Numbered from the stretch's first letter, positions 1 through 64,000 are shown. The stretch: 64,000 bases of DNA from a virus (IMGVR_UViG_3300009790_002068:1-64000); one strand, 5' to 3'. Made by a program: numbers and translations. Notes: generated by a model not told the origin, from the sequence alone.

Positions 1-515
1 AACCAGGCGATAAAATTATTAGCTTGATGCCTTCTGCTGAAAGAGAAACAACATTTAAAGAACCAAACTACCAGACAGAAGCTGACAACGACAGAGTAGT
101 ACACTTAACAGCAAGTGACTCTGGCTCACACAATAATTTAGATAGAATACAGTTTGTTTCATCATTAGTAGTTAAATCATTAGAGCAATACAGCAAAGAC
201 AAAGATGCCTACTTCTATGTATTCCAAGATCAAATTTGGGGTCATAAAGACGGGTATCATCATATACCATCTACAGAGTTAAGTAAGTTTAAAAGCATAG
301 ACTTTGTAGAAGATATAGACCCTAATACTGTAGGGCCTAATAATACAGATCCAGGGCTATCCCCTATGAATATGTGGCTATCACGTCTTAATAGCATACC
401 TTATAAAGAATTCCCCGTACACGCCAGCCCTCATACATTCACTGATATAGAAGGCAAAAGCCTTTTTACTAAAGCGATCCTAGATACATTACCCGAAGTC
501 TTTTTTACTAAATAG
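1..515 (+). CDS. hypothetical protein, probably 5'-truncated by the window edge
   Basis: ORF track 24..515 starts at TTG and the frame is open upstream; no recognisable motif. Confidence 0.5.
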   Translation, partial: PGDKIISLMPSAERETTFKEPNYQTEADNDRVVHLTASDSGSHNNLDRIQFVSSLVVKSLEQYSKDKDAYFYVFQDQIWGHKDGYHHIPSTELSKFKSIDFVEDIDPNTVGPNNTDPGLSPMNMWLSRLNSIPYKEFPVHASPHTFTDIEGKSLFTKAILDTLPEVFFTK

Positions 516-534
516 TATTAAAGGAAATAGACTT

Positions 535-810
535 ATGTGGGAAATGATAGAACGAATGGCATCAGATAGACTGTGGATCTACACAGCATTAGTAGGTTCT
601 TTATTTGGATTGGCATTCTCAACTTATTTTAAAGGCACACGAATAGGACTTTGGATGTACGGCTATTTTGATAGAATAGTTGACTTTCTAGTTGAACGTT
701 GGGGCTGGACTTGGTTCAAGCAAGATGAAGACGCTTGGCGTAAAAAGTATCCTTACGTTACTAAAAAAATAGACGAACTAGAAAAACGTATTAAGAAGTT
801 GGAGAAATAA
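535..810 (+). CDS. small membrane protein with C-terminal coiled coil
   Basis: AAGGA RBS; one hydrophobic segment LWIYTALVGSLFGLAFSTYF. Confidence 0.6.
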   Translation: MWEMIERMASDRLWIYTALVGSLFGLAFSTYFKGTRIGLWMYGYFDRIVDFLVERWGWTWFKQDEDAWRKKYPYVTKKIDELEKRIKKLEK

Positions 811-811
811 T

Positions 812-1246
812 ATGGGTGAATTTGATCAACTAGGATTACAAATATCAGACTTTATAGGACCATGGATTGCTATACTAATTTCAATTAGTGCCGCTTTTTG
901 GTTTAAGGATTTTGCTATCAATATGATGCAAGGATTAAAATTTAAACTTAATCCTGCTTTCAATGAAGGCGATAGTGTTATACTAGATGGCAATGATGCT
1001 ATTATTGTTAAAATAGGTCTACGTGAAAGTGTGTTTGGCATTTACTCTGAAAAAGGGTATACATGGAGATATGTACCAAACAACAGAATTCCATTCTTAA
1101 AATTGGAAAAGATTGTGAACCCAGATTTACATTTGGATTCAACAGCTGAAAAGGGCAGACGCCTTCAAGCAATGATCGACCAAGCTCAATCAGAGCAAAT
1201 TCAAAATAATAGAAATGAAATACAAAAAATGAAGGGCAAGAAATAA
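812..1246 (+). CDS. MscS (small mechanosensitive channel)-like membrane protein
   Basis: TM helix followed by KDFAINMMQGL..FNEGDSVILDG..IVKIGLR..VPN, resembling the MscS middle beta domain. Confidence 0.55.
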   Translation: MGEFDQLGLQISDFIGPWIAILISISAAFWFKDFAINMMQGLKFKLNPAFNEGDSVILDGNDAIIVKIGLRESVFGIYSEKGYTWRYVPNNRIPFLKLEKIVNPDLHLDSTAEKGRRLQAMIDQAQSEQIQNNRNEIQKMKGKK

Positions 1247-1247
1247 C

Positions 1248-1481
1248 ATGAGTGATGGCGTAAACAAATATCAATGGTTCATTGATTTAGCAAAAGCAGT
1301 AGACAGTTGGAGAATCTTTCCAAGATTATTCATAACAACTTACATATACCTATTGTACAAAGTAGTAATTTGGTTCATGGCATTACCTACACCAAACTTT
1401 GAACAGTCAGGTTTAGTATCAATAGTAGTTGGTGCTGGAGCGGCCTGGTTTGGCCTATATGTAGGATCAGGCAAAAAATAG
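1248..1481 (+). CDS. two-TM small membrane protein (holin-like)
   Basis: two hydrophobic helices, DSWRIFPR motif, basic C-terminus. Confidence 0.45.
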   Translation: MSDGVNKYQWFIDLAKAVDSWRIFPRLFITTYIYLLYKVVIWFMALPTPNFEQSGLVSIVVGAGAAWFGLYVGSGKK

Positions 1482-1483
1482 AC

Positions 1484-1512
1484 TTGACAGATAGTCTATA
1501 ATCCATTATAAT
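1484..1512 (+). promoter_or_regulatory. sigma70-type promoter
   Basis: TTGACA-17 nt-TATAAT, perfect consensus; ATG follows 6 nt after the -10 box. Confidence 0.85.
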
Positions 1513-1518
1513 ATACAC

Positions 1519-2352
1519 ATGAATCAAGACCCGTATCAAGTCTTGGGTGTATCTCCACAAGACGATGAAGCAACAATTAAAAAAGCCTACAAGAAATTGG
1601 CGTTGAAACATCACCCTGATCGTACGGGTGGTGACGAAACAAAAATGAAAGAAATAACTGAGGCTTATAATAGAATCAAAAAAGGTGATACAGGTCCTGG
1701 TGGCTTCTATGGTGATCAGCAGTTTTGGTCATCGTCAGGAATGAGTCAAGATGATTTAGCTGACATTTTTGGAAGTTTTGGAGATATCTTTAGTAGACAT
1801 TTTGGACAAGGACCTGGAACAGCAGGACACCACCCAGATAGAAAATACCGTAATACTAACAGAAAAGGAAAAGATATTTCTTTAGATTTGCCATTAACAT
1901 TTAGAGAAATGTGGTTTGGAAGTGAACAATTAGTACAACTAAACGGTAATACATTAAGCATTAAAACACCCCCAGGAATAAGAGATGGTGCTAAAATACG
2001 TTATAGCGGACATGGACTTCCGCCAAGCCAATTAGGCACTCCGGGCGATTTAATAATCACAGTTAGAATAAAGAAAGATAATAAGTATAGTATAGACGGT
2101 AATAAAGTTATAGCCAACCAAGAGATATCTGTATGGGACGCTATACTTGGCGACGATATAGAATACACACATATCGACGATAGAGTTCTTAAAATTTCAA
2201 TTAGCCCAGGAACACAAAATGGCCAGATGTTCCGAATACCAGGATACGGTATAAATGGAGGAGATTTGATGATTAAGATACACATAAAGATCCCTGATAA
2301 CTTGACAAAGGAACAAAAATCTGCTATACTCAAGTGGAAGAATAAAAAATAA
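1519..2352 (+). CDS. dnaJ: DnaJ/CbpA-type co-chaperone lacking a Zn finger
   Basis: J domain (DPYQVLGV, HPD), G/F-rich linker, C-terminal PPG..G / GDL repeats. Confidence 0.92.
   Translation: MNQDPYQVLGVSPQDDEATIKKAYKKLALKHHPDRTGGDETKMKEITEAYNRIKKGDTGPGGFYGDQQFWSSSGMSQDDLADIFGSFGDIFSRHFGQGPGTAGHHPDRKYRNTNRKGKDISLDLPLTFREMWFGSEQLVQLNGNTLSIKTPPGIRDGAKIRYSGHGLPPSQLGTPGDLIITVRIKKDNKYSIDGNKVIANQEISVWDAILGDDIEYTHIDDRVLKISISPGTQNGQMFRIPGYGINGGDLMIKIHIKIPDNLTKEQKSAILKWKNKK
2302..2330 (+). promoter_or_regulatory. sigma70-type promoter within the dnaJ 3' end, upstream of def-clpA
   Basis: TTGACA-17 nt-TATACT with TGn extended -10. Confidence 0.6.
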
Positions 2353-2354
2353 TA

Positions 2355-2849
2355 ATGAGACTAGATCCCCAATTTTTACATACGCCTGGTAAAGTTTGTC
2401 TTTGGAACAAACTAGAAGAAGATAAAAAACGTTATCAAAGTATTAGTGCTGAAATGATACAGATAATGATAGACAACAGAGGTATAGGATTGGCGGCCAA
2501 CCAAGTAGGACTTAATTTACAAATGTTCGTTATGAAAAAACTATCGGGCGAATTTTTAACTTGTATTAATCCTAAACTAGTAAGCATAGGTAAAGACTGG
2601 CACGGTGATATACCTATGGCAACAGCAGAAGAAGGTTGTTTAAGTTATCCTGGTGTACATTATGAGATAGAGAGACCAAGAGAAGTAACTGTACAATGGA
2701 CTGACTATGCTTCTAACGATCATTCAGCTGACCTCGAAGGTATAGATGCTAGGTGTTGGTTACACGAATACGATCATTGTCAAGGAATTACATTTGATCA
2801 AAGATACAATGGAAATATAAAGGAAGAGATGTTATATGATAAAGCATAA
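2355..2849 (+). CDS. def: peptide deformylase
   Basis: GIGLAANQ, EGCLS and HEYDH motifs. Confidence 0.95.
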   Translation: MRLDPQFLHTPGKVCLWNKLEEDKKRYQSISAEMIQIMIDNRGIGLAANQVGLNLQMFVMKKLSGEFLTCINPKLVSIGKDWHGDIPMATAEEGCLSYPGVHYEIERPREVTVQWTDYASNDHSADLEGIDARCWLHEYDHCQGITFDQRYNGNIKEEMLYDKA

Positions 2850-5154
2850 CCCAGAAATGGATTTAATTTTAACAAAGGCTTATGAGTTTGCTAATAAACT
2901 TAATCACAAATACGTTACAATAGAACATTTAACATTAAGTTTAATTAACTATAAGAATTTTAAAATTATGCTTGAACAATTTGGCGTTGACCAAGAACAA
3001 CTAGCTTTAGAAATGAAGCACCATGTTGAGAAGCTACCTATTGCTTCTATGGCAGGGCCAGTAGAACCTAAAAAAACACACGGTTTAGATAGGGTATGTA
3101 ATAGAGCATTTACTCAAGTATTGTTTAGTGGTAGACAACACTTACAAACAATAGACTTATTCCATTCTATTATGGTTGAAGATCGTAGTTATTCTAGATA
3201 CTTGTTTTTAAAGTACGGAGTAACAAAAGAAGATTTAACTAACTTCTTTAACAAACATTACACAGGTGAAGACGAAGAAGAACTTCACATACAAATGGCA
3301 CACGAAACATTAGGCGAATACTGTACTAACTTAAACAGACGAGCTTCAGAGGGTAAGATAGATCCTGTTATAGGCAGAGAATCAGAGATTGAAGAAGTGT
3401 GTCAAGTATTAGCTAAAAGAAATAAATCAAACGTTTTATTAATAGGTGAACCAGGTGTAGGTAAAACAGCAATAGCTGAAGGATTAGCTTTAAGAATGAC
3501 AGAAGGACAAGTACCTGAATACTTAAAGAAAGCAAATCTATATACACTTGATGTTGGTAACTTAATCGCTGGAACAAAATACAGAGGTGAGTTTGAAGAA
3601 CGTTTAAAAGAAATCATTGCCGCGGCAAAACTATTGCCAGGTACAATCTTATTCATTGATGAAGCACATCAAATGAAGGGTGCCGGCGCCGGGGGAAACA
3701 GTGGACCAGATTTTATGCAGATGCTGAAACCAGCATTAGCAAAAGGAGAAGTAAAAGTAATTGCTTCAACAACTTGGGAAGAATATACTTCCAGCTTTGA
3801 GAAAGACAGAGCATTTATGAGAAGATTTTATAGACTAACAGTTGAAGAGCCCACACCAGAAGTAGCTAAAGAAATACTTACTGGTCTAAACAAATATTTT
3901 ATGGACTTTCATAAAGCGAAGATATTTCCAGAGGCAATCGATGCCGCTGTTGACCTTAGCGTCAGACATCAACCAGATAAAAAACTACCAGACAAAGCTA
4001 TTGACTTAATTGATAGTGCCTGTGCTAGACAACGTTTCTTAGGACACAAAAATTATAAGATTCGTAAACATAATATTATAGAAGAACTATCTAAAGCAAC
4101 TAGAATTCCTTTAGAACAACTAGACACAGAAGCAACTAAAAGTTTAGCTGATATTGATGCTCAAATTAAAACTAAATTGTACGGACAAGATCAAGTAATT
4201 GATACAGTAGTTAATAAAGTTATGGTTAGTAAAGCAGGACTAAAAAGTATTAACAAACCTATTGGTGTGTTTTTATTATTAGGACCAACAGGTTCAGGTA
4301 AAACTGAATTTGCTAAATTACTTGCTGAGAATAGCCAAGCAAAACTATTAAGATATGATATGAGTGAATACCAAGAGAAGCATACAGTCGCTAGACTTAT
4401 TGGTGCTCCTCCAGGCTATGTAGGATACGAAGATGGTAACCTAGGTGGTGGATTACTTGTAAGTGAAATAGAAAAGAATCCTCACTCTATTATATTATTT
4501 GATGAAATAGAAAAAGCACACCCTGATGTTAGTAACGTATTGTTACAACTAATGGACGAAGGATTTATTACTAGCACAAATGGTAAGAAAGCAGATGCTA
4601 GAAATACAGTTATCTTAATGACATCTAACTTAGGTGCTATGGATAATGAAATGAATAACATCGGCTTTAGCCAAGAACTTGAGAAAACAGGTGAAGAAGA
4701 TAAAGCAGTTAAAAACTTCTTTAAGCCTGAGTTTAGAAATAGACTAGATGGTGTATGTAAATTTAAACACTTAACAACCGACGTTGTTAGAAAAATTGTT
4801 GGTAAGTTTAAAGATGAGATTAATGACTTGTTATCAGAAAAAGGTCTCAAAATAGAGTTTATGGAAAAAGCAGTAACCAAATTAGCAGAGCTAGGATATG
4901 ATAAGAAAATGGGTGCTAGACCGTTAGGTAGAGTAATAGAAGATAGGATTAAAATTCCTTTATCTAAAAAGATTTTGTTTGAAAATATTCCTGAGAACTC
5001 GTTAATTACTATTGATTATATCAAGGATGAGTTTGATATTTCTATTAACAAAAATAATGAGATTAGCAATGAAGACTTACAAGCCGAACCTGATGCCGGG
5101 GTCGATGGATCCGGTCTTATCGTATTGGATCAATTTAAACCCCAGCCTAACTAG
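2836..5154 (+). CDS. clpA: ATP-dependent Clp protease ATPase subunit, ClpA-like
   Basis: Clp N domain; two AAA+ modules (GEPGVGKT, GPTGSGKT); IGF loop; no ClpB middle domain. Confidence 0.92.
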   Translation: MIKHNPEMDLILTKAYEFANKLNHKYVTIEHLTLSLINYKNFKIMLEQFGVDQEQLALEMKHHVEKLPIASMAGPVEPKKTHGLDRVCNRAFTQVLFSGRQHLQTIDLFHSIMVEDRSYSRYLFLKYGVTKEDLTNFFNKHYTGEDEEELHIQMAHETLGEYCTNLNRRASEGKIDPVIGRESEIEEVCQVLAKRNKSNVLLIGEPGVGKTAIAEGLALRMTEGQVPEYLKKANLYTLDVGNLIAGTKYRGEFEERLKEIIAAAKLLPGTILFIDEAHQMKGAGAGGNSGPDFMQMLKPALAKGEVKVIASTTWEEYTSSFEKDRAFMRRFYRLTVEEPTPEVAKEILTGLNKYFMDFHKAKIFPEAIDAAVDLSVRHQPDKKLPDKAIDLIDSACARQRFLGHKNYKIRKHNIIEELSKATRIPLEQLDTEATKSLADIDAQIKTKLYGQDQVIDTVVNKVMVSKAGLKSINKPIGVFLLLGPTGSGKTEFAKLLAENSQAKLLRYDMSEYQEKHTVARLIGAPPGYVGYEDGNLGGGLLVSEIEKNPHSIILFDEIEKAHPDVSNVLLQLMDEGFITSTNGKKADARNTVILMTSNLGAMDNEMNNIGFSQELEKTGEEDKAVKNFFKPEFRNRLDGVCKFKHLTTDVVRKIVGKFKDEINDLLSEKGLKIEFMEKAVTKLAELGYDKKMGARPLGRVIEDRIKIPLSKKILFENIPENSLITIDYIKDEFDISINKNNEISNEDLQAEPDAGVDGSGLIVLDQFKPQPN

Positions 5155-5863
5155 ATTTTCAGCTAGAACAGTTATAGCTGATAAAAAGTTCTACAGTAAA
5201 TATCCAATTCGTATACGTTTTTATCCTGTACATCATTGGCGTTGGTTCTGGTCTAGACGTAATGACTGTACAACAACTTGGAAATACTTCCTAAAAACAC
5301 TTACTGATTACGATAAGAAGATACTCAAAAAGTTCTTTGAAGTAAATCATTATAGTAAAACTGGATACGGAAGTATAAACAACAAAGAGTATAGGGACAC
5401 TTATAAGTTAATACAATGGACAAACACTTTGGGTTCTCCAAAACTTCGTGTTGAAGGCAGAACATTAGATTTATATACTACCGAACCAACCATGTTTACC
5501 AAAATACTTAAAGTATCAAACCTAGTTCATGAAATATCATTAGTCAATCCTGCTCTTAAAACAGATGAAATAGAATGTTCCAAATTACCACTTGACAAAT
5601 ACAAATATCGTGTTATACTAAAAGAGGGTCGTGTGAACGAAAACTTACTACAGGTTTTACAGGACTTTAATAACGAGGGAATTATTAAGATTACCAAAAG
5701 AAGACTAGGTGATATTAAGACTTACCACAACAGTTATGGTGATTGGTTCTACGTTGGAACTGAACACGATTTAACATTAATAAATCTATCCTTTGGGGAC
5801 AAGATTCAAAGGGTACTAGAATATGTAGTTAGGAGAGATGATGAAGCAAGAACAATGGAATAA
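5105..5863 (+). CDS. hypothetical phage protein
   Basis: long ORF; ATG 5105 preferred over the TTG at 5012 deep inside clpA. Confidence 0.55.
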   Translation: MDPVLSYWINLNPSLTRFSARTVIADKKFYSKYPIRIRFYPVHHWRWFWSRRNDCTTTWKYFLKTLTDYDKKILKKFFEVNHYSKTGYGSINNKEYRDTYKLIQWTNTLGSPKLRVEGRTLDLYTTEPTMFTKILKVSNLVHEISLVNPALKTDEIECSKLPLDKYKYRVILKEGRVNENLLQVLQDFNNEGIIKITKRRLGDIKTYHNSYGDWFYVGTEHDLTLINLSFGDKIQRVLEYVVRRDDEARTME

Positions 5864-6107
5864 ATTTTTAGATAAGAATATAATTAGCCCAGGTGCTAGA
5901 GTATATGCTGAAGTTGAAACTTTTGGTATTGGAGGCGATCGAATTAAAGTAATGAAAGAATTAAGCGTAATTAACGTTAATCGCGGTGGCGGGATAGGTC
6001 ATTTTGTAAGAGATCATAGAGAAAATTACACATTTAACTATGAAACAGTACAACAAGTAGATAGTATGACGCCAGAACGATTAGCTAAAGCATACAACAT
6101 TAAATAA
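5838..6107 (+). CDS. hypothetical protein
   Basis: AGGAG RBS; overlaps the upstream stop. Confidence 0.65.
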   Translation: MMKQEQWNKFLDKNIISPGARVYAEVETFGIGGDRIKVMKELSVINVNRGGGIGHFVRDHRENYTFNYETVQQVDSMTPERLAKAYNIK

Positions 6108-6139
6108 ATACATTGTATAATAAGGAATAGGACAAAGAT

Positions 6140-6535
6140 ATGCCAGCAACAGCAACAACACTAATAGCTTCTACAACACATGGTACAGCCACAGGCAACT
6201 ATGATGGTAGTTCTATTGATTTCCAAAGTGATTCAGCTAAAGGCGACGGTTACTATGGATATAGCGACGGTTTACATACAGTTAGTTGGCAAGTAACATC
6301 ATTTGTTGGAGATATAACAATCCAAGCAAGTCTAGTAGAAACACCTACAAGTACTGATTGGTTTGATGTAGCAATGACTGATTCAGCTGGTACAACGTAC
6401 ACTAGCCCATATGATGGCAGTACGGCTCAAACAGCTCACGTGGCATATAACTTTACAGGTAACTTTGTTAACGTAAGAGCTTCTGTTAAAAACTTTACAG
6501 CAGGAACTATTAACAAATTGAGGTTTAATTACTAA
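6140..6535 (+). CDS. putative virion structural protein
   Basis: TAAATAAATA late-promoter motif at 6101-6110; T/S/G-rich beta-type composition. Confidence 0.55.
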   Translation: MPATATTLIASTTHGTATGNYDGSSIDFQSDSAKGDGYYGYSDGLHTVSWQVTSFVGDITIQASLVETPTSTDWFDVAMTDSAGTTYTSPYDGSTAQTAHVAYNFTGNFVNVRASVKNFTAGTINKLRFNY

Positions 6536-6786
6536 TGGTAAATTGGATTAAATTAGATTTAGGACACGAACCTACAGTACAAGAACAAAGAATCTTTGCT
6601 GGTGCTATTGCTATGGTACTAGGTAAAGACTTAATTGAAAGCACAGACGATTGGTACATTGATGTACTAAAAGATAATGCTTTAGGTTGTACTTTTAAAA
6701 CAGCTCTTACAGATGAACAAGGCAATAGATTAGCTAACGTTCTAAGTAAAACTATTCCAGATCATACACTAGAAATATCAAAATAA
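6535..6786 (+). CDS. hypothetical protein
   Basis: coupled TAATG start. Confidence 0.6.
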   Translation: MVNWIKLDLGHEPTVQEQRIFAGAIAMVLGKDLIESTDDWYIDVLKDNALGCTFKTALTDEQGNRLANVLSKTIPDHTLEISK

Positions 6787-6798
6787 TTAGGTAACTCA

Positions 6799-7500
6799 AT
6801 GTTCACAGACGAACAAGCACAAAGAATCCAAGATTCATTTTTGTCTATATGTACACCTTGTTATGGTGGACAAATCACAGAAAAACATTATGTAAGTATG
6901 ATTTCATACACTATTGCTTGTATGAAAAACAATATGAAGTTTAGTATTGAAACAATGGCTAATGAAAGCCTTGTTACAAGAGCTAGGAATAATCTAGTAG
7001 CTAAAACAATGTTAAACCCTAAAGCAACTCATTTAATGTTTGTAGATGCTGACGTAGGCTTTGATGCTGAATCTATATATAAACTTATAGCACACGACAA
7101 AGACGTTGTTGGTGGTATATATCCTAAAAAAACATTTGAGCCTGAGTATGTTTTTAACCCTACAAAAGGTGCTGAACGTAATGGTAGTTTATTAGAAGTA
7201 GATGATATAGGAACAGGATTTTTACTAATCAAACGTAGTGTATTTGATACTATGATGAGCAAGTTTCCTAATTTAAAGTATAATAACAGTTTAAACCTAG
7301 AACCAGAATCAGAAAAGTTTATGTATGCTCTATTTGATACAAGTATTGACAAAGCAGGCAACTATTTAAGCGAAGACTATACGTTCTGTGATAGATGGAG
7401 AAACCTAGGCGGAAAGATATATGCTGATACATCAATTCAACTTACACATACAGGGTACTACCCATTCACGGGCGACATCACTCTACTCCAAAACAACTAA
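6799..7500 (+). CDS. GT-A fold glycosyltransferase-like protein
   Basis: ICTPCYGG, ESLVTRARN, FVDAD (DxD), GTGFLLI and SEDYTFC motifs. Confidence 0.75.
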   Translation: MFTDEQAQRIQDSFLSICTPCYGGQITEKHYVSMISYTIACMKNNMKFSIETMANESLVTRARNNLVAKTMLNPKATHLMFVDADVGFDAESIYKLIAHDKDVVGGIYPKKTFEPEYVFNPTKGAERNGSLLEVDDIGTGFLLIKRSVFDTMMSKFPNLKYNNSLNLEPESEKFMYALFDTSIDKAGNYLSEDYTFCDRWRNLGGKIYADTSIQLTHTGYYPFTGDITLLQNN

Positions 7501-7526
7501 ATACATACATATAATGGAGAATATGT

Positions 7527-8840
7527 ATGGCTAACAACATTGTGGCGATCTATGCGGGGAGATTTCACCCGTTTCACAAAGGACATAAGGCAGTATACGA
7601 CAGTTTAGTCGGTAAATTTGGTGCTGACAAAGTGTTCATCGCTACTAGTGGAAAGCAAAACGACACAGATAGTCCTTTTAGCTTTAAAGAAAAAGCGGCC
7701 ATGATGATGCTTACAGGAGTTCCTGGAAAAGCTATTAGTCAAGAAACATCTCCATATAAGCCTGAGAATATACTTAAAAAGTTTTCAACAGATACAGCGG
7801 TTGTGTTTGCTGTAGGAAAAAAGGATATGGACGAGAGTCCAAGATTTAAGCCTGGTCTCAAAAAAGATGGGTCACCTACATATTACCAAACATTAGATGG
7901 TAAGAAAGTAGCTGACTTAGAAGGATACGAAAAGCACGGATATTTGATTGTAGCACCTACAGTAAAATTTACAGTACTAGGTGAGCCTGCTACTTCGGCC
8001 AGCGAACTAAGAGCAAGATATGGAAAACTAGACGACGAACAACGTGGTAAATTTATAGAAGATTTGTTTGGTAGTTATAATGATGTAATTCAGAAAGTTT
8101 TGGATACACGTCTAGGTGAAGTAACAGAAGCAACACAAAAACCATATGTATCTATGTATAGAGATAACAAAAACAAAATGGTTTATGATGTATTAGATAA
8201 ACACGGCAATTCAGCATTTAAATCTTATGATGAACGTGAAGCAACAGAATACTTCAAAAAGAATTATAAAAAAATGAGAGAAGCATATCCATATAAGCCT
8301 AAGATGCCTGAATTTGGTAATAGAGTATACGGTGGCGACAAAGGAATTATAGTAAAACAAATTAAACGTTTAGTTGAAGTAATTAAAGACTTAGGCGAGC
8401 TACAAAAGAACGGTAGTGTTGATACAGAAACTATGTCTATTATATTATCACAACTAGAACAAATTGGCGACTACTTAAAAGATACACCAGTTGAAGAGTC
8501 ATTTAGAAAGATGATGGAATCGTTATACAACTTAAACAAACAAGATCCTATGGATAGTGAAATTATAATTCAAGGATTAGGTAGAATGACTTTACAACAA
8601 GCCGTAAGAAGAGTAAAAGAATATGCTGATGAAATATCAGCAGTAGCATCAAAAGAGCCATGGATACATCAAAATAAACTAACACATCATATTGATATGT
8701 TGGGCCATTACAATAAAGCTGTTCAAGATGCTTATAAAGATTTAGCAAAGATTCGTAAAAAAGGCGGAACAAGAAGCAAAGGCATTGATCCTGATTTAAG
8801 TGAAGCAGTAACATTTGATACCGTTGAAGGCATTAAGTAA
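7527..8840 (+). CDS. HxGH nucleotidyltransferase (cytidylyltransferase/NMNAT-like) domain plus low-complexity extensions
   Basis: AGRFHPFHKGH, SPFSFKEK, SASELR; TAAATA at 7498. Confidence 0.75.
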   Translation: MANNIVAIYAGRFHPFHKGHKAVYDSLVGKFGADKVFIATSGKQNDTDSPFSFKEKAAMMMLTGVPGKAISQETSPYKPENILKKFSTDTAVVFAVGKKDMDESPRFKPGLKKDGSPTYYQTLDGKKVADLEGYEKHGYLIVAPTVKFTVLGEPATSASELRARYGKLDDEQRGKFIEDLFGSYNDVIQKVLDTRLGEVTEATQKPYVSMYRDNKNKMVYDVLDKHGNSAFKSYDEREATEYFKKNYKKMREAYPYKPKMPEFGNRVYGGDKGIIVKQIKRLVEVIKDLGELQKNGSVDTETMSIILSQLEQIGDYLKDTPVEESFRKMMESLYNLNKQDPMDSEIIIQGLGRMTLQQAVRRVKEYADEISAVASKEPWIHQNKLTHHIDMLGHYNKAVQDAYKDLAKIRKKGGTRSKGIDPDLSEAVTFDTVEGIK

Positions 8841-11273
8841 ATGGCAAAACTATCCGAGATTACAAAAAAAGACCCAGTCGTCTATGTAGACATGGACGGT
8901 GTCCTAGCAAACTTCTTTGGTGCTTGGGCTAAAATGGTAGGTGTTAAAACTTACAGAGATATCCCACAAGACAGAGTTAATGCTACACTTAATAAAATGA
9001 TTGGCACAGACTTCTTTGCTAGACTTCCAAAATTTCCTACAACTGACAAACTAATTCAATTAGTTATAAACAGATTTGGTGCTTACAGTATATGTTCTTC
9101 TCCATTAAGAAACGATCATGAAAATAGTAAAAAGCATAAGATAGATTGGATTGGTAGAAACTTAAAAATTAAACCTCAAGAAACTATTATTGTAGCAAAC
9201 AAAACAGGCTATGCTAAACAGTCAGATGGAACACCTAACATACTAATTGACGACAGAGGACTTAACATTGAAAACTGGCGTAAGGCAGGTGGCTATGGAA
9301 TTAAGTATCAAGCTGATGAAGATTCTTTAGAAGTAGTAGCAAACGGATTAGATGAGTACACACAAAAGTACTTAGGTGAGCGTGGTCCAATGGGCATTAA
9401 CGGATTAACATACGGCGGATTTAGAAGACCTTTAAAAGTAAAAAAGTCTACTCCAGGTAAACTAAGATACCCAAAACCTAAAGGTTCTAAGATGGGCTAC
9501 AGAGCTAGTTCAGGACACGGGTTAAGCTACAAAAAGTATGTAAGAAAAGTTTACGAAGATGTTACACCACAAGACTTAAAACAAATTGAAGCCTATGCTG
9601 ATAGACTATTTTCTAAAGTAGGCATTGATGTAGAATTTACTAGACATTTTTTAGATAGAGTAAATGATGTTAGAAATGAAAAGCCTATTACTCCAGCAGA
9701 ACTAACACGATTATTTAAACAAGAATACAAATACTGGGCAAGACCTATTGCTCAAATGGGACCTGATGCTGAAGCAGTAATGAAAGATATGAGGACAGAT
9801 GTTAATGTTCCTTTTGCTTTAGTATGGGATAAAAAGAATAAAGAATTAGATCTTATTGCTAAAACAGTAATGAGGAAAGCAGACTTTAAAACTTCTAACA
9901 AAGAATTTACTGTTGAGAATGAAGAACTAGATACAAAAGCATTCAATGAAATAATGAATCCAGCGTTAGAAAAATTGGATAGCGTATTCAAAAAGAACAA
10001 GTTTGAAATAAGAATAGTTGGAGGTGCTGTTAGAGATATTGCTTTAGGTAAAACACCTAAAGATATTGACTTGGCATCAGATGCCACACCAGACGAAATG
10101 ATTGCTATGCTAGACAAAGAAGGCATTAAACATAAACCTACTGGACTAGAACACGGAACTATTACAGCAATTATAGATGGCGAAGGATATGAAATTACAA
10201 CGTTAAGAGCAGACACTAATACAGATGGTAGACACGCTGAAGTAGAGTTTATTCGTAACTGGAAAGAAGATGCTAAACGTAGAGATTTAACTTACAATGC
10301 TATGAGCTTAGACTTCGATGGCAACTTGTATGATTACTTTGAAGGCATGGACGACTTACAAGATAAAGTTAGTAAGTTTGTTGGTGATCCAGTAGAACGT
10401 ATTAAAGAAGACTACTTAAGAATACTAAGATATTTTAGATTCCAAAGTAAATTAGAAAGTCCTACTTGGGATCAAGAAACATTAAATGCCATTAAAGATA
10501 ACACTAAAGGATTACCTCAAGTTTCTGTAGAAAGAATATGGCAAGAGATGGGTAAACTATTAGTAGGACATAGTGTAATTCAAACTTTATCTTATATGTC
10601 AGCAACAGGAGTTGACAACGTAATAGGATTAGATACAAACAAGATAGCAAGATTAAGAGATTTAAAAAACAATACAGATCCTGTAATAGCATTAGCTGTT
10701 TTAGTTGATGATACATCTATTGCTAACAAGTGGAAATTAAGTAATGCTGAAGCATACGATTTAAAATTCTATATTGCTTACAAAAATAAAAACTTAACTA
10801 AACAACAAGCTGAACATCTAGTTATAGACGGAAGAGAAAAGTCAAAAGTTATTAACTTATTAAAGATACAAGGACAAGATAGTTTAGCTGGACACATAGA
10901 ACAATTCCAAGTACCTGAGTTTCCTGTAACAGGAAATGATCTTATACAACACGGAATGAAGCCTGGTCCCAACCTAGGCACTATGTTAAACAAATTAAAA
11001 GACTTATGGAAAGATAATGACTACAACTTATCAGCTGATGAGTTATTAAGTGCTGTATCTACTGAGTCTAAAAAGTTTGCTGTTGAACGTATGAATAGTA
11101 TGCTCGACGTAAACGAAGGTGTAGGTATTATTACCAAACAAAACACCACAAAGGATGTTAAGCCAGGCGAAATACGCCGACAAGCAAATAAACTTGGCTT
11201 AATGCTAAACAAAGACGAATTACCTAATCGTCTTTATAGGAGTTGGAAAAATGAAAGAGCCAAAACAAAATGA
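8841..11273 (+). CDS. multidomain protein: HAD 5'(3')-nucleotidase-like + unknown domain + class II CCA-adding/poly(A) polymerase family nucleotidyltransferase
   Basis: DMDGVLANF and ILIDD (NT5C-type HAD); VGGAVRD, DIDL, EITTLR, RRDLTYNA, EDYLRILR (CCA class II). Confidence 0.88.
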   Translation: MAKLSEITKKDPVVYVDMDGVLANFFGAWAKMVGVKTYRDIPQDRVNATLNKMIGTDFFARLPKFPTTDKLIQLVINRFGAYSICSSPLRNDHENSKKHKIDWIGRNLKIKPQETIIVANKTGYAKQSDGTPNILIDDRGLNIENWRKAGGYGIKYQADEDSLEVVANGLDEYTQKYLGERGPMGINGLTYGGFRRPLKVKKSTPGKLRYPKPKGSKMGYRASSGHGLSYKKYVRKVYEDVTPQDLKQIEAYADRLFSKVGIDVEFTRHFLDRVNDVRNEKPITPAELTRLFKQEYKYWARPIAQMGPDAEAVMKDMRTDVNVPFALVWDKKNKELDLIAKTVMRKADFKTSNKEFTVENEELDTKAFNEIMNPALEKLDSVFKKNKFEIRIVGGAVRDIALGKTPKDIDLASDATPDEMIAMLDKEGIKHKPTGLEHGTITAIIDGEGYEITTLRADTNTDGRHAEVEFIRNWKEDAKRRDLTYNAMSLDFDGNLYDYFEGMDDLQDKVSKFVGDPVERIKEDYLRILRYFRFQSKLESPTWDQETLNAIKDNTKGLPQVSVERIWQEMGKLLVGHSVIQTLSYMSATGVDNVIGLDTNKIARLRDLKNNTDPVIALAVLVDDTSIANKWKLSNAEAYDLKFYIAYKNKNLTKQQAEHLVIDGREKSKVINLLKIQGQDSLAGHIEQFQVPEFPVTGNDLIQHGMKPGPNLGTMLNKLKDLWKDNDYNLSADELLSAVSTESKKFAVERMNSMLDVNEGVGIITKQNTTKDVKPGEIRRQANKLGLMLNKDELPNRLYRSWKNERAKTK

Positions 11274-11535
11274 TAAATTACAAAGCGTTATTAAAGAACT
11301 TGACAGTATACTTGAAAGTCTCAACCAGGCTCCAACACAAGGTAAAACTAATCTAAAAACTAAAGCTAGTCATTACCTTGGGATAGGTGATAACAAAGAG
11401 TTAACTCGAAAAGAACAAAAAGTACTTCGAGCTAAAGTAAACAAAATAAGAACTTCAGAAAAGAAAAAAACAAAAGCAGAAGGAATAGAACTGTTTAAAA
11501 AAGTTTCATTTGCTTACAACAAGCCTAAAAAGTAA
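11251..11535 (+). CDS. basic hypothetical protein
   Basis: ORF with GGA RBS; Lys-rich. Confidence 0.55.
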   Translation: MKEPKQNDKLQSVIKELDSILESLNQAPTQGKTNLKTKASHYLGIGDNKELTRKEQKVLRAKVNKIRTSEKKKTKAEGIELFKKVSFAYNKPKK

Positions 11536-11550
11536 AATAACTATTAATAT

Positions 11551-12063
11551 ATGAAGATAGCCATTACAGGACATACGTCAGGTTTAGGGAAAGCCTGCTT
11601 CGATTATTATAACGACATACCTACTATTGGAGTAAAAGGTTTGAGTAGAACTTCTGGATTTGACATCACAGATCCAACTTCGATTGTAACTCATATTTCA
11701 AACTTCCATTACGATGTCTTTATTAATAATGCTTATGACGGCTTTGCTCAAGTAAACTTATTGTATGAGCTAATAAAAGATTTTAAGGGTAAGATAGTAA
11801 ACATATCTAGTAACAGTAGTGATGGTATTAAAAATAAAGTATGGCCGTATTCAGTACATAAATCAGCATTAGATAAAGCTAGTCAACAACTATTCCATAA
11901 CGGATATGATGTTACTAACATTAAATTTGGCTGGTTAGACACAGACAGAGTAAAGCACATTGACGAATCTAAAATAGACTTATTTGATGCTGTTAATACA
12001 ATAGATAATGTAATAAACAGTACTAGTAGAATTGAAACAATTACAGTGGCTCCTAGCAGGTAA
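11551..12063 (+). CDS. short-chain dehydrogenase/reductase-like protein
   Basis: ITGHTSGLG, INNA, NISS and YxxxK (YSVHK). Confidence 0.8.
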   Translation: MKIAITGHTSGLGKACFDYYNDIPTIGVKGLSRTSGFDITDPTSIVTHISNFHYDVFINNAYDGFAQVNLLYELIKDFKGKIVNISSNSSDGIKNKVWPYSVHKSALDKASQQLFHNGYDVTNIKFGWLDTDRVKHIDESKIDLFDAVNTIDNVINSTSRIETITVAPSR

Positions 12064-12071
12064 ATACTAGT

Positions 12072-12263
12072 ATGAGAGCAAAAGAGATATTAAAAGTTCC
12101 TAGTATTGAAATAGGAGATGAAATACTAGTTGGTAAGTTCAAAAACCGTAGAGCTACTATTACTGGCTTTACTAAAGATGAACACAATCAACCTGTATTA
12201 CTAACAAATAAGGGTAAACATAATCTATTCAAAGGTAGAATAGTAAAGTTGATGGACAAGTAA
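12072..12263 (+). CDS. small late protein (putative internal head protein)
   Basis: TAAATA 12061; N-terminus MRAKEIL. Confidence 0.6.
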   Translation: MRAKEILKVPSIEIGDEILVGKFKNRRATITGFTKDEHNQPVLLTNKGKHNLFKGRIVKLMDK

Positions 12264-12499
12264 TGAGAATAAAAGAGATAATTGAGGCCGCGACAGCAGG
12301 TGCTACAGCAAGTGGTAATGTAGCGTCAGTGGTTAATCCACACGTTGCTATAGGCAAAGATTTAAAGAAATACTCAGGAAAACCAGGTAAAATGGGCAAA
12401 ACGCCTAAACCACCTAAACCTAAGAAGCAAAAACCAACAGATAATGCCCTAGATATGAAGGGTACTAGCATATTTGGTGGTCCAATGCTGACACGATAA
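12263..12499 (+). CDS. small late protein (putative internal head protein)
   Basis: MRIKEIIE-AATAGATASG; K/P-rich tail. Confidence 0.65.
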   Translation: MRIKEIIEAATAGATASGNVASVVNPHVAIGKDLKKYSGKPGKMGKTPKPPKPKKQKPTDNALDMKGTSIFGGPMLTR

Positions 12500-12550
12500 T
12501 ATATTATTTTAAATAAATAACTTAAACAACTACAATTCGGGGTTAAACAA

Positions 12551-13039
12551 ATGAGAGCTAAACAAATAATCGTAAAAGAAGATTTATCCATGGACACTCG
12601 TGTAATGGAAACAGACCACGAAGTACAAATGGCTAGAGCTGATTTATTTAAACTAGCAAAGTACTCCGTTGAACTACACAAGATGCTTAAAAACGTATCT
12701 GAAGCTGAAGGCATTGAAGGTTGGGTACAGGCAAAAATTACTAAGGCCGCTGACTATATTTCAAGTGTAAAACATCATATGGAAGCAACACCAAGTGATA
12801 TTGAACTTGCTGTTAATGTTGGTCCAACTGATATGGAAGCTGAAAGTGTAACAGAATTAAAAAGTGAATTTACAGATGACGAAGTAAGAAAAGCTATTGC
12901 TATAGCTAACCATCCAGATTTTAAAGGTGGCAACTATACTGGAGCATCTGAGAAAATTAATAACATTAAACCTGGATTAGCTGATCATCCAAAAGTAGCA
13001 AGTGCTTTAAGAAAAGCTAACGAGAATAAAGGATCATAA
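12551..13039 (+). CDS. putative internal head protein
   Basis: TAAATA upstream; MRAKQIIVKE; EGWVQAKITKAADY segment. Confidence 0.65.
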   Translation: MRAKQIIVKEDLSMDTRVMETDHEVQMARADLFKLAKYSVELHKMLKNVSEAEGIEGWVQAKITKAADYISSVKHHMEATPSDIELAVNVGPTDMEAESVTELKSEFTDDEVRKAIAIANHPDFKGGNYTGASEKINNIKPGLADHPKVASALRKANENKGS

Positions 13040-13040
13040 T

Positions 13041-13634
13041 ATGGCAAACATAGACAATAATTCTTTTTCAAGTTTAGTAGCAAAGCTAAATGAGATGAGC
13101 GAAACAGATGAAAAAGCAAATAAACATAAAGAAATAAAAGTAATAAAAAAAGCAAAAGCTGAGCGTAAACATACCGACCCCCAAGTTAATGCTATGGCTA
13201 ACTTGCTTGAGTCAATTGATGAGACCAAGTCTAAAAAACCTAACCACTTAATAGGCAAAGAGAAAACAAAATCTGTCCCAGCAGGAGAAACAGATGGTAC
13301 AACGAAGAATCCCAACAAAGGTAAACTAGTTGGTGAGGCTGACCTTGATGAAGATTTAATTGCTTCTCTTTCAAATCAATTTAAAGACTTATTACACCCT
13401 AAAGAAGTAGCAACAGAAGAAGAACCTACACCAGAAGCAGTAGGTGAATTTGCTGAGCCAATTTATGCTTTATGTGATGAACTAGAATGTCCAGACCATC
13501 CTGTGTTTGATGATTTAGTTCGTTATTTGAGCGGTGATCAAATCAACGACTTTGTTGACGACTTTAGACGTAACCATGATATGGGAACACACGGCGAAAG
13601 CGTAGAAGAGAAGACCGACAATGAGAGCAACTGA
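13041..13634 (+). CDS. charged hypothetical protein (putative internal head protein)
   Basis: charged low-complexity ORF within the late cluster. Confidence 0.6.
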   Translation: MANIDNNSFSSLVAKLNEMSETDEKANKHKEIKVIKKAKAERKHTDPQVNAMANLLESIDETKSKKPNHLIGKEKTKSVPAGETDGTTKNPNKGKLVGEADLDEDLIASLSNQFKDLLHPKEVATEEEPTPEAVGEFAEPIYALCDELECPDHPVFDDLVRYLSGDQINDFVDDFRRNHDMGTHGESVEEKTDNESN

Positions 13635-14505
13635 TTTACTAGATAGAAAACTTTCCAAAGGCGAAGAAAAAGAAAAAGAACGTATCGTAAAAGGTATGAA
13701 AAAGTCTAAAGGCGACTTTAAAGATCGTTATGGTAAAGATGCTGAAGCTGTTATGTATGCTACAGCAACTAAAATGGCTAAAGAAGGTTATCAAATTTTA
13801 GACCCTATTGATAGAGAAAAGTATCAACCACGTGACGGACTTGAAGGTCCCTTCCAAACAGTAGTAGGCAAAGTAGTTTACTACGATCCAAAAGAAGGCA
13901 AATACTACGACCCTGATACAGATATGTATTTGTCATATGATGAATGGAAAGCATTAGACGGATTAAATATGGATCCATCAAGTGGTAATAGAACTACTCC
14001 TACATCAGAACATTGGAGTCAAGAAGACGAAGAAGCATACATGGACGGTTTAGACTTAATGGCCAAGTATAAAGAAAATGAGAAGAACAACTATCATTCA
14101 GAAAACGATTTACTATTAGCAAAATCATTTGGTACAGAGAAAGAAGTACAAATGATGGAGTTAATTATTAAGAAAAATAAAAGACAAGGATATACATCTC
14201 CAGAAGACTCTAAATGGATGTATAACAACATAAACAAAAAATATTACCCTAAACTAGTTCAAGCATCATTAGAAGAGGGTTATGGTAAAAAAGAAGTACC
14301 TAATTGTGTTCCTGAAGATGGTTCATCACATACAAGTATGAACAAATACGGACTTTCAGCAAGAAACCACGAAGGAAAGTTTTATTCATACAGACATGGT
14401 AAGATGACAGGTGTTTTTGATACAATGGAAGAACTAGCAAAGCATCAAGAAGAACTAATTAAAAACGAATCTAACACATCTATATTTGACGAAAACTGGA
14501 ACTAA
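13621..14505 (+). CDS. modular hypothetical protein (putative internal head protein)
   Basis: MRATDLL start; modules VMYATATKMAKE, YYDPKEGKYYDP, VPNCVPE. Confidence 0.65.
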   Translation: MRATDLLDRKLSKGEEKEKERIVKGMKKSKGDFKDRYGKDAEAVMYATATKMAKEGYQILDPIDREKYQPRDGLEGPFQTVVGKVVYYDPKEGKYYDPDTDMYLSYDEWKALDGLNMDPSSGNRTTPTSEHWSQEDEEAYMDGLDLMAKYKENEKNNYHSENDLLLAKSFGTEKEVQMMELIIKKNKRQGYTSPEDSKWMYNNINKKYYPKLVQASLEEGYGKKEVPNCVPEDGSSHTSMNKYGLSARNHEGKFYSYRHGKMTGVFDTMEELAKHQEELIKNESNTSIFDENWN

Positions 14506-14843
14506 TGAAAAAGACTATACAAGAAGAACTTAAATCTTGGAGCAAGTTAGTAAGCGATAATATTATTGCTGTAAATGAACTTGAAGTCGACGGTGTTCAA
14601 ACAGACAAAGAAGATGTTAAACTAAAAGGTGGTGTAACACCACAACAAATCTCAAAAGAATTTCCCGGTGTACAAGATCAAAGAAACTTAATACAAGTTT
14701 TAATGAAAATGAAACGTGGCGATAAAAATTATTCAAGACCTCAAATGATTGCGGCGGCAGATGCCTTTAAAGAATTACTAGGAAAAGATCCTCAAGATAC
14801 TCAAAGACTGATGATGCTGTTAAAACGTATCAAGACTGAGTAG
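14505..14843 (+). CDS. hypothetical protein (putative internal head protein)
   Basis: coupled start; MKKTIQEEL. Confidence 0.6.
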   Translation: MKKTIQEELKSWSKLVSDNIIAVNELEVDGVQTDKEDVKLKGGVTPQQISKEFPGVQDQRNLIQVLMKMKRGDKNYSRPQMIAAADAFKELLGKDPQDTQRLMMLLKRIKTE

Positions 14844-14937
14844 TACACAATCACTATACTTTGGTTCATACTAATAGCTTTCTGTATATTAATTCAACTA
14901 ATACTACTAGCATTGATCTAGAACGATAACTATTAGT

Positions 14938-15621
14938 ATGAACCTAAACCACATTAAAGATCTTGTAGCAAGACAAAACTCTACAATTACTCCTCCATTT
15001 GTTTTAGACAGTCCAGAAAAATGTTTGCTTGGTGTTAAACATTGGAATCAACACGAATGGCAAAACTTTGATTACAAGTATAATAGTGATGGCTTTAGAA
15101 CAACTTATTATGATTCAGGTATTGTTGCTATAGGAGATAGTTTTACTGAAGGTTGGGGAGCACCAATAGAACAACAGTTTACAAAACACATAGGTAAAGA
15201 TGTTATTAACTTAGGTGTTGATGGTGCTGGTAATGATGCTATTGCTGATATAGTTAACTGGTCAGTTAATAAATTCAACCCTCATACTGTTATTGTTATG
15301 TATAGTTACTTCCATAGATACAATGGCGAAAAACAATTTCAAGCAGACTGTACAAACGATTATCAAAATGCTTTAAGATTTATTAAAGCTGTTAACAGCA
15401 TAAGAGAAACTTGTGATAAACATCATTCTCTGAACGCTAAAGTAAAGCTAATAGAAACTTGTATACCTGACGACTTATACCTTGAAGATGAAATCGATAT
15501 CATAGATAACATCATTCCTAATAGAGTAAGATACGAACAAATAGATACAGCCAGAGATGGTGCTCACTTCGGACCTAATACTGTAAAATTGATTGGGGAA
15601 GAATTAGCTAAATACTGTTAG
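14938..15621 (+). CDS. SGNH/GDSL-hydrolase-like phage protein
   Basis: YNSDGFR, IGDSFTEG, NLGVDGAGND and C-terminal DGAH. Confidence 0.6.
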   Translation: MNLNHIKDLVARQNSTITPPFVLDSPEKCLLGVKHWNQHEWQNFDYKYNSDGFRTTYYDSGIVAIGDSFTEGWGAPIEQQFTKHIGKDVINLGVDGAGNDAIADIVNWSVNKFNPHTVIVMYSYFHRYNGEKQFQADCTNDYQNALRFIKAVNSIRETCDKHHSLNAKVKLIETCIPDDLYLEDEIDIIDNIIPNRVRYEQIDTARDGAHFGPNTVKLIGEELAKYC

Positions 15622-15634
15622 CGGAGCAACGAAA

Positions 15635-16552
15635 TTAAGCTGTATCTGGATCTTTAATAAATTCAGGTACAGCTTTTTCTACCTTTTTATCCTGACGTAT
15701 ATGTGGCACATACAACGGTGCTGGTGATAAGTTTGTAATAAAACTATCTTTGTCTTTAATCATTTTACCAATTTGCTCACCCCAATACACTAGATCCGGT
15801 CTATGCTCTGTTATAGAATCTTTAACGTTAAAATTTGTAACACCTGTATCTAATATAATTTTACTTCCTGCTACCATTAGAGGTAAAATAAATTTAACTA
15901 ACTGTGATACTTGATTGCTTGTATCTAGTTCTAGGAAAGCAACAGCTGGAGGAGTAATAGCAACTTCTTTACCTTTTTCAGTTTTCTTAACTAATAAGGA
16001 TTTGATTAATTCGTTTATTTCTGACTTTTTATATTTGTGTAGTTTAGTATCGCTATGTTCAATTAAAATACTATCTTTAGACCCATTACTCATAGTTTCA
16101 TCTGAGTATGTAAATGGCTCGTCGTTACCTCTAAAGCGTCTAGTAAACAAAAGTCTAACACAATTAGGACCACTAGTATATCTGCTACCTTCAAATGATA
16201 AATCATCTTCGCCAACCATTAAAATATCTGGTTTGACTTTATTATACCATTCTTCGGTTAAGTTATTAGCATTATCAAAGTATAAAGTGTGTCCACACTT
16301 TACAGAAGCAAATAGGATAGCAAGTGTATTAATACAAGTATGTCCTTTGATTACAATCTTTTTTGGAGAATGGTCAAATTTTACATTTGGTTTATCGCCT
16401 GCTTTGTGTATAATAGCACCTTCTAATACAGTCATTGTTGAAAAATAACGACCCCAATAATCTACTATTGCTCCAAACCTTTTTCGGTCGACCCAATTAC
16501 CATCGTCTTGGATTATCTTAAACTTTCCAAAACTTTCAAAATTTAAATCCAT
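15635..16552 (-). CDS. hypothetical protein, possibly a degenerate AMP-binding (ANL) fold
   Basis: AAGGAG RBS; weak resemblance to the N-terminal part of adenylating enzymes. Confidence 0.5.
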   Translation of the reverse strand: MDLNFESFGKFKIIQDDGNWVDRKRFGAIVDYWGRYFSTMTVLEGAIIHKAGDKPNVKFDHSPKKIVIKGHTCINTLAILFASVKCGHTLYFDNANNLTEEWYNKVKPDILMVGEDDLSFEGSRYTSGPNCVRLLFTRRFRGNDEPFTYSDETMSNGSKDSILIEHSDTKLHKYKKSEINELIKSLLVKKTEKGKEVAITPPAVAFLELDTSNQVSQLVKFILPLMVAGSKIILDTGVTNFNVKDSITEHRPDLVYWGEQIGKMIKDKDSFITNLSPAPLYVPHIRQDKKVEKAVPEFIKDPDTA

Positions 16553-16595
16553 TTATGTCTCCTTTAATTATATTAGTATGTATCCAGAAAAGAAC

Positions 16596-16624
16596 TTGAC
16601 TTCTACAGAAAGTGGTAGTATAAT
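16596..16624 (+). promoter_or_regulatory. sigma70-type promoter
   Basis: TTGACT-17 nt-TATAAT. Confidence 0.75.
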
Positions 16625-16660
16625 GTAAAGAATAATATTAAAAACGAAAGGAGATCCTTC

Positions 16661-16918
16661 ATGAGTGACAAAGTATTCAATCAAGATGAAAAATTAAAAC
16701 TTACCCAAATTATCAATGAGGGTATGACCGTAATGCAGGAAGTCGAGGACTTAAACGCCGGCTTGGCAGAAACAGTAAAAGCTATTTCTGAGGAAATGGA
16801 AATTAAGCCAGGCGTACTGAAAAAAGCAATCCGAACAGCACACAAAGGAAACTTTGGGGAGATTACATCAGACCAAGAATTGTTAGAAACTATCTTGGCC
16901 ACTGTTGGGAAAATATAA
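16661..16918 (+). CDS. T4 DsbA/GapR-like dsDNA-binding protein
   Basis: small helical protein with the pattern E..DL...L.E.VK...EE.EIKP..LKKAIR. Confidence 0.6.
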   Translation: MSDKVFNQDEKLKLTQIINEGMTVMQEVEDLNAGLAETVKAISEEMEIKPGVLKKAIRTAHKGNFGEITSDQELLETILATVGKI

Positions 16919-17199
16919 TGAATGCTATCGTCCAATTTTGGGCGAATTCATATAGAAGTGATAAAGTAGCATTTGGCTTTGAATTAACAAGTTTTGTTTT
17001 TACAGTACTTGCTAGTTCAATGTTGGCCGTAAATGCTGTCGATCCAGACTTAAGAATAATTTATCCATTCTTTTTTATTGGATCAACGACTCAATGTTAT
17101 GCCGCCTATAGAAGAGGAGCGGCATGGGTAATGTTATTAACTGCCTGGTTTGTTTGTGTAAACGTGTTAGGCTTTTTAGTGGCGATGGGATGGATTTAG
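16918..17199 (+). CDS. three-TM membrane protein
   Basis: three hydrophobic segments. Confidence 0.65.
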   Translation: MNAIVQFWANSYRSDKVAFGFELTSFVFTVLASSMLAVNAVDPDLRIIYPFFFIGSTTQCYAAYRRGAAWVMLLTAWFVCVNVLGFLVAMGWI

Positions 17200-17230
17200 A
17201 TAACTATTATTATAGGACACATAATCGAAT

Positions 17231-19882
17231 ATGTATGTAGACGCTTTCTTTGATCGTCAACGTGATAGAATTCACATAGTTGAACGAGACAAAAACCAAA
17301 ACAGACAATACCAAGAACATCAAGCAAAGTATGTAATGTACTATGATGACCCCAAGGGTAAGTTCAAAAGTATATATGGTAATCCTGTAAGTAGGATTCA
17401 ATGTCGAAGTAGTAAAGACTTTAGACGTGAGAAAGCTCTCCATGTGAATGTAAAAACATATGAAAGTGATATGAATCCTGTGTTTAGGTGTTTAGAAGAA
17501 AACTATCTTGGACAGGATGCTCCTAAACTACAAGTAGCATTTTTTGATATTGAGGTTGACTTTGATAAAGACAAAGGTTTTAGTCCACCTGAAGATCCAT
17601 TTAATCCAGTAACAGCAATTTCAGTATATCTACAATGGTGTGATCAACTTGTAACACTATTAACTCCGCCAAGACAAATGGCTAAAGAAGAAGTAGATAG
17701 AATATCTAGTAAGTTTGACAATACATTTGTATTTGAAAAAGAAGCAGACTTGTTAAAAACTTTCTTAGACTTAATTGAAGATGCTGATGTATTAAGTGGT
17801 TGGAATAGTGAAGGTTATGATATTCCTTATATGGTTAATCGTGTTACTCGTGTATTAAGCAAAGACGATACAAGACGTTTTTGTTTGTTTGGACAGTTTC
17901 CTAGAGAACGTAAGTTTGAAAGATTTGGTAAAGAACAAATTACATTTGACTTACTAGGTCGTGTACATATGGACTATATGCAACTGTATCGAAAATACAC
18001 CTACCATGAGATGCATTCTTATTCGTTAGATGCCATCAGTGAATATGAACTAGGTGAAACTAAAGTAGCTTATGAAGGAACATTAGATCAACTGTTTAAC
18101 AATGACTGGGAAAAGTTTATTGAATATTCTAGACAGGATACAATGCTACTTGATAAGCTAGATAAAAAATTAAGGTTTGCTGATTTAAGTAATGAACTTG
18201 CTCACTCTAATACTGTATTACTACAAACAACTATGGGTGCTGTGGCTGTTACAGAACAAGCAATTATTAATGAAGCACACGAACAAGGCTTTGTAGTTCC
18301 AGATAGAAAGAAGCACGAAGGCAATACACAGGCCGCTGGTGCTTATGTGGCATATCCTAAGAAGGGGTTACACGACTGGATTGGTGCTATTGATATTAAT
18401 TCACTATATCCAAGTGCCATTAGAGCATTGAATATGGACCCAGCAACTATTGTAGGGCAATTAAGACCAGACTATAGTGATGCTAATGTTAATGAAGCAA
18501 TGGGCAATAAGAAATCATTTGCTGAGGCTTGGGAAGGCAAGTTTGGTAGCACAGAATACCAAATGGTTATGGACCAAGACAAAGTAGATGAAATTGTTGT
18601 TGAATGGGAAAATGCTCCAAATGAAATATTAACAGGTGCTGAAATCTATAAGAAAATATTCTTAGGTAATGAGAAGTGGATGTTAAGTGCTAATGGTACA
18701 ATATTTACATACGAAACAAAAGGTATTATTCCAGGACTACTTGAACGTTGGTATAAAGAACGTCAAATAATGCAGAAAACAAAAAGCGAACAAACAACAC
18801 CAGAAGGTAAAGCATTCTGGGATAAAAGACAGCTAGTTAAAAAGATTAACCTAAATAGTTTATATGGTGCTATTCTTAATCCAGGTTGTAGATTCTTTGA
18901 TAAACGTATTGGACAAAGTACAACATTAACAGGTAGAACTATTGCTAAATTTATGAGTGCTAAAGTTAATGAAATTGTAACAGGTAAGTTTGATCACAGA
19001 GGTGAAAGTATTATATATGGTGATACAGACTCTGTGTATTTTAGTGCTTGGCCAGTAGTTAAAGATGCTGTAGAAAAGAAAGAAATGGAATGGGATAAAG
19101 ACGTTTGTGTTAAACTTTATGATAATATCTCAGATCAAATTAATGTAGCATTTCCAGAACATATGAAAGATGCTTTTCATTGTCCAAAAGAGAATGGTTT
19201 AATTATTCAAGGTGGTAGAGAGATTGTTGCTATTAAAGGTTTGTATATAACTAAGAAACGTTATGCCGCTTTGATATATGATTTAGAAGGTTCTCGTTTA
19301 GATCGTAATGGTCCAGGTAAAGTAAAAGCTATGGGATTAGATCTTAAACGTAGTGATACACCTAAAGTAATACAAGAGTTTTTAAGTGACATATTGTTAG
19401 GCGTATTAACAGGTGATGAAAGAGATACTGTAATTGAAAAGATTAGAAACTTCAAACAAGACTTTAAACACAGACCTGCTTGGGAAAAAGGTTCACCAAA
19501 ACGTTGTAACAACTTAACAAAGTTTACTGAAGCAGAAAGACGTGAGGGTAAAACAAATATGCCTGGACACGTTAGAGCAAGTATGAATTGGAATACATTG
19601 TGTAAAATGAATCACGACAAGTATAGTGGTGAAATTATGGATGGACAGAAAGTTATTGTTTGTAAGTTAAGACCAAATCCATTAGGAATGAAAAGTGTAG
19701 CATATCCAACAGATCAATTACACTTACCTAAATGGTTTAAAGAATTACCATTTGATGATAGTGAAATGGAACAAACAGTAATAAGCAACAAAGTAGACAA
19801 CTTATTAGGTGTACTTGATTGGGATTTAGTTAGTGATACTGATACCTCAACTACATTTGATGATTTGTTTAGCTTTAATTAG
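17231..19882 (+). CDS. family B DNA polymerase with 3'-5' exonuclease
   Basis: FDIE, GWNSEGYD, DINSLYPS, KxxxNSLYG, YGDTDS, KKRY. Confidence 0.97.
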   Translation: MYVDAFFDRQRDRIHIVERDKNQNRQYQEHQAKYVMYYDDPKGKFKSIYGNPVSRIQCRSSKDFRREKALHVNVKTYESDMNPVFRCLEENYLGQDAPKLQVAFFDIEVDFDKDKGFSPPEDPFNPVTAISVYLQWCDQLVTLLTPPRQMAKEEVDRISSKFDNTFVFEKEADLLKTFLDLIEDADVLSGWNSEGYDIPYMVNRVTRVLSKDDTRRFCLFGQFPRERKFERFGKEQITFDLLGRVHMDYMQLYRKYTYHEMHSYSLDAISEYELGETKVAYEGTLDQLFNNDWEKFIEYSRQDTMLLDKLDKKLRFADLSNELAHSNTVLLQTTMGAVAVTEQAIINEAHEQGFVVPDRKKHEGNTQAAGAYVAYPKKGLHDWIGAIDINSLYPSAIRALNMDPATIVGQLRPDYSDANVNEAMGNKKSFAEAWEGKFGSTEYQMVMDQDKVDEIVVEWENAPNEILTGAEIYKKIFLGNEKWMLSANGTIFTYETKGIIPGLLERWYKERQIMQKTKSEQTTPEGKAFWDKRQLVKKINLNSLYGAILNPGCRFFDKRIGQSTTLTGRTIAKFMSAKVNEIVTGKFDHRGESIIYGDTDSVYFSAWPVVKDAVEKKEMEWDKDVCVKLYDNISDQINVAFPEHMKDAFHCPKENGLIIQGGREIVAIKGLYITKKRYAALIYDLEGSRLDRNGPGKVKAMGLDLKRSDTPKVIQEFLSDILLGVLTGDERDTVIEKIRNFKQDFKHRPAWEKGSPKRCNNLTKFTEAERREGKTNMPGHVRASMNWNTLCKMNHDKYSGEIMDGQKVIVCKLRPNPLGMKSVAYPTDQLHLPKWFKELPFDDSEMEQTVISNKVDNLLGVLDWDLVSDTDTSTTFDDLFSFN

Positions 19883-19889
19883 GAGATAT

Positions 19890-20621
19890 ATGAAAGTAAG
19901 TGTAACAGGTAGTAGAGGATTTATAGGCAGTAGGCTTGTAGAACTCTTAAAAGAATCTGGACACGAAGTAGTAGAATGGGACAAGCTAATTAGCGAAGAT
20001 CATGATATAGCTAATTGGAGACCCGAAGACTGTGACGTGTTAATTCATTTGGCAGGATTAGCCAATGTAAGAAAAAGTTTAGAACAACCTGAGGAATACT
20101 GGTATACAAATGTTGAGTTAAGTAAGAGCTTATTCTTTTTAGCATTGTCAAGTAATATGAGAGTAATATATGCTAGTAGCTCTTGTGCTAAACGTTGGTG
20201 GTTATCTCCTTACGGTACAAGTAAGAAAGCAATGGAATCGATAGCACCGCCTAGAAGTTTAGGTATGAGATTTACAACTGTATACGGACCTGGTAGTAGA
20301 AAAGATATGTTAATAGGTCGTATAAGAGATAACAAGTTAGAATATGTTACAGATCATACTAGGGACTTTATTCACGTAGATGATGTGTGTAGTGCTATTA
20401 TAAAAAACCTAAATAACACTATACTATCTGGTGTAATTGATGTAGGTACTGGTGTTGGTACTAGTGTTCAAGAACTATCACAAATAGCTGGAATGGAAGT
20501 TCCATTAAAAGAAGGCGAACCTTGTGAAGCATCAGAAAATGTAGCAGATACAAGACCTTTACTTGCTACAGGCTGGAAGCCTAAATACAATGTAAAGGAT
20601 TATGTGGAATCAATAATATGA
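19890..20621 (+). CDS. NAD-dependent epimerase/dehydratase
   Basis: TGSRGFIG, HLAG, YASSS, YGTSK, RDFIHVDD; AGGAG RBS before ATG 19890. Confidence 0.9.
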   Translation: MKVSVTGSRGFIGSRLVELLKESGHEVVEWDKLISEDHDIANWRPEDCDVLIHLAGLANVRKSLEQPEEYWYTNVELSKSLFFLALSSNMRVIYASSSCAKRWWLSPYGTSKKAMESIAPPRSLGMRFTTVYGPGSRKDMLIGRIRDNKLEYVTDHTRDFIHVDDVCSAIIKNLNNTILSGVIDVGTGVGTSVQELSQIAGMEVPLKEGEPCEASENVADTRPLLATGWKPKYNVKDYVESII

Positions 20622-21409
20622 AATTTATAGTAGCAGGATATGGATTTGTTGGAAGTGCTATAGGTGATTTACTAGCTAAAAATCACGAAGTAATTCCAGT
20701 TGATCCTAGACTTAATAAAAATAAAATAGAAGATCACATACACAGTTCCGATGGATTGATAATTGCTGTTAGCACACCAGAAGGAACAGATGGTAAGTGT
20801 GATGTATCAAATGTTTGGAATGTTTTACAACAAGTTCGTTGGCCAAAAGACTATGAAGCTAACTTTGAATATCAAATTCCAATATTAATTAAAAGTACAG
20901 TACCTTGGACAGAGTTGGCTAATATGGAAAGGTTTAAGGTAACATACTATCCAGAGTTTTTGAGAGAAGCAACGGCTAAAGAAGATTTTGTTAACCAGAA
21001 GTATTGTATACTTGGAGGTGAGGACACAACGTTTTGGACTGACTTACTTTACAAATCTTTACCTTTAGTCAAACATATTCACAACTGTACAATAGAAGAA
21101 GCAAGTATTGTAAAGTATATGGCTAATAGTTTTCTAGCAACAAAGCTAACGTTCTTTAATGAACTGTTTGAACTATGTAGCAAAACAGGAGCCAATTACG
21201 ATACAGTAAGCAACTTATTGGGATTGGATACAAGAATTGGAACAGGTCATACTACAGTACCTGGGCCAGACGGCAAATATGGTTGGGGAGGTCATTGTTT
21301 TCCAAAAGACACCCAAGCATTACTAACTGTAGCGAAAGATTTAGATGTCAATCTTTCGTTATTAAAATCGGCGATTGAATCGAATAAAAATCACCGAAAA
21401 AAGACTTGA
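20618..21409 (+). CDS. UDP-glucose/GDP-mannose dehydrogenase family protein lacking the C-terminal domain
   Basis: GYGFVG, IKSTV, PEFLRE, KYxxNSFLA, GGHCFPKD. Confidence 0.9.
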   Translation: MKFIVAGYGFVGSAIGDLLAKNHEVIPVDPRLNKNKIEDHIHSSDGLIIAVSTPEGTDGKCDVSNVWNVLQQVRWPKDYEANFEYQIPILIKSTVPWTELANMERFKVTYYPEFLREATAKEDFVNQKYCILGGEDTTFWTDLLYKSLPLVKHIHNCTIEEASIVKYMANSFLATKLTFFNELFELCSKTGANYDTVSNLLGLDTRIGTGHTTVPGPDGKYGWGGHCFPKDTQALLTVAKDLDVNLSLLKSAIESNKNHRKKT

Positions 21410-21435
21410 CATATAGGCATGGTTTAAGTTATAAT
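21406..21435 (+). promoter_or_regulatory. sigma70-type promoter
   Basis: TTGACA-18 nt-TATAAT. Confidence 0.7.
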
Positions 21436-21458
21436 ATAGGCATGAATGGAGAAAATCA

Positions 21459-22190
21459 ATGAAAGATTATTTACAAGATATAGTGTTACATACACACGGA
21501 CTAGGTTTTATTGATCTAGTTAAGATTGAAGGCACTGACGAGGCAACAACATTAGAAGGTTTAGCAGAAGACCGTAGTGTTATTGTTAAAGCAACCTTTA
21601 AAAATACAGTAGCAGAGTTTATAGGTACGTTTGGTATGCCAAACTTAAACAAGTTAGACTTGCTATTGAAAATACCAGTTTACAAAGATAAAGCTAAACT
21701 AGAATTGTTACGTCAAGAACGTAATGGTACAGATGTTCCAGTAGGAATTCATTTTGAAAACGAAACAGGTGACTTTAAAAATGATTATCGTTTTATGACA
21801 AGCGAGATTATTAATGAGAAACTAAAGTCAGTTAAGTTTAAAGGTGTTGAATGGAATGTAACTGTACAGCCAACTGTAGCATCAATACAACGTTTGGCAT
21901 ATCAGGCTCAAGTTCATGCTGAAGAAACAACATTTATTGCTAAAACAGAAGATGGACATCTTAAGTTTTACTTTGGTGATCATTCTACTCATGCTGGTAA
22001 CTTTGTATTCCAACCAGATGTAGAAGGTAAAATGACACATGGTTGGGCATGGCCTGTATTACAATTACAACAAATTCTAAAACTGCCAGGTGATAAAACT
22101 ATGATGTTTAGTGATCAGGGTGCCGCTCAAATTAATGTTGATAGTGGTATTGCTGTTTACGAATATATTCTTCCAGCACAGAGCAAGTAA
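21459..22190 (+). CDS. putative DNA polymerase sliding clamp (gp45/PCNA-like)
   Basis: 243 aa, two-domain alpha/beta pattern, C-terminal YEYILPA, position near the polymerase; inference without an HMM. Confidence 0.55.
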   Translation: MKDYLQDIVLHTHGLGFIDLVKIEGTDEATTLEGLAEDRSVIVKATFKNTVAEFIGTFGMPNLNKLDLLLKIPVYKDKAKLELLRQERNGTDVPVGIHFENETGDFKNDYRFMTSEIINEKLKSVKFKGVEWNVTVQPTVASIQRLAYQAQVHAEETTFIAKTEDGHLKFYFGDHSTHAGNFVFQPDVEGKMTHGWAWPVLQLQQILKLPGDKTMMFSDQGAAQINVDSGIAVYEYILPAQSK

Positions 22191-22195
22191 GTACT

Positions 22196-23659
22196 ATGAG
22201 TGACTTACCCACTAATCTAACAGAATCACAAAAAGATTATGCTATCTTTTTGCCTGCTTTAAGCTCGTTTTATTCTACGTTTGTTGGTAAGCAACGTTAC
22301 GAAGAATACACAGCCAACAATAGAATTCCATCTAATATGAATGGACTTGTTGAAAGTGGCAACTGGTTAGAACCAGCGGCCGGCTTATGGCAATATAAAT
22401 GGAGCCTATACTCGGCAGGACACGCCAATTTAGATATTGGACAAGTACCAAAAGAAGATATGACCAGGAACAGAGACCGTGACAACAGTTGGTTGTTAGG
22501 TGACTCAGGTGGCTTCCAAATTGGTAAAGGTAAGTGGGAAGGTGACTGGAGAGCTAATAGCGGTTGTGCTAAAGCACAAAAGAAACGTGAACAAGTGTTG
22601 GCATGGATGGACGAGTACATGGACTATGGAATGGTACTTGATATTCCAGCCTGGGTATCACGTTCTCCAGAAGGTGCTAAAGCTAGTAATATTAGTTCCT
22701 ATCAAGAGGCTGTAGAAGGCACAAAATTTAATAACGAATACTTTATTAAAAATCGTAACGGTAACTGTAAGTTCTTAAATGTATTACAAGGTGAGAACTT
22801 TGCTCAAGCAGATGACTGGTACGAACAAATGAAACACTTCAGTGATCCTAAAGTTTATCCAGACAATCATTTTAATGGTTGGTCAATGGGTGGACAGAAT
22901 ATGTGTGATATACATCTAGCATTGAAACGTTTAGTAACATTACGTTTTGATGGTTTACTTGAACAAGGTAAACAAGACTTCATGCATTTCTTAGGAACTT
23001 CTAAATTAGAATGGGGTGTTATGTTAACTGCCGTCCAACGAGCTGTACGAAAATATCACAATCCAAGTTTTACAATAACTTATGATTGTGCTTCTCCGTT
23101 CTTATGTACAGCTAATGGACAGCAATATACTAATTGGCGTTTGGATCACAAAGGTAAATGGTCTTACATTATGGAGCCTGCTCCAGATGATAAAGGCTTT
23201 GCTCAAGATACAAGACCTTGGGATGAAGAGTGTGAGAAACATCATACAAACTGGTTTCCTAGCCCACTATCAGAGGGACTGAAAGTTAATGATGTTTGTA
23301 TATATGCTCCAGGTGATACAAACAAAAATAATAAAGAAGGCAAGACAAGTTGGGATAGCTTTAGCTATTTCTTAATGATGAATCATAATGTGTACACACA
23401 TATTAGATCAGTACAAGAAGGCAATAAAGCAATGGACTCTGGTTCATATCCTGCTTGGCTTGTTAATGAAACGATCACACGTGAATCAGTAGCAGAAGCA
23501 ATAGATCAAGTATTTGCTATTGACAATCGTGACGAGGCATTAGCCTTTATAGATCACAATACAAAACTTTGGATGAGAGTTCCTGGTACAAGAGGTGCTA
23601 TAGGTAAGAAGACAATTAATGCTTCATCTCAATTCAATGCTTTATTCGAGGAGGAATAA
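22196..23659 (+). CDS. TGT-fold transglycosylase, DpdA-like (7-deazaguanine insertion)
   Basis: DSGGFQ, MVLDIP, NVLQG, MHFLG and TYDCASP correspond to TGT/DpdA motifs. Confidence 0.8.
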   Translation: MSDLPTNLTESQKDYAIFLPALSSFYSTFVGKQRYEEYTANNRIPSNMNGLVESGNWLEPAAGLWQYKWSLYSAGHANLDIGQVPKEDMTRNRDRDNSWLLGDSGGFQIGKGKWEGDWRANSGCAKAQKKREQVLAWMDEYMDYGMVLDIPAWVSRSPEGAKASNISSYQEAVEGTKFNNEYFIKNRNGNCKFLNVLQGENFAQADDWYEQMKHFSDPKVYPDNHFNGWSMGGQNMCDIHLALKRLVTLRFDGLLEQGKQDFMHFLGTSKLEWGVMLTAVQRAVRKYHNPSFTITYDCASPFLCTANGQQYTNWRLDHKGKWSYIMEPAPDDKGFAQDTRPWDEECEKHHTNWFPSPLSEGLKVNDVCIYAPGDTNKNNKEGKTSWDSFSYFLMMNHNVYTHIRSVQEGNKAMDSGSYPAWLVNETITRESVAEAIDQVFAIDNRDEALAFIDHNTKLWMRVPGTRGAIGKKTINASSQFNALFEEE

Positions 23660-23856
23660 TGATAATGGCAACTGGCAGAAACACTAAAAAAGCTAAAAAG
23701 TTATCAGCAGTTTTTGATCACTTTAGTAAAAAAGAAATAGACAATATGACTACTGAAAAGAAAGATCAGTGGAATCGCTATTTTGAGAAAGGTGGTAAAA
23801 TTGAAAAACTACCTTCTCATATAACAAAAGATATGTTAGAAAAATGGAAGTTTTAA
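23659..23856 (+). CDS. hypothetical protein
   Basis: GAGGAGG RBS; YFEKGGKIEKLP segment. Confidence 0.6.
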   Translation: MIMATGRNTKKAKKLSAVFDHFSKKEIDNMTTEKKDQWNRYFEKGGKIEKLPSHITKDMLEKWKF

Positions 23857-24378
23857 GTGAAACGTGAGTATTCAGGTACAGTTAAAAACAATGTAAACCT
23901 TTTTGTAGGCACAGAAGTTGAAAAGACTATTGCTTATGAAAAACGTACATTATTTGTAGTTGGTATTCAAAATATTGATTATCTAGAGAAAGTATACGAA
24001 CAAGAAAAGTGTGAACACATATTCTTTGGTGCTAACCATTCTTTAAGATCACGTGATGGTGACTGGGAAAGGTGGGAATCAATGATTACACATTTTCTTA
24101 AGAAAGGTATATTATGTTCTCTAGATATTCCATACGAAGGTTCAAGTTATATACTTGATACGGCAGTAGTTAAGTATGATAATTTCATTCCACAATTAAG
24201 AGTACCTATTCCACACATTCAAGAATGGCCTGCTAATACTATGGTTAAGATTGATGATATAGGTTATGACCAAACTAATCCCGGTGTATGGTGTCACAGT
24301 TTAGAAGACTTAATGGATGGCAACAAATTTACTTGTTGGGACAGATACACTAAAGACAAGGAGATTGAAAATGAGTAA
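23857..24378 (+). CDS. hypothetical protein within the deazaguanine cluster
   Basis: globular ORF (GTEVE, TLFVVG, HIFFGANHS, NPGVWCH). Confidence 0.7.
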   Translation: MKREYSGTVKNNVNLFVGTEVEKTIAYEKRTLFVVGIQNIDYLEKVYEQEKCEHIFFGANHSLRSRDGDWERWESMITHFLKKGILCSLDIPYEGSSYILDTAVVKYDNFIPQLRVPIPHIQEWPANTMVKIDDIGYDQTNPGVWCHSLEDLMDGNKFTCWDRYTKDKEIENE

Positions 24379-24568
24379 AGTAAAAACTCGAATTAGAAGT
24401 TTACAAGAAAAGCATAAAGAACTTGATCGTCTAACAACAGACGCTGAACAAGAACGTAATGCTGATCGATCAACTAAAGGCAAATGGAATTTAGTAGAAC
24501 TTAAAAAAGAAAAGTTGGCAATTAGAGACGAAATTAATCGTTTAAGATTATCGGAGAAAGACGACTAG
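24371..24568 (+). CDS. DUF465/YdcH-like coiled-coil protein
   Basis: L.EKH.ELD ... LKKEKL.IRDEI pattern. Confidence 0.6.
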   Translation: MSKVKTRIRSLQEKHKELDRLTTDAEQERNADRSTKGKWNLVELKKEKLAIRDEINRLRLSEKDD

Positions 24569-24576
24569 GTACATAA

Positions 24577-24882
24577 ATGAGTATGTATATGAAAGTCCGT
24601 AAGATAGATAATCGTAACAAACTATACGGCGAGTTTGACTATCAAATAAGAGTTCCAGTAAATATGTTTTTAGAAATTAGAGCTTGGTGTTGGGAAACTT
24701 GGGGACCTTCAATAGAATACTTTTGGTATAATGATTACCGAAGAAGTTATGAATGTAATAGTAGTTGGTGCTTTGATACAGGATATTCAAACACTAGATT
24801 AAGAACAGGTATAATATACCTAGCAACTGACGTAGAAATAAATCTATTCTATTTAAAGTTTGGAAACAGAAAGAATAGATGA
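24577..24882 (+). CDS. hypothetical phage protein
   Basis: WCWETWG..., F.LKFG pattern. Confidence 0.6.
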   Translation: MSMYMKVRKIDNRNKLYGEFDYQIRVPVNMFLEIRAWCWETWGPSIEYFWYNDYRRSYECNSSWCFDTGYSNTRLRTGIIYLATDVEINLFYLKFGNRKNR

Positions 24883-25217
24883 GCTGTTTATCTTTATTAG
24901 TAGCATTGTCGTTACACGTCGGCCTTGAAGGAAATTACAATAATTTTCACCCTCACGCCAGATGTCAAGTAGACAATCAATTATATGGAGTATACTATAA
25001 TAGTGAAGAAACAATTTCAGCTTATGGTGGATTGGAATTTAATGCTCCATTTGAAAGTACACTTGAGGTTGGTTTGGTAACAGGTTACTCTGGAGCACCG
25101 GTTGTTCCAATGGCACGATTAACTAAAGACAATTGGTTTGTTGCTCCGTCATATGAAGTAGCACCTGGTGATAATAATTGGGGGATAACTTTTGGATATG
25201 AATTCAAAATATGGTAA
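24879..25217 (+). CDS. small beta-barrel outer-membrane-like protein
   Basis: hydrophobic N-terminus, alternating aromatic strands, ends FGYEFKIW. Confidence 0.5.
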   Translation: MSCLSLLVALSLHVGLEGNYNNFHPHARCQVDNQLYGVYYNSEETISAYGGLEFNAPFESTLEVGLVTGYSGAPVVPMARLTKDNWFVAPSYEVAPGDNNWGITFGYEFKIW

Positions 25218-25225
25218 CATAAAGG

Positions 25226-25254
25226 TTGACATTTGTATTACAATTTAGTATACT
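25226..25254 (+). promoter_or_regulatory. sigma70-type promoter
   Basis: TTGACA-17 nt-TATACT. Confidence 0.75.
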
Positions 25255-25261
25255 ATAGACA

Positions 25262-25435
25262 ATGAAACGTAAAGTATCAAAAAAAGAAACAACTCAAGAA
25301 CAATGGCTTAAAGGCTATTGGAAATGGAAAAATAAGAATTTAATACACATAGCAGATGACGGAACAGTAGTTGAACACAAAGATTGGGTTTGGTTACAAG
25401 AACATAAAAAGAAAAACAAAAAGCGAGGGAAATAA
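25262..25435 (+). CDS. 57-aa basic protein (absent from the ORF track)
   Basis: MKRKVSKKETTQEQWLKGYWKWK...; its stop overlaps the next ATG (TAATG). Confidence 0.6.
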   Translation: MKRKVSKKETTQEQWLKGYWKWKNKNLIHIADDGTVVEHKDWVWLQEHKKKNKKRGK

Positions 25436-25911
25436 TGGAATCACAGATGAGACAAGTAGCAATGGCAGAAACCAGTAGCGACATTAAACAAAAAGCTAAA
25501 AAAATGGTCTGGGTTACGTTTAAAAAGGAAGGTATTCATAAATACCCTGCGGCATTGGACGATCCAAAGCTGGCAACAGGAGATTGGGACGATGTATCGT
25601 TTCTTGGCTATCCTCACCGTCATATTTTTCATTTCAGGGTGTGGATCGAAGTGTTCCACGACGATAGAGATATCGAATTCATCCAGTTCAAAAGATGGCT
25701 CGAAAGACTCTACTCTACAGGAACAAGTAGTAACGGAGATAAAGGAGAGGGCTCAGCCGACTCTGAAGTGCTCCTACTAGACTACAAATCATGTGAAATG
25801 ATTTCAGACGAACTTTTTGACAAAATTACTGAACGCTATCCAGGTCGTTCAGTTTGGATCGAAGTCTCCGAAGATGGAGAGAACGGTTCTTTTATTCCTT
25901 ACAACATATGA
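25435..25911 (+). CDS. QueD-paralogous T-fold protein, DpdL-like (putative CDG decarboxylase)
   Basis: LGYPHRHIF fits LxxxHRHxF; SCEM and EVSEDGENG T-fold elements. Confidence 0.7.
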   Translation: MESQMRQVAMAETSSDIKQKAKKMVWVTFKKEGIHKYPAALDDPKLATGDWDDVSFLGYPHRHIFHFRVWIEVFHDDRDIEFIQFKRWLERLYSTGTSSNGDKGEGSADSEVLLLDYKSCEMISDELFDKITERYPGRSVWIEVSEDGENGSFIPYNI

Positions 25912-25930
25912 TAGACAAAGGATTTAAAAA

Positions 25931-26149
25931 ATGGAAAAGCAAGTTGAACAGGTCTTCAGTGACCTCGATGGATACAAACGATTCTGTATTCAATTTGGCT
26001 GGGTATTTAACGAAGCAGACTTGTACAATAGTAACAAAAAGTCTTACAAAAGCTATATGGACTTTAAAGAAGGTAAAAGGGTTCCTAACAACTGGGTTAA
26101 GGACCAAAAAAACATTGGTAAACGTAAATGGATTATAAAAAAGAAATAG
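25931..26149 (+). CDS. hypothetical protein
   Basis: AAAGGA RBS; DLD.Y..FC..FG.VFNEADLY. Confidence 0.65.
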   Translation: MEKQVEQVFSDLDGYKRFCIQFGWVFNEADLYNSNKKSYKSYMDFKEGKRVPNNWVKDQKNIGKRKWIIKKK

Positions 26150-26412
26150 TGCTGGATATTTCTAAATACAGTAATAGACATCCATGGAATACAGATGCCC
26201 AAGGTAATAGCATTGAGGGAGGTGCCCTTAATGCCAATTATACATTAGTTGATGCTGTTGGTAACGTATGTAACCAACTAGGTAAACATGGTTATACATA
26301 TGGCAAAGACTTTGTATGGGACGATAATGCTTGGACAGATGATATGGACGATGCTATATCAGTCAAGTATAATGATCCTAAAATAGAAACTTTATTAGGT
26401 ATAAAAGGATGA
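26128..26412 (+). CDS. hypothetical protein
   Basis: overlapping ORF within the operon. Confidence 0.55.
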   Translation: MDYKKEIVLDISKYSNRHPWNTDAQGNSIEGGALNANYTLVDAVGNVCNQLGKHGYTYGKDFVWDDNAWTDDMDDAISVKYNDPKIETLLGIKG

Positions 26413-27476
26413 CAGTATACATTGTAGACATTGAGGCTGTAGATACTCGTTACACTAAACAGTGGAAAGAGCATTTACCTAAACAACTAGGTGAACACTA
26501 TAACGGCGGCGATGTTGTAGTAATTAGTGGAGGAGAAACTCCACAAGCAACTACACCAGGTGCTTTTTTAAACTTTGGTGGAACAAATGTTTACAAGTCT
26601 AATCAATTAGAACAAATTGGTACTATGTTTTGTGAAGGTAAAATCAAAGATGGTGATTACTTTTTATATACAGATGCTTGGAATCCTACAGTAATACAGT
26701 TAAAGTATATGGCGTCATTACTTGGTGTTGATATTAGAATTGGTGGTATGTGGCACGCCGGCAGTTATGATCCACAAGACTTCTTAGGTAGACTAATTGG
26801 AGATGCTTCGTGGGTTAGAAATGCTGAAATGAGTATGTATGAATGTTATGATGATAATTTCTTTGCTACAAAGTTTCATATTGATTTATTTACAAATACA
26901 TTTTGGAATGATGACAGAGATATAGATAGACAACTGTTACACAGTATTAAACAAGTTGGTTGGCCTATGGAGTATTTAAAAGAAACTCTTGAGCCATATA
27001 AAGGTGCTCCAAAATATAATACTATTGTATTCCCACACAGAGTAGCACCAGAAAAACAACCAGAAATTTTTAAAGATTTGGCAGAGAGTATGCCACAATA
27101 TAATTGGGTAATAGCACAAGACAAGCAATTATCTAAAGATGAATACCATAAACTACTAGCTACAAGTAAATTAGTCTTTAGTGCTAATTTACAAGAAACA
27201 TTAGGTATAAGCTGGTACGAGGGTTCTTTGGTAGGTACACTACCATTAGTACCCGACAGGTTAAGTTACAGTGAAATGGCGACACCTGATGTATTATATC
27301 CTAGCGAATGGACAGAGTCGTGGGATAGTTACATAAAACATAAAGACAAGCTAATAGCACATATTGATAAAATGATGACACTAAATGATTATGAATCAGT
27401 ATGTGATCAATTAGCAAAGAAAGTAGATAAGTTTTTTGATGGCAAAAGACTTTATGAAGCAACAGAAACCTTTTAA
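26409..27476 (+). CDS. GT-B (GT4-like) glycosyltransferase
   Basis: FPHRVAPEKQPE and ETLGISWYE (Ex7E) motifs, LVPDRLSY.E. Confidence 0.8.
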   Translation: MTVYIVDIEAVDTRYTKQWKEHLPKQLGEHYNGGDVVVISGGETPQATTPGAFLNFGGTNVYKSNQLEQIGTMFCEGKIKDGDYFLYTDAWNPTVIQLKYMASLLGVDIRIGGMWHAGSYDPQDFLGRLIGDASWVRNAEMSMYECYDDNFFATKFHIDLFTNTFWNDDRDIDRQLLHSIKQVGWPMEYLKETLEPYKGAPKYNTIVFPHRVAPEKQPEIFKDLAESMPQYNWVIAQDKQLSKDEYHKLLATSKLVFSANLQETLGISWYEGSLVGTLPLVPDRLSYSEMATPDVLYPSEWTESWDSYIKHKDKLIAHIDKMMTLNDYESVCDQLAKKVDKFFDGKRLYEATETF

Positions 27477-27477
27477 T

Positions 27478-27503
27478 GGCAATCCACTGCCTTAACATCG
27501 GAG
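27478..27503 (+). promoter_or_regulatory. candidate RBS-sequestering pseudoknot upstream of folE
   Basis: stem GGCA/TGCC, loop ATCCAC, linker TTAACATC; loop TCC can pair with GGA of the GGAG RBS. Confidence 0.45.
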
Positions 27504-27509
27504 TAATAA

Positions 27510-28196
27510 ATGAAGAAAAGTGAAGAAATAAAACAAAGACTAAAAGACTCAAATACAAAATTTTGGGCTGGCGACAATATTAGTGAACATTTAGAAGAAG
27601 GAGATAAACAAGCTCTTATCGAAGAGGCAACTGTAGCCTTTGAAAATGTTTTAGACAGTTTAGTAATTGATCGTGAAAACGATCCAAACAGTATGGACAC
27701 TGGAAGACGTATGGCTAAGATGTATATCAATGAGATTATGTCTGGTCGTTATAATCCAATGCCAAATCCGAATTCCTTTCCTAACTATGTAGAAGATGGT
27801 TATGAAGGAATGTTAGTAGTAAGAAGTGAACTAAAAAGTCTTTGTTCACATCACCACCAACCAGTACAAGGTGTAGCTTATATTGGTATTATTGCTGGAC
27901 CTAAATTATTAGGGTTAAGCAAGTATACTAGAATAGCTCAATGGTGTGCTATGAGGGGGACATTACAAGAAGAACTTAATGTAATGATCGCTAACGAAAT
28001 ACAAAAGCATACAGGTTCAAAAGACGTGGGTGTTTATGTACAAGCAACACATGGCTGTTGTGAAAATAGAGGAATAAGAGCTAAAAGTAGTTTAACCCAA
28101 ACTACGGTTCTTAGAGGCGACTTTAAAGATGTTTCAGCTACTAAAAAAGAATTTATGGATAACATCAAATTACAACAAGAGTTTGCCAAAGACTAA
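27510..28196 (+). CDS. folE: GTP cyclohydrolase I
   Basis: SLCSHHH, GLSK..R, LQEEL, HGC...RG motifs. Confidence 0.95.
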   Translation: MKKSEEIKQRLKDSNTKFWAGDNISEHLEEGDKQALIEEATVAFENVLDSLVIDRENDPNSMDTGRRMAKMYINEIMSGRYNPMPNPNSFPNYVEDGYEGMLVVRSELKSLCSHHHQPVQGVAYIGIIAGPKLLGLSKYTRIAQWCAMRGTLQEELNVMIANEIQKHTGSKDVGVYVQATHGCCENRGIRAKSSLTQTTVLRGDFKDVSATKKEFMDNIKLQQEFAKD

Positions 28197-28210
28197 ACCA
28201 AAAAGGAGGA

Positions 28211-28858
28211 ATGATGATAAAATCATTATTAGAAGGTGTTGATACTAAACTAGTTAGAAATTTAGTAATCTTACACACATTAGTAATTGCTGTTAGTAAT
28301 TACTTGGTTACCATCCGGTTCAATTTATTTCCGGGTGCCGACTTACCATTGTTTGGTGAGTTTCCACTGGCGGCGGCGGCATTTACGTTTCCGATCGTTG
28401 TGGTAGCAACTGACCTAACAGTTAGGCTAGTTGGTAAAGAAGCAGGAAGAGCCGTTGTAGCAATGGCTATTATTCCGGCTATTATTGCCTCGGTGCTTGT
28501 ATTATTGGCACTAGGTGATGAACACGCCTACAGAGTAGGTTTAGCAAGTGGTACGGCTTATGCTATTGGTACTATGCTTGACGTGTACGTTTTCCAATAT
28601 ATTAGAGAGAAGTATACTGATATGTGGTGGGCGGCACCGGCTATTTCAACTATCGCGGCCAACATCATTGACACTTATGCTTTCTTCTTTACAGCATTCG
28701 CTGGTTCAACAGATGCTGAAGGAAACTTAACGTGGATAGGCGAAAACTGGCATATAGTGGCACAAAACAACACACTAACTAAAATTGTAGTTGGTTTAAT
28801 TGTGTTCCTACCAGCTTATGGCGTATTACTCAATTACTTAAAAAATAGAGTAAAATAA
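28211..28858 (+). CDS. yhhQ: preQ0/queuosine precursor transporter (Vut_1 family)
   Basis: IAVSNYLV, FTFP...ATDLTVRL.G...R, RVGLAS, LDVYVF, IDTY.FF..AF. Confidence 0.88.
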   Translation: MMIKSLLEGVDTKLVRNLVILHTLVIAVSNYLVTIRFNLFPGADLPLFGEFPLAAAAFTFPIVVVATDLTVRLVGKEAGRAVVAMAIIPAIIASVLVLLALGDEHAYRVGLASGTAYAIGTMLDVYVFQYIREKYTDMWWAAPAISTIAANIIDTYAFFFTAFAGSTDAEGNLTWIGENWHIVAQNNTLTKIVVGLIVFLPAYGVLLNYLKNRVK

Positions 28859-28871
28859 TATACACAGATAA

Positions 28872-28897
28872 GAATAGGGGGCTTTAGCCCCTTATTC
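28872..28897 (+). terminator. stem-loop after yhhQ
   Basis: GAATAGGGGGC-TTTA-GCCCCTTATTC. Confidence 0.65.
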
Positions 28898-28941
28898 AAC
28901 TAAATACAGTTATAATAAAATGACAATCCGGAGAGTTAACA

Positions 28942-29490
28942 ATGGCACATAAAGAAGGACATAACGTTCCTTTCATTCAGTGGAAGATGAGAACAGACGG
29001 TGAGTGGGATTCAGTAGATTCAGATTTTTGGTTTAAGGATAAGACAGTAGTAGTATTCAGTTTACCAGGAGCATTTACTCCAACTTGCTCAACTCAGCAA
29101 CTTCCAGGATACGAAGATAGATATCAAGAGTTTCTTGACGAAGGAATAGACGATATCTACTGTATATCAGTAAACGATGCTTTCGTTATGAATGCTTGGG
29201 CAAAAGACCTTGGCATTGAAAACGTTAAGATGTTACCAGATGGTAACGGTATGTTTACTAAACGTATGGAACAGTTAGTAGATAAACAAGATAAAGGTTT
29301 TGGACCAAGATCATGGCGATATGCTATGGTAGTTAAAAACCAAAAAATTATTAAACAATGGGTAGAAGAAGGTAAAACGGATAACACACCAAACGATCCG
29401 TATTCAAACACAGACCCTGGTACTTGTATCAATTGGATCAAAGGTCCATATGGTCAAGACAAGTTGAATAAAGAAGAAGATAAAGAGTAA
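28942..29490 (+). CDS. peroxiredoxin (Prx5 type)
   Basis: LPGAFTPTCS, SVNDAFVM.AW, DGNG.F, RSWRYAMVV. Confidence 0.95.
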   Translation: MAHKEGHNVPFIQWKMRTDGEWDSVDSDFWFKDKTVVVFSLPGAFTPTCSTQQLPGYEDRYQEFLDEGIDDIYCISVNDAFVMNAWAKDLGIENVKMLPDGNGMFTKRMEQLVDKQDKGFGPRSWRYAMVVKNQKIIKQWVEEGKTDNTPNDPYSNTDPGTCINWIKGPYGQDKLNKEEDKE

Positions 29491-29529
29491 AACACTTTAC
29501 CAAACCTACCAAATGATGAACAAATTGAT

Positions 29530-29557
29530 AAGGGCGATTAATTCGCCCTTTCTTTTT
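29530..29557 (+). terminator. rho-independent terminator
   Basis: AAGGGCGA-TTAAT-TCGCCCTT followed by TCTTTTT. Confidence 0.8.
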
Positions 29558-29590
29558 GGAGAAATTTCTCCAATCTTTCCGTATAAAAGG

Positions 29591-29619
29591 TTGACCTTAG
29601 GTTTAAAGTTTGCTATAAT
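29591..29619 (+). promoter_or_regulatory. sigma70-type promoter
   Basis: TTGACC-17 nt-TATAAT with TGn extended -10. Confidence 0.7.
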
Positions 29620-29694
29620 GTATGGACTATGTTAGAAATGTTTTCTTTACATAATATTAGTAAACTATATAAAAACCTATGGAGGGTAATAACA

Positions 29695-29949
29695 ATGGCT
29701 AATACAAAAACAATCAATCAAAGAGTTCTAGAAGCTTTCGAAAAGGGACAAGAACTTACAAGTGCTCAAATCAAATCTAGATTTGGTGCTGGTAACCCAC
29801 AATCAGTAGTACAATCACTAAGATTTGCTGGCTACCCAATTTATCTTAATTCTAAGAAAACTGGTGCTAGTAAGTACAGATTAGGTACTGCTTCACGTAG
29901 AATTATTTCTGCTGGTTACAAAGCAATGGCTTCAGGAATTGATGCCTAA
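29695..29949 (+). CDS. winged-helix-like small DNA-binding protein
   Basis: GGAGG RBS before ATG 29695; G.ELT..QI..RFG..NP...V..LR..GY.IY pattern. Confidence 0.65.
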   Translation: MANTKTINQRVLEAFEKGQELTSAQIKSRFGAGNPQSVVQSLRFAGYPIYLNSKKTGASKYRLGTASRRIISAGYKAMASGIDA

Positions 29950-30271
29950 GGCTGAAAAGTCAAGAACTATTAAAGGTAAAGCGGTTTCGGCCGCTTTACC
30001 TGATTTTCACCTTCCGGTAAAAGAGTTCGACTACTATGTATGCTACTGGAAGGATATTGAGTCAGATCCTAGCTGGCGTGAGTTGAAGGAAATTCAAGCG
30101 TCAAAGCCTGCGACTTGTATAAGTACAGGATGGCTAGTAAAGAAAGATAAAGACGTTCATGTTTTCATGAGTGACTTTAATTTTAACAAAGAAGGGCTAA
30201 TAGGTGAAGGTGGATCAAGTACGGTAATACCTACTTCTTGTATCCTTAAACTTATTAAGGTAAAAATTTAA
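29942..30271 (+). CDS. hypothetical protein
   Basis: W.DI.S...W, C.STGWL, VIP..CI pattern. Confidence 0.65.
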   Translation: MPKAEKSRTIKGKAVSAALPDFHLPVKEFDYYVCYWKDIESDPSWRELKEIQASKPATCISTGWLVKKDKDVHVFMSDFNFNKEGLIGEGGSSTVIPTSCILKLIKVKI

Positions 30272-30543
30272 TGAAAGAATTCATTACTTTTGCGACGGCT
30301 TTCAGAACAATAGTTTTAGGACTATTGATCTACATCAGTGTTGTCATGACTGATATGAGGCATAAAATACATGACTTAGAATCGTATTTAGATTCGTTAT
30401 ATTTAGAAGTTAACATTTTATCAAATGAACTTGAACATCAAATTGACGACGCTAACTACTCAACAAGATTCTTGTTTGATCTATTACAACAAACGTATAG
30501 ATTGGAACAAGAAGAACAACTAAACGAACAAGGAACAGAATGA
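30271..30543 (+). CDS. membrane-anchored coiled-coil protein
   Basis: N-terminal TM followed by an acidic coil. Confidence 0.55.
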   Translation: MKEFITFATAFRTIVLGLLIYISVVMTDMRHKIHDLESYLDSLYLEVNILSNELEHQIDDANYSTRFLFDLLQQTYRLEQEEQLNEQGTE

Positions 30544-30743
30544 ACACAGGAAAAATAAAATGGTTTAACCCTACTAAAGGGTTCGGTTTTATTGAAACTG
30601 GCGAAGAAGGTAAAGACTTGTTCTTACACATTTCAGCTTTACAAGAAGCTAATATTGATCAGATCACAGAAGGTGAATCTGTATCGTATGAAATAGGTGA
30701 GAATAAAGGTAAGCCAATCGCTATCAATATCAAAAAACTATAA
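30540..30743 (+). CDS. cspA: cold-shock protein
   Basis: GKIKWFN..KGFGFI (RNP1) and LFLHISA (RNP2). Confidence 0.95.
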   Translation: MNTGKIKWFNPTKGFGFIETGEEGKDLFLHISALQEANIDQITEGESVSYEIGENKGKPIAINIKKL

Positions 30744-30766
30744 TATATAAAAAACTTTAATAAAGT

Positions 30767-30809
30767 GGTTGACTTTTGGCTTTAAGATGCTATACTATAT
30801 GTATAGTTA
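30767..30809 (+). repeat. early-promoter cassette, copy A1
   Basis: GGTTGACTTTTGGC-N5-GATGCTATACTATATGTATAGTTA; 41/43 identical to 43133-43175. Confidence 0.85.
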
Positions 30810-30826
30810 ATAAAAAGGAGCAAAAG

Positions 30827-31198
30827 ATGGCATACATTAATAAAGAAGACGTTCAAGCAATTCGTAAAGAACTTAAAGCAACATTTCCAAAATGTAAGTT
30901 CGGAGTTCGTAAAGATCATAGCTCATCTGTGAGTGTTACACTTAAACAGAGTCCGTTTAGTTTTAATGAAGATTACATACAAGTAAATCAATACTGGATA
31001 GATCAACATCATCCAGATCACAAATCATTTTTTAATAAGGTTATTGAAATAATCAAAACAGCACCAATCCGTGGAGATGGTTATAATAAAAACGGTTGGT
31101 ATGACAATAGTGATGCTATGACTGATTATTTCGATACTGCTTATTACTTCAATTTCAATGTTGGTTCATGGAATCAACCTCATATCCAATCTAGTTAG
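30827..31198 (+). CDS. LPD29-like early protein
   Basis: IRKELKATFP..KF.VR and DNSDAMTDYFD..YY; AAGGAG RBS. Confidence 0.65.
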   Translation: MAYINKEDVQAIRKELKATFPKCKFGVRKDHSSSVSVTLKQSPFSFNEDYIQVNQYWIDQHHPDHKSFFNKVIEIIKTAPIRGDGYNKNGWYDNSDAMTDYFDTAYYFNFNVGSWNQPHIQSS

Positions 31199-31212
31199 AA
31201 AAGGAATACATT

Positions 31213-31308
31213 ATGGAAGTTTTACTTACTCTGTGGGTCGCCGAATGGATCTTAGCTAACATAAGTCAGGAATTATTGTACGTCTGTGTCACAGGCTGTA
31301 CTTCTTAA
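31213..31308 (+). CDS. 31-aa hydrophobic peptide (absent from the ORF track)
   Basis: AAGGA RBS; MEVLLTLWVAEWILANISQELLYVCVTGCTS. Confidence 0.4.
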   Translation: MEVLLTLWVAEWILANISQELLYVCVTGCTS

Positions 31309-31313
31309 CAATA

Positions 31314-31400
31314 GCCCTCGTGGTGAAATAGGTAAACACAACGGACTTAAAATCCGTCGCCGAATTAGGCTTGCCAGTTCGATTCTGGCCGAGGGCACCA
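31314..31400 (+). tRNA. tRNA-Leu(TAA)
   Basis: acceptor GCCCTCG/CGAGGGC, anticodon arm ACGGA-CTTAAAA-TCCGT, long variable arm, GTTCGA, encoded CCA. Confidence 0.93.
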
Positions 31401-31402
31401 AT

Positions 31403-31477
31403 ATGGGTGTGGTGCTAATGGTAACACAGCGGTCTCCAAAACCGAAGATGAGGGTTCGATTCCTTCCACCTGTGCCA
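31403..31477 (+). tRNA. tRNA-Trp(CCA)
   Basis: anticodon loop CTCCAAA, T arm GGTTCGATTCC, encoded CCA. Confidence 0.88.
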
Positions 31478-31484
31478 AAAAAGA

Positions 31485-31562
31485 CTGCCCGTAGCTCAGC
31501 AGGATTAGAGCAACAGTCTTCTAAACTGTAGGTCGTAGGTTCGAATCCTACCGGGCAGGCCA
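31485..31562 (+). tRNA. tRNA-Arg(TCT)
   Basis: CTGCCCG/CGGGCAG acceptor, ACAGT-CTTCTAA-ACTGT, GGTTCGAATCC, encoded CCA. Confidence 0.95.
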
Positions 31563-31571
31563 ATATGTAGC

Positions 31572-31622
31572 AAAAATAGGCTTAAAATGTCGCTGTTTTA
31601 TTGACGTTTTTTGCCTATTTTT
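31572..31622. terminator. long imperfect inverted repeat after the tRNA cluster
   Basis: AAAAATAGGC...AAAATGTCG / TGACGTTTT...GCCTATTTTT. Confidence 0.5.
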
Positions 31623-31634
31623 CTACTATTTTTT

Positions 31635-31673
31635 GGTTGACATATTCTGTAAAGATGTTATTATAATAGTATA
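31635..31673 (+). promoter_or_regulatory. early-promoter cassette, copy B1
   Basis: GGTTGACA...AAAGATGTTATTATAATAGTATA; the 3' part is shared with 44965-44987. Confidence 0.75.
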
Positions 31674-31699
31674 AAGTTAACAAAAAGGAGCAAAAAACT

Positions 31700-31876
31700 A
31701 TGAAAACTACAATTTACGGAGTTTTATTTTTAATGTGTATGATATTTGCCGTTGGTTCAATTGACGGTCCTACAGGTTATGAAAGCAATAACTGGTTAGG
31801 TTGTTTAGGATTTGCCATTGCTGGTATTTTCTTTGGACTACTTACACTAAAATCACAAGTTAACGAAACTGAATAA
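31700..31876 (+). CDS. 58-aa two-TM membrane protein (absent from the ORF track)
   Basis: AAGGAG RBS; MKTTIYGVLFLMCMIFAVGSIDG...WLGCLGFAIAGIFFGLL. Confidence 0.7.
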   Translation: MKTTIYGVLFLMCMIFAVGSIDGPTGYESNNWLGCLGFAIAGIFFGLLTLKSQVNETE

Positions 31877-31895
31877 TTTATTAGGAGGTTATACT

Positions 31896-34800
31896 ATGTT
31901 TAAATTTAAATCAATTTTAATAATAGGTCTAGTATTTCTTTTAACTGCCTGTGGAGGCGGTGGTGGTGGAACACCTAGTGGTGTTTCTATTAGTCCTAAT
32001 AACACAACAGTATTAAGTACAAACATTCAAAACAATATAAGTGCTATTGACCATGCCTTAGAAACTTTAACAAGTGTAAATGGTATTAGTGCTACAAGTG
32101 TTGATAAATCAAAATTCAAATCAATGAAAGATGGCTTTGATGCTATCAAAAGTTTAAAGACAGAGTACGATAGTTTAAGTAGTGCTGATAAACTTATACT
32201 AGCAAACGTTATGGTTCAAGTAGACCTTGCTGGTTGTAAAACAGGAAGTGGTGCTCAAACATCTTGTCAGAAGTCAATGGCATTAAGTGAAGTTATAGAT
32301 TTTGGTTATAATATGTATACTAGATATTACGAGCCATATCAAAACTTTTGGACTGACGGTGCTACTACAGGTTATGTAGATGAAACATCATCAGAGTTTG
32401 CTAGTATTAAAGCAAGAGTAGAAGCTGACGAATTAAAAAGTAGAGATGATTTAGTATATAATGTTAACGAAGGAAGTGATCCTGTTAAGACAGGTGATCC
32501 TGAACACGTTATAGTAGAATATACAGAAGATAAAAAAATTGTAGTAAGTACAGGTTCAACTAGAACTGTTACAATTAAAACTGAAACAGTAACTTATAGT
32601 GCTGGTACAGTTTCTGATTATTGGCCAACAGACTTTGACGAAACAACTGCTTCAGGATGTAACTGTTCTAAAACATATACAAACAAGTATACGGCAACTG
32701 AAACTTATAATACTCATAGAATAGATACAATCACTTATAAAAGAACTGATACAAAACATACTTGGACTGATGGAAAGGTTACAACTGAATATGGTGAGCC
32801 AACAGTAACTAAAACTGTAACAGGTGACGTTGTAGAAACAGATGTTGTTCAATCAAACTTTAATACAACTTCTACACTTCAAAATACAACTAGTAATGCC
32901 GTAACTGAAACAAGTCAAGAAAGTATAGTAGTTCCAAATTATGATGTTGTAGAAAAGGTAATTATTTCTACAGATGGTACAAGAATTAAATCAACATATG
33001 ATTCAACTGTAGTTGAAGTAACTGGTACTGTTACTAAAACATATACAGACACATACCAAATCACAACAACTTATAGTTCATATAGAGAAGATACAGTAAC
33101 TTATAAAAGAACTGATACAAAAATTAATTATAGCGACGGAACAAGTAAAACTATAACTGGTACTGCTGAAAAGGTTAGTACTGTAACAGGTAACGTAGTA
33201 GAACATGACGTAACTGACAGTGAGCCTGTTAGAACTGCTAGGGTATTAATATCAACAGTTGATTCGAATAGTGTTGCTTATACAGACTCAGATGAAAACT
33301 TAGGTACTAAAACAATAGGCTATTCAAATAATGCTAATGACTTTTTAGATAGTGAAACAAGAGCATATTGTGGTAGTTCATATAGTGCTTGTTCATTAGA
33401 TAGTTTAACAGTTTTCACAGATGACAATCTTGCTAACGGTACAGGTACAAGTTTTCAACATATAGCAGAAGCAGGTATTAATGATGCTTGGGCTAGAGGT
33501 TGGACTGGTAAAGGTGTTAATGTAGGTATTATTGATACAGGTGTTAATATTCATCACGATGAATTAGATGGACAAATAGGCGGTGTATACAATAACGGTT
33601 CAACAGACTGGGACGGACACGGTTCACACGTTGCTGGTACTATTGTTGCTAAAAAAGATGGCAAAGGTACAGTAGGTGTAGCATTTGATTCTAAATTGTA
33701 TGTTGTTAGAGAAACAGGTTTGAATTACAATAAAGAAGAGTATTGGAATTACTTTAAAGAAAATAACGTTGATGTAGTTAACGTTAGTATAAATGGAAGA
33801 TGGGACTATAATGTTACATTCGACGACAGTTATGTTGTTGGTAGTGATGTTAATAATCAAAACGACACTTATAAATCATTATCACTTATTGATGGTAATA
33901 AAAACTTATACAAGTGGAACAAGACATTATTCCAAAACGGTTCATACCACAATGTTAATACAAAGATAGCAATGGATGATGACGGAAACATACTTTACGG
34001 AGGCATAGACAGTATAGAAGCATTGAGTACATTTATGTCAGGAAGTGAAATTATATTTGTTAATAGTGCTGGTAACCAAGGTTATAGTGTGGCGGCGACT
34101 CCGGGTTGGTATGCTACTGTAACAGACGACAATGGCGATTTAATGCTAGACGGAAGAATGATTATAGTTGGTTCATATGATCCTGCTAGTGGTACAAACA
34201 ATAGCTATTCAAATGGTGCTGGACATATTTGTAGAGAAGTAGTAAATGATGTTTGTCAAGATGATTATACAGTAAGTGACTTTTATATTAGAGCACCAGA
34301 GGCGTTTACATCATTAGATAATGTTGGTAATGGATATATTGATATGTCAGGTACTAGTATGGCGGCTCCTGTTGTAACAGGTAGTATTGCTTTAGTTAGA
34401 CAGATGTGGCCACATATGACAGGTGAGAACACAGTTAAATTAATTTTACAAACTGCTGATAAAAGTTATGACGGATATGATGTAGGTGTAGACGGACAAG
34501 GTAGATTAGATATGGACAAAGCTACACAGCCAGTAGGTGCTACAGGTATTCCAACAGATGGTAGAACAACTGGTAATACTATTAGTTCAACAGGATACAT
34601 AGCAGGTGGTAGTTCAATACCAAATGAAGTTAGTTCGTTGATTGTAGAAATTGATGAAGCTAGTTTTAATAGAGAATGGTTAGTGCCAATTGCTGAAGCT
34701 CACGTTAATATAGATACTGCTTTCCATAGCTTTACAAATTATGCTGGTATGACTGCTATTGGTACAAATGACTTTGCTTTACATTTAACTGAAAATGATA

Positions 34801-35351
34801 CAAACAAAATTGCTGTCACATTAGACGGTACTACATTTGGTTATATCAAAGAAGAAGGACAGTATCTAGGAAAATACTTTAATGGTATGTTTGATATTGG
34901 TGAAACACAAACGGCTTTCTTACAAAAAGGTAATACTTGGCAGACAGGTAACAATACTTGGTTAAGTGCTAATGTAAATTTAGGATATACTCAAGTTGAA
35001 ACAGTAGGACATTCGCTAATTAACAGTTCAGATGATTTATTAAGTTACGGTTGGAGTACTCAAGTTAATCATAATGTTGATGAGAATTGGTCACTTACAA
35101 GCTTCTTAGCACAGCCTGTTAGTGTTGTTTCCGGAGACATGAACATTAATGCTCCTACAAGTAGAAATGGTGATACAGTAAGCTATACAGATACAACGTA
35201 TAGTCAAAAGGTTCAAACAGAAACTGATATTGGTATTACTGCTAAATTTGTAAAAGAAAACTTTAACTTTAGTATTGGTGGTGTTAGTAGATTTAATACA
35301 GTAAATGGCGACACTTATAACGTAACTACTTCCGTTGGTTGGAAGTTTTAA
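31896..35351 (+). CDS. S8 subtilase lipoprotein with Thr-rich repeats and a C-terminal beta-barrel-like domain
   Basis: lipobox LLTAC; triad IIDTG / HGSHVAG / GTSMAAP; oxyanion SAGN; ends VGWKF. Confidence 0.88.
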   Translation: MFKFKSILIIGLVFLLTACGGGGGGTPSGVSISPNNTTVLSTNIQNNISAIDHALETLTSVNGISATSVDKSKFKSMKDGFDAIKSLKTEYDSLSSADKLILANVMVQVDLAGCKTGSGAQTSCQKSMALSEVIDFGYNMYTRYYEPYQNFWTDGATTGYVDETSSEFASIKARVEADELKSRDDLVYNVNEGSDPVKTGDPEHVIVEYTEDKKIVVSTGSTRTVTIKTETVTYSAGTVSDYWPTDFDETTASGCNCSKTYTNKYTATETYNTHRIDTITYKRTDTKHTWTDGKVTTEYGEPTVTKTVTGDVVETDVVQSNFNTTSTLQNTTSNAVTETSQESIVVPNYDVVEKVIISTDGTRIKSTYDSTVVEVTGTVTKTYTDTYQITTTYSSYREDTVTYKRTDTKINYSDGTSKTITGTAEKVSTVTGNVVEHDVTDSEPVRTARVLISTVDSNSVAYTDSDENLGTKTIGYSNNANDFLDSETRAYCGSSYSACSLDSLTVFTDDNLANGTGTSFQHIAEAGINDAWARGWTGKGVNVGIIDTGVNIHHDELDGQIGGVYNNGSTDWDGHGSHVAGTIVAKKDGKGTVGVAFDSKLYVVRETGLNYNKEEYWNYFKENNVDVVNVSINGRWDYNVTFDDSYVVGSDVNNQNDTYKSLSLIDGNKNLYKWNKTLFQNGSYHNVNTKIAMDDDGNILYGGIDSIEALSTFMSGSEIIFVNSAGNQGYSVAATPGWYATVTDDNGDLMLDGRMIIVGSYDPASGTNNSYSNGAGHICREVVNDVCQDDYTVSDFYIRAPEAFTSLDNVGNGYIDMSGTSMAAPVVTGSIALVRQMWPHMTGENTVKLILQTADKSYDGYDVGVDGQGRLDMDKATQPVGATGIPTDGRTTGNTISSTGYIAGGSSIPNEVSSLIVEIDEASFNREWLVPIAEAHVNIDTAFHSFTNYAGMTAIGTNDFALHLTENDTNKIAVTLDGTTFGYIKEEGQYLGKYFNGMFDIGETQTAFLQKGNTWQTGNNTWLSANVNLGYTQVETVGHSLINSSDDLLSYGWSTQVNHNVDENWSLTSFLAQPVSVVSGDMNINAPTSRNGDTVSYTDTTYSQKVQTETDIGITAKFVKENFNFSIGGVSRFNTVNGDTYNVTTSVGWKF

Positions 35352-35364
35352 TTAAGGAGAAAAA

Positions 35365-35559
35365 ATGGATTGGTATACAACTGGATGGCTACTTGCTGTT
35401 TATACTATAGGAACATTATTTGGTTATAGAATGGCTTATAGAAAGAACTTTGTTATTATTTCAGAAACTATAGACGGCCTAAGACGTGCTGGCTTTCTAA
35501 AAGTTAAAGAAACAGGTGATGACAATTATGAAATATTAAAGGTAAAACAAAATGATTAA
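35365..35559 (+). CDS. small membrane protein
   Basis: AAGGAG RBS; N-terminal TM. Confidence 0.6.
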   Translation: MDWYTTGWLLAVYTIGTLFGYRMAYRKNFVIISETIDGLRRAGFLKVKETGDDNYEILKVKQND

Positions 35560-36031
35560 GAAGAAAATTTATACTTGGCGTGACGTTGAAAAAATGTGTT
35601 CACAATTACTTGTACAACTTTACAATAGTGAATGGAGACCTGACTACATTGTAGGTATTACACGTGGCGGTAATGTACCTGCTACAATTTTAAGTAATAT
35701 GACAGGTATTAGATGTGAGGCTGTTAAGGTTGCTTTACGTGATGGCGAAACAGGTAAGTCTGGGGACAGTATTGCTTGGATGGCCGAAGATGCTAAACTA
35801 GGCAAAAATATTTTAGTAGTAGATGATATAAATGACACTGGTGCTACATTTGAATGGTTATCAAAGGACTGGGGTCTTAACGGTGGCGACAATGTTCGTT
35901 TTGCTACACTAACTGAAAACTTATCAAGTAATTTCGACGGTGTTGATTATTACTGTGATGAAGTTAACAAAGCTGAAGAAGATGTTTGGCTTGTTTATCC
36001 TTGGGAAAATGTAGGAGAATACAATGGATAA
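35552..36031 (+). CDS. purine phosphoribosyltransferase (Gpt-like)
   Basis: GITRGG..PA, LVVDDINDTGAT (PRPP loop), WLVYPWE. Confidence 0.9.
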   Translation: MIKKKIYTWRDVEKMCSQLLVQLYNSEWRPDYIVGITRGGNVPATILSNMTGIRCEAVKVALRDGETGKSGDSIAWMAEDAKLGKNILVVDDINDTGATFEWLSKDWGLNGGDNVRFATLTENLSSNFDGVDYYCDEVNKAEEDVWLVYPWENVGEYNG

Positions 36032-36284
36032 GACTCAATACAAAACTTACACTTGTACATATAAAGTAGAATGGCCTATAGATGAATTTGGTCGAATTGG
36101 TGGTATGTACAGTTTAGCCGACTTGCCAATCGCTGGCTATGTCGAAATGGAACGAAAGGGTACTTTGCTATCCCAAGATTCTAAACGTGAAATGTATCAA
36201 GTACAAGATTCAGAAAGAATGTTTGTTAAAAGAGTAGTTCCTTTTGACAAGGTCACAGATATTAAAGAGTTGGAAAATGGGTAG
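36024..36284 (+). CDS. hypothetical protein
   Basis: AGGAG RBS; overlapping start. Confidence 0.6.
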   Translation: MDKTQYKTYTCTYKVEWPIDEFGRIGGMYSLADLPIAGYVEMERKGTLLSQDSKREMYQVQDSERMFVKRVVPFDKVTDIKELENG

Positions 36285-36294
36285 GATAAATATA

Positions 36295-36324
36295 TTGACA
36301 ACCCCCCATATTATCTGTTATAAT
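36295..36324 (+). promoter_or_regulatory. sigma70-type promoter of the queD-clpP-queE unit
   Basis: TTGACA-18 nt-TATAAT with TGn; TAAATA also present at 36287. Confidence 0.75.
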
Positions 36325-36338
36325 AATGACATGAAACT

Positions 36339-36376
36339 AGACGTCTACAATGGGATCATCCGTCTTAAAAAATTCT
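36339..36376 (+). ncRNA. candidate preQ1-I-like riboswitch aptamer
   Basis: P1 AGACG/CGTCT, loop ending CATC, A-rich linker TAAAAA, potential P2 GGGAT/ATTCT; lies in the queD 5' UTR. Confidence 0.55.
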
Positions 36377-36401
36377 GCTCCTTAATTAGAGAGGAAAAAT
36401 A

Positions 36402-36887
36402 ATGGCTTATCAAAGTACAAAAACATATGGTAATGACAGAGGCTTTTCATGTGCTTTTAGGCAATGGAGTGCTGACAGTCATTGTAATTTAATTCACGGA
36501 TACTCATTAGGGTTTAAATTTATATTTGAAGCTGAAGAGCTAGACGAACGTAATTGGGTTTACGATTTTGGCAACTGTAAATGGATCAAAGAATGGATAG
36601 AAGATACATTCGATCATAAAACGGCTGTTGATATTAACGATCCTTATATTGAAACTTTTAGAGAACTAAACAAAGCAGGACTAATTGATTTAAGAGAAAT
36701 GGATGGTGCTGGTTGTGAGAAATTTGCTGAACATACTTTTTCATTTGTTGCTCCTAAAGTATTAGAAGGCACAGGCGGTCGTGTAAGACTAAAGAGTGTA
36801 GAAGTATTTGAACACGGAGCCAATAGTGCTGTCGTAGAAGATTTAATTCTACCAGAACATATTAACGAAAGTAGAGAGGTACATTAA
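36402..36887 (+). CDS. queD: 6-carboxy-5,6,7,8-tetrahydropterin synthase
   Basis: [25 protein letters not shown]. Confidence 0.9.
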
Positions 36888-37471
36888 TGGCATTAATTCC
36901 AATAGTTATTGAACAAACAAGTAAAGGTGAAAGAAGTTATGATATCTATTCACGTTTAATGAAAGATAGAATTATAATGTTAAGTGGTGTTGTAGAAGAA
37001 AACATGGCTAACATTATAACTGCTCAACTTTTATTTTTAGAGAGTCAAGACCCTGATAAAGATATTACACTTTATATTAATTCACCAGGCGGTAGTGTAA
37101 CTGATGGAATGAGTATGCTTGATACTATGAACTTTGTTAAATGTGATATATCAACAGTAGTAATGGGCCAGGCTTGTTCAATGGGTTCATTGTTAGCAAG
37201 TTCAGGTACTAAAGGCAAACGTTTTATGTTACCTAATGCTAGGCACATGATACATCAACCTTTAGGTGGGTTTAGTGGTCAAGCTACTGACGTAGAAATT
37301 AGAGCAAACGAATTGTTACGTTGGAAGAAAGTATTAACTGAAGTGTATGTTACTAACACAGGTAAAGACTTTGATACGTTATCTAAGGATATGGATAGAG
37401 ATAACTTTATGACAGCAGAAGAGGCCGTAGCTTACGGACTTGCTGATAAAATTGTTGAGGAGAGAACATAA
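36887..37471 (+). CDS. clpP: ATP-dependent Clp protease proteolytic subunit
   Basis: [29 protein letters not shown]. Confidence 0.97.
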
Positions 37472-37710
37472 TGCCAATACCAGAAAAAGTAATTATGCCA
37501 GCAAGTAAAGACCCAGGTAAAGGACACTTTTACGTTAGTTTAATAAAGAGTGCTATTAGAATTGGTGCTGGTGTAGGACTAATACTAGCCGGTATGGCAT
37601 TTAGTAGTCATAATGGAGACCTTTGGCCTGATATTGCTTATTGGTTAAAGTTTGCTGGTGCTGGCTTTATACTTGCTGAAGCATTAGGAATTTTAGAAGA
37701 GATTGTTTAA
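37471..37710 (+). CDS. small membrane protein
   Basis: HFYVSLIKSAIRI...AEALGILEE. Confidence 0.65.
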   Translation: MPIPEKVIMPASKDPGKGHFYVSLIKSAIRIGAGVGLILAGMAFSSHNGDLWPDIAYWLKFAGAGFILAEALGILEEIV

Positions 37711-38639
37711 TGGCAAATTTTGCTCAACATGATTTTAGTAAGACAGTAGAAAAGAAGTTTTATTACTCTGAAATATTTCACAGTATTCAAGGTGAAGGAC
37801 ATTATACAGGTGTGCCTACTGCTTGGATTAGATTCTTTCTATGTAACTTACAATGTAATGGCTTTGGACAAATAGATCCAACTAACCCAGACACATATGA
37901 ACTACCATTTGAGGACTTTGATGTTAGTTCTGTAAAGCGAGTTGAAGACTTGCCTGTATGGGATAAAGGCTGTGATAGTTCTTATACTTGGGCGAAGAAG
38001 TTTAAAGACCTTATGGGACAAGAAACTCCTACTGCTATGGCAAATAAAATTGTTAATATAATGAAATGTGATAGCAACCCAGATGGATTATTTTTACATC
38101 CAATAAGTAAAATGAAGCAACACTTATGTTTTACAGGTGGCGAACCTTTAATGGTAACAGGGCAGACAGCTAGTGTTGGAATATATAAAGAATTAGAAAG
38201 ACAAGGTAACTTACCAAGTTCAATGACATTTGAAACTAATGGTACACAAAAACTAAGACCTGAATTTATAGACTGGGCAAGTAGTATACCAGAAGAAGTA
38301 TTCTTTTCTTGTAGTCCTAAACTGTTTACAGTATCTGGAGAGAAACCAGAGAAAGCTATTAAACCTGAGATAGTAGGTGAATATAGAAAAGCATCTGCTA
38401 AAGGACAATTAAAATTTGTTGTTGGCGATAAAGATCGCGAATGGGACGAAATGGAATCAGCAATAGCTAAATTTAGAGATGCTGGTGTTGATTGGCCTGT
38501 ATGGGTTATGCCTACAGGAGCAAGGGAAGAAGAACAAACTGCTGGTGCTGGCAAAGTGGCGGAACGAGCATTTAAACGAGGATATAATGTGGCGGCTAGA
38601 GTACACGTTTATCTATTTGGTAATGCTATAGGAACTTAA
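37710..38639 (+). CDS. queE: 7-carboxy-7-deazaguanine synthase (radical SAM)
   Basis: EIFHSIQGEG..TGVP, CNLQC...CDS, TGGEPL, ETNGT, SPKL, KFVV, RVH. Confidence 0.92.
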   Translation: MANFAQHDFSKTVEKKFYYSEIFHSIQGEGHYTGVPTAWIRFFLCNLQCNGFGQIDPTNPDTYELPFEDFDVSSVKRVEDLPVWDKGCDSSYTWAKKFKDLMGQETPTAMANKIVNIMKCDSNPDGLFLHPISKMKQHLCFTGGEPLMVTGQTASVGIYKELERQGNLPSSMTFETNGTQKLRPEFIDWASSIPEEVFFSCSPKLFTVSGEKPEKAIKPEIVGEYRKASAKGQLKFVVGDKDREWDEMESAIAKFRDAGVDWPVWVMPTGAREEEQTAGAGKVAERAFKRGYNVAARVHVYLFGNAIGT

Positions 38640-38642
38640 ATT

Positions 38643-38954
38643 ATGGACTTAAAAACTATTTGGTTTTCGGCAGAGGAGATCGCTTTAAAATTTACTCAAC
38701 AATCCTTTTTAAAAAATACAGCCGAACTACTAATCAAAGTATTACATACAATTATTTTATTTGTTTTATGTGTATGTGTGTTTACATTTCTTATACTTAA
38801 ATCTTGTTATGAGATGATAAGAGATAGGAGTAAAACAAATGTCGAAGAGGATGAGCCAATGGAACACGAACCTTTACCTTACAAACTGAAAGGTAAACAC
38901 GAAGAAGATGGCGATCCTGAATTTGTTAAACGATTAAGAGATAGAGGAATATAG
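38643..38954 (+). CDS. membrane-anchored hypothetical protein
   Basis: central TM segment. Confidence 0.5.
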   Translation: MDLKTIWFSAEEIALKFTQQSFLKNTAELLIKVLHTIILFVLCVCVFTFLILKSCYEMIRDRSKTNVEEDEPMEHEPLPYKLKGKHEEDGDPEFVKRLRDRGI

Positions 38955-38962
38955 GAGAAGTT

Positions 38963-39328
38963 ATGGAAAACCCATTTAAAAAACTTTTTAGTAAAGAGAG
39001 TAAAGCAAAGACTAAAAAAGAACATAAGTCTGATAAAGATCTTGCTACTGAAAAAGAGTTACCCTATGTTAACGTTATTGGATTTGATTTAGATAAAAAT
39101 AATCCAAGCCAAGGTGCTTTCGAATTAGATTGGAACATTTATTTTATAAACCAATTAAGAGGCGAAGGTTATCAAGGAAAAACAGATGAAGATGTTGTAG
39201 ACAACTGGTTTCAAAAAGTATGTAAGAATGTAGCTTTAGAAACTTGGGAAAACTATGACGCTGATCCTGATAATAGAACAACTGTTAACAAGGTTAAACG
39301 TGACGATGGCAAGACTGAGGTTAGTTAA
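38963..39328 (+). CDS. hypothetical phage protein
   Basis: AGGAG RBS; FELDWN..FI..L...GY.G...E.VVD.WF. Confidence 0.7.
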   Translation: MENPFKKLFSKESKAKTKKEHKSDKDLATEKELPYVNVIGFDLDKNNPSQGAFELDWNIYFINQLRGEGYQGKTDEDVVDNWFQKVCKNVALETWENYDADPDNRTTVNKVKRDDGKTEVS

Positions 39329-40314
39329 TGTTTTTTCTTAATTTTGGAAATGGACAACCTGGTGGTGTAGGTACTGTTACTAATTACAGAACTGCTGATG
39401 AAGATGGTGCTTGGGTTGGTATGGAACGTTATGTACACCCCACAGACGCTCAATACTCGTGGATAAATAGATTAGCTGAGCTTTATTCAGCTAGAACTAA
39501 AAACTTCTGTAGACACGAAGCAACTACAGACAGAATCTTACAAGAAGTTAGAGAAAATTTAAACACATACAACTTTGATGAATGTTATGTTTTTATAGCA
39601 TTATCGGGTGTAAGCCCTAGACTGTTTTCTATATATGGAGACTGGGGTAGTGCTAAAGACAGCCACTGGAGTAAGTATTATGACGAGTGGGGCATAGAGT
39701 GTAGAATGGACGGTACTGATTTCGACTACAAAAGAGGTAGAGAACTAATCTTTAATGTACTAAAAACAAATGGCGTTAAAAAAGGCGACACTACATTTAC
39801 ATCTTACGTTGATCAACATTTTAGAGGCTTCTTAAACGAAGAAGGACTAAATTTAAACGATACTGACAATCCTTTAAATTCCTTTCATCCTGATAATGCT
39901 ATCTATACTGACATTATTAATAAATGGTTAGAACTAAAAGAAAAAGATTACTTAAAAGAATGTAAGAGAATTGATTCTATGAAAGAAACTGCTGAAAGGC
40001 ACGAATGGTATCAAGATGAACTTAAAGAAACTATGAAAGCTATTAAAGGATCAGAACATAAGTTTTTCTTTTACTGGTCAGATGATATGCCTGGACAAGG
40101 TAACATACCCGAAAATGTTGGTTTGGGCGATTTGGACGATAAGGTAAAAATTGATCAACCCAATACATATTGGTTTTGGGGAATTAGTATGTCAAACTTT
40201 TTTAATAACATGAATATATCTCCAAGATTTTTAAAGTACTTTCAACACGAAGCTCATTTTGAATTTTACAAATATATGAGAAATAAGTTGACAGACTCTA
40301 AATTGATGCTATAA
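39328..40314 (+). CDS. hypothetical protein (possible degenerate SGNH-like)
   Basis: long coupled ORF. Confidence 0.6.
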   Translation: MFFLNFGNGQPGGVGTVTNYRTADEDGAWVGMERYVHPTDAQYSWINRLAELYSARTKNFCRHEATTDRILQEVRENLNTYNFDECYVFIALSGVSPRLFSIYGDWGSAKDSHWSKYYDEWGIECRMDGTDFDYKRGRELIFNVLKTNGVKKGDTTFTSYVDQHFRGFLNEEGLNLNDTDNPLNSFHPDNAIYTDIINKWLELKEKDYLKECKRIDSMKETAERHEWYQDELKETMKAIKGSEHKFFFYWSDDMPGQGNIPENVGLGDLDDKVKIDQPNTYWFWGISMSNFFNNMNISPRFLKYFQHEAHFEFYKYMRNKLTDSKLML

Positions 40315-40315
40315 T
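40288..40315 (+). promoter_or_regulatory. sigma70-type promoter
   Basis: TTGACA-16 nt-TATAAT with TGn. Confidence 0.65.
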
Positions 40316-40342
40316 GTATATAATATTTGAACGAGGAACAGA

Positions 40343-41329
40343 ATGAAGTATTTAATTGTAGACACAGCCAATACATTTTTCCGTGCTAGGCACGTTGCCT
40401 TTCGTGGTGCTAATTTAGATGAGAAGGTAGGCCTTAGTATTCATATTACTATGAATAGTGTTAATAAGGTGTATCGTAAGTTTCAAGCAGACCATGTAGT
40501 ATTTTGTTTAGAAGGTCGTAGTTGGCGTAAAGACTTCTATGATCCTTACAAAAAGAATCGTGTAGTAGCTCGTCAGGCTTTAACAGAAGCAGAACAAGAA
40601 GAAGATAAAGTATTTTGGGAAACATTTGATGATTTGTGTACATTCTTAAGAGATAAAAGTAATTGTACAGTTATTCGTAATGAAATAGCAGAAGCAGATG
40701 ATTTAATTGCTAGGTTTATACACCAACACCCAGATGATGAACATTATATTATTAGTAGTGATACAGACTTTCATCAACTGTTAGATAACAACGTACATCA
40801 GTACAATGGTATTACAAATGAATTACATACTATTGAAGGTATATTCGACGACAAAGGTAAGGCTGTAATAGATAAGAAAACAAAAGAACCTAAAGCAATA
40901 CCTGACCCTAAATGGTTACTATTTGAGAAATGTATGAGAGGCGATACTAGTGATAATGTCTTTAGTGCTTTCCCTGGTGTTCGTAAAAAAGGTACAAAAA
41001 ACAAAGTAGGATTACTAGAAGCTTTTGAAGATAAAGATCGTAAAGGTTTCAATTGGAATAATATGATGCTACAACGTTGGGTTGATCACAATGAAGTAGA
41101 ACACAGAGTATTAGATGATTATCAACGTAATGTTACATTAATAGATCTTACAGCTCAACCAGATGAGATTAAAGATTTTATCGACGAAACTATTAAATCA
41201 ATTAACAGTAAAAACAATCCCATGGTAGGTGCCCAGTTCTTAAAATTTTGTGGCAAATACGACTTACAAAAGATTAGTGAACATATAGAAAGTTATGCTC
41301 ACTTCTTACAGTCAGGATATAAGGAGTAA
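40343..41329 (+). CDS. T4 RNase H-like 5'-3' exonuclease (FEN family)
   Basis: LIVD, WRK..Y..YK.NR, EADD, SSDTDF.QL, GD.SDN. Confidence 0.92.
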   Translation: MKYLIVDTANTFFRARHVAFRGANLDEKVGLSIHITMNSVNKVYRKFQADHVVFCLEGRSWRKDFYDPYKKNRVVARQALTEAEQEEDKVFWETFDDLCTFLRDKSNCTVIRNEIAEADDLIARFIHQHPDDEHYIISSDTDFHQLLDNNVHQYNGITNELHTIEGIFDDKGKAVIDKKTKEPKAIPDPKWLLFEKCMRGDTSDNVFSAFPGVRKKGTKNKVGLLEAFEDKDRKGFNWNNMMLQRWVDHNEVEHRVLDDYQRNVTLIDLTAQPDEIKDFIDETIKSINSKNNPMVGAQFLKFCGKYDLQKISEHIESYAHFLQSGYKE

Positions 41330-41331
41330 AT

Positions 41332-41829
41332 ATGACAGTTAAACTCAAAACAATAATTAAAAATAACTTTTGGATTATGGAAGAAGACGGAACCAAAGTA
41401 GGTACTGTAAATAAAATGGACCAAAAGAACTATCAAATTTTTAGTAGACATTCTGAACGCCCTGTAAAATATACAATGAATGAAATTATTACCAAGTGGG
41501 GCGAAGATTGTTTTAAAGATCCAGTAGAAGTTGATGTAGCTCAAAATATTACCAAAGATGGTAATCAATATATGTTATTTGGATATCCGTGTGCTAACGA
41601 GCCAACTAACGAAATGTATGAAGTACAAAGAAAGCTACCTTTGTATACTAAAAACAATAAATCAAATAGTGTTCATTCAGCAGGATATTATATTGTAGAA
41701 TATCCAAGCAACGGTTGGACTAGAAGTTTTTGTCCTAAACTAGTAACACTAGAACGTTATCCATATAGAGGGCCATTTAAAACAAAGGCTGATATGGCAA
41801 TGGCACTTAAACAAAGCAGAGTTAAATGA
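41332..41829 (+). CDS. hypothetical phage protein
   Basis: AAGGAG RBS; SAGYY, FCPKL.TL.RYPY.GPFKT. Confidence 0.7.
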   Translation: MTVKLKTIIKNNFWIMEEDGTKVGTVNKMDQKNYQIFSRHSERPVKYTMNEIITKWGEDCFKDPVEVDVAQNITKDGNQYMLFGYPCANEPTNEMYEVQRKLPLYTKNNKSNSVHSAGYYIVEYPSNGWTRSFCPKLVTLERYPYRGPFKTKADMAMALKQSRVK

Positions 41830-42053
41830 GTATACACATAGAAAACTTTAGAGCATTAGTACAAGCAAACCAACAGAAAAATGCTTCTACGACGACCTTA
41901 GAGACCTCTGTAGCGTCGAATGTTGTTCATAGTATAACACAACTCCAGAACAAATTAATAGACGTACAAGAACAACTGATACAAGCTCAACGTAAAATTA
42001 TAGAGCAACAAACTGTTGAAGTTGAAATGGATGGCGAAAACTGGTCCAGTTAA
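41826..42053 (+). CDS. coiled-coil hypothetical protein
   Basis: overlapping start; ends VEMDGENW. Confidence 0.65.
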   Translation: MSIHIENFRALVQANQQKNASTTTLETSVASNVVHSITQLQNKLIDVQEQLIQAQRKIIEQQTVEVEMDGENWSS

Positions 42054-42121
42054 AGCATCATATAAAAACCATTAACTACTCATAGAAAGAAGATAAATAC
42101 TCATAGAACAGGAGTATCGAA

Positions 42122-42409
42122 GTGAGTAGACCTAAACCAGTAATACTGTTGGAAAAGACAGATAACAAAAGTTACCAGACAGATCAAGTCTTGGCCAGTG
42201 AAGGCATATGGGCCGTGTACTATGAGGATCGTCCGATCAACTTGAAAACATTTAATATGCTAGTAAGTTATCCAGGACCTAAGTATAAGAAAGTATCATT
42301 TTCCAATCCAGGCCATGCTATCAACCTAGCAAAGAAATTAAATTCTAAATATGCTACTGATAGATTTACTGTAGTTAAACTAGACCGTGGCGAAAACGTT
42401 CCCCTCTAA
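42122..42409 (+). CDS. hypothetical late protein
   Basis: TAAATA 42095, AGGAG RBS, GTG start; MSRPKP...YKKVSFSNPGHA. Confidence 0.7.
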   Translation: MSRPKPVILLEKTDNKSYQTDQVLASEGIWAVYYEDRPINLKTFNMLVSYPGPKYKKVSFSNPGHAINLAKKLNSKYATDRFTVVKLDRGENVPL

Positions 42410-42773
42410 TAAAATTGAGATTACAAATTCTCTCGTAAAGCATCTTGACAATACAACTGAAGAAGAAGCGATTTCCACTTGGTGGCGTAACACTAGAGCA
42501 CATTCAGGTTTACGATTAACAGAAGAAGGATTTAAAGCATTTACTCAGCAACTGTTCGTTAAACGATACACAATATCCATACAAGAATCAGTTAAGGCAA
42601 TAAAACATAATCCTAGATTGTTATTACAACTAGATCATCATATAACTTGCCCATACTACTTTCCACCTAGAAAACAATCAATAATCGTATTTGGTGAACA
42701 AGAAGCTAATATGATTTCCTTATATAATGGTGACCTCAAATTATATATGGCTAATACCGACGCTTGGTATTAA
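42387..42773 (+). CDS. hypothetical protein
   Basis: GLRLTEEGF, LD....PYY pattern. Confidence 0.6.
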   Translation: MAKTFPSNKIEITNSLVKHLDNTTEEEAISTWWRNTRAHSGLRLTEEGFKAFTQQLFVKRYTISIQESVKAIKHNPRLLLQLDHHITCPYYFPPRKQSIIVFGEQEANMISLYNGDLKLYMANTDAWY

Positions 42774-42857
42774 TTCGGTTGACAAACACCACTAGATATA
42801 GTATACTGTACACATAATAAGACACTACATCTAGTGTCATAACACAGGAGAAAACAC

Positions 42858-43100
42858 ATGAATACACTTTTTATTAAGAGATTTGCTATTAATATTGGCA
42901 TTGTACTAGCAAGTATGGCCGGAATAATGATATTATACACAGGAGGAGAATACTTCTTTTCCAATGGTGCCTATGGAATTATGGCTGGTTTGGTAGCATA
43001 TTTGCTATTTTGGATAGTAGATATGAGCTATTTTCAAGCGAAATCTGAGTACTATGATAAGCAATATGACGAGATCTCTAAGAAACATGGCATAAAATAA
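42858..43100 (+). CDS. two-TM membrane protein
   Basis: TTGACA..TATACT promoter at 42779-42807; AGGAG RBS. Confidence 0.7.
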   Translation: MNTLFIKRFAINIGIVLASMAGIMILYTGGEYFFSNGAYGIMAGLVAYLLFWIVDMSYFQAKSEYYDKQYDEISKKHGIK

Positions 43101-43132
43101 AGCAAAAAAAGATGAAAAAAAGACGTCTTTTT

Positions 43133-43175
43133 GGTTGACTTTTGGCCTTATGATGCTATACTATATGTATAGTTA
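43133..43175 (+). repeat. early-promoter cassette, copy A2
   Basis: 41/43 identical to 30767-30809; TTGACT-16 nt-TATACT. Confidence 0.85.
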
Positions 43176-43218
43176 GAAAAAGATGAGTAATAATTTAAAC
43201 AACGAAACGGAGAAAAAT

Positions 43219-44331
43219 ATGTCCTCAACAATTACAGAACACCGTACAGTAACTTCAGAAGGAGCTCGTAGGAGCATTGTTAAGGCGTTTGCTAAAAAAC
43301 GTCCTATCTTCCTTTGGGGTCCTCCCGGTATTGGTAAATCAGAATTAGCACAAGGGATCACTGATTCAGGTGATATTGGTAATGCCTTGTTAATCGATCT
43401 ACGTATGGCACTTATGGAGCCTACAGATATTAAGGGTATTCCTTATTATAATAAAGAAACAGGTACAATGGACTGGGCACCACCAGTTGATTTGCCAACT
43501 GAAGAACTTGCTAAACAATATGACACTATTGTCGTATTTTTAGATGAGCTTAACTCGGCTCCTCCAAGTACACAGGCGGCGGCCTACCAATTAGTTCTTA
43601 ACCGTAAGGTAGGTAATTATACATTACCCGAAAACGTTGTTATTATCGCGGCTGGTAACCGTGAAACTGATAAGGGTGTTACTTACAGAATGCCGGCACC
43701 ATTGGCTAACAGATTCCTACATTTGGAAATGAGAGTTGATTACGAAAGCTGGTTAGATTGGGCTGTTAACAATAATATCCATTCAGATGTTATTGGACAC
43801 ATTACAGTTCATAAACAAGATTTATATGACTTTGATCCAAAAGGTTCAAGTCGTTCATTTGCTACTCCACGTTCGTGGACATTTGTTTCAGAGCTAATCT
43901 CAGATGATGATTTAGACGATGAAACATTTACTGATTTAGTATCAGGAGCCGTTGGTGAAGGTATTGCCGTTAAGTTTATGGCAACTAGGAAGGCTAGAAA
44001 TAAACTTCCTAATCCAACAGAGATCTTAGAAGGTAAGATTAAAACGTTAGATGCTCAAGTTGAAATGAGTGGTAGGTACTCACTTACTATGTCAATGTGT
44101 TATGAGCTACGTGAAAAAGCTGAAAAGAATAAAGCTGGTTCACAGAAGTACGTTGAAAACTTCCTAAGGTTTATGATGGATAACTTCGATGCTGAACTTA
44201 CAGTTATGGGAGCTCAGACTGCCATAGTAAGATATGGTATAGCGGTTAAGCCAAAAGAATTAAAGAGCTTTAATGAGTTCCATGAGAGATTTGGCAAGTA
44301 CATTAGAAAAGCTCGTTCATTGGATTCGTAG
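43219..44331 (+). CDS. MoxR-like AAA+ ATPase
   Basis: GPPGIGKS, FLDELN, AAGN, PLANRF, TPRSW; GGAG RBS before ATG 43219. Confidence 0.9.
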   Translation: MSSTITEHRTVTSEGARRSIVKAFAKKRPIFLWGPPGIGKSELAQGITDSGDIGNALLIDLRMALMEPTDIKGIPYYNKETGTMDWAPPVDLPTEELAKQYDTIVVFLDELNSAPPSTQAAAYQLVLNRKVGNYTLPENVVIIAAGNRETDKGVTYRMPAPLANRFLHLEMRVDYESWLDWAVNNNIHSDVIGHITVHKQDLYDFDPKGSSRSFATPRSWTFVSELISDDDLDDETFTDLVSGAVGEGIAVKFMATRKARNKLPNPTEILEGKIKTLDAQVEMSGRYSLTMSMCYELREKAEKNKAGSQKYVENFLRFMMDNFDAELTVMGAQTAIVRYGIAVKPKELKSFNEFHERFGKYIRKARSLDS

Positions 44332-44345
44332 GACTTAGGTCCTAC
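44328..44345 (+). terminator. short perfect hairpin at the ATPase stop
   Basis: GTAGGAC-TTAG-GTCCTAC; no U tract. Confidence 0.4.
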
Positions 44346-44366
44346 TAACCAGGGGTAAATATTTTT

Positions 44367-44954
44367 ATGAGCCACTTTAAGCAATTACATTTTCCGAAAT
44401 TTGACCTAGCTGATGCTTGGTCGAATACCACAGACTTGACTTTTGGGAGAGAGGACACTCCCGGAGGTCAGGTTTGTATTAATACTGTAAAGGGTCATGA
44501 AGATGATCCTTTTTACGGTTATGGTGGGTTATGGAAAGATTGGGCTAATAAGAAAACTATTACCTACGACAATGGTACTAAAGAAACTATTGTACCATGG
44601 AGAGCTGAAGGTTTAAAAGAAGAAGAATTTACAGAAGTTTGTACTCAATTTAAAGGTACTGTATTTGAAGAAGCTTATAATGTTTTAAATGATAAGTTTG
44701 TATTAGGTCGTGTTAGGGTAATGACTTTAGAGAGCAAAAAATGTCTTACTTGGCATTGTGATACTAGTCCTAGAATACATTATCCAATGATTACTGATAT
44801 AGGTAATCTTATGGTAATTGAAGATGAAGTTAAACACTTGCCAAAACATACTTGGTGGTTAACAGATACTACCAAAAACCATACCGCCCTAAACGGAGAT
44901 ACCAAATCTAGGGTACATTTAGTGGCAGTAATACTGGATAAAAAAAGTGGTTGA
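44367..44954 (+). CDS. 2OG-Fe(II) oxygenase (Asp/Asn beta-hydroxylase-like)
   Basis: RVRVM, WHCD, RIHYP, HTALN, RVHLV. Confidence 0.8.
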   Translation: MSHFKQLHFPKFDLADAWSNTTDLTFGREDTPGGQVCINTVKGHEDDPFYGYGGLWKDWANKKTITYDNGTKETIVPWRAEGLKEEEFTEVCTQFKGTVFEEAYNVLNDKFVLGRVRVMTLESKKCLTWHCDTSPRIHYPMITDIGNLMVIEDEVKHLPKHTWWLTDTTKNHTALNGDTKSRVHLVAVILDKKSG

Positions 44955-44987
44955 CTTTTTGGCTAAAGATGTTATTATAATAGTATA
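44949..44987 (+). promoter_or_regulatory. early-promoter cassette, copy B2 (A/B hybrid)
   Basis: GGTTGACTTTTTGGC joined to AAAGATGTTATTATAATAGTATA. Confidence 0.75.
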
Positions 44988-45009
44988 GTAATTAAGAAAA
45001 GGAGCAAAA

Positions 45010-46317
45010 ATGGCACAGACAAATACAGCAGATAAAAAAATCCAAGCAGGTTGTGAAGTTGGATTTAAGACTGATTCTGCTTTAGATCTACAATGTCGAG
45101 AAAGGCTAATTCAAGCTAGAATTGGACTTCTTATTTTACATCCTTTTTACGGAAATCTTGCTTTAAGGCTTCAGCTTGTTAATGCTGATGCTTGGTGTCC
45201 AACCGCGGCCACTAACGGTAAGAACTTCTTTTACAATACAAAATTTATTGAAAGACTATCAGACGGAGAACTATTGTTCTTGTTTGGTCATGAATTACTT
45301 CACGTTGTTTATGATCACTTAGGTCGTAATGATGGTAGAAATGCTATGTTGGCTAATATTGCCGCCGACTATTGTGTTAACGGAGATTTAGTACAAAATA
45401 AAGTTGGTACTCCTATTCAGGTTGTTCCTATTTTACACGAAACAAAATATTATGGTTGGTCATTTGAAAAAGTATATGATGACCTTTATGAGCAAGTCGA
45501 AAAGAAATATGTTGATATGGACGACTTGATGGACAAAATTTTAGACGAACATTTAGATGAAGATGGTTCAGGTCAAGGTGATGCTAACGGAGAACAGGAA
45601 CTAGACGAAAATGGTAATCCTGTTAGTAAGAGCAAACCTAAAATGACTGAAAAAGAACGTAGAGCTCTTAAAGACGAAATGAAAGAAGCTGTCTTAAATG
45701 CCGCTCAGGCGGCGGGTGGTGCTCAAGCTGGAAATATGCCAGCTGGTATTAAACGTTTAATTGAGCAATGGACTCAACCTAAGATGGATTGGAGAGAGTT
45801 ACTTCAACAACAAATTCAGTCAACAATTAAAAATGATTTTACTTTTATGAAACCAAATCGTAGAAGTTGGCACATGGACGCCGTTCTTCCAGGTATGGAT
45901 TTTGATGAAAAAATTGATATTAGTCTTTGTGTTGATATGTCAGGTTCAATCAGCAATAAAATGATTAAAGACTTCTTTAGTGAAGTTAAAGGTATTACTG
46001 ATATGTACGAAGATTACAGGATTCAAATTTGGACTTTTGATACAGCCGTATATGGTTACAAAGTATTTGATCCTACAAACATTGATGAGTTAATGGACTA
46101 CGAACCTATGGGAGGCGGGGGAACCGACTTTGATGTTAATTGGGAGTTCATGAAAGAAAATGAAATTGAACCTAAGAAGTTTATTATGTTTACAGATGGT
46201 TACCCTTGGGGTTCATGGGGTGATGAAAACTACTGTGATACAGTTTTTATTATTCACGGTGATAAGAGTATTAAAGCACCATTTGGTGTTACTGCTCATT
46301 ACGAGGAGGCGGCATGA
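45010..46317 (+). CDS. DUF2201-like metallopeptidase plus vWA domain protein
   Basis: HELLH zincin motif; MIDAS DMSGS, GGGTDF, FTDG. Confidence 0.88.
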   Translation: MAQTNTADKKIQAGCEVGFKTDSALDLQCRERLIQARIGLLILHPFYGNLALRLQLVNADAWCPTAATNGKNFFYNTKFIERLSDGELLFLFGHELLHVVYDHLGRNDGRNAMLANIAADYCVNGDLVQNKVGTPIQVVPILHETKYYGWSFEKVYDDLYEQVEKKYVDMDDLMDKILDEHLDEDGSGQGDANGEQELDENGNPVSKSKPKMTEKERRALKDEMKEAVLNAAQAAGGAQAGNMPAGIKRLIEQWTQPKMDWRELLQQQIQSTIKNDFTFMKPNRRSWHMDAVLPGMDFDEKIDISLCVDMSGSISNKMIKDFFSEVKGITDMYEDYRIQIWTFDTAVYGYKVFDPTNIDELMDYEPMGGGGTDFDVNWEFMKENEIEPKKFIMFTDGYPWGSWGDENYCDTVFIIHGDKSIKAPFGVTAHYEEAA

Positions 46318-46380
46318 TCTTAACTGGAATCATTTATAGTTTTTTAATATTAATAGCTTATTTGGTATCGGAAACTGAAT

Positions 46381-46680
46381 ATGGAAATTAATCCACTCAA
46401 TGCTTTAAACAAAAGAATAGTAGATATTCTTCCACCACATTTTGAAAAAATTGTTCTGCCTGTTCATTCGAGTTGGGCTATGAACGAAAATATTAGACGT
46501 ATGAAATATTGGATTTTAAAGAACTTAGAAAATAGGTTTTTTATATCCGAAAGTGAAAACTCTATATCAACCTTTACTAATCCAGATGCTAGTATAGTAG
46601 TAGGCTTCGAAGATCACTCCGAAGCCACATATTTTAGTATAGCATATCAGGATAATTCAACCGAAGAAGAACCTTTTTAA
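46381..46680 (+). CDS. hypothetical protein
   Basis: NPLN, PPHF, GFE...EATYF pattern. Confidence 0.6.
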   Translation: MEINPLNALNKRIVDILPPHFEKIVLPVHSSWAMNENIRRMKYWILKNLENRFFISESENSISTFTNPDASIVVGFEDHSEATYFSIAYQDNSTEEEPF

Positions 46681-47309
46681 AGGTCTGTTGAACCTGGATT
46701 AGAATCCAAAGTTTTTCTCCAACCTGATTGTTTTACAAAACAATCCGAAGTCCATTTTGCTAATGTCATTACAAACTGTTCAGGTGGGGTTTGAGCATGA
46801 CTCATCCAAAAATTATTCCATATTTTAGAATAAACCTTATAATCTTCTTGTTCTAAAATGGCAATTATCTCTGCCCTGTCCTCTTCTGAATATTCAGCTT
46901 CTGGTACTGCTAACTCTTTAAGATCAGATAATATTACTGTTAATCCTTCAAATGAATTAGTTAGATAAGTCCTGTAATCATTGACAGTTTTATCCAATTT
47001 TTCCGATTCAGCTGGATCAGATGATAACCCAAATAATTTGTTAGTGTAAATTACGTCTAATAATATACGATCTTGTACTGTATATGTCGCTTGACATCCA
47101 ATTACAGGATATGCTAATTGGAAATACATATCAGGATCTATCTTATTAGGTGCTTCTAGCTTTGGTTCTTTATCTAAATTATCTTCCGTTGGAGTACTAG
47201 CGAACAAAATGTCCCTAGCAATAACGGTACCTGGAGTACTAGCAAAGACGTAGAAAGGAAATAATGTCAGAAATATAATTAAATAAATCTTTTTATAGTA
47301 AATAAACAT
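46677..47309 (-). CDS. hypothetical protein with signal-peptide-like N-terminus
   Basis: AAGGAG RBS on the minus strand; hydrophobic N-terminus ending VFA-S. Confidence 0.55.
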   Translation of the reverse strand: MFIYYKKIYLIIFLTLFPFYVFASTPGTVIARDILFASTPTEDNLDKEPKLEAPNKIDPDMYFQLAYPVIGCQATYTVQDRILLDVIYTNKLFGLSSDPAESEKLDKTVNDYRTYLTNSFEGLTVILSDLKELAVPEAEYSEEDRAEIIAILEQEDYKVYSKIWNNFWMSHAQTPPEQFVMTLAKWTSDCFVKQSGWRKTLDSNPGSTDL

Positions 47310-47371
47310 AGTATATAATGACTCCTTTCTTAATGGTCATATATGTACTTATCATAAGGAGATATCACAAA

Positions 47372-47749
47372 ATGACAACTGAAGAAACAAATAAAGACAA
47401 TGTGAACACAGAAGCACCGGCAACTGATGCCACTGCTTCTACAACTACTGCCCCAAAAGAAGGACAGCCAGGCGCTGGACAGGCGGCAGGATTAACTATT
47501 GGCGATTTACGTTTAATGGCTAGACTTGTACAAATATCTAGTGAACGTGGAGCCATTAGAGCAGACGAAATGGCAACTGTAGGAGACTTGTATAACAGAC
47601 TATCACAATTCTTAAATACAGTAGCACCTGTGGCACCTGCTCCACAACCAGCTGACAGTACAGCACCAGAATCAACTGATGCTCCAGCTGAAACAAATGA
47701 GGAATCTGTAGAAGGTACTGAAAGTACAGAAGGCTCTCAAGGAGAATAG
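47372..47749 (+). CDS. acidic hypothetical protein
   Basis: AAGGAG RBS; core LTIGDL...RGAIRA.EM..VG.LYNRL..FL. Confidence 0.7.
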   Translation: MTTEETNKDNVNTEAPATDATASTTTAPKEGQPGAGQAAGLTIGDLRLMARLVQISSERGAIRADEMATVGDLYNRLSQFLNTVAPVAPAPQPADSTAPESTDAPAETNEESVEGTESTEGSQGE

Positions 47750-47751
47750 TA

Positions 47752-48387
47752 ATGGCCGTAAGTGTAAAACACGTAGGTACTCACAATGGTAAAAAAATTG
47801 TAGTCCTATTTAGACAGACTCCAAACGAAGATCATATGGCGTTGGTTGTATACTCAGATAGTATGCCATCAATAGTTCATGATGCCGTAATGGAATCTGT
47901 ACAAAGTGATGTAGGTCAACAAGCTGAAAATCTTGCTGATGCTCTTCAAAGAAAAACTATGCCTGATGGTAGAGTAGCTTTAACAGTACTACACCAAGAA
48001 GGGTATATTAAAAAAGTACAGACTAATCAAGTTATAATGACACCAAATGCTAAATCTACAGTAAGATTAGATGAGCTAAATGATGTTGTTAATAAATTAA
48101 AAGCAGGCGGTGAAGCCGCTGATAAAATGAGAGAACTAGATCAAAATGCTGGTATGGTCTCGCCACAACCTCGTGGTAGAGATGTAGGTGAACCGTCAAA
48201 CGTTCCATCTGCTTCAAATAACCAAGCACTAGACGACTCTCAATTGGCTGATAGTTTACTAAACCAGGCTAAAGGATTTGAAGATGAGGCGGTGAAGTTA
48301 AGAGAACAGGCGTATGATTTAAACCCTGACCTTAGACCACGTCGCGGTCGACCAAGTAAGAAGACCACGTCTGATGCCACAGCCTAA
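47752..48387 (+). CDS. hypothetical protein with C-terminal AT-hook-like motif
   Basis: AAGGAG RBS; RPRRGRPSKK. Confidence 0.7.
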   Translation: MAVSVKHVGTHNGKKIVVLFRQTPNEDHMALVVYSDSMPSIVHDAVMESVQSDVGQQAENLADALQRKTMPDGRVALTVLHQEGYIKKVQTNQVIMTPNAKSTVRLDELNDVVNKLKAGGEAADKMRELDQNAGMVSPQPRGRDVGEPSNVPSASNNQALDDSQLADSLLNQAKGFEDEAVKLREQAYDLNPDLRPRRGRPSKKTTSDATA

Positions 48388-48700
48388 CGAAGATAAGAAC
48401 TACGATAAAATAGTTCAAAGCCAGTGGGACCTACTTCTAAAAGAAGTATCTATGGAAGATGTGCCATTGGAATTGCTGAACCAAGTTTTAATACATTTTA
48501 AAGATGGTACAGTTAAGTCAGTTGATATTTCCAAAATTGCTGACTCTAAAACAGACTATCGTAAATTAGAGTCAGCACTTCAACGGCAACTTGATAAGAT
48601 GTCACACAAGATTACTCACGTAGATTGGTTAATGGATAGTAAAAAGATTATTGACCAAGTTGAGTCAGCTAAAGACGAATTGTTTAAAGACAGAAAGTAG
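48374..48700 (+). CDS. hypothetical protein
   Basis: overlapping ORF. Confidence 0.6.
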   Translation: MPQPNEDKNYDKIVQSQWDLLLKEVSMEDVPLELLNQVLIHFKDGTVKSVDISKIADSKTDYRKLESALQRQLDKMSHKITHVDWLMDSKKIIDQVESAKDELFKDRK

Positions 48701-48734
48701 GGCTACAACTCCGGAGCGGGAGACGTACAACTAT

Positions 48735-49268
48735 ATGAAATCGAAATCACAAACTATTAGATTAAATGATCCAAATGTCTTAAAAGACTTTTTAGAGCTT
48801 TGTAGGCACATGGGCTTCTTAAACAATTCTAGTTTATCAGCAATTAAATGGCAATGGTTATTAGACAACGGTGGTAGTTGGTGGGCTACACAGGTTGGCG
48901 ATCATATAGCATCTATTAGTGGTATCCATCCTTTCAAAGATGGTTACAGAGCTTTGTTTAGAGGCGTTCAAACATACCAAAGGCCAGCAGGATTAAATAA
49001 ATATCATATGTCAAGTTATCCGTTTGCTGAGCATTTACCTTTACAAATGGAATGGGCCGAAATAATGACAGACAATTCGGAAGTTCCAATATATATTACA
49101 ACTAATGTAGAAAATGATGCTAGTGGTAAAATGCTAAGAATCAATAAAGTATTCCATTTACTAGAAAAGTCAAAAATAGTTGACTTTGTAGGTGAAGAGG
49201 ATGTATACTATACTAAACAATCAATATGGAAGGTAAACAAAGAAGAATATCATGGACATAGATCTTAA
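48735..49268 (+). CDS. hypothetical protein (possible GNAT-like fold)
   Basis: IASISG.H, YITTN, VYY..Q.IW. Confidence 0.5.
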   Translation: MKSKSQTIRLNDPNVLKDFLELCRHMGFLNNSSLSAIKWQWLLDNGGSWWATQVGDHIASISGIHPFKDGYRALFRGVQTYQRPAGLNKYHMSSYPFAEHLPLQMEWAEIMTDNSEVPIYITTNVENDASGKMLRINKVFHLLEKSKIVDFVGEEDVYYTKQSIWKVNKEEYHGHRS

Positions 49269-49479
49269 ACATTTAAAGAAAATTAAATCAGGATATTTTA
49301 AGCATTTTGCTTATGCTACCTATTATAATTTTTTAGCACTATTAGTTTTTATTACAGGAACTATTCATAGTATCTTTCCGTTTATGTTTGCCCTTACACC
49401 TTATAAACTAGCAAAGATGATAACAGATGGAACTGAAAGAAACTTTATCAAACATTCTAAAGAACGGGACGACTCTTAA
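49252..49479 (+). CDS. small membrane protein (DUF6356-like)
   Basis: HL......YF.H...A ... IHSIFPF. Confidence 0.55.
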   Translation: MDIDLKHLKKIKSGYFKHFAYATYYNFLALLVFITGTIHSIFPFMFALTPYKLAKMITDGTERNFIKHSKERDDS

Positions 49480-50137
49480 GAGTTCTGGAACTACCGGTCC
49501 CCAAAAAGAAATTTTCCAATCTCCTGAAAAGTTATACCATGCTAATGCTATAGCCGTTAACTCTCAGAACATAACAGAAAAATCTAAAATTTATACCGTG
49601 TGTAAAATGGCTCATGCCGGAGGACTACTTGCCCAAACATTACCAGCATTTTCTATTGGTGCTAGTGTGACCGTCGTAGACTTTAATGCTTACAAGTTTT
49701 TAAAAGATATAACAAACTATACCCACACACATTTAACACCAACACACGGGCGTATTTTAGCCCTTACAAAGGGTTTTAAACACCTCGACTTAACAGGTAT
49801 CCATGTTACTTGTGGTAGTGATCCTGTGCCTTGGGAAATGATAGAATCATTTGTTTCTAAAGGTGCTACGTTTACTACTAATTGGGGAATGACAGAAATA
49901 GGACCATGTGCTATTAATACTACCTTTACTAGTTTGGAACAAATTGAAGATTATAAATCTAGAGAACTAGTAGGTGCTACATTTTTGGGCGATCGAACGT
50001 ATTGTTATGTAGATATTAAAGACGGCGAATTATATGTCAAAGGAGACATAAGTGTATACGGTAATGAATGGTTTGCTACAGGAGACAATGTCGCTGTAAA
50101 CAGCAACGGCGAGTTTTATTACTATGGACGAATCTAA
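49427..50137 (+). CDS. truncated AMP-binding (ANL) enzyme
   Basis: SSGTTG..K, HAGG, WGMTE, WFATGD, GR; no C-terminal subdomain. Confidence 0.8.
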   Translation: MELKETLSNILKNGTTLKSSGTTGPQKEIFQSPEKLYHANAIAVNSQNITEKSKIYTVCKMAHAGGLLAQTLPAFSIGASVTVVDFNAYKFLKDITNYTHTHLTPTHGRILALTKGFKHLDLTGIHVTCGSDPVPWEMIESFVSKGATFTTNWGMTEIGPCAINTTFTSLEQIEDYKSRELVGATFLGDRTYCYVDIKDGELYVKGDISVYGNEWFATGDNVAVNSNGEFYYYGRI

Positions 50138-50891
50138 ATTAATCTTTGTAAGTTTTGAACAATCCACTGGCGGATACGGAATAGCTAGAACTATTTGTTC
50201 CTTGCCAGATGTGTATTGGTATAGTCATCCAGATAACGGAAAACAACCCTGGAATATTCATTTGGATATGGATACATTTTACGATTCAGACACTTATGTT
50301 AAACAAAGACTAGTAACTCCAAGACACTTTGATCGCTGGATAAATGGTGTTAAATTACCCCCAACTTGGGACTATGTAAAAGACTATTTTCCTGATCATG
50401 AAGGTTATTTAAGAGCCATCTTTTTTCCTGCCATTGAAAAAGCACAGCGACAGACGTCTAAGAAGCTGGTTTTTACCACACATTTAAGCACTTTTCAGTT
50501 AAGGCAGTACTTTGGTACTAGTGCCTGCTTAAACGTGCTGTACGACCCTTTAAAAGCGTTTAAACGCCATATTTTAACCACTAGTAAGTTCTTAGCATAT
50601 AACGTAATGCCTGGTTTAGCAGACCCTAATAACGAATATGTTAAATTTTTGGAAACCATAAGAACCAAAAAACCAGACTTTAATAATGCTGATGTTTGGG
50701 CTATGAAAAAGCACTATGAACTATATGATGACGAGAAACATAGAGCACAATATCATGCTGAAATTTTAGAAGAAAAAGAAACCCGATTAGCTGTAAGAAA
50801 AATATTGGGTGAAAAGGATAATACTATCTGTACTATCCATCAAGATAAAGTAGATTGGAAAAAAGTTAAGACTTATTTGAATTCGTTATAG
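50124..50891 (+). CDS. hypothetical protein (possible sulfotransferase-like P-loop fold)
   Basis: long ORF; N-terminal FVSFEQSTGG only weakly suggestive. Confidence 0.5.
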   Translation: MDESKLIFVSFEQSTGGYGIARTICSLPDVYWYSHPDNGKQPWNIHLDMDTFYDSDTYVKQRLVTPRHFDRWINGVKLPPTWDYVKDYFPDHEGYLRAIFFPAIEKAQRQTSKKLVFTTHLSTFQLRQYFGTSACLNVLYDPLKAFKRHILTTSKFLAYNVMPGLADPNNEYVKFLETIRTKKPDFNNADVWAMKKHYELYDDEKHRAQYHAEILEEKETRLAVRKILGEKDNTICTIHQDKVDWKKVKTYLNSL

Positions 50892-51883
50892 AATTTAATA
50901 CTAGCAAGATTTTTCATTTTGCTTTCACACATAATATCAAAATCTTTAGTAAATGTCCAAGCCCATTCATTAACAGGCTTGTTCCAATAGTAATCAGAAT
51001 GGCCACGTAACTTGCCTTTCTTGTAACCACTTTCAAGTAGTTTATTATAATCGGGTTTTACGTCGATCGGATGATCGATAATATAGTTTTCACGACTAAT
51101 GCTATAATGGCAAACAGGCCGAACGCCACGCCAAGAATCAATAACACGTCTAATCCTGTCGTCGCTTGGAGTAATATATTCTCCGGCACTATGAACCCAG
51201 TGGTGGTGTATGTCGACAACTAATGCTACCTCCTTTTCAAGTTCGAGTGAGGCGTCGAGGCCCCACGAGTTTTCATCGTTTTCAATAGTAAGTGTGTTTC
51301 GTGCTTCTGTAGACAATCTTGGAAGGACGGCTTTGATACCGGCTGGACCTTGTCTGCCTGAGATGTGGACGTTACACTTGAAGTCCTGCCAGTTTTTACC
51401 GTAACCCATGTACCTGATGAGATCCGCATGATATTCAAACTCCTCTATACTTCTATTTACTATATCTGGATTGTCACTTGCTAATACTGTAAATTGTCCA
51501 GGATGAAATGACAATCGAACATTGTGTTTTCTAGCTAGGTCGCCTACCTTAATAAGATGTTTCTGACAATAAGCAATTACATCTGGCTTGGTCCAATAGT
51601 AAGACCAATCAGGATGTGTATATACAGGAAGACAATCTGAGCCTAAACGTACCATTCTAAGTTCTGGCTCTAGTGTTGTAACATACTCTACAAGATTGTA
51701 ATACGATTGGATATTATGTACCATAATATCCCACAGACGGTCTTCAGCAACTTCTTTAGTTTGCCTATTAAGCCATTGTACGGTTGTAGATCTAGTATTC
51801 AACGGACGCTGAATATCTTCTAGTAGTTTTTTCTTTTGTGATTGATCTGGGTGTAAATATTTACAAGCAAAGCCTATCTTCAT
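50873..51883 (-). CDS. uvsE: UV damage endonuclease UvsE/UVDE
   Basis: IGFACK, RLSFHPGQF, N.H, LTIENDE, DIHHH, H.S, HSDY, MCESK.K. Confidence 0.92.
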   Translation of the reverse strand: MKIGFACKYLHPDQSQKKKLLEDIQRPLNTRSTTVQWLNRQTKEVAEDRLWDIMVHNIQSYYNLVEYVTTLEPELRMVRLGSDCLPVYTHPDWSYYWTKPDVIAYCQKHLIKVGDLARKHNVRLSFHPGQFTVLASDNPDIVNRSIEEFEYHADLIRYMGYGKNWQDFKCNVHISGRQGPAGIKAVLPRLSTEARNTLTIENDENSWGLDASLELEKEVALVVDIHHHWVHSAGEYITPSDDRIRRVIDSWRGVRPVCHYSISRENYIIDHPIDVKPDYNKLLESGYKKGKLRGHSDYYWNKPVNEWAWTFTKDFDIMCESKMKNLASIKFYNEFK

Positions 51884-51923
51884 TAGTATACCTAACTTAA
51901 ATTATAGTAAAATTATACTACAA

Positions 51924-52550
51924 TTAAATAGGATAGTCAACCAAAAATGATTCTAAGCCTTCGTATGTATCTTTACTCCAATTTGTATATTTGTCCCACT
52001 CTTCTGGTGATTTCCATTCTGGAGAATTAATAAAAACAAATTGTGTTTCTGGAAAATGCTCAAATAGTTTAGCACTATGGTAAATCCAAAACTGTGGATC
52101 TACAGCATCATCTGATTTTTTCTTATACCCATTTGTATCTGAGTATATATTGTTTTGTTCGTTATGGGCGTTGCCCCATAAATCAAAACCTAAGTGTATA
52201 ATAATTTCGTGTCCTTTTAAACAGGCTAATAAAGCCGAATAATGTCCACTTCCCCAATGCTCTGGTTTGTCTGCTTTGTTTGGACCTAAGTAAGGTAAGT
52301 CAGGAACAACTTGAATTGAAGGATCGTTATTATTTTCCTTCCATCTAGCCCTAGTATGTAAGAAGCTAGTTTTTTCTACTCTCCGACTAACAGCTTCCCC
52401 CAACATAATCTTATCACAACAAACAAGATAGTCAACGTGCTGTTCTCTATGAATAGCATTAGAGCCATATGTAACTCCTGCTACATTTAAGCGTCTAATA
52501 TCAAATCCTATTCTACTTCTTCCGTTACCTATTACGAATCCAGGTCTCAT
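51924..52550 (-). CDS. hypothetical protein (GT29/MptE-like Rossmann motifs)
   Basis: VIGNG.SR, YGSNA, GSG, LGFD. Confidence 0.55.
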   Translation of the reverse strand: MRPGFVIGNGRSRIGFDIRRLNVAGVTYGSNAIHREQHVDYLVCCDKIMLGEAVSRRVEKTSFLHTRARWKENNNDPSIQVVPDLPYLGPNKADKPEHWGSGHYSALLACLKGHEIIIHLGFDLWGNAHNEQNNIYSDTNGYKKKSDDAVDPQFWIYHSAKLFEHFPETQFVFINSPEWKSPEEWDKYTNWSKDTYEGLESFLVDYPI

Positions 52551-52742
52551 TTACTCTCCAAATGTTGACATTAAAGCAGGCCCAAATGTTGTAAAAGCAT
52601 ACGTCAAAGCTACGATTGTTATTACACCAAATATTAACCATTTCATTTTAAAATCATCAACTACCATTTTAAAACCTATAAGTTCGTTACCTAATACTCT
52701 TACAGACATTTCAATTTTGCCTTCATCTTCTTTATTACTCAT
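52551..52742 (-). CDS. small membrane protein
   Basis: RVLGNELIG followed by a TM segment. Confidence 0.6.
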   Translation of the reverse strand: MSNKEDEGKIEMSVRVLGNELIGFKMVVDDFKMKWLIFGVITIVALTYAFTTFGPALMSTFGE

Positions 52743-52875
52743 CTACTTCATCCTCGGTTAATATATTTCCATAGTTTGGCCATCCATAATCATCAGGACT
52801 TTCGCCAACGTATCTCCAACGGATTACTCCGGTGTCTGGATTACGTTCATAAATTTTTTCTCTCTCATCAATCAT
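52735..52875 (-). CDS. 46-aa protein (absent from the ORF track)
   Basis: MIDEREKIYERNPDTGVIRWRYVGE...; overlaps both neighbours in operon fashion. Confidence 0.55.
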   Translation of the reverse strand: MIDEREKIYERNPDTGVIRWRYVGESPDDYGWPNYGNILTEDEVDE

Positions 52876-54319
52876 CTTCTACTACTCCAAATTTAGCCCA
52901 TCTACTGTTTTCTAAACATATCCACCCAACAGGTTCGCCTATTGAAGGTTTAGAATTCCAATGAATGTCACCAAAGACTCCACTATGTCCTGGGACCGAA
53001 GGTCCGTCTGTGTAAGTTCTACTATTTAGAACTGGATTTTTAATAATAGTTTGAGAAGGAGTAATAGTAACTTTAGTTTCTTTATTAACTCCTATCTCTA
53101 AATTGTGATCTCTATTAGTTCCAAGCCAACCTGTACGATTCTTGTTCTTCCCAACTGTAACTTGGACCTCTTCATCCCATATATCTAATGGTGCTGTGGG
53201 TTCGTCGGTATTAACACCTATTCGACCTAATGGTGAAAAGTATATAGTATTTGCTAGTCTACTTTCTCCAGCAACTTCTAATTCTCTTAAAGTTCCTACT
53301 TTTCTTAAATTACTTGATATAACTGTACCACCTAAAGTATTTTCATCTAGAACAGTTCTTTTTCCTATTTGTATACTTCCGCCTTCTGGAATTATACTTT
53401 CTAAATTTACTCTAGTATTCATATATTCTACTAAATGGTCTTTTAATGTGTCAGGAATAACCATATTACCTCTAACTTCTAAACCATCTAATACAGTTAG
53501 CTTACCATGAACATCTACGTTCTTTCCTGCTAACACGTTATTGTGTAATTCTGTTTGTCCTTTTAGTATAGTTTCGTTTTCAACTTGTAAACTATCTGAA
53601 CTTGATTTGCCATGAACTGAAATACTAGTACCTTCAATTTTTCTTGCTGAAAAATTATCAGATGTTATAGATGTCTGTTCATTGTTAACAGTAATTCTTG
53701 TTTCACTAGCATTATCTGTTATACCTTGGCTTTTAAATTCTTTTAATGGACCAGGTTGAATTTGATCTTGTGGGATTTGGAATCCTGACCAGTCAATAGC
53801 ACCATGTGGTATTTGACTAGGATTAAATTCTACTTCAATTCCTCTAGAAAACTTTGCTGGACCTTTAAATTCTGTTGGACCTATAAATTCGTTATCGCCT
53901 TTAGTAGTTAACTTACCAAGCATAAGTGTATCACCACTTAATAAAGACGAGCCAACAATGTCTAATATTTTTGCTCGTAATTGTTTGCCTGCTTCTATGC
54001 TATCTGCTACTTTAATGTTTTTAGATGTAAGATTGTTTTCAACTACTACGTTATCTTTTGAAACTCTAAGCTGTAAGTTTTCACTAGTATCTTCTATGCC
54101 CGTTGACATAAAATCTCTAAAACTATATGCTGAAAAGTTTACCTTATTTGCCGGAATATAACCATTATTATAAATGTCATCAAGTTCTCTTTTAGGAATC
54201 TGCTCTTTGATAATGTTTTGAACAGTTTCTTGAAAATTAATACTTCTAAGGGCTACTAATACCGCACTTTTAACCGACTTGGATACCGTTTCCTCTACTA
54301 GTTCTTCTGTTGTTTTCAT
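52868..54319 (-). CDS. putative virion structural/fibre-like protein
   Basis: two F.S.GI.D.S repeats, beta-helix-like stretches, SNLRKVGTL..L.V, IGVNT..P...LD, C-terminal GDI.WN..P..G...GW.C. Confidence 0.6.
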   Translation of the reverse strand: MKTTEELVEETVSKSVKSAVLVALRSINFQETVQNIIKEQIPKRELDDIYNNGYIPANKVNFSAYSFRDFMSTGIEDTSENLQLRVSKDNVVVENNLTSKNIKVADSIEAGKQLRAKILDIVGSSLLSGDTLMLGKLTTKGDNEFIGPTEFKGPAKFSRGIEVEFNPSQIPHGAIDWSGFQIPQDQIQPGPLKEFKSQGITDNASETRITVNNEQTSITSDNFSARKIEGTSISVHGKSSSDSLQVENETILKGQTELHNNVLAGKNVDVHGKLTVLDGLEVRGNMVIPDTLKDHLVEYMNTRVNLESIIPEGGSIQIGKRTVLDENTLGGTVISSNLRKVGTLRELEVAGESRLANTIYFSPLGRIGVNTDEPTAPLDIWDEEVQVTVGKNKNRTGWLGTNRDHNLEIGVNKETKVTITPSQTIIKNPVLNSRTYTDGPSVPGHSGVFGDIHWNSKPSIGEPVGWICLENSRWAKFGVVEDD

Positions 54320-54327
54320 TGATTTTC

Positions 54328-55098
54328 CTATTCATAATTAATTGAAATAACGTGTTCAAATGTTTTATTAATTAGCGGTTTATAAAACACACTCTTATGG
54401 ATCGTGAATCCCGTTGATCCAGCATCTGTGCTAAATTTCGCTAATTGTTTAAAGAACATCGTTCTCCTTGCTGTTGTACAACTATTAACCAAATTAGATT
54501 CTTCTAAATGAACCCAGTGATTTATGTACGTTTGTCTGTCCATCATTCCCCAGCTTCTGTGATTGATAAACAAATTCTGTTTTCCATTAATATTAATTGT
54601 TAAAGGTAAGTCTGACATTCTGCTTTGGCTTGATTGATTTTTATAATCAACTAAACTAGTAACAAATCTGCCTTTAGTTACTTTAGCAATCATTCCTATA
54701 AACTGTCTTTGCTCTTCTTCGGTATTAAAGTATGTTAGTATTTGATCTAAACCTAATACAACGTCATATGTATTGCCATTTGCTACTTCTTTTTCTAAAC
54801 CATCTTCGTCCATGTTTATTGAAAGATTGAGGTCTTTAAAAGTAGTAGAATATACTTCGTCACAAACATCAGTACATAATATAGCTTTAACGTTATGGCC
54901 TCTTTGAGCTAAACCCATTGTAACTAAATTACAGCCTAAACTTAAAACATTATAAATTTTAGGATGTGTTCCTTTAGCATAACCCAATACAGAGTCTATT
55001 ATCTGGGTTTTGACTTCAGCTATTTCTAGTGTTTTCTTAGGGTTCGCTTCTATAACTCTTTTTAATGCTTTGTTATAGACTTTATCAGGTATGTTCAT
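54328..55098 (-). CDS. methyltransferase-fold hypothetical protein
   Basis: VLSLGC and YDVVL.LD resemble degenerate SAM-MTase motifs. Confidence 0.5.
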   Translation of the reverse strand: MNIPDKVYNKALKRVIEANPKKTLEIAEVKTQIIDSVLGYAKGTHPKIYNVLSLGCNLVTMGLAQRGHNVKAILCTDVCDEVYSTTFKDLNLSINMDEDGLEKEVANGNTYDVVLGLDQILTYFNTEEEQRQFIGMIAKVTKGRFVTSLVDYKNQSSQSRMSDLPLTININGKQNLFINHRSWGMMDRQTYINHWVHLEESNLVNSCTTARRTMFFKQLAKFSTDAGSTGFTIHKSVFYKPLINKTFEHVISINYE

Positions 55099-55134
55099 AT
55101 TTTTATCTTTTTCTTGAGTTAACTTTATATAATA

Positions 55135-55737
55135 TTATTTATCTGATTTTGGCTTTCTAAATACAATCATATTGTGGTATTGTTTCTCGCCCTCAGGCGT
55201 TGTTAAACTGTGAACAGGCTGGATTGTAACAACTTCTAAGTCTTTTTGTGAACTCCAACCACCATCAAAGAACCAATCACCATCGTGTTTAGTCATGCTA
55301 CAATAAAGCAACCCATCATCAGTTAAACTATCAGCTATATTCTTTGAAGCACTAGCATCAACGTGGCCTTTTGTTAATACACCAATAGCTGTTATACATT
55401 TGTACTTTTTAGGAAGTGGTGCTTTAGTTATATCGTGTATTTGTGTTGATCTATAATTTTGTGCTATAAATCTATCAAGCATTGGTTGATTAATATCGTA
55501 CCCGTCTAATAGGTAAAGTCCTTGATTTATAGCAAATCCTACTTGTCCGTTACCACAGCCAATGTCAGCTACTTCTGTACCGTGTGGAAAGTTATTAATA
55601 ATCCATTCAGATGCTAATGTATGGCACTTCCAACCTAGTTCTTCAATCACTTGTTCGTTATAGTTTACCCAGTTATCGTATAACTCGCTGTTGGTTTTAC
55701 CATATACTTCATCTAACCATTTTTCATTATCACTCAT
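55135..55737 (-). CDS. class I SAM-dependent methyltransferase
   Basis: VADIGCGNG, GYDIN..ML, GVLT.GHV. Confidence 0.88.
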   Translation of the reverse strand: MSDNEKWLDEVYGKTNSELYDNWVNYNEQVIEELGWKCHTLASEWIINNFPHGTEVADIGCGNGQVGFAINQGLYLLDGYDINQPMLDRFIAQNYRSTQIHDITKAPLPKKYKCITAIGVLTKGHVDASASKNIADSLTDDGLLYCSMTKHDGDWFFDGGWSSQKDLEVVTIQPVHSLTTPEGEKQYHNMIVFRKPKSDK

Positions 55738-56419
55738 AATATCTAACCATTTTGTTAAGGGCTTGTCTTTGTGTTCTATACTTATTGATTATATTCTTAG
55801 TATCTTCATACCCAATACTCATACCACATAATACTATTTTATCTTTGTACTCAGGTAGTTCTTGTCTTACAATATCAGCATATTCTCCTAACGAACCCTG
55901 TGGGCAGGTTGCTAATCCTTTTTCTGTTGCTAATAGCATAATAGATTGTAAAAACATTCCATAATCTACATACGAACCTTTTCCTAGTTCTTTGTCAATA
56001 AAAAATAACAGCATAGCTGGAGCATCAAAGGCTCTATAATTTTTAGCATATAACAAACTTTTACGCTCTGTCATTTCTCTAGTAATACCTAGTTGGTTAT
56101 ATAAAGCTAACCCACAAGCCTTTCTATTTTCTTTATATGAGCCAAACCATTCTGTTTCTTTTTCACTGTTTTTATATTGAGGATAATATTCATAGTCCAT
56201 AGCAGGTTCTATACCAGAACGAAATGCTTCTTCTAACTTGCTACACAAATTCTTTTTTGCTTCACCTGTTAATACTGCTATTTGCCAAGGTTGATGATTA
56301 TCTCCACTAGGTGCCTTTTTGGCTTGTTCTAAAATAGAGTTTATAATATCAATTGAAACTGGATTCTTTAAAAAAGCTCTAGTTGACTTACGTTTTTCTA
56401 AAGCGTCACTAACGATCAT
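55730..56419 (-). CDS. nitroreductase family protein
   Basis: RKSTRAF, APSG.N.QPW, FDAP, D.GMFLQ.IML.A...GL.TC, IGY. Confidence 0.92.
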   Translation of the reverse strand: MIVSDALEKRKSTRAFLKNPVSIDIINSILEQAKKAPSGDNHQPWQIAVLTGEAKKNLCSKLEEAFRSGIEPAMDYEYYPQYKNSEKETEWFGSYKENRKACGLALYNQLGITREMTERKSLLYAKNYRAFDAPAMLLFFIDKELGKGSYVDYGMFLQSIMLLATEKGLATCPQGSLGEYADIVRQELPEYKDKIVLCGMSIGYEDTKNIINKYRTQRQALNKMVRYYE

Positions 56420-57834
56420 ACCCTTGAATGATCCTTTATAGTAACTTTACCTATAATATGAGGAGGGCTACTAGCTTGGACAATGTCTGGTAGTTTACTT
56501 TTTTGTAATTTGTTTGGTCCTGAAAAATATAACTGCTCTGTAACGTGATATATGTCATGGGGTCTTTTAGATTCTTGAGCTTCTTCTATGTAATGTTTAG
56601 CAACTTCATTTATGTTTGCTGTTCCTGTATAAATCAAGTGATGTATTTCACCTTTTTCACAACTAGCAACATTTTCAACTCCCTCAACTTCAAGTGCCAA
56701 TGCTTCAACTAGTCTTGTAAAAATTTTAACACCACCTTTCATAAAAATAACGTCATCAAATGCTCTACCCTGGAAATACCACATACCATTTTTGTTTTCA
56801 AATTTGTCACCATCTGTGTGCCAGTCTAGTGTTCCGTATTTGTACCAAAGAATACCTCTTTCGTCTAGTTTAAGCTCACCGTTATATATTCTGTGTTTAA
56901 ATCCATAAAAGTTTTCTGTCGGATCACCTCGTCTATACTCTGCCCTTGAATGACAATCTGCTTCTGTACTTGCCATCATATTGTATATTACTTTAAACTT
57001 AAATTTCTGCTCAATAGACTTAAGAACTACTTCAGGTGTATGACCTCCCGAACATTCCCAATAGTCAATTGTCCAATTAAAATCATCTGGGCAAGAGTCT
57101 ACTATCTTTTTAATAGCATTTGGATAAGAAATACAACAATTAGGTTTTGCTTTTTGTATTTCTCCTGGTATATCATCACCGTAGTTTAAGAAATGTAAAC
57201 TACCACCTATATAATACATTCTAAGTAAATTATAAGGATTGTAAGTTGATGTAAATCCGTGTGTACAAAGTACTTTAGGTCTTTCTGTTCCTTTATTAAA
57301 CTCTGGTGCAACAGCAAACAAATGATTTGTGGAGGCGTGTGCTGTACAGCCTAATAATGTTTCACCGTTTACAATAGCATTTTCATGATCTTCGTAATCC
57401 CAAAAGAAAGGATACATTTCAAAAATTTCTTTAACAGTAGTTCCGCTTGTTTGGCCTCTGAATATTTCTAATGGGTGTAAAATTGTTGGTCCTGTTTCAG
57501 CAGGATCAGTTAACATTTCTATTTTGTTTGAACGTATAATACAAGTTGGTTTACAAGTAGCAATTAAACTATCTAATTCTAATTTAGATTGTCTAGCTTC
57601 TGCGTTTGTTGCCGAGCCACCATTTTTAATACTAGCTAATACCCACAGATAGTCGTCTATTGTAACTTGGTCTTCTGTTAAGATAAAAACAACGTGCTGG
57701 CCAATGCCATGTTCTTTTAACTTTTCTACTTTAGCGTCTAAATTGGCGTGAAGTTCGCCCCACGTAATTTGTTCTGTTGATGAACTTAAAAATACTTGAT
57801 TGCTATCTAATGGTTCTTGATATTGCTTTAACAT
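56416..57834 (-). CDS. AMP-binding (ANL/adenylation) enzyme
   Basis: TSGTT, ASTE, TDGD, GR..D.....G.K, C-terminal NKLQK. Confidence 0.78.
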   Translation of the reverse strand: MLKQYQEPLDSNQVFLSSSTEQITWGELHANLDAKVEKLKEHGIGQHVVFILTEDQVTIDDYLWVLASIKNGGSATNAEARQSKLELDSLIATCKPTCIIRSNKIEMLTDPAETGPTILHPLEIFRGQTSGTTVKEIFEMYPFFWDYEDHENAIVNGETLLGCTAHASTNHLFAVAPEFNKGTERPKVLCTHGFTSTYNPYNLLRMYYIGGSLHFLNYGDDIPGEIQKAKPNCCISYPNAIKKIVDSCPDDFNWTIDYWECSGGHTPEVVLKSIEQKFKFKVIYNMMASTEADCHSRAEYRRGDPTENFYGFKHRIYNGELKLDERGILWYKYGTLDWHTDGDKFENKNGMWYFQGRAFDDVIFMKGGVKIFTRLVEALALEVEGVENVASCEKGEIHHLIYTGTANINEVAKHYIEEAQESKRPHDIYHVTEQLYFSGPNKLQKSKLPDIVQASSPPHIIGKVTIKDHSRV

Positions 57835-57846
57835 AATATTACTTAT

Positions 57847-58662
57847 TTAACTGTAATCAAAGACCTTAGTATAATCGAATGCTACACGCCAAAGCAACCG
57901 TGATTTATTCACTACTGGCGAACGTCTGTGTAACGTAGATAACTGATCCATGATTAAGATATCTCCTTTTTTAAATACAAAATGTTTTTGATAAATTGAT
58001 CTATCTAATGTAGCTTTGAGTTTTTCTTTAATTTCTTCTACATCAGTAGGCTCGCCATCTTTCCATGCTTTTTCTATTAATGGTGGTTGCCAGTATAAGA
58101 ATTTTTTGCCATCTACTGGGTGGCTATTTACTACAGGCATTCTGTCATCACCTTCATGACGATCCATTTGTACATATTCATCTAAGCTACCTTCTGCTTG
58201 TGGCTGTGCTTCACCATATATACCTGTACCTAAATTGTTTAGCTGTATATCAATAGTACTCCAATAATCTTTTTCACGAGAATCAAGGTCATCATATGCT
58301 TGTTTACAATTTAATATACTGAATACTGTATCAACACATTCGTTTTCACAATATAAAGCTATTAGTATTTCTTTAAACTCACCAATATGAAATACTGTAC
58401 CATTACTATGCCAATGTAAATCACTGTGTCCAAAAAGTCCTGTAGGTCCCGGTGTTACTCTAGTTACATCTGGATTTTCTTTAGGATTAAAAGCCATATA
58501 CCCTAGCTTATCGTCATCTGTATTACCTATACGTCTACAATAATCTACAACCTCAAACTGATCCATATCTTGTTCATGATGTAATGTATAACCATCATCT
58601 AGAATCTTTTGTGCTTCTTGTTTTATTTGGGTATCTGTGAAATTTTTTACTTGAATAGTCAT
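57847..58662 (-). CDS. TauD/TfdA-family Fe(II)/2OG dioxygenase
   Basis: WHSN (HxD-like), HP..G, GD..I.D...TLHRR, RLLWR. Confidence 0.82.
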   Translation of the reverse strand: MTIQVKNFTDTQIKQEAQKILDDGYTLHHEQDMDQFEVVDYCRRIGNTDDDKLGYMAFNPKENPDVTRVTPGPTGLFGHSDLHWHSNGTVFHIGEFKEILIALYCENECVDTVFSILNCKQAYDDLDSREKDYWSTIDIQLNNLGTGIYGEAQPQAEGSLDEYVQMDRHEGDDRMPVVNSHPVDGKKFLYWQPPLIEKAWKDGEPTDVEEIKEKLKATLDRSIYQKHFVFKKGDILIMDQLSTLHRRSPVVNKSRLLWRVAFDYTKVFDYS

Positions 58663-58680
58663 CTATATTACTTTTCTTTT

Positions 58681-58756
58681 TGGTGGAGGATAGCAGGATC
58701 GAACTGCTGACCTCCTGAATGCAAATCAGGCGCTCTCCCGGCTGAGCTAATCCCCC
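58681..58756 (-). tRNA. tRNA-Ala(TGC)
   Basis: GGGGGAT acceptor with G3:U70, CCTGA-TTTGCAT-TCAGG, GTTCGA, encoded CCA. Confidence 0.95.
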
Positions 58757-58840
58757 ATAGGATTATAATGATATTTATTTTTTGATCAGAAGCTAACCGT
58801 GGCTTCTGGCGTGTGTATTAGGTCACAACCCCATTGAGTA

Positions 58841-59218
58841 CTAATTGTCTAGTTTTATTTCTGTAAGATCGTTCTCACGGTCAATAAACTTGTACTCTAA
58901 TTTCGTAGGTTCAAACTGTTTTAGTTCTTCAAATATGACTTCAGGATTTAGCTCTGAACAAGTGTATACGTCTAACTGTAACAATCCTGGGTCCATTTCG
59001 TCCCAACAATGTAGAGCTATATGACTTGTTTCAATGATAACTAAACCAGTGAGTCCTTTATTGCCTGGCATATCCACATACGTTGTGATGGGGCCTTGGC
59101 ATATTTTCATCTCTATTTTTTGAACTAGTTCAGTTAACCATCTATGACACCAACTTTGAGATTTAGGAGTCTTTTTAGTCTCCGCTCTAATAATTAAGTG
59201 TTTGTGCCTACTAGTCAT
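58841..59218 (-). CDS. speD: S-adenosylmethionine decarboxylase proenzyme
   Basis: HKHLII, IETSHI.LH.W, LDVYTCS. Confidence 0.85.
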   Translation of the reverse strand: MTSRHKHLIIRAETKKTPKSQSWCHRWLTELVQKIEMKICQGPITTYVDMPGNKGLTGLVIIETSHIALHCWDEMDPGLLQLDVYTCSELNPEVIFEELKQFEPTKLEYKFIDRENDLTEIKLDN

Positions 59219-59243
59219 ATTACCCTTTGGCTTTACTTATACT

Positions 59244-59459
59244 TTACTGGAAGAATCTCTTTAGAACGTCAATTCTGTCCATGTGTGTTGCTATAATATC
59301 TAATTCTTTTTGTACTGTTTCTAAAATATCTGAATGCTCTCCAATGCCTACTGTCTTTGATAGATATACTTCTACGTTAGTTTTATGTAGAGCAATTTCA
59401 CCTTCAGCATGAGCGATCAATCCAGCTACAATTTTCTCTCTCATTTCTATTTCTGACAT
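59244..59459 (-). CDS. small hypothetical phage protein
   Basis: GAGG RBS before ATG 59459; H..NVEVYL...VGIGEH.DI.E. Confidence 0.7.
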   Translation of the reverse strand: MSEIEMREKIVAGLIAHAEGEIALHKTNVEVYLSKTVGIGEHSDILETVQKELDIIATHMDRIDVLKRFFQ

Positions 59460-59475
59460 ATTCCCTCTCCTATAA

Positions 59476-59551
59476 TGGTGCCGCTTCACGGATTCGAACC
59501 GCGCACCTACTGATTACAAATCAGTTGCTCTACCAAATGAGCTAAAGCGGC
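59476..59551 (-). tRNA. tRNA-Thr(TGT)
   Basis: GCCGCTT/AAGCGGC acceptor, ACTGA-TTTGTAA-TCAGT, GGTTCGAATCC, encoded CCA. Confidence 0.95.
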
Positions 59552-59572
59552 CTTCATTACTTACTTATTAAG

Positions 59573-60139
59573 CTAAATTAATTCCTTTAAAATGTCTGGT
59601 AGACTTTTATCTATTTTAGCAATCCAAGTATCAATACTATAGCATTCATTTTCTCTTTTGTCAAGAGTTCTTTTGTCAGCATATTTAAAATCAAAGGCTT
59701 TTATTTTGCCATTCTCATTGCCACATATATTAGCCATAGCATTATTAAATTTGTATACATTTTTTTCCTTAAAAAACAAAAAGAGGTCGGTTATTTGCTC
59801 TTTTATATTGGGGAAGTGGGTATGTAATGTACCATTCGAATAGTATTCAAGCAACGTAGGGCCACCATATTCTTGTATACAGTAGAATCCTTCTTCGTCT
59901 TTTAGCTTACCATGTTCATATAACCTTACTACTTTGTCAGACTGTAAACGATATAACCATTTACACTCATTAGTATACATAGTTTCTATTTCTTTTATGT
60001 CTTGGAATAATGGAGGTTTGTTTTTAATTGTTATTCCTGTTGGCTTGTATATTTTTTTAACTAGTTTAGCTTCTTCGTCTATCCAAACTTCTGCTAGAGA
60101 TCCTCTAGAACTATTGTCGTTAAGATATAGCTGGTACAC
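59573..60139 (-). CDS. protein-kinase-like fold protein
   Basis: RGSLAEV, VKK.Y, NE...L..L, EY.G, N.....KAFDF; no canonical HxD. Confidence 0.6.
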   Translation of the reverse strand: MYQLYLNDNSSRGSLAEVWIDEEAKLVKKIYKPTGITIKNKPPLFQDIKEIETMYTNECKWLYRLQSDKVVRLYEHGKLKDEEGFYCIQEYGGPTLLEYYSNGTLHTHFPNIKEQITDLFLFFKEKNVYKFNNAMANICGNENGKIKAFDFKYADKRTLDKRENECYSIDTWIAKIDKSLPDILKELI

Positions 60140-60818
60140 TTTTTACCTCTCTATAATACTCTAACAATAGTAATTCAGCTTTAATAGTTTTGCTTTCGTC
60201 GAAGTCTTTACCAAGATGTTTTCTAAACCAATCTATAATTTCGTTTGTCTTTTTATTAACTAGCATATTACAAAAATCTACACTTATTTCACACTCTGCT
60301 GTATTCCAACTATCAAGATGTTTATCCCAATCATTATTTGGATAAAATTTCTCTGCTCTATTACGTTGATACTCACAACTCTCCCACGTTTTAGATTGTA
60401 ATACTATTCTTTTAATATTTTTATGTACTGTCTGCCAAGGTATTTCGTTCCAGCTATGTAAATGATAAACTATCCTGTTGTTCTCTACAGGTGAATTCCA
60501 AGTAGGATAAAATTCTGTATTGTTACCACACCAAAACAATTCCATTTGCCTACAAGCTAATAATGTTGTTCCTAAGAATTCAAAGAAAGTATTGTAGTCT
60601 TGATCTTTAGGTTTATTTTGTTCTAGAAAAAAGTTTACAATACGTTTAGGCAACATTGTATCATAATAAACTTCTCCGTTTTCTCTCATAGTTCTTTCAT
60701 CATCATAGTTTTGGTGCTTATCTAACTCACACCAAAGTCGAGAAAAAAACTGGCCACTAGAGCCAGGTATGTAATCTATTATTACTAGTTCATTGTTATC
60801 TAAAAATTTATATTCCAT
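60120..60818 (-). CDS. hypothetical protein (possible sulfotransferase-like)
   Basis: IDYIPGSSGQF N-terminal loop. Confidence 0.5.
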   Translation of the reverse strand: MEYKFLDNNELVIIDYIPGSSGQFFSRLWCELDKHQNYDDERTMRENGEVYYDTMLPKRIVNFFLEQNKPKDQDYNTFFEFLGTTLLACRQMELFWCGNNTEFYPTWNSPVENNRIVYHLHSWNEIPWQTVHKNIKRIVLQSKTWESCEYQRNRAEKFYPNNDWDKHLDSWNTAECEISVDFCNMLVNKKTNEIIDWFRKHLGKDFDESKTIKAELLLLEYYREVKSVPAIS

Positions 60819-61968
60819 GCTCTAAATATTCCATATACAATTCTACATCTTCATCTAAGTCTTGTATATTAACTCCTCTTATTGTATTACATTGTTTGAT
60901 CCAGCCTAAGGTTTTTCTGAGTTTTCTTTCTTCATCTTCTTGTGTATAATTTGTAAGTGAACTAACAAACGATAACTTATCTTCATGGGTACAAAACTCT
61001 GAAATGTCTAACTCTTTAATTTCGCTTATAGTATCTCTTAATAACTCGTGTGGTATATTTTTAATAGAACAGTAGTCAGGTCCGTGTACAAAATTATTAA
61101 GTTTAATCTTTGTTTTACTACCCCATTCCTTTGATAATAACCATCTTAACAAGTTTGGTATTTGCCAAACATTAAACACACTAAACACAGGCATTATTAT
61201 AAGCTGAATACCGGCGTCTTTTAGCTTCATTAAGTTATCTTCTACAGTATTAAAGTTATAGTTCCTAATGTAACTATACATAGGTCCTACAGCGTCAATA
61301 CTAGGGCAAATATGAACGTTTAGCTTCTTAACTACGTCTACAATCGAGTCTGTTATAATCGTACAATTACTAGTCATAGCTACTTCGTTCGGCATATTAT
61401 TTTCAGCCATTTGCTCAAGTAAGTAGACTCCTTCTCTGTTAAAAAATGGCTCTCCGCCAATTAGCTCTATCTTTAACGAGGGATTAATTTTCATCTTACT
61501 TAATAGATCGTCTATAAATGGCCTATCAATTTTAAAGTTTATCTTTAGTAACTCTTTTCTATCAGCAAACATTTCAGGCATTTGCTTATCATACTGTCGC
61601 CAGCCAGTAGAAAAATCACTACCACAAGTAACACAGGCAACATTACATTGATTGCCTAATGCTAACTCTACAAATTTTGGTGATATATTTTTTTTGGTAA
61701 AAAGTTGACTAGCATTGTTTAAGTTATACTTTTCTCTTTTAGATCTATTGCCTAAATCTTCTTGTTCCCAACAAGAACGGCATCCTGGATGTTGTAAATC
61801 TTTATCAAAAGAATCAATAACTTCTTTTCTAAAATCTGATTCCCAATATTCTGAAATAGTTTTGTGATTGCCTGCTTTAGTATTATCAAAAGCACAACAG
61901 GGTATAAGATTACCCATTGAGGATACAGCTACAGCTTCATATGGCATCCTACAAAACTTGGAAGGCAC
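60808..61968 (-). CDS. radical SAM protein with N-terminal SPASM/twitch-like Cys cluster
   Basis: CNVACVTC, GGEPF, TSN, SIDA; PCC and C..CW..E. Confidence 0.88.
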   Translation of the reverse strand: MPSKFCRMPYEAVAVSSMGNLIPCCAFDNTKAGNHKTISEYWESDFRKEVIDSFDKDLQHPGCRSCWEQEDLGNRSKREKYNLNNASQLFTKKNISPKFVELALGNQCNVACVTCGSDFSTGWRQYDKQMPEMFADRKELLKINFKIDRPFIDDLLSKMKINPSLKIELIGGEPFFNREGVYLLEQMAENNMPNEVAMTSNCTIITDSIVDVVKKLNVHICPSIDAVGPMYSYIRNYNFNTVEDNLMKLKDAGIQLIIMPVFSVFNVWQIPNLLRWLLSKEWGSKTKIKLNNFVHGPDYCSIKNIPHELLRDTISEIKELDISEFCTHEDKLSFVSSLTNYTQEDEERKLRKTLGWIKQCNTIRGVNIQDLDEDVELYMEYLEHGI

Positions 61969-61971
61969 AAT

Positions 61972-63156
61972 TTAAACTCCGTAATCTTCTTGTCCACCTT
62001 CACGTTCAATATCTAATGTAATACAATGCCATCCAGCGTCCCAGAAATGTCTGTGTCTGTTTGGTACATGGATCATCTCAATTCCTTGAGCATTAAACTT
62101 TTTCTCAAGTTCGGCATTCTCGGCGTTTACTATTGCTGTCTTTTCATCAAGCATTAATAAGTTTACATCAAATACTGTTTCTTCTACAAATCCTACCCAA
62201 TCTTCTAACCAAGTTTCAACAAAGTCAGTAAACTCGTTGTTATCTTCTTCACCTGGCATCCACCATTTTCCTTCATTATGTCTTTTAATTTCTAAGAAAG
62301 GTCTTACTTGGTTTAAATTACTATCAGGGAGATAAATTTTCTCCCATCCTGGGAACGATTCAGCATAGTGGCCAATATCTTCTGTTGTTAATAATACTCC
62401 TGGCTTTAATACATTGAATACAGCATCATTATGACCTCCGATGAATACTCCTTTGTAATTAAATTGAGGATATGCTAGTTCCATATAATCAGCAATATCT
62501 ACAGCTTGTTGAGTATCACAAAAACAAGTCTTACCTACTCTTGTTAACTCTGGGGCACAAAATCCTGTCATCCTATCTTGTGTATGCTGTTCAGCTTCAA
62601 GCTCTAATAATGTATCAATGTCACTATCTTTAACACCTAGTCTACCTAATCTGTTTCTATGATTAGCTGTAGTTCTAGTAAATTTCTTTTTATCTCTGAC
62701 AATACTCCAATCAAATTTGTCACCAAACCATTTTTCAAAAAGAGGAACCCAAGGTTTAGATTCAAAAGCACTTCCTGTCATTACTACTTGGTTACCCATA
62801 GTAACAAAATCATCACGCGGATTAAGAGGAGGTACAGGAAGCTGATTACGACCTTTTTCGTGTTGACCATGCTTATCGCTACCCATTCCCATTTTGCCTT
62901 CGTCATCTAGGTAGTCCATAATGCTAGTTTTATACCCTAGCTCTTCTGTAGTTGAAGTATAAGTTTTTACGCCTTTATCTTCACATACTTTTTTAAGGTT
63001 GTCAAGGTCTTCAAGTGTTTCACTTGCTATACGTTGGAGGCAGTCTCTGGCTTTAGGGTTCTTTACATCTTCAAAGAACTCTGGAGGGTAAGTAGTGCCA
63101 ATTACTAACTGCTTTAATGGTTGGAATTCACTCCAGGAATTTACATTATTTGTCAT
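61972..63156 (-). CDS. amidinotransferase (glycine/inosamine amidinotransferase family)
   Basis: NSWSEFQPL..L.IG, PRD, HND, GWHCITLD. Confidence 0.85.
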   Translation of the reverse strand: MTNNVNSWSEFQPLKQLVIGTTYPPEFFEDVKNPKARDCLQRIASETLEDLDNLKKVCEDKGVKTYTSTTEELGYKTSIMDYLDDEGKMGMGSDKHGQHEKGRNQLPVPPLNPRDDFVTMGNQVVMTGSAFESKPWVPLFEKWFGDKFDWSIVRDKKKFTRTTANHRNRLGRLGVKDSDIDTLLELEAEQHTQDRMTGFCAPELTRVGKTCFCDTQQAVDIADYMELAYPQFNYKGVFIGGHNDAVFNVLKPGVLLTTEDIGHYAESFPGWEKIYLPDSNLNQVRPFLEIKRHNEGKWWMPGEEDNNEFTDFVETWLEDWVGFVEETVFDVNLLMLDEKTAIVNAENAELEKKFNAQGIEMIHVPNRHRHFWDAGWHCITLDIEREGGQEDYGV

Positions 63157-63508
63157 TTATATTCTCTTTATGTTCATTAATATTATCAGGGAAATCTCTA
63201 TAAAGGAAATGCTGAATTGTTTCAACATCAACTAGTTGGTTAAAGCCAACATGGTCTTTTTCTATGTTCTTTTCATTTGTTACTACACTTGACATAGCAT
63301 TATCTAACTGTGTCATGTTTTTAAACTCCATATCAATACGGAATTCTGGTAAATCCATACTTCTAAAACCTAGCTTCATTCTTGTAATTCTATAAGTTTC
63401 CATTCTACCTAGTTCAACCATATGATCTAGGAACTTACTCATATTTTTTACGAAGGCAAAAGCATTAGTGTCTTCAGTATGATCAGCGTAAATTGTATAA
63501 ATGTCCAT
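63146..63508 (-). CDS. hypothetical protein (DUF6614-like)
   Basis: AGGAGG RBS; YRITR.KLGF, PEF.I.MEF, LYRDFPD. Confidence 0.65.
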   Translation of the reverse strand: MDIYTIYADHTEDTNAFAFVKNMSKFLDHMVELGRMETYRITRMKLGFRSMDLPEFRIDMEFKNMTQLDNAMSSVVTNEKNIEKDHVGFNQLVDVETIQHFLYRDFPDNINEHKENINDK

Positions 63509-63564
63509 CCAGGACCTCCTTTTATATAAATAATTATCATAGCATATAACTCGAAAGTTAATTC

Positions 63565-64000
63565 ATGAAAATATACTACGATCACGTTTATGGTACAATG
63601 GAAAAACTTGATATCCGTTGTTCCGAAATTCTAGCAAAACACGTTAAACCAGAAGAGGAATTAAAAGCCCTCGACATGGGTTTCCTATGGCATAGCGTAG
63701 AAGGTGATTACGACATATGGTATAATTCACGTTCTGTTAGGGTTGATTTAAGCACTTGGAAAACCAAAAGGAAAAAACCTGTATGGCATAACGTGAAAGA
63801 ACTTAAACGTAACGACCCTCGTTGGCTTCCTATGTACAGCAAGTACATAAAAAGCAAAAACTTATACCCGTATCCAGGAGATGATGAAGTACACAAAGAA
63901 AACAAACTGCTAGGATACTTTGACGATAGCGACAAACTAATAGGCATCTCTAAAATTCGCGAATACGTTGGTGCTTGGGAAACTTGTATATTTGCCCACG
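63565..64000 (+). CDS. putative aminoacyl-tRNA-protein transferase (ATE/Bpt-like), 3'-truncated; absent from the ORF track
   Basis: open frame MKIYYDH...ALDMGF...WYNSRSVRVDL...MYSKY...YFD..DKLIG.S running to the window end. Confidence 0.5.
   Translation, partial: MKIYYDHVYGTMEKLDIRCSEILAKHVKPEEELKALDMGFLWHSVEGDYDIWYNSRSVRVDLSTWKTKRKKPVWHNVKELKRNDPRWLPMYSKYIKSKNLYPYPGDDEVHKENKLLGYFDDSDKLIGISKIREYVGAWETCIFAH

Follow-up and report, generated by a model that had tools for sequence, protein, structure and literature searches.

A GT-B glycosyltransferase family linked to DNA guanine transglycosylase genes in large phages and bacterial islands

A glycosyltransferase (GT) encoded by the large uncultured phage IMGVR_UViG_3300009790_002068 lies among deazaguanine genes, and its homologues in other phages and in bacteria are repeatedly encoded beside DpdA or DpdL. 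This arrangement of the GT gene with DpdA and DpdL genes is far beyond chance. In the explanation that we consider best, to which we give an even chance of being right, this unnamed GT family serves DpdA-type DNA guanine transglycosylases as a dedicated partner, and the phage protein is an active retaining GT-B (GT4-like) nucleotide-sugar enzyme that places a sugar on 7-deazaguanine, likely after the insertion of this base into DNA. The window hereafter means the whole stretch of 64,000 nt that was analysed.

Gene content around the glycosyltransferase

The GT gene forms a single plus-strand run with the DpdL, FolE and YhhQ genes, and genes for a DpdA-like protein, QueD, a QueE-like protein and two shortened sugar-nucleotide enzymes lie in the vicinity. 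The relevant features are as follows.

17231..19882, + strand: family B DNA polymerase (PolB; PF00136, PF03104; phrog_262, E = 1.7e-198)
19890..20621, + strand: short SDR nucleotide-sugar epimerase/dehydratase-like protein (PF01370, E = 2.1e-26; GxxGxxG and YxxxK present)
20618..21409, + strand: shortened UDP-glucose/NDP-sugar dehydrogenase-like protein (PF00984, PF03721; GGHCFPKD present)
21459..22190, + strand: putative sliding clamp (phrog_12062; 36% identity to a Phosso gene annotated as sliding clamp)
22196..23659, + strand: DpdA-like DNA guanine transglycosylase, a remote TGT relative (DSGGFQ motif)
23857..24378, + strand: conserved 173-aa protein between DpdA and DpdL (in 72 of 80 close loci)
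25435..25911, + strand: DpdL, QueD-like T-fold (LxxxHRHxF signature; phrog_17812)
26128..26412, + strand: 94-aa ORF between DpdL and GT, a lineage-specific insert (no NCBIfam match)
26409..27476, + strand: GT, 355 aa, GT-B fold, GT4-like retaining type, DpdA/DpdL-associated
27510..28196, + strand: FolE, GTP cyclohydrolase I (PF01227, E = 6.7e-37)
28211..28858, + strand: YhhQ-type queuosine-precursor transporter (PF02592, E = 3.5e-20; TIGR00697, 96.9 bits against a cut-off of 50.95)
35552..36031, + strand: phosphoribosyltransferase (PRT)-domain protein (homologue of the module PRT gene, E = 2e-58)
36402..36887, + strand: QueD (PTPS family; PF01242, E = 8.8e-19)
37710..38639, + strand: probable divergent QueE

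The run is tightly packed, as a preliminary description of this DNA had claimed, with gaps of 33 nt from GT to FolE and 14 nt from FolE to YhhQ. The 94-aa ORF, which was found in just one of 80 close relatives, overlaps the GT start by 4 nt. The true start of DpdL is probably an internal ATG near 25504, and the protein shares 40–62% identity with those encoded at the DpdL position in Phosso, ACP17, PA5oct, X1 and BCSR5. The LxxxHRHxF signature, which replaces the QueD motif CxxxHGH, marks DpdL, which is proposed, though not proven, to decarboxylate 7-carboxy-7-deazaguanine (Cui et al., 2023, PMC10516641). The DpdA-like protein shares 35% identity (E = 7e-88) with gp168 of PA5oct, whose gene is directly 5' of the GT gene in that phage. 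As a single sequence it has no Pfam match, and a profile of its family (49 sequences) matched TGT chains only in the PDB (best E = 3.8e-4). The 173-aa protein is homologous to ACP17 gp122 (E = 4e-11) and has no match in Pfam, PHROGs, NCBIfam, a PDB profile search or Atlas. FolE reaches up to 128.9 bits with the NCBIfam FolE models, below their equivalog cut-offs. The PRT gene sits between GT and FolE in 45 of 50 close loci, and PF00156 matches a relative of the window protein as well as PA5oct gp163. The QueE-like protein itself has no Pfam match; it shares 26% identity (E = 3e-9) with a protein from another locus (L115) that matches NCBIfam QueE models.

No QueC gene was found in the 64-kb window. 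Elsewhere in the 83-kb record, at 78106–79452, two ORFs give weak matches to the C-terminal part of QueC (22.3 and 18.4 bits), which weakens the assignment of the base in the window phage too. No thymidylate-synthase-family gene is present in this record, which is about 23% complete. No queA, queG or queF was seen, and a GUN anticodon is missing from all five window tRNAs.

The epimerase-like and dehydrogenase-like genes lie between the polymerase and the clamp and DpdA-like genes, where the preliminary description had placed an epimerase and a UDP-glucose dehydrogenase. Both proteins are much below canonical length and score well below the NCBIfam cut-offs. The epimerase-like gene, which probably starts at the ATG at 19890, scores 69 bits against a cut-off of 262. 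The dehydrogenase-like protein scores 152 bits with TIGR03026 (cut-off 189.8), covering model positions 68–298 of 413; it keeps the catalytic Cys motif and lacks the C-terminal UDP-binding domain. The two genes are optional accessories, present in 44 (epimerase-like) and 12 (dehydrogenase-like) of 80 close loci. Across loci, the tailoring genes that adjoin the GT gene include SDR, UGDH-like and PIG-L/BshB-like deacetylase genes; the dehydrogenase-like gene is directly 3' of GT in three loci (L012, L079 and L115), and one cluster (L091, L092) holds two divergent GT paralogues. Such paralogues and sugar-tailoring neighbours fit real sugar chemistry.

Fold and motifs of the glycosyltransferase

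The AlphaFold2 model of the GT (pLDDT 94.5, pTM 0.92) shows alternating strands and helices in both halves, in keeping with two Rossmann-like domains around a cleft, and its structural matches, among those listed by Foldseek and VIA-align, are retaining GT-B enzymes. The highest VIA-align Z scores are with sucrose-phosphate synthase (25.9), BshA (25.1) and MshA (25.0). Over the whole model (residues 1–355), Z is 21–26 against BshA, MshA, sucrose-phosphate synthase, glycogen synthase, PimA and OtsA, with about 290–320 residues aligned to these GT4/GT5/GT20-type retaining enzymes. The EX7E motif is formed by E263 and E271 in the C-terminal domain. Among 62 aligned homologues, E271, Q66, D89, G118 and E140 are invariant, and H116, H210, R211, K216 and E263 are at least 90% conserved. 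H210, R211 and K216, which form an HR-x4-K stretch (residues 210–216), may be the equivalents of the donor-diphosphate-binding Arg/Lys pair of GT4 enzymes. The GT family profile matches the glucosyltransferase AmGGT (PDB 8xsg, E = 3.4e-6), with the EX7E region aligned to the AmGGT motif. The GT-B assignment and the Ex7E motif, both proposed beforehand, are therefore borne out by the predicted structure and by the conserved glutamates. In fold and catalytic motifs, the modelled protein looks like an active nucleotide-sugar transferase.

The GT nevertheless stands outside curated sequence families: it has no match in Pfam (E up to 0.01, including PF00534 and PF13439), PHROG or NCBIfam. The Pfam families of the T4 alpha- and beta-glucosyltransferases do not match it, and neither T4 enzyme is among the Foldseek and VIA-align matches listed; in a BFVD search, a cyanophage 'DNA alpha-GT' appeared at rank 36 (TM 0.53). 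Among the matches listed, the nearest solved structures (BshA, MshA, SenB, LmbT and sucrose-phosphate synthase) are those of enzymes whose acceptor is a small molecule or a sugar. Most of the family is acidic, with a median pI of 5.7 and a pI above 7.5 in just 6 of 62 members; the net charge of the window protein is −17. Its acceptor-side domain is acidic and carries many conserved Asp, Glu, Trp and Tyr residues.

Linkage to deazaguanine genes in phages

The preliminary description had suggested asking whether the GT family co-occurs with deazaguanine genes, and repeated linkage to DpdA, DpdL, FolE and QueE was found in unrelated phages and in bacterial islands. In a tree of 67 GTs, 58 have DpdA and/or DpdL within 3 kb and nine have neither, which speaks against a family unlinked to these genes. 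Among 50,697 GenBank phage records, GT was detected in 22, DpdL in 28 and both in 17, against an expected 0.012 (hypergeometric P = 2e-54, although the records are not independent). Counted by lineage, GT and DpdL occur together in five of six (P = 3e-16). In the remaining five of the 22 GT-positive records, the GT gene adjoins a Gat-QueC-like gene; 11 of the 28 DpdL-positive records are without GT.

The 80 close IMG/VR loci contain DpdL in 79, DpdA in 68 and FolE in 58, with most of the misses at contig ends. Much of this synteny among close relatives reflects shared ancestry and is not independent evidence. DpdL is also present in 22 of 28 diverse loci, and clustering of 25 loci recovered DpdL in 23, FolE in 21 and a QueE-like family in 19. 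The linkage holds down to about 24% identity and through rearrangements. Six GenBank phage groups show several gene orders: GT directly adjoins DpdA in PA5oct, ACP17, X1 and BCSR5, directly adjoins DpdL in Phosso, and in the PhiXhv-12 group adjoins the Gat-QueC-like gene, DpdA being encoded at another place in the genome. The DpdA beside GT is of several types (window/PA5oct, ACP17/X1, BCSR5, and a DSGA type in phages with DnaE), and the replication modules carry either PolB or DnaE. Across these groups GT and DpdL each keep 40–62% identity, whereas the window DpdA matches only that of PA5oct and barely aligns with that of ACP17. One GT lineage (L110–L113) has no deazaguanine gene in the sequence examined.

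Bacterial islands

In bacterial genome contigs, DpdA lies near GT in 28 of 34 loci. Of the chromosomal-looking loci, 22 of 26 carry GT with DpdA, in integrase-bearing islands of Alphaproteobacteria, and the gap between the two genes is at most about 640 nt in 21 of these 22. An EX7E pattern recurs in the island GTs, in 21 of 23. Some islands encode GT and DpdA without DpdL, and some without synthesis genes, FolE or PTPS. Since DpdL is missing from some of them, the base may differ from 7-deazaguanine in some systems.

Proposed pathway

The route from FolE through QueD and QueE to 7-carboxy-7-deazaguanine is an established pathway, with FolE catalyzing the first step. In the window phage, FolE, QueD and the QueE-like protein would make 7-carboxy-7-deazaguanine, DpdL would remove its carboxyl group to give 7-deazaguanine, and DpdA would exchange guanine in DNA for this base. 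For the GT reaction we infer acceptor, attachment atom, donor sugar and timing as follows. The enzyme would move a sugar from an NDP-sugar to the deazaguanine, and we favour a reaction after DNA insertion, as QTMAN and QTGAL follow TGT on tRNA queuosine. The attachment atom may be C7 or C8, giving a C-glycoside, or N2 as in huimycin; an N2-attached sugar would lie in the minor groove. The product, a glycosylated 7-deazaguanine, could serve as a second protective layer, comparable to the glucosylation of hydroxymethylcytosine in T4. No sugar-bearing 7-deazaguanine base in DNA was found in the literature searched.

The preliminary description had proposed that the GT glycosylates the deazapurine in DNA, by analogy with glycosylated queuosine. 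The gene linkage and the active-looking fold speak for this proposal; the analogy with queuosine is loose, and the acidic family, the nearest structures listed, which are not those of DNA-acting enzymes, the lack of a match to the T4 glucosyltransferase families in Pfam, and the optional nature of the sugar genes weigh against it. As the expected DpdL product, 7-deazaguanine has no hydroxyl or amine at C7, which makes the analogy with glycosyl-queuosine chemically loose. Without an O or N nucleophile at C7, a sugar at this position needs C-glycosylation, which is unprecedented for a GT4-like enzyme.

A broader version, somewhat more likely to be wrong than right in our judgement, is that DpdA and GT form a two-gene core that writes glycosylated 7-deazaguanine into DNA, possibly as a C-glycoside at the nucleophilic pyrrole C7/C8 freed by DpdL decarboxylation, and that this core also operates in bacterial islands with lineage-specific tailoring. 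If this is true, glycosylated 7-deazaguanine would be the first sugar-bearing purine in any DNA. The mark would occur in very abundant large phages of marine and freshwater habitats and in cultured phages that infect Pseudomonas, Xanthomonas, Acidovorax, Burkholderia and Sinorhizobium, and the integrase-bearing islands of Alphaproteobacteria would represent a new bacterial epigenetic or self-marking system. Tailoring would vary by lineage: a deacetylase would yield an amino sugar and a second GT a disaccharide, and a B12-type radical SAM enzyme would contribute as well.

Alternative explanations

The GT might instead sugar a free 7-deazaguanine-type base (or CDG) in the manner of HuiG, with a matching DpdA then inserting the sugared base into DNA. 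Enzymes of the TGT family tolerate large groups at C7, as in queuine. The small-molecule glycosyltransferases that are its closest structures among the matches listed, the acidic acceptor-side domain with its conserved Asp, Glu, Trp and Tyr, the conservation of GT and DpdL across GenBank phage groups in which DpdA diverges, and the described activity of HuiG on a free 7-deazapurine all agree with this order, which we rate as unlikely but worth keeping in view. In TGT structures, however, the N2/N1 face is read deep in the pocket, so an N2-glycosylated base should not fit, and the tight, often overlapping GT–DpdA pair is compatible with either order. It is improbable, too, that the GT belongs to the pathway without glycosylating the deazapurine, either as a DNA-binding, DpdA-assisting partner similar to DpdB or as an enzyme that glycosylates something else, perhaps a protein or a different base in DNA. 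DpdA is indeed the strongest conserved link, including in islands without DpdL or synthesis genes, and a sugar on 7-deazaguanine is chemically awkward. A pure scaffold, however, would not need the catalytic-type residues conserved throughout the family, including the EX7E pattern of most island GTs, and the sugar-tailoring neighbours point to real glycosyl transfer. As to a different DNA base, hydroxymethylases belong to the thymidylate-synthase family, of which the partial 83-kb record holds no gene.

FolE and two PTPS-fold proteins (QueD and DpdL) as neighbours could also mean that a pterin is supplied to a pteridine glycosyltransferase similar to BGluT, with no role in DNA. The tetrahydrobiopterin glucosyltransferase PsBGluT is indeed matched by VIA-align (Z 21.8, rmsd 3.2, 293 residues), but at rank 32 and no nearer than generic GT4 enzymes. 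The most constant partner is the TGT-type DpdA, QueE commits the pathway to deazapurines, and some islands have the GT–DpdA pair without FolE or PTPS, all of which makes a pteridine acceptor very improbable. We are just as doubtful about an ordinary role at the cell surface or in polysaccharide synthesis, with the GT carried as a moron gene and kept in the replication module by descent alone. Some homologues are named 'glycosyltransferase involved in cell wall biosynthesis', epimerase- and dehydrogenase-like genes are typical of such loci, and the 80 closest loci form a single syntenic lineage, but the linkage persists to about 24% identity despite rearrangement, beside other polymerases and in bacterial islands, and joint GT and DpdL records greatly exceed expectation. 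The least probable target, one we would hardly expect, is queuosine-type bases in tRNA, as in the eukaryotic manQ and galQ. QTMAN and QTGAL are precedents (PMC11755703), and the phage has genes for tRNAs and for a YhhQ transporter; against this stand the absence of GUN anticodons among the five window tRNAs and of any queA, queG or queF seen. Moreover, the DNA of PA5oct, which has the same module, is described as resistant to enzymes cutting at G, and the DpdA3-type enzymes of phiST and CP220 are tied to fully substituted DNA (Cui et al., 2023, PMC10516641). Transfer to 7-deazaguanine in partnership with DpdA remains the reading that we prefer.

Comparison with known systems

The closest described system is the 2'-deoxy-7-deazaguanine (dDG) system of Cellulophaga phage phiST, with FolE, QueD, QueE, DpdL and DpdA3 (Cui et al., 2023, PMC10516641). 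The window phage appears to follow the same QueC-less logic, with FolE, QueD and a QueE-like gene, and likewise has the LxxxHRHxF signature in DpdL and, by the replication genes, a DpdA remotely related to TGT. Plain dDG is reported in the DNA of phiST (same source) and of Vibrio phage VP1, and in the main text of that paper no word begins with 'glycosyl'. Whereas the window and many other lineages carry the GT, often with PRT and tailoring genes, phiST has no detectable GT homologue. As phiST has DpdL and plain dDG, GT is not needed for dDG.

The alpha- and beta-glucosyltransferases of T4 are GT-B enzymes that add a sugar to a modified base of phage DNA, hydroxymethylcytosine, as a second anti-restriction layer. 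The proposed logic of the window GT is the same, but its acceptor would be a purine without a hydroxymethyl handle, and its gene is coupled to that of the base-inserting enzyme. Among tRNA-modifying enzymes, GTDC1 is of the GT4 type. GTDC1 (QTMAN) and B3GNTL1 (QTGAL) likewise add a sugar to a 7-deazaguanine derivative after insertion by a TGT-family enzyme (PMC11755703). These enzymes, however, are eukaryotic and act on tRNA, and their sugar is placed on the cyclopentenediol hydroxyl of queuosine, which is absent from the base expected in the window phage.

HuiG of the huimycin cluster (Kutzneria albida) is likewise encoded with FolE/QueD/QueE-type genes, and is described as linking GlcNAc to N2, the 2-amino nitrogen, of a free 7-deazapurine base. 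It differs in acting on a free base in secondary metabolism and in belonging to a cluster with QueC and without DpdA. According to a preprint, whose mining rule excludes dpdA-containing loci, the GTs of huimycin-family clusters belong to PF13439, which the window GT does not match. BshA and MshA, GT4 enzymes that act with PIG-L/LmbE deacetylases in making bacillithiol and mycothiol, are among the best structural matches of the GT. A BshB/PIG-L-like deacetylase gene adjoins the GT homologue in the PhiXhv-12 group and, as a weak match, in X1 and BCSR5, which resembles the enzyme pairing of BshA and MshA. The window lacks a deacetylase, identity in the structural alignments is about 12%, and the context of the GT is DNA modification instead of thiol synthesis.

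Deazaguanine module of the window

The 83-kb record, whose first 64 kb make up the window, is rated 23% complete by CheckV, indicating that it comes from a large phage. The window has a G+C content of approximately 35%. Megablast of a 12-kb region against GenBank phages returned a tRNA fragment as the sole match. At the Rfam gathering level, five tRNAs were the only reports in the window. None of the five carries a GUN anticodon. No preQ1 riboswitch reached the gathering level in the window, including 27476-27512 and 36331-36404.

Genes predicted in the window (strand where noted)
2836-5154: ClpB-like AAA+ chaperone
17231-19882, +: family B DNA polymerase
19890 (likely start)-20621, +: short SDR epimerase-like gene
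20618-21409, +: truncated NDP-sugar dehydrogenase-like gene
21459-22190, +: clamp-like gene
22196-23659, +: DpdA-like gene, 487 aa, with DSGGFQ; 35% identity to gp168 of phage PA5oct
23857-24378, +: conserved 173-aa protein
25435-25911, +: DpdL
26128-26412, +: 94-aa ORF
26409-27476, +: glycosyltransferase (GT), GT-B fold, EX7E
27510-28196, +: FolE
28211-28858, +: YhhQ
31896-35351: 1151-aa subtilase
35552-36031: phosphoribosyltransferase gene, further downstream of the GT run
36402-36887: QueD, further downstream of the GT run
36887-37471: ClpP protease, located between the genes for QueD and QueE-like protein
37710-38639: probable divergent QueE, further downstream of the GT run
60808-61968, -: radical SAM protein with N-terminal twitch/SPASM domain

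The gene order around GT, all on the + strand, agrees with the preliminary description, which had placed it between a dpdL-like gene and folE. An epimerase and a UDP-glucose dehydrogenase had also been described between the polymerase and the clamp. Both sugar-nucleotide genes are present with their catalytic motifs kept, but they are shortened and fall far below curated cut-offs.

The DpdL of the window carries LxxxHRHxF, which in Cui et al. (2023; PMC10516641) is the signature defining DpdL, the proposed decarboxylase of 7-carboxy-7-deazaguanine. A profile of the DpdA family of the window matched only tRNA-guanine transglycosylases (TGTs) in the PDB (49 sequences, best E 3.8e-4). In 72 of 80 close relatives, the 173-aa protein is kept at its place between DpdA and DpdL. 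It is homologous to gp122 of phage ACP17, and none of the libraries searched gave a match. The radical SAM gene at 60808-61968 was considered as QueE and rejected, since it is of the twitch/SPASM type (NF033640, 225.9 bits) and has no link to the module.

QueC was not found in the window. Outside it, two ORFs encoding about 216 and 231 aa are arranged in tandem on the - strand of the full record (G000 78106-79452; L153:14106-15452), with weak matches to the QueC C-terminus (22.3 and 18.4 bits). Cap9, a QueC-like CBASS protein, is a further match of the first ORF (E 0.002). Judged by these similarities, the pair may encode QueC-like PP-loop proteins, a possibility relevant to the identity of the base in this phage.

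A phosphoribosyltransferase-domain gene accompanies the module. It lies beside QueD in the window, corresponds to gp163 in PA5oct, and is located between GT and FolE in 45 of 50 close relatives, where a HIT protein is also found in 33 of 50. Further loci of this gene are L066:2403-2960 and L001:10330-10764. The phosphoribosyltransferase may salvage the guanine released by DpdA or turn the deaza base into a nucleotide.

Fold, conserved residues and family size of the glycosyltransferase

The GT protein has no match in Pfam, PHROGs, or NCBIfam, and as a single sequence it matches nothing in the PDB. A match in the PDB came only with the family profile, to AmGGT, a glucosyltransferase of Actinobacillus (8xsg; E 3.4e-6), and it spans the EX7E region. 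The AlphaFold2 model built from a 62-member alignment (pLDDT 94.5, pTM 0.92) falls among retaining GT-B enzymes in Foldseek and VIA-align comparisons. The highest VIA-align Z scores are to sucrose-phosphate synthase (25.9), BshA (25.1), and MshA (25.0), followed by GlgM, PglA, LmbT, glycogen synthase, OtsA, PimA, and SenB. For PsBGluT, a pterin glucosyltransferase, Z is 21.8. No T4 DNA glucosyltransferase is among the structural matches listed by the two programs. E271, Q66, D89, G118, and E140 are invariant across the 62 aligned members, and E263, H116, H210, R211, and K216 are conserved in at least 90% of them. The fold and conserved residues look like those of a working nucleotide-sugar transferase. 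Most family members are acidic (median pI 5.7), net charge and pI being a crude stand-in for a test of a basic DNA-binding cleft.

The family is very large: at 90% identity, all 8000 candidate clusters admitted by the search scored as hits, so that 8000 is a lower bound. Among 50%-identity representatives, 1164 clusters match GT at E ≤0.001 and 238 at E ≤1e-30.

Linkage with deazaguanine genes in GenBank phages

A tblastn search of GenBank phages identified GT in 22 records, which fall into six groups.

Gene contexts of GT in GenBank phages
PA5oct-like phages: DpdA-like gp168, GT gp167, and DpdL gp166 consecutive; QueE nearby
ACP17: QueD, FolE, gp122, DpdA, GT, DpdL, QueE in order
Phosso: DpdL, GT, FolE, QueE; DpdA-like gene elsewhere in the genome
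X1: FolE, PAPS-reductase-like, PIG-L-like, small ORF, GT, DpdA, DpdL, QueE
BCSR5: same block as X1; QueD and DpdL 3 kb upstream
PhiXhv-12 group: no DpdL; Gat-QueC-like gene, BshB-like deacetylase, GT; FolE and DpdA-like gene elsewhere in the genome

The preliminary description had proposed to look for co-occurrence of GT with deazaguanine genes across phages, and the two proved to be linked: 17 of the 28 DpdL-positive records also encode GT, compared to 0.012 expected. The remaining 11 DpdL-positive records, which include Cellulophaga phage phiST, are without GT. The DNA of phiST carries plain 2'-deoxy-7-deazaguanine, as reported by Cui et al. (2023; PMC10516641).

X1 (L086:8332-12416) and BCSR5 (L087:7960-12430) share a PAPS-reductase-like PP-loop protein, a PIG-L-like protein, a small ORF, GT, and DpdA. 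The PIG-L-like protein matches weakly, at 24.3 bits where the cut-off is 28.2.

In Xanthomonas phage PhiXhv-12 (L088:7669-10903), a gene annotated as glutamine-fructose-6-phosphate aminotransferase (GlmS) contains a QueC domain (170.9 bits) and is thus Gat-QueC-like. Next in order come a BshB/PIG-L-type deacetylase and the GT homologue. This order suggests HexNAc transfer and subsequent deacetylation on a QueC-type deazaguanine. The PhiXhv-12 group was also considered as a deazaguanine-free context of GT, which is ruled out by the QueC domain and by the FolE and DpdA-like genes in the genome.

Linkage in uncultured phages

The 80 close IMG/VR relatives (65-92% identity) share the order DpdA, 173-aa protein, DpdL, GT. 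DpdL was identified in 79, DpdA in 68, and FolE in 58 of the 80, with absences mostly at contig ends. These relatives represent one lineage and count as one observation, so four distant members of the family were used as queries and yielded 28 further loci. Of these, 22 carry DpdL, and two of the absences are contig-edge cuts. In four small Prim-Pol phages (L110-L113), no deazaguanine gene was found in the stretches examined, and no DpdL-like protein adjoins GT. Clustering of 25 loci gave DpdL (23), FolE (21), a QueE-like family (19), and QueD (15) as the commonest companions of GT.

A lineage with DnaE polymerase has the order QueD, QueE, FolE, DpdL, B12-type radical SAM enzyme, and GT, followed by a DSGA-type protein (family A3) with LDSGA, HGF, and VDS motifs. 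From these motifs only, we infer that A3 may be another DpdA type; its profile matched no TGT in the PDB and nothing in four phage records. The radical SAM enzyme, 430-500 aa in length, lies between DpdL and GT in L097, L099, L100, and L102-L107 (e.g., L100:8616-9998). Its best NCBIfam similarity is to B12-dependent PhpK-type methyltransferases, a hint that the base may undergo additional carbon chemistry. Two divergent GT paralogues occur within one deazaguanine cluster in L091 (1584-2639 and 9986-11095) and L092 (4772-5956 and 10001-11095), one adjoining FolE and the other DpdL. This arrangement suggests that glycosylation takes place in two steps or with two specificities.

Bacterial islands and phylogeny

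A scan of one bacterial genome per species retrieved 34 GT loci. Eight are phage-like contigs binned into MAGs, with the synteny of the window. Alphaproteobacteria account for most of the remaining 26 (L127-L152), and many of these loci lie on 0.1-3 Mb contigs from isolates of Magnetospirillum, Shimia, Sulfitobacter, Pelagibacterium, Azospirillum, and Pseudooctadecabacter. GT occurs together with a DSGG-bearing DpdA-like gene in 22 of the 26, separated by at most about 640 nt in 21 of these 22. DpdL is present in 15 loci, and a YhhQ-like gene lies directly upstream of GT in 12. The recurring neighbourhood further includes a LuxR response regulator in 18 loci, a MASE1 histidine kinase in 16, and an integrase in 10. 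In these integrase-bearing chromosomal islands (e.g., L129:9492-14318 and L133:6036-14053), genes for a HEPN protein, a CoiA-like nuclease, and an AAA_15 ATPase recur as well.

In a quick maximum-likelihood tree of 67 GTs, the bacterial-island GTs nest among phage GTs, close to the PA5oct and Phosso proteins. Within 3 kb of the 67 GTs, both DpdA and DpdL were found for 40, DpdA only for 13, DpdL only for 5, and neither for 9. The GT-DpdA islands may be bacterial DNA-marking or defence islands, and a prophage origin is possible.

Possible role of the glycosyltransferase

The association of GT with the deazaguanine module is well supported; the sugar chemistry itself we infer. Gene neighbourhoods make a strong case that the GT family works with DpdA-type DNA transglycosylases. 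Catalytic-type residues are conserved and sugar-tailoring genes recur as neighbours, which argues from sequence for real sugar transfer by GT.

The reading favoured here, by analogy with T4 glucosylation and with QTMAN and QTGAL, is that DpdA would insert the deazaguanine into DNA first and GT would then glycosylate the inserted base. QTMAN and QTGAL glycosylate queuosine in tRNA (PMC11755703). A serious alternative is that GT would glycosylate the free base before insertion. This would agree with the nearest structures, which are small-molecule in character, and would have a precedent in HuiG of huimycin biosynthesis, which glycosylates a free base.

Chemically, the chief obstacle is that C7 of 7-deazaguanine offers no heteroatom handle, so that the sugar would need to sit on C7 or C8 as a C-glycoside, or on N2. 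The argument that a strict tie between GT and DpdL would prove a need for an unsubstituted C7 is weakened by the PhiXhv-12 context and by the DpdL-less bacterial islands. The base in these phages may be other than plain 7-deazaguanine. Reconstitution with ACP17 dpdL and dpdA, in which GT was not included, failed (Cui et al., 2023; PMC10516641). PA5oct DNA resists enzymes cutting at G, and the published work leaves the modified base unidentified. Both results fit an unrecognised extra step.

Implications and comparison with known DNA modifications

In the part of the literature that was searched, no glycosylated deazaguanine in DNA and no DpdA-linked glycosyltransferase was found. Sugar addition, if it occurs, could account for the failed ACP17 reconstitution and the modified G of PA5oct, and the question is directly testable on phages already in culture. 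As the GT family is large, the mark may be common in environmental viromes, and it could then bias sequencing or restriction-based methods. DNA containing 7-deaza-dG is easily made by PCR, and GT is a possible tool for tagging it with sugar. Pairing of GT with DpdA in bacterial islands raises the possibility of a new DNA-marking system of the host.

To our knowledge, the known glycosylations of DNA bases are all on pyrimidines (glucosyl- and arabinosyl-hydroxymethylcytosine, base J), and the known deazaguanine marks in DNA are all small. A sugar-bearing 7-deazaguanine, if real, would be a new type of base uniting two anti-restriction strategies.
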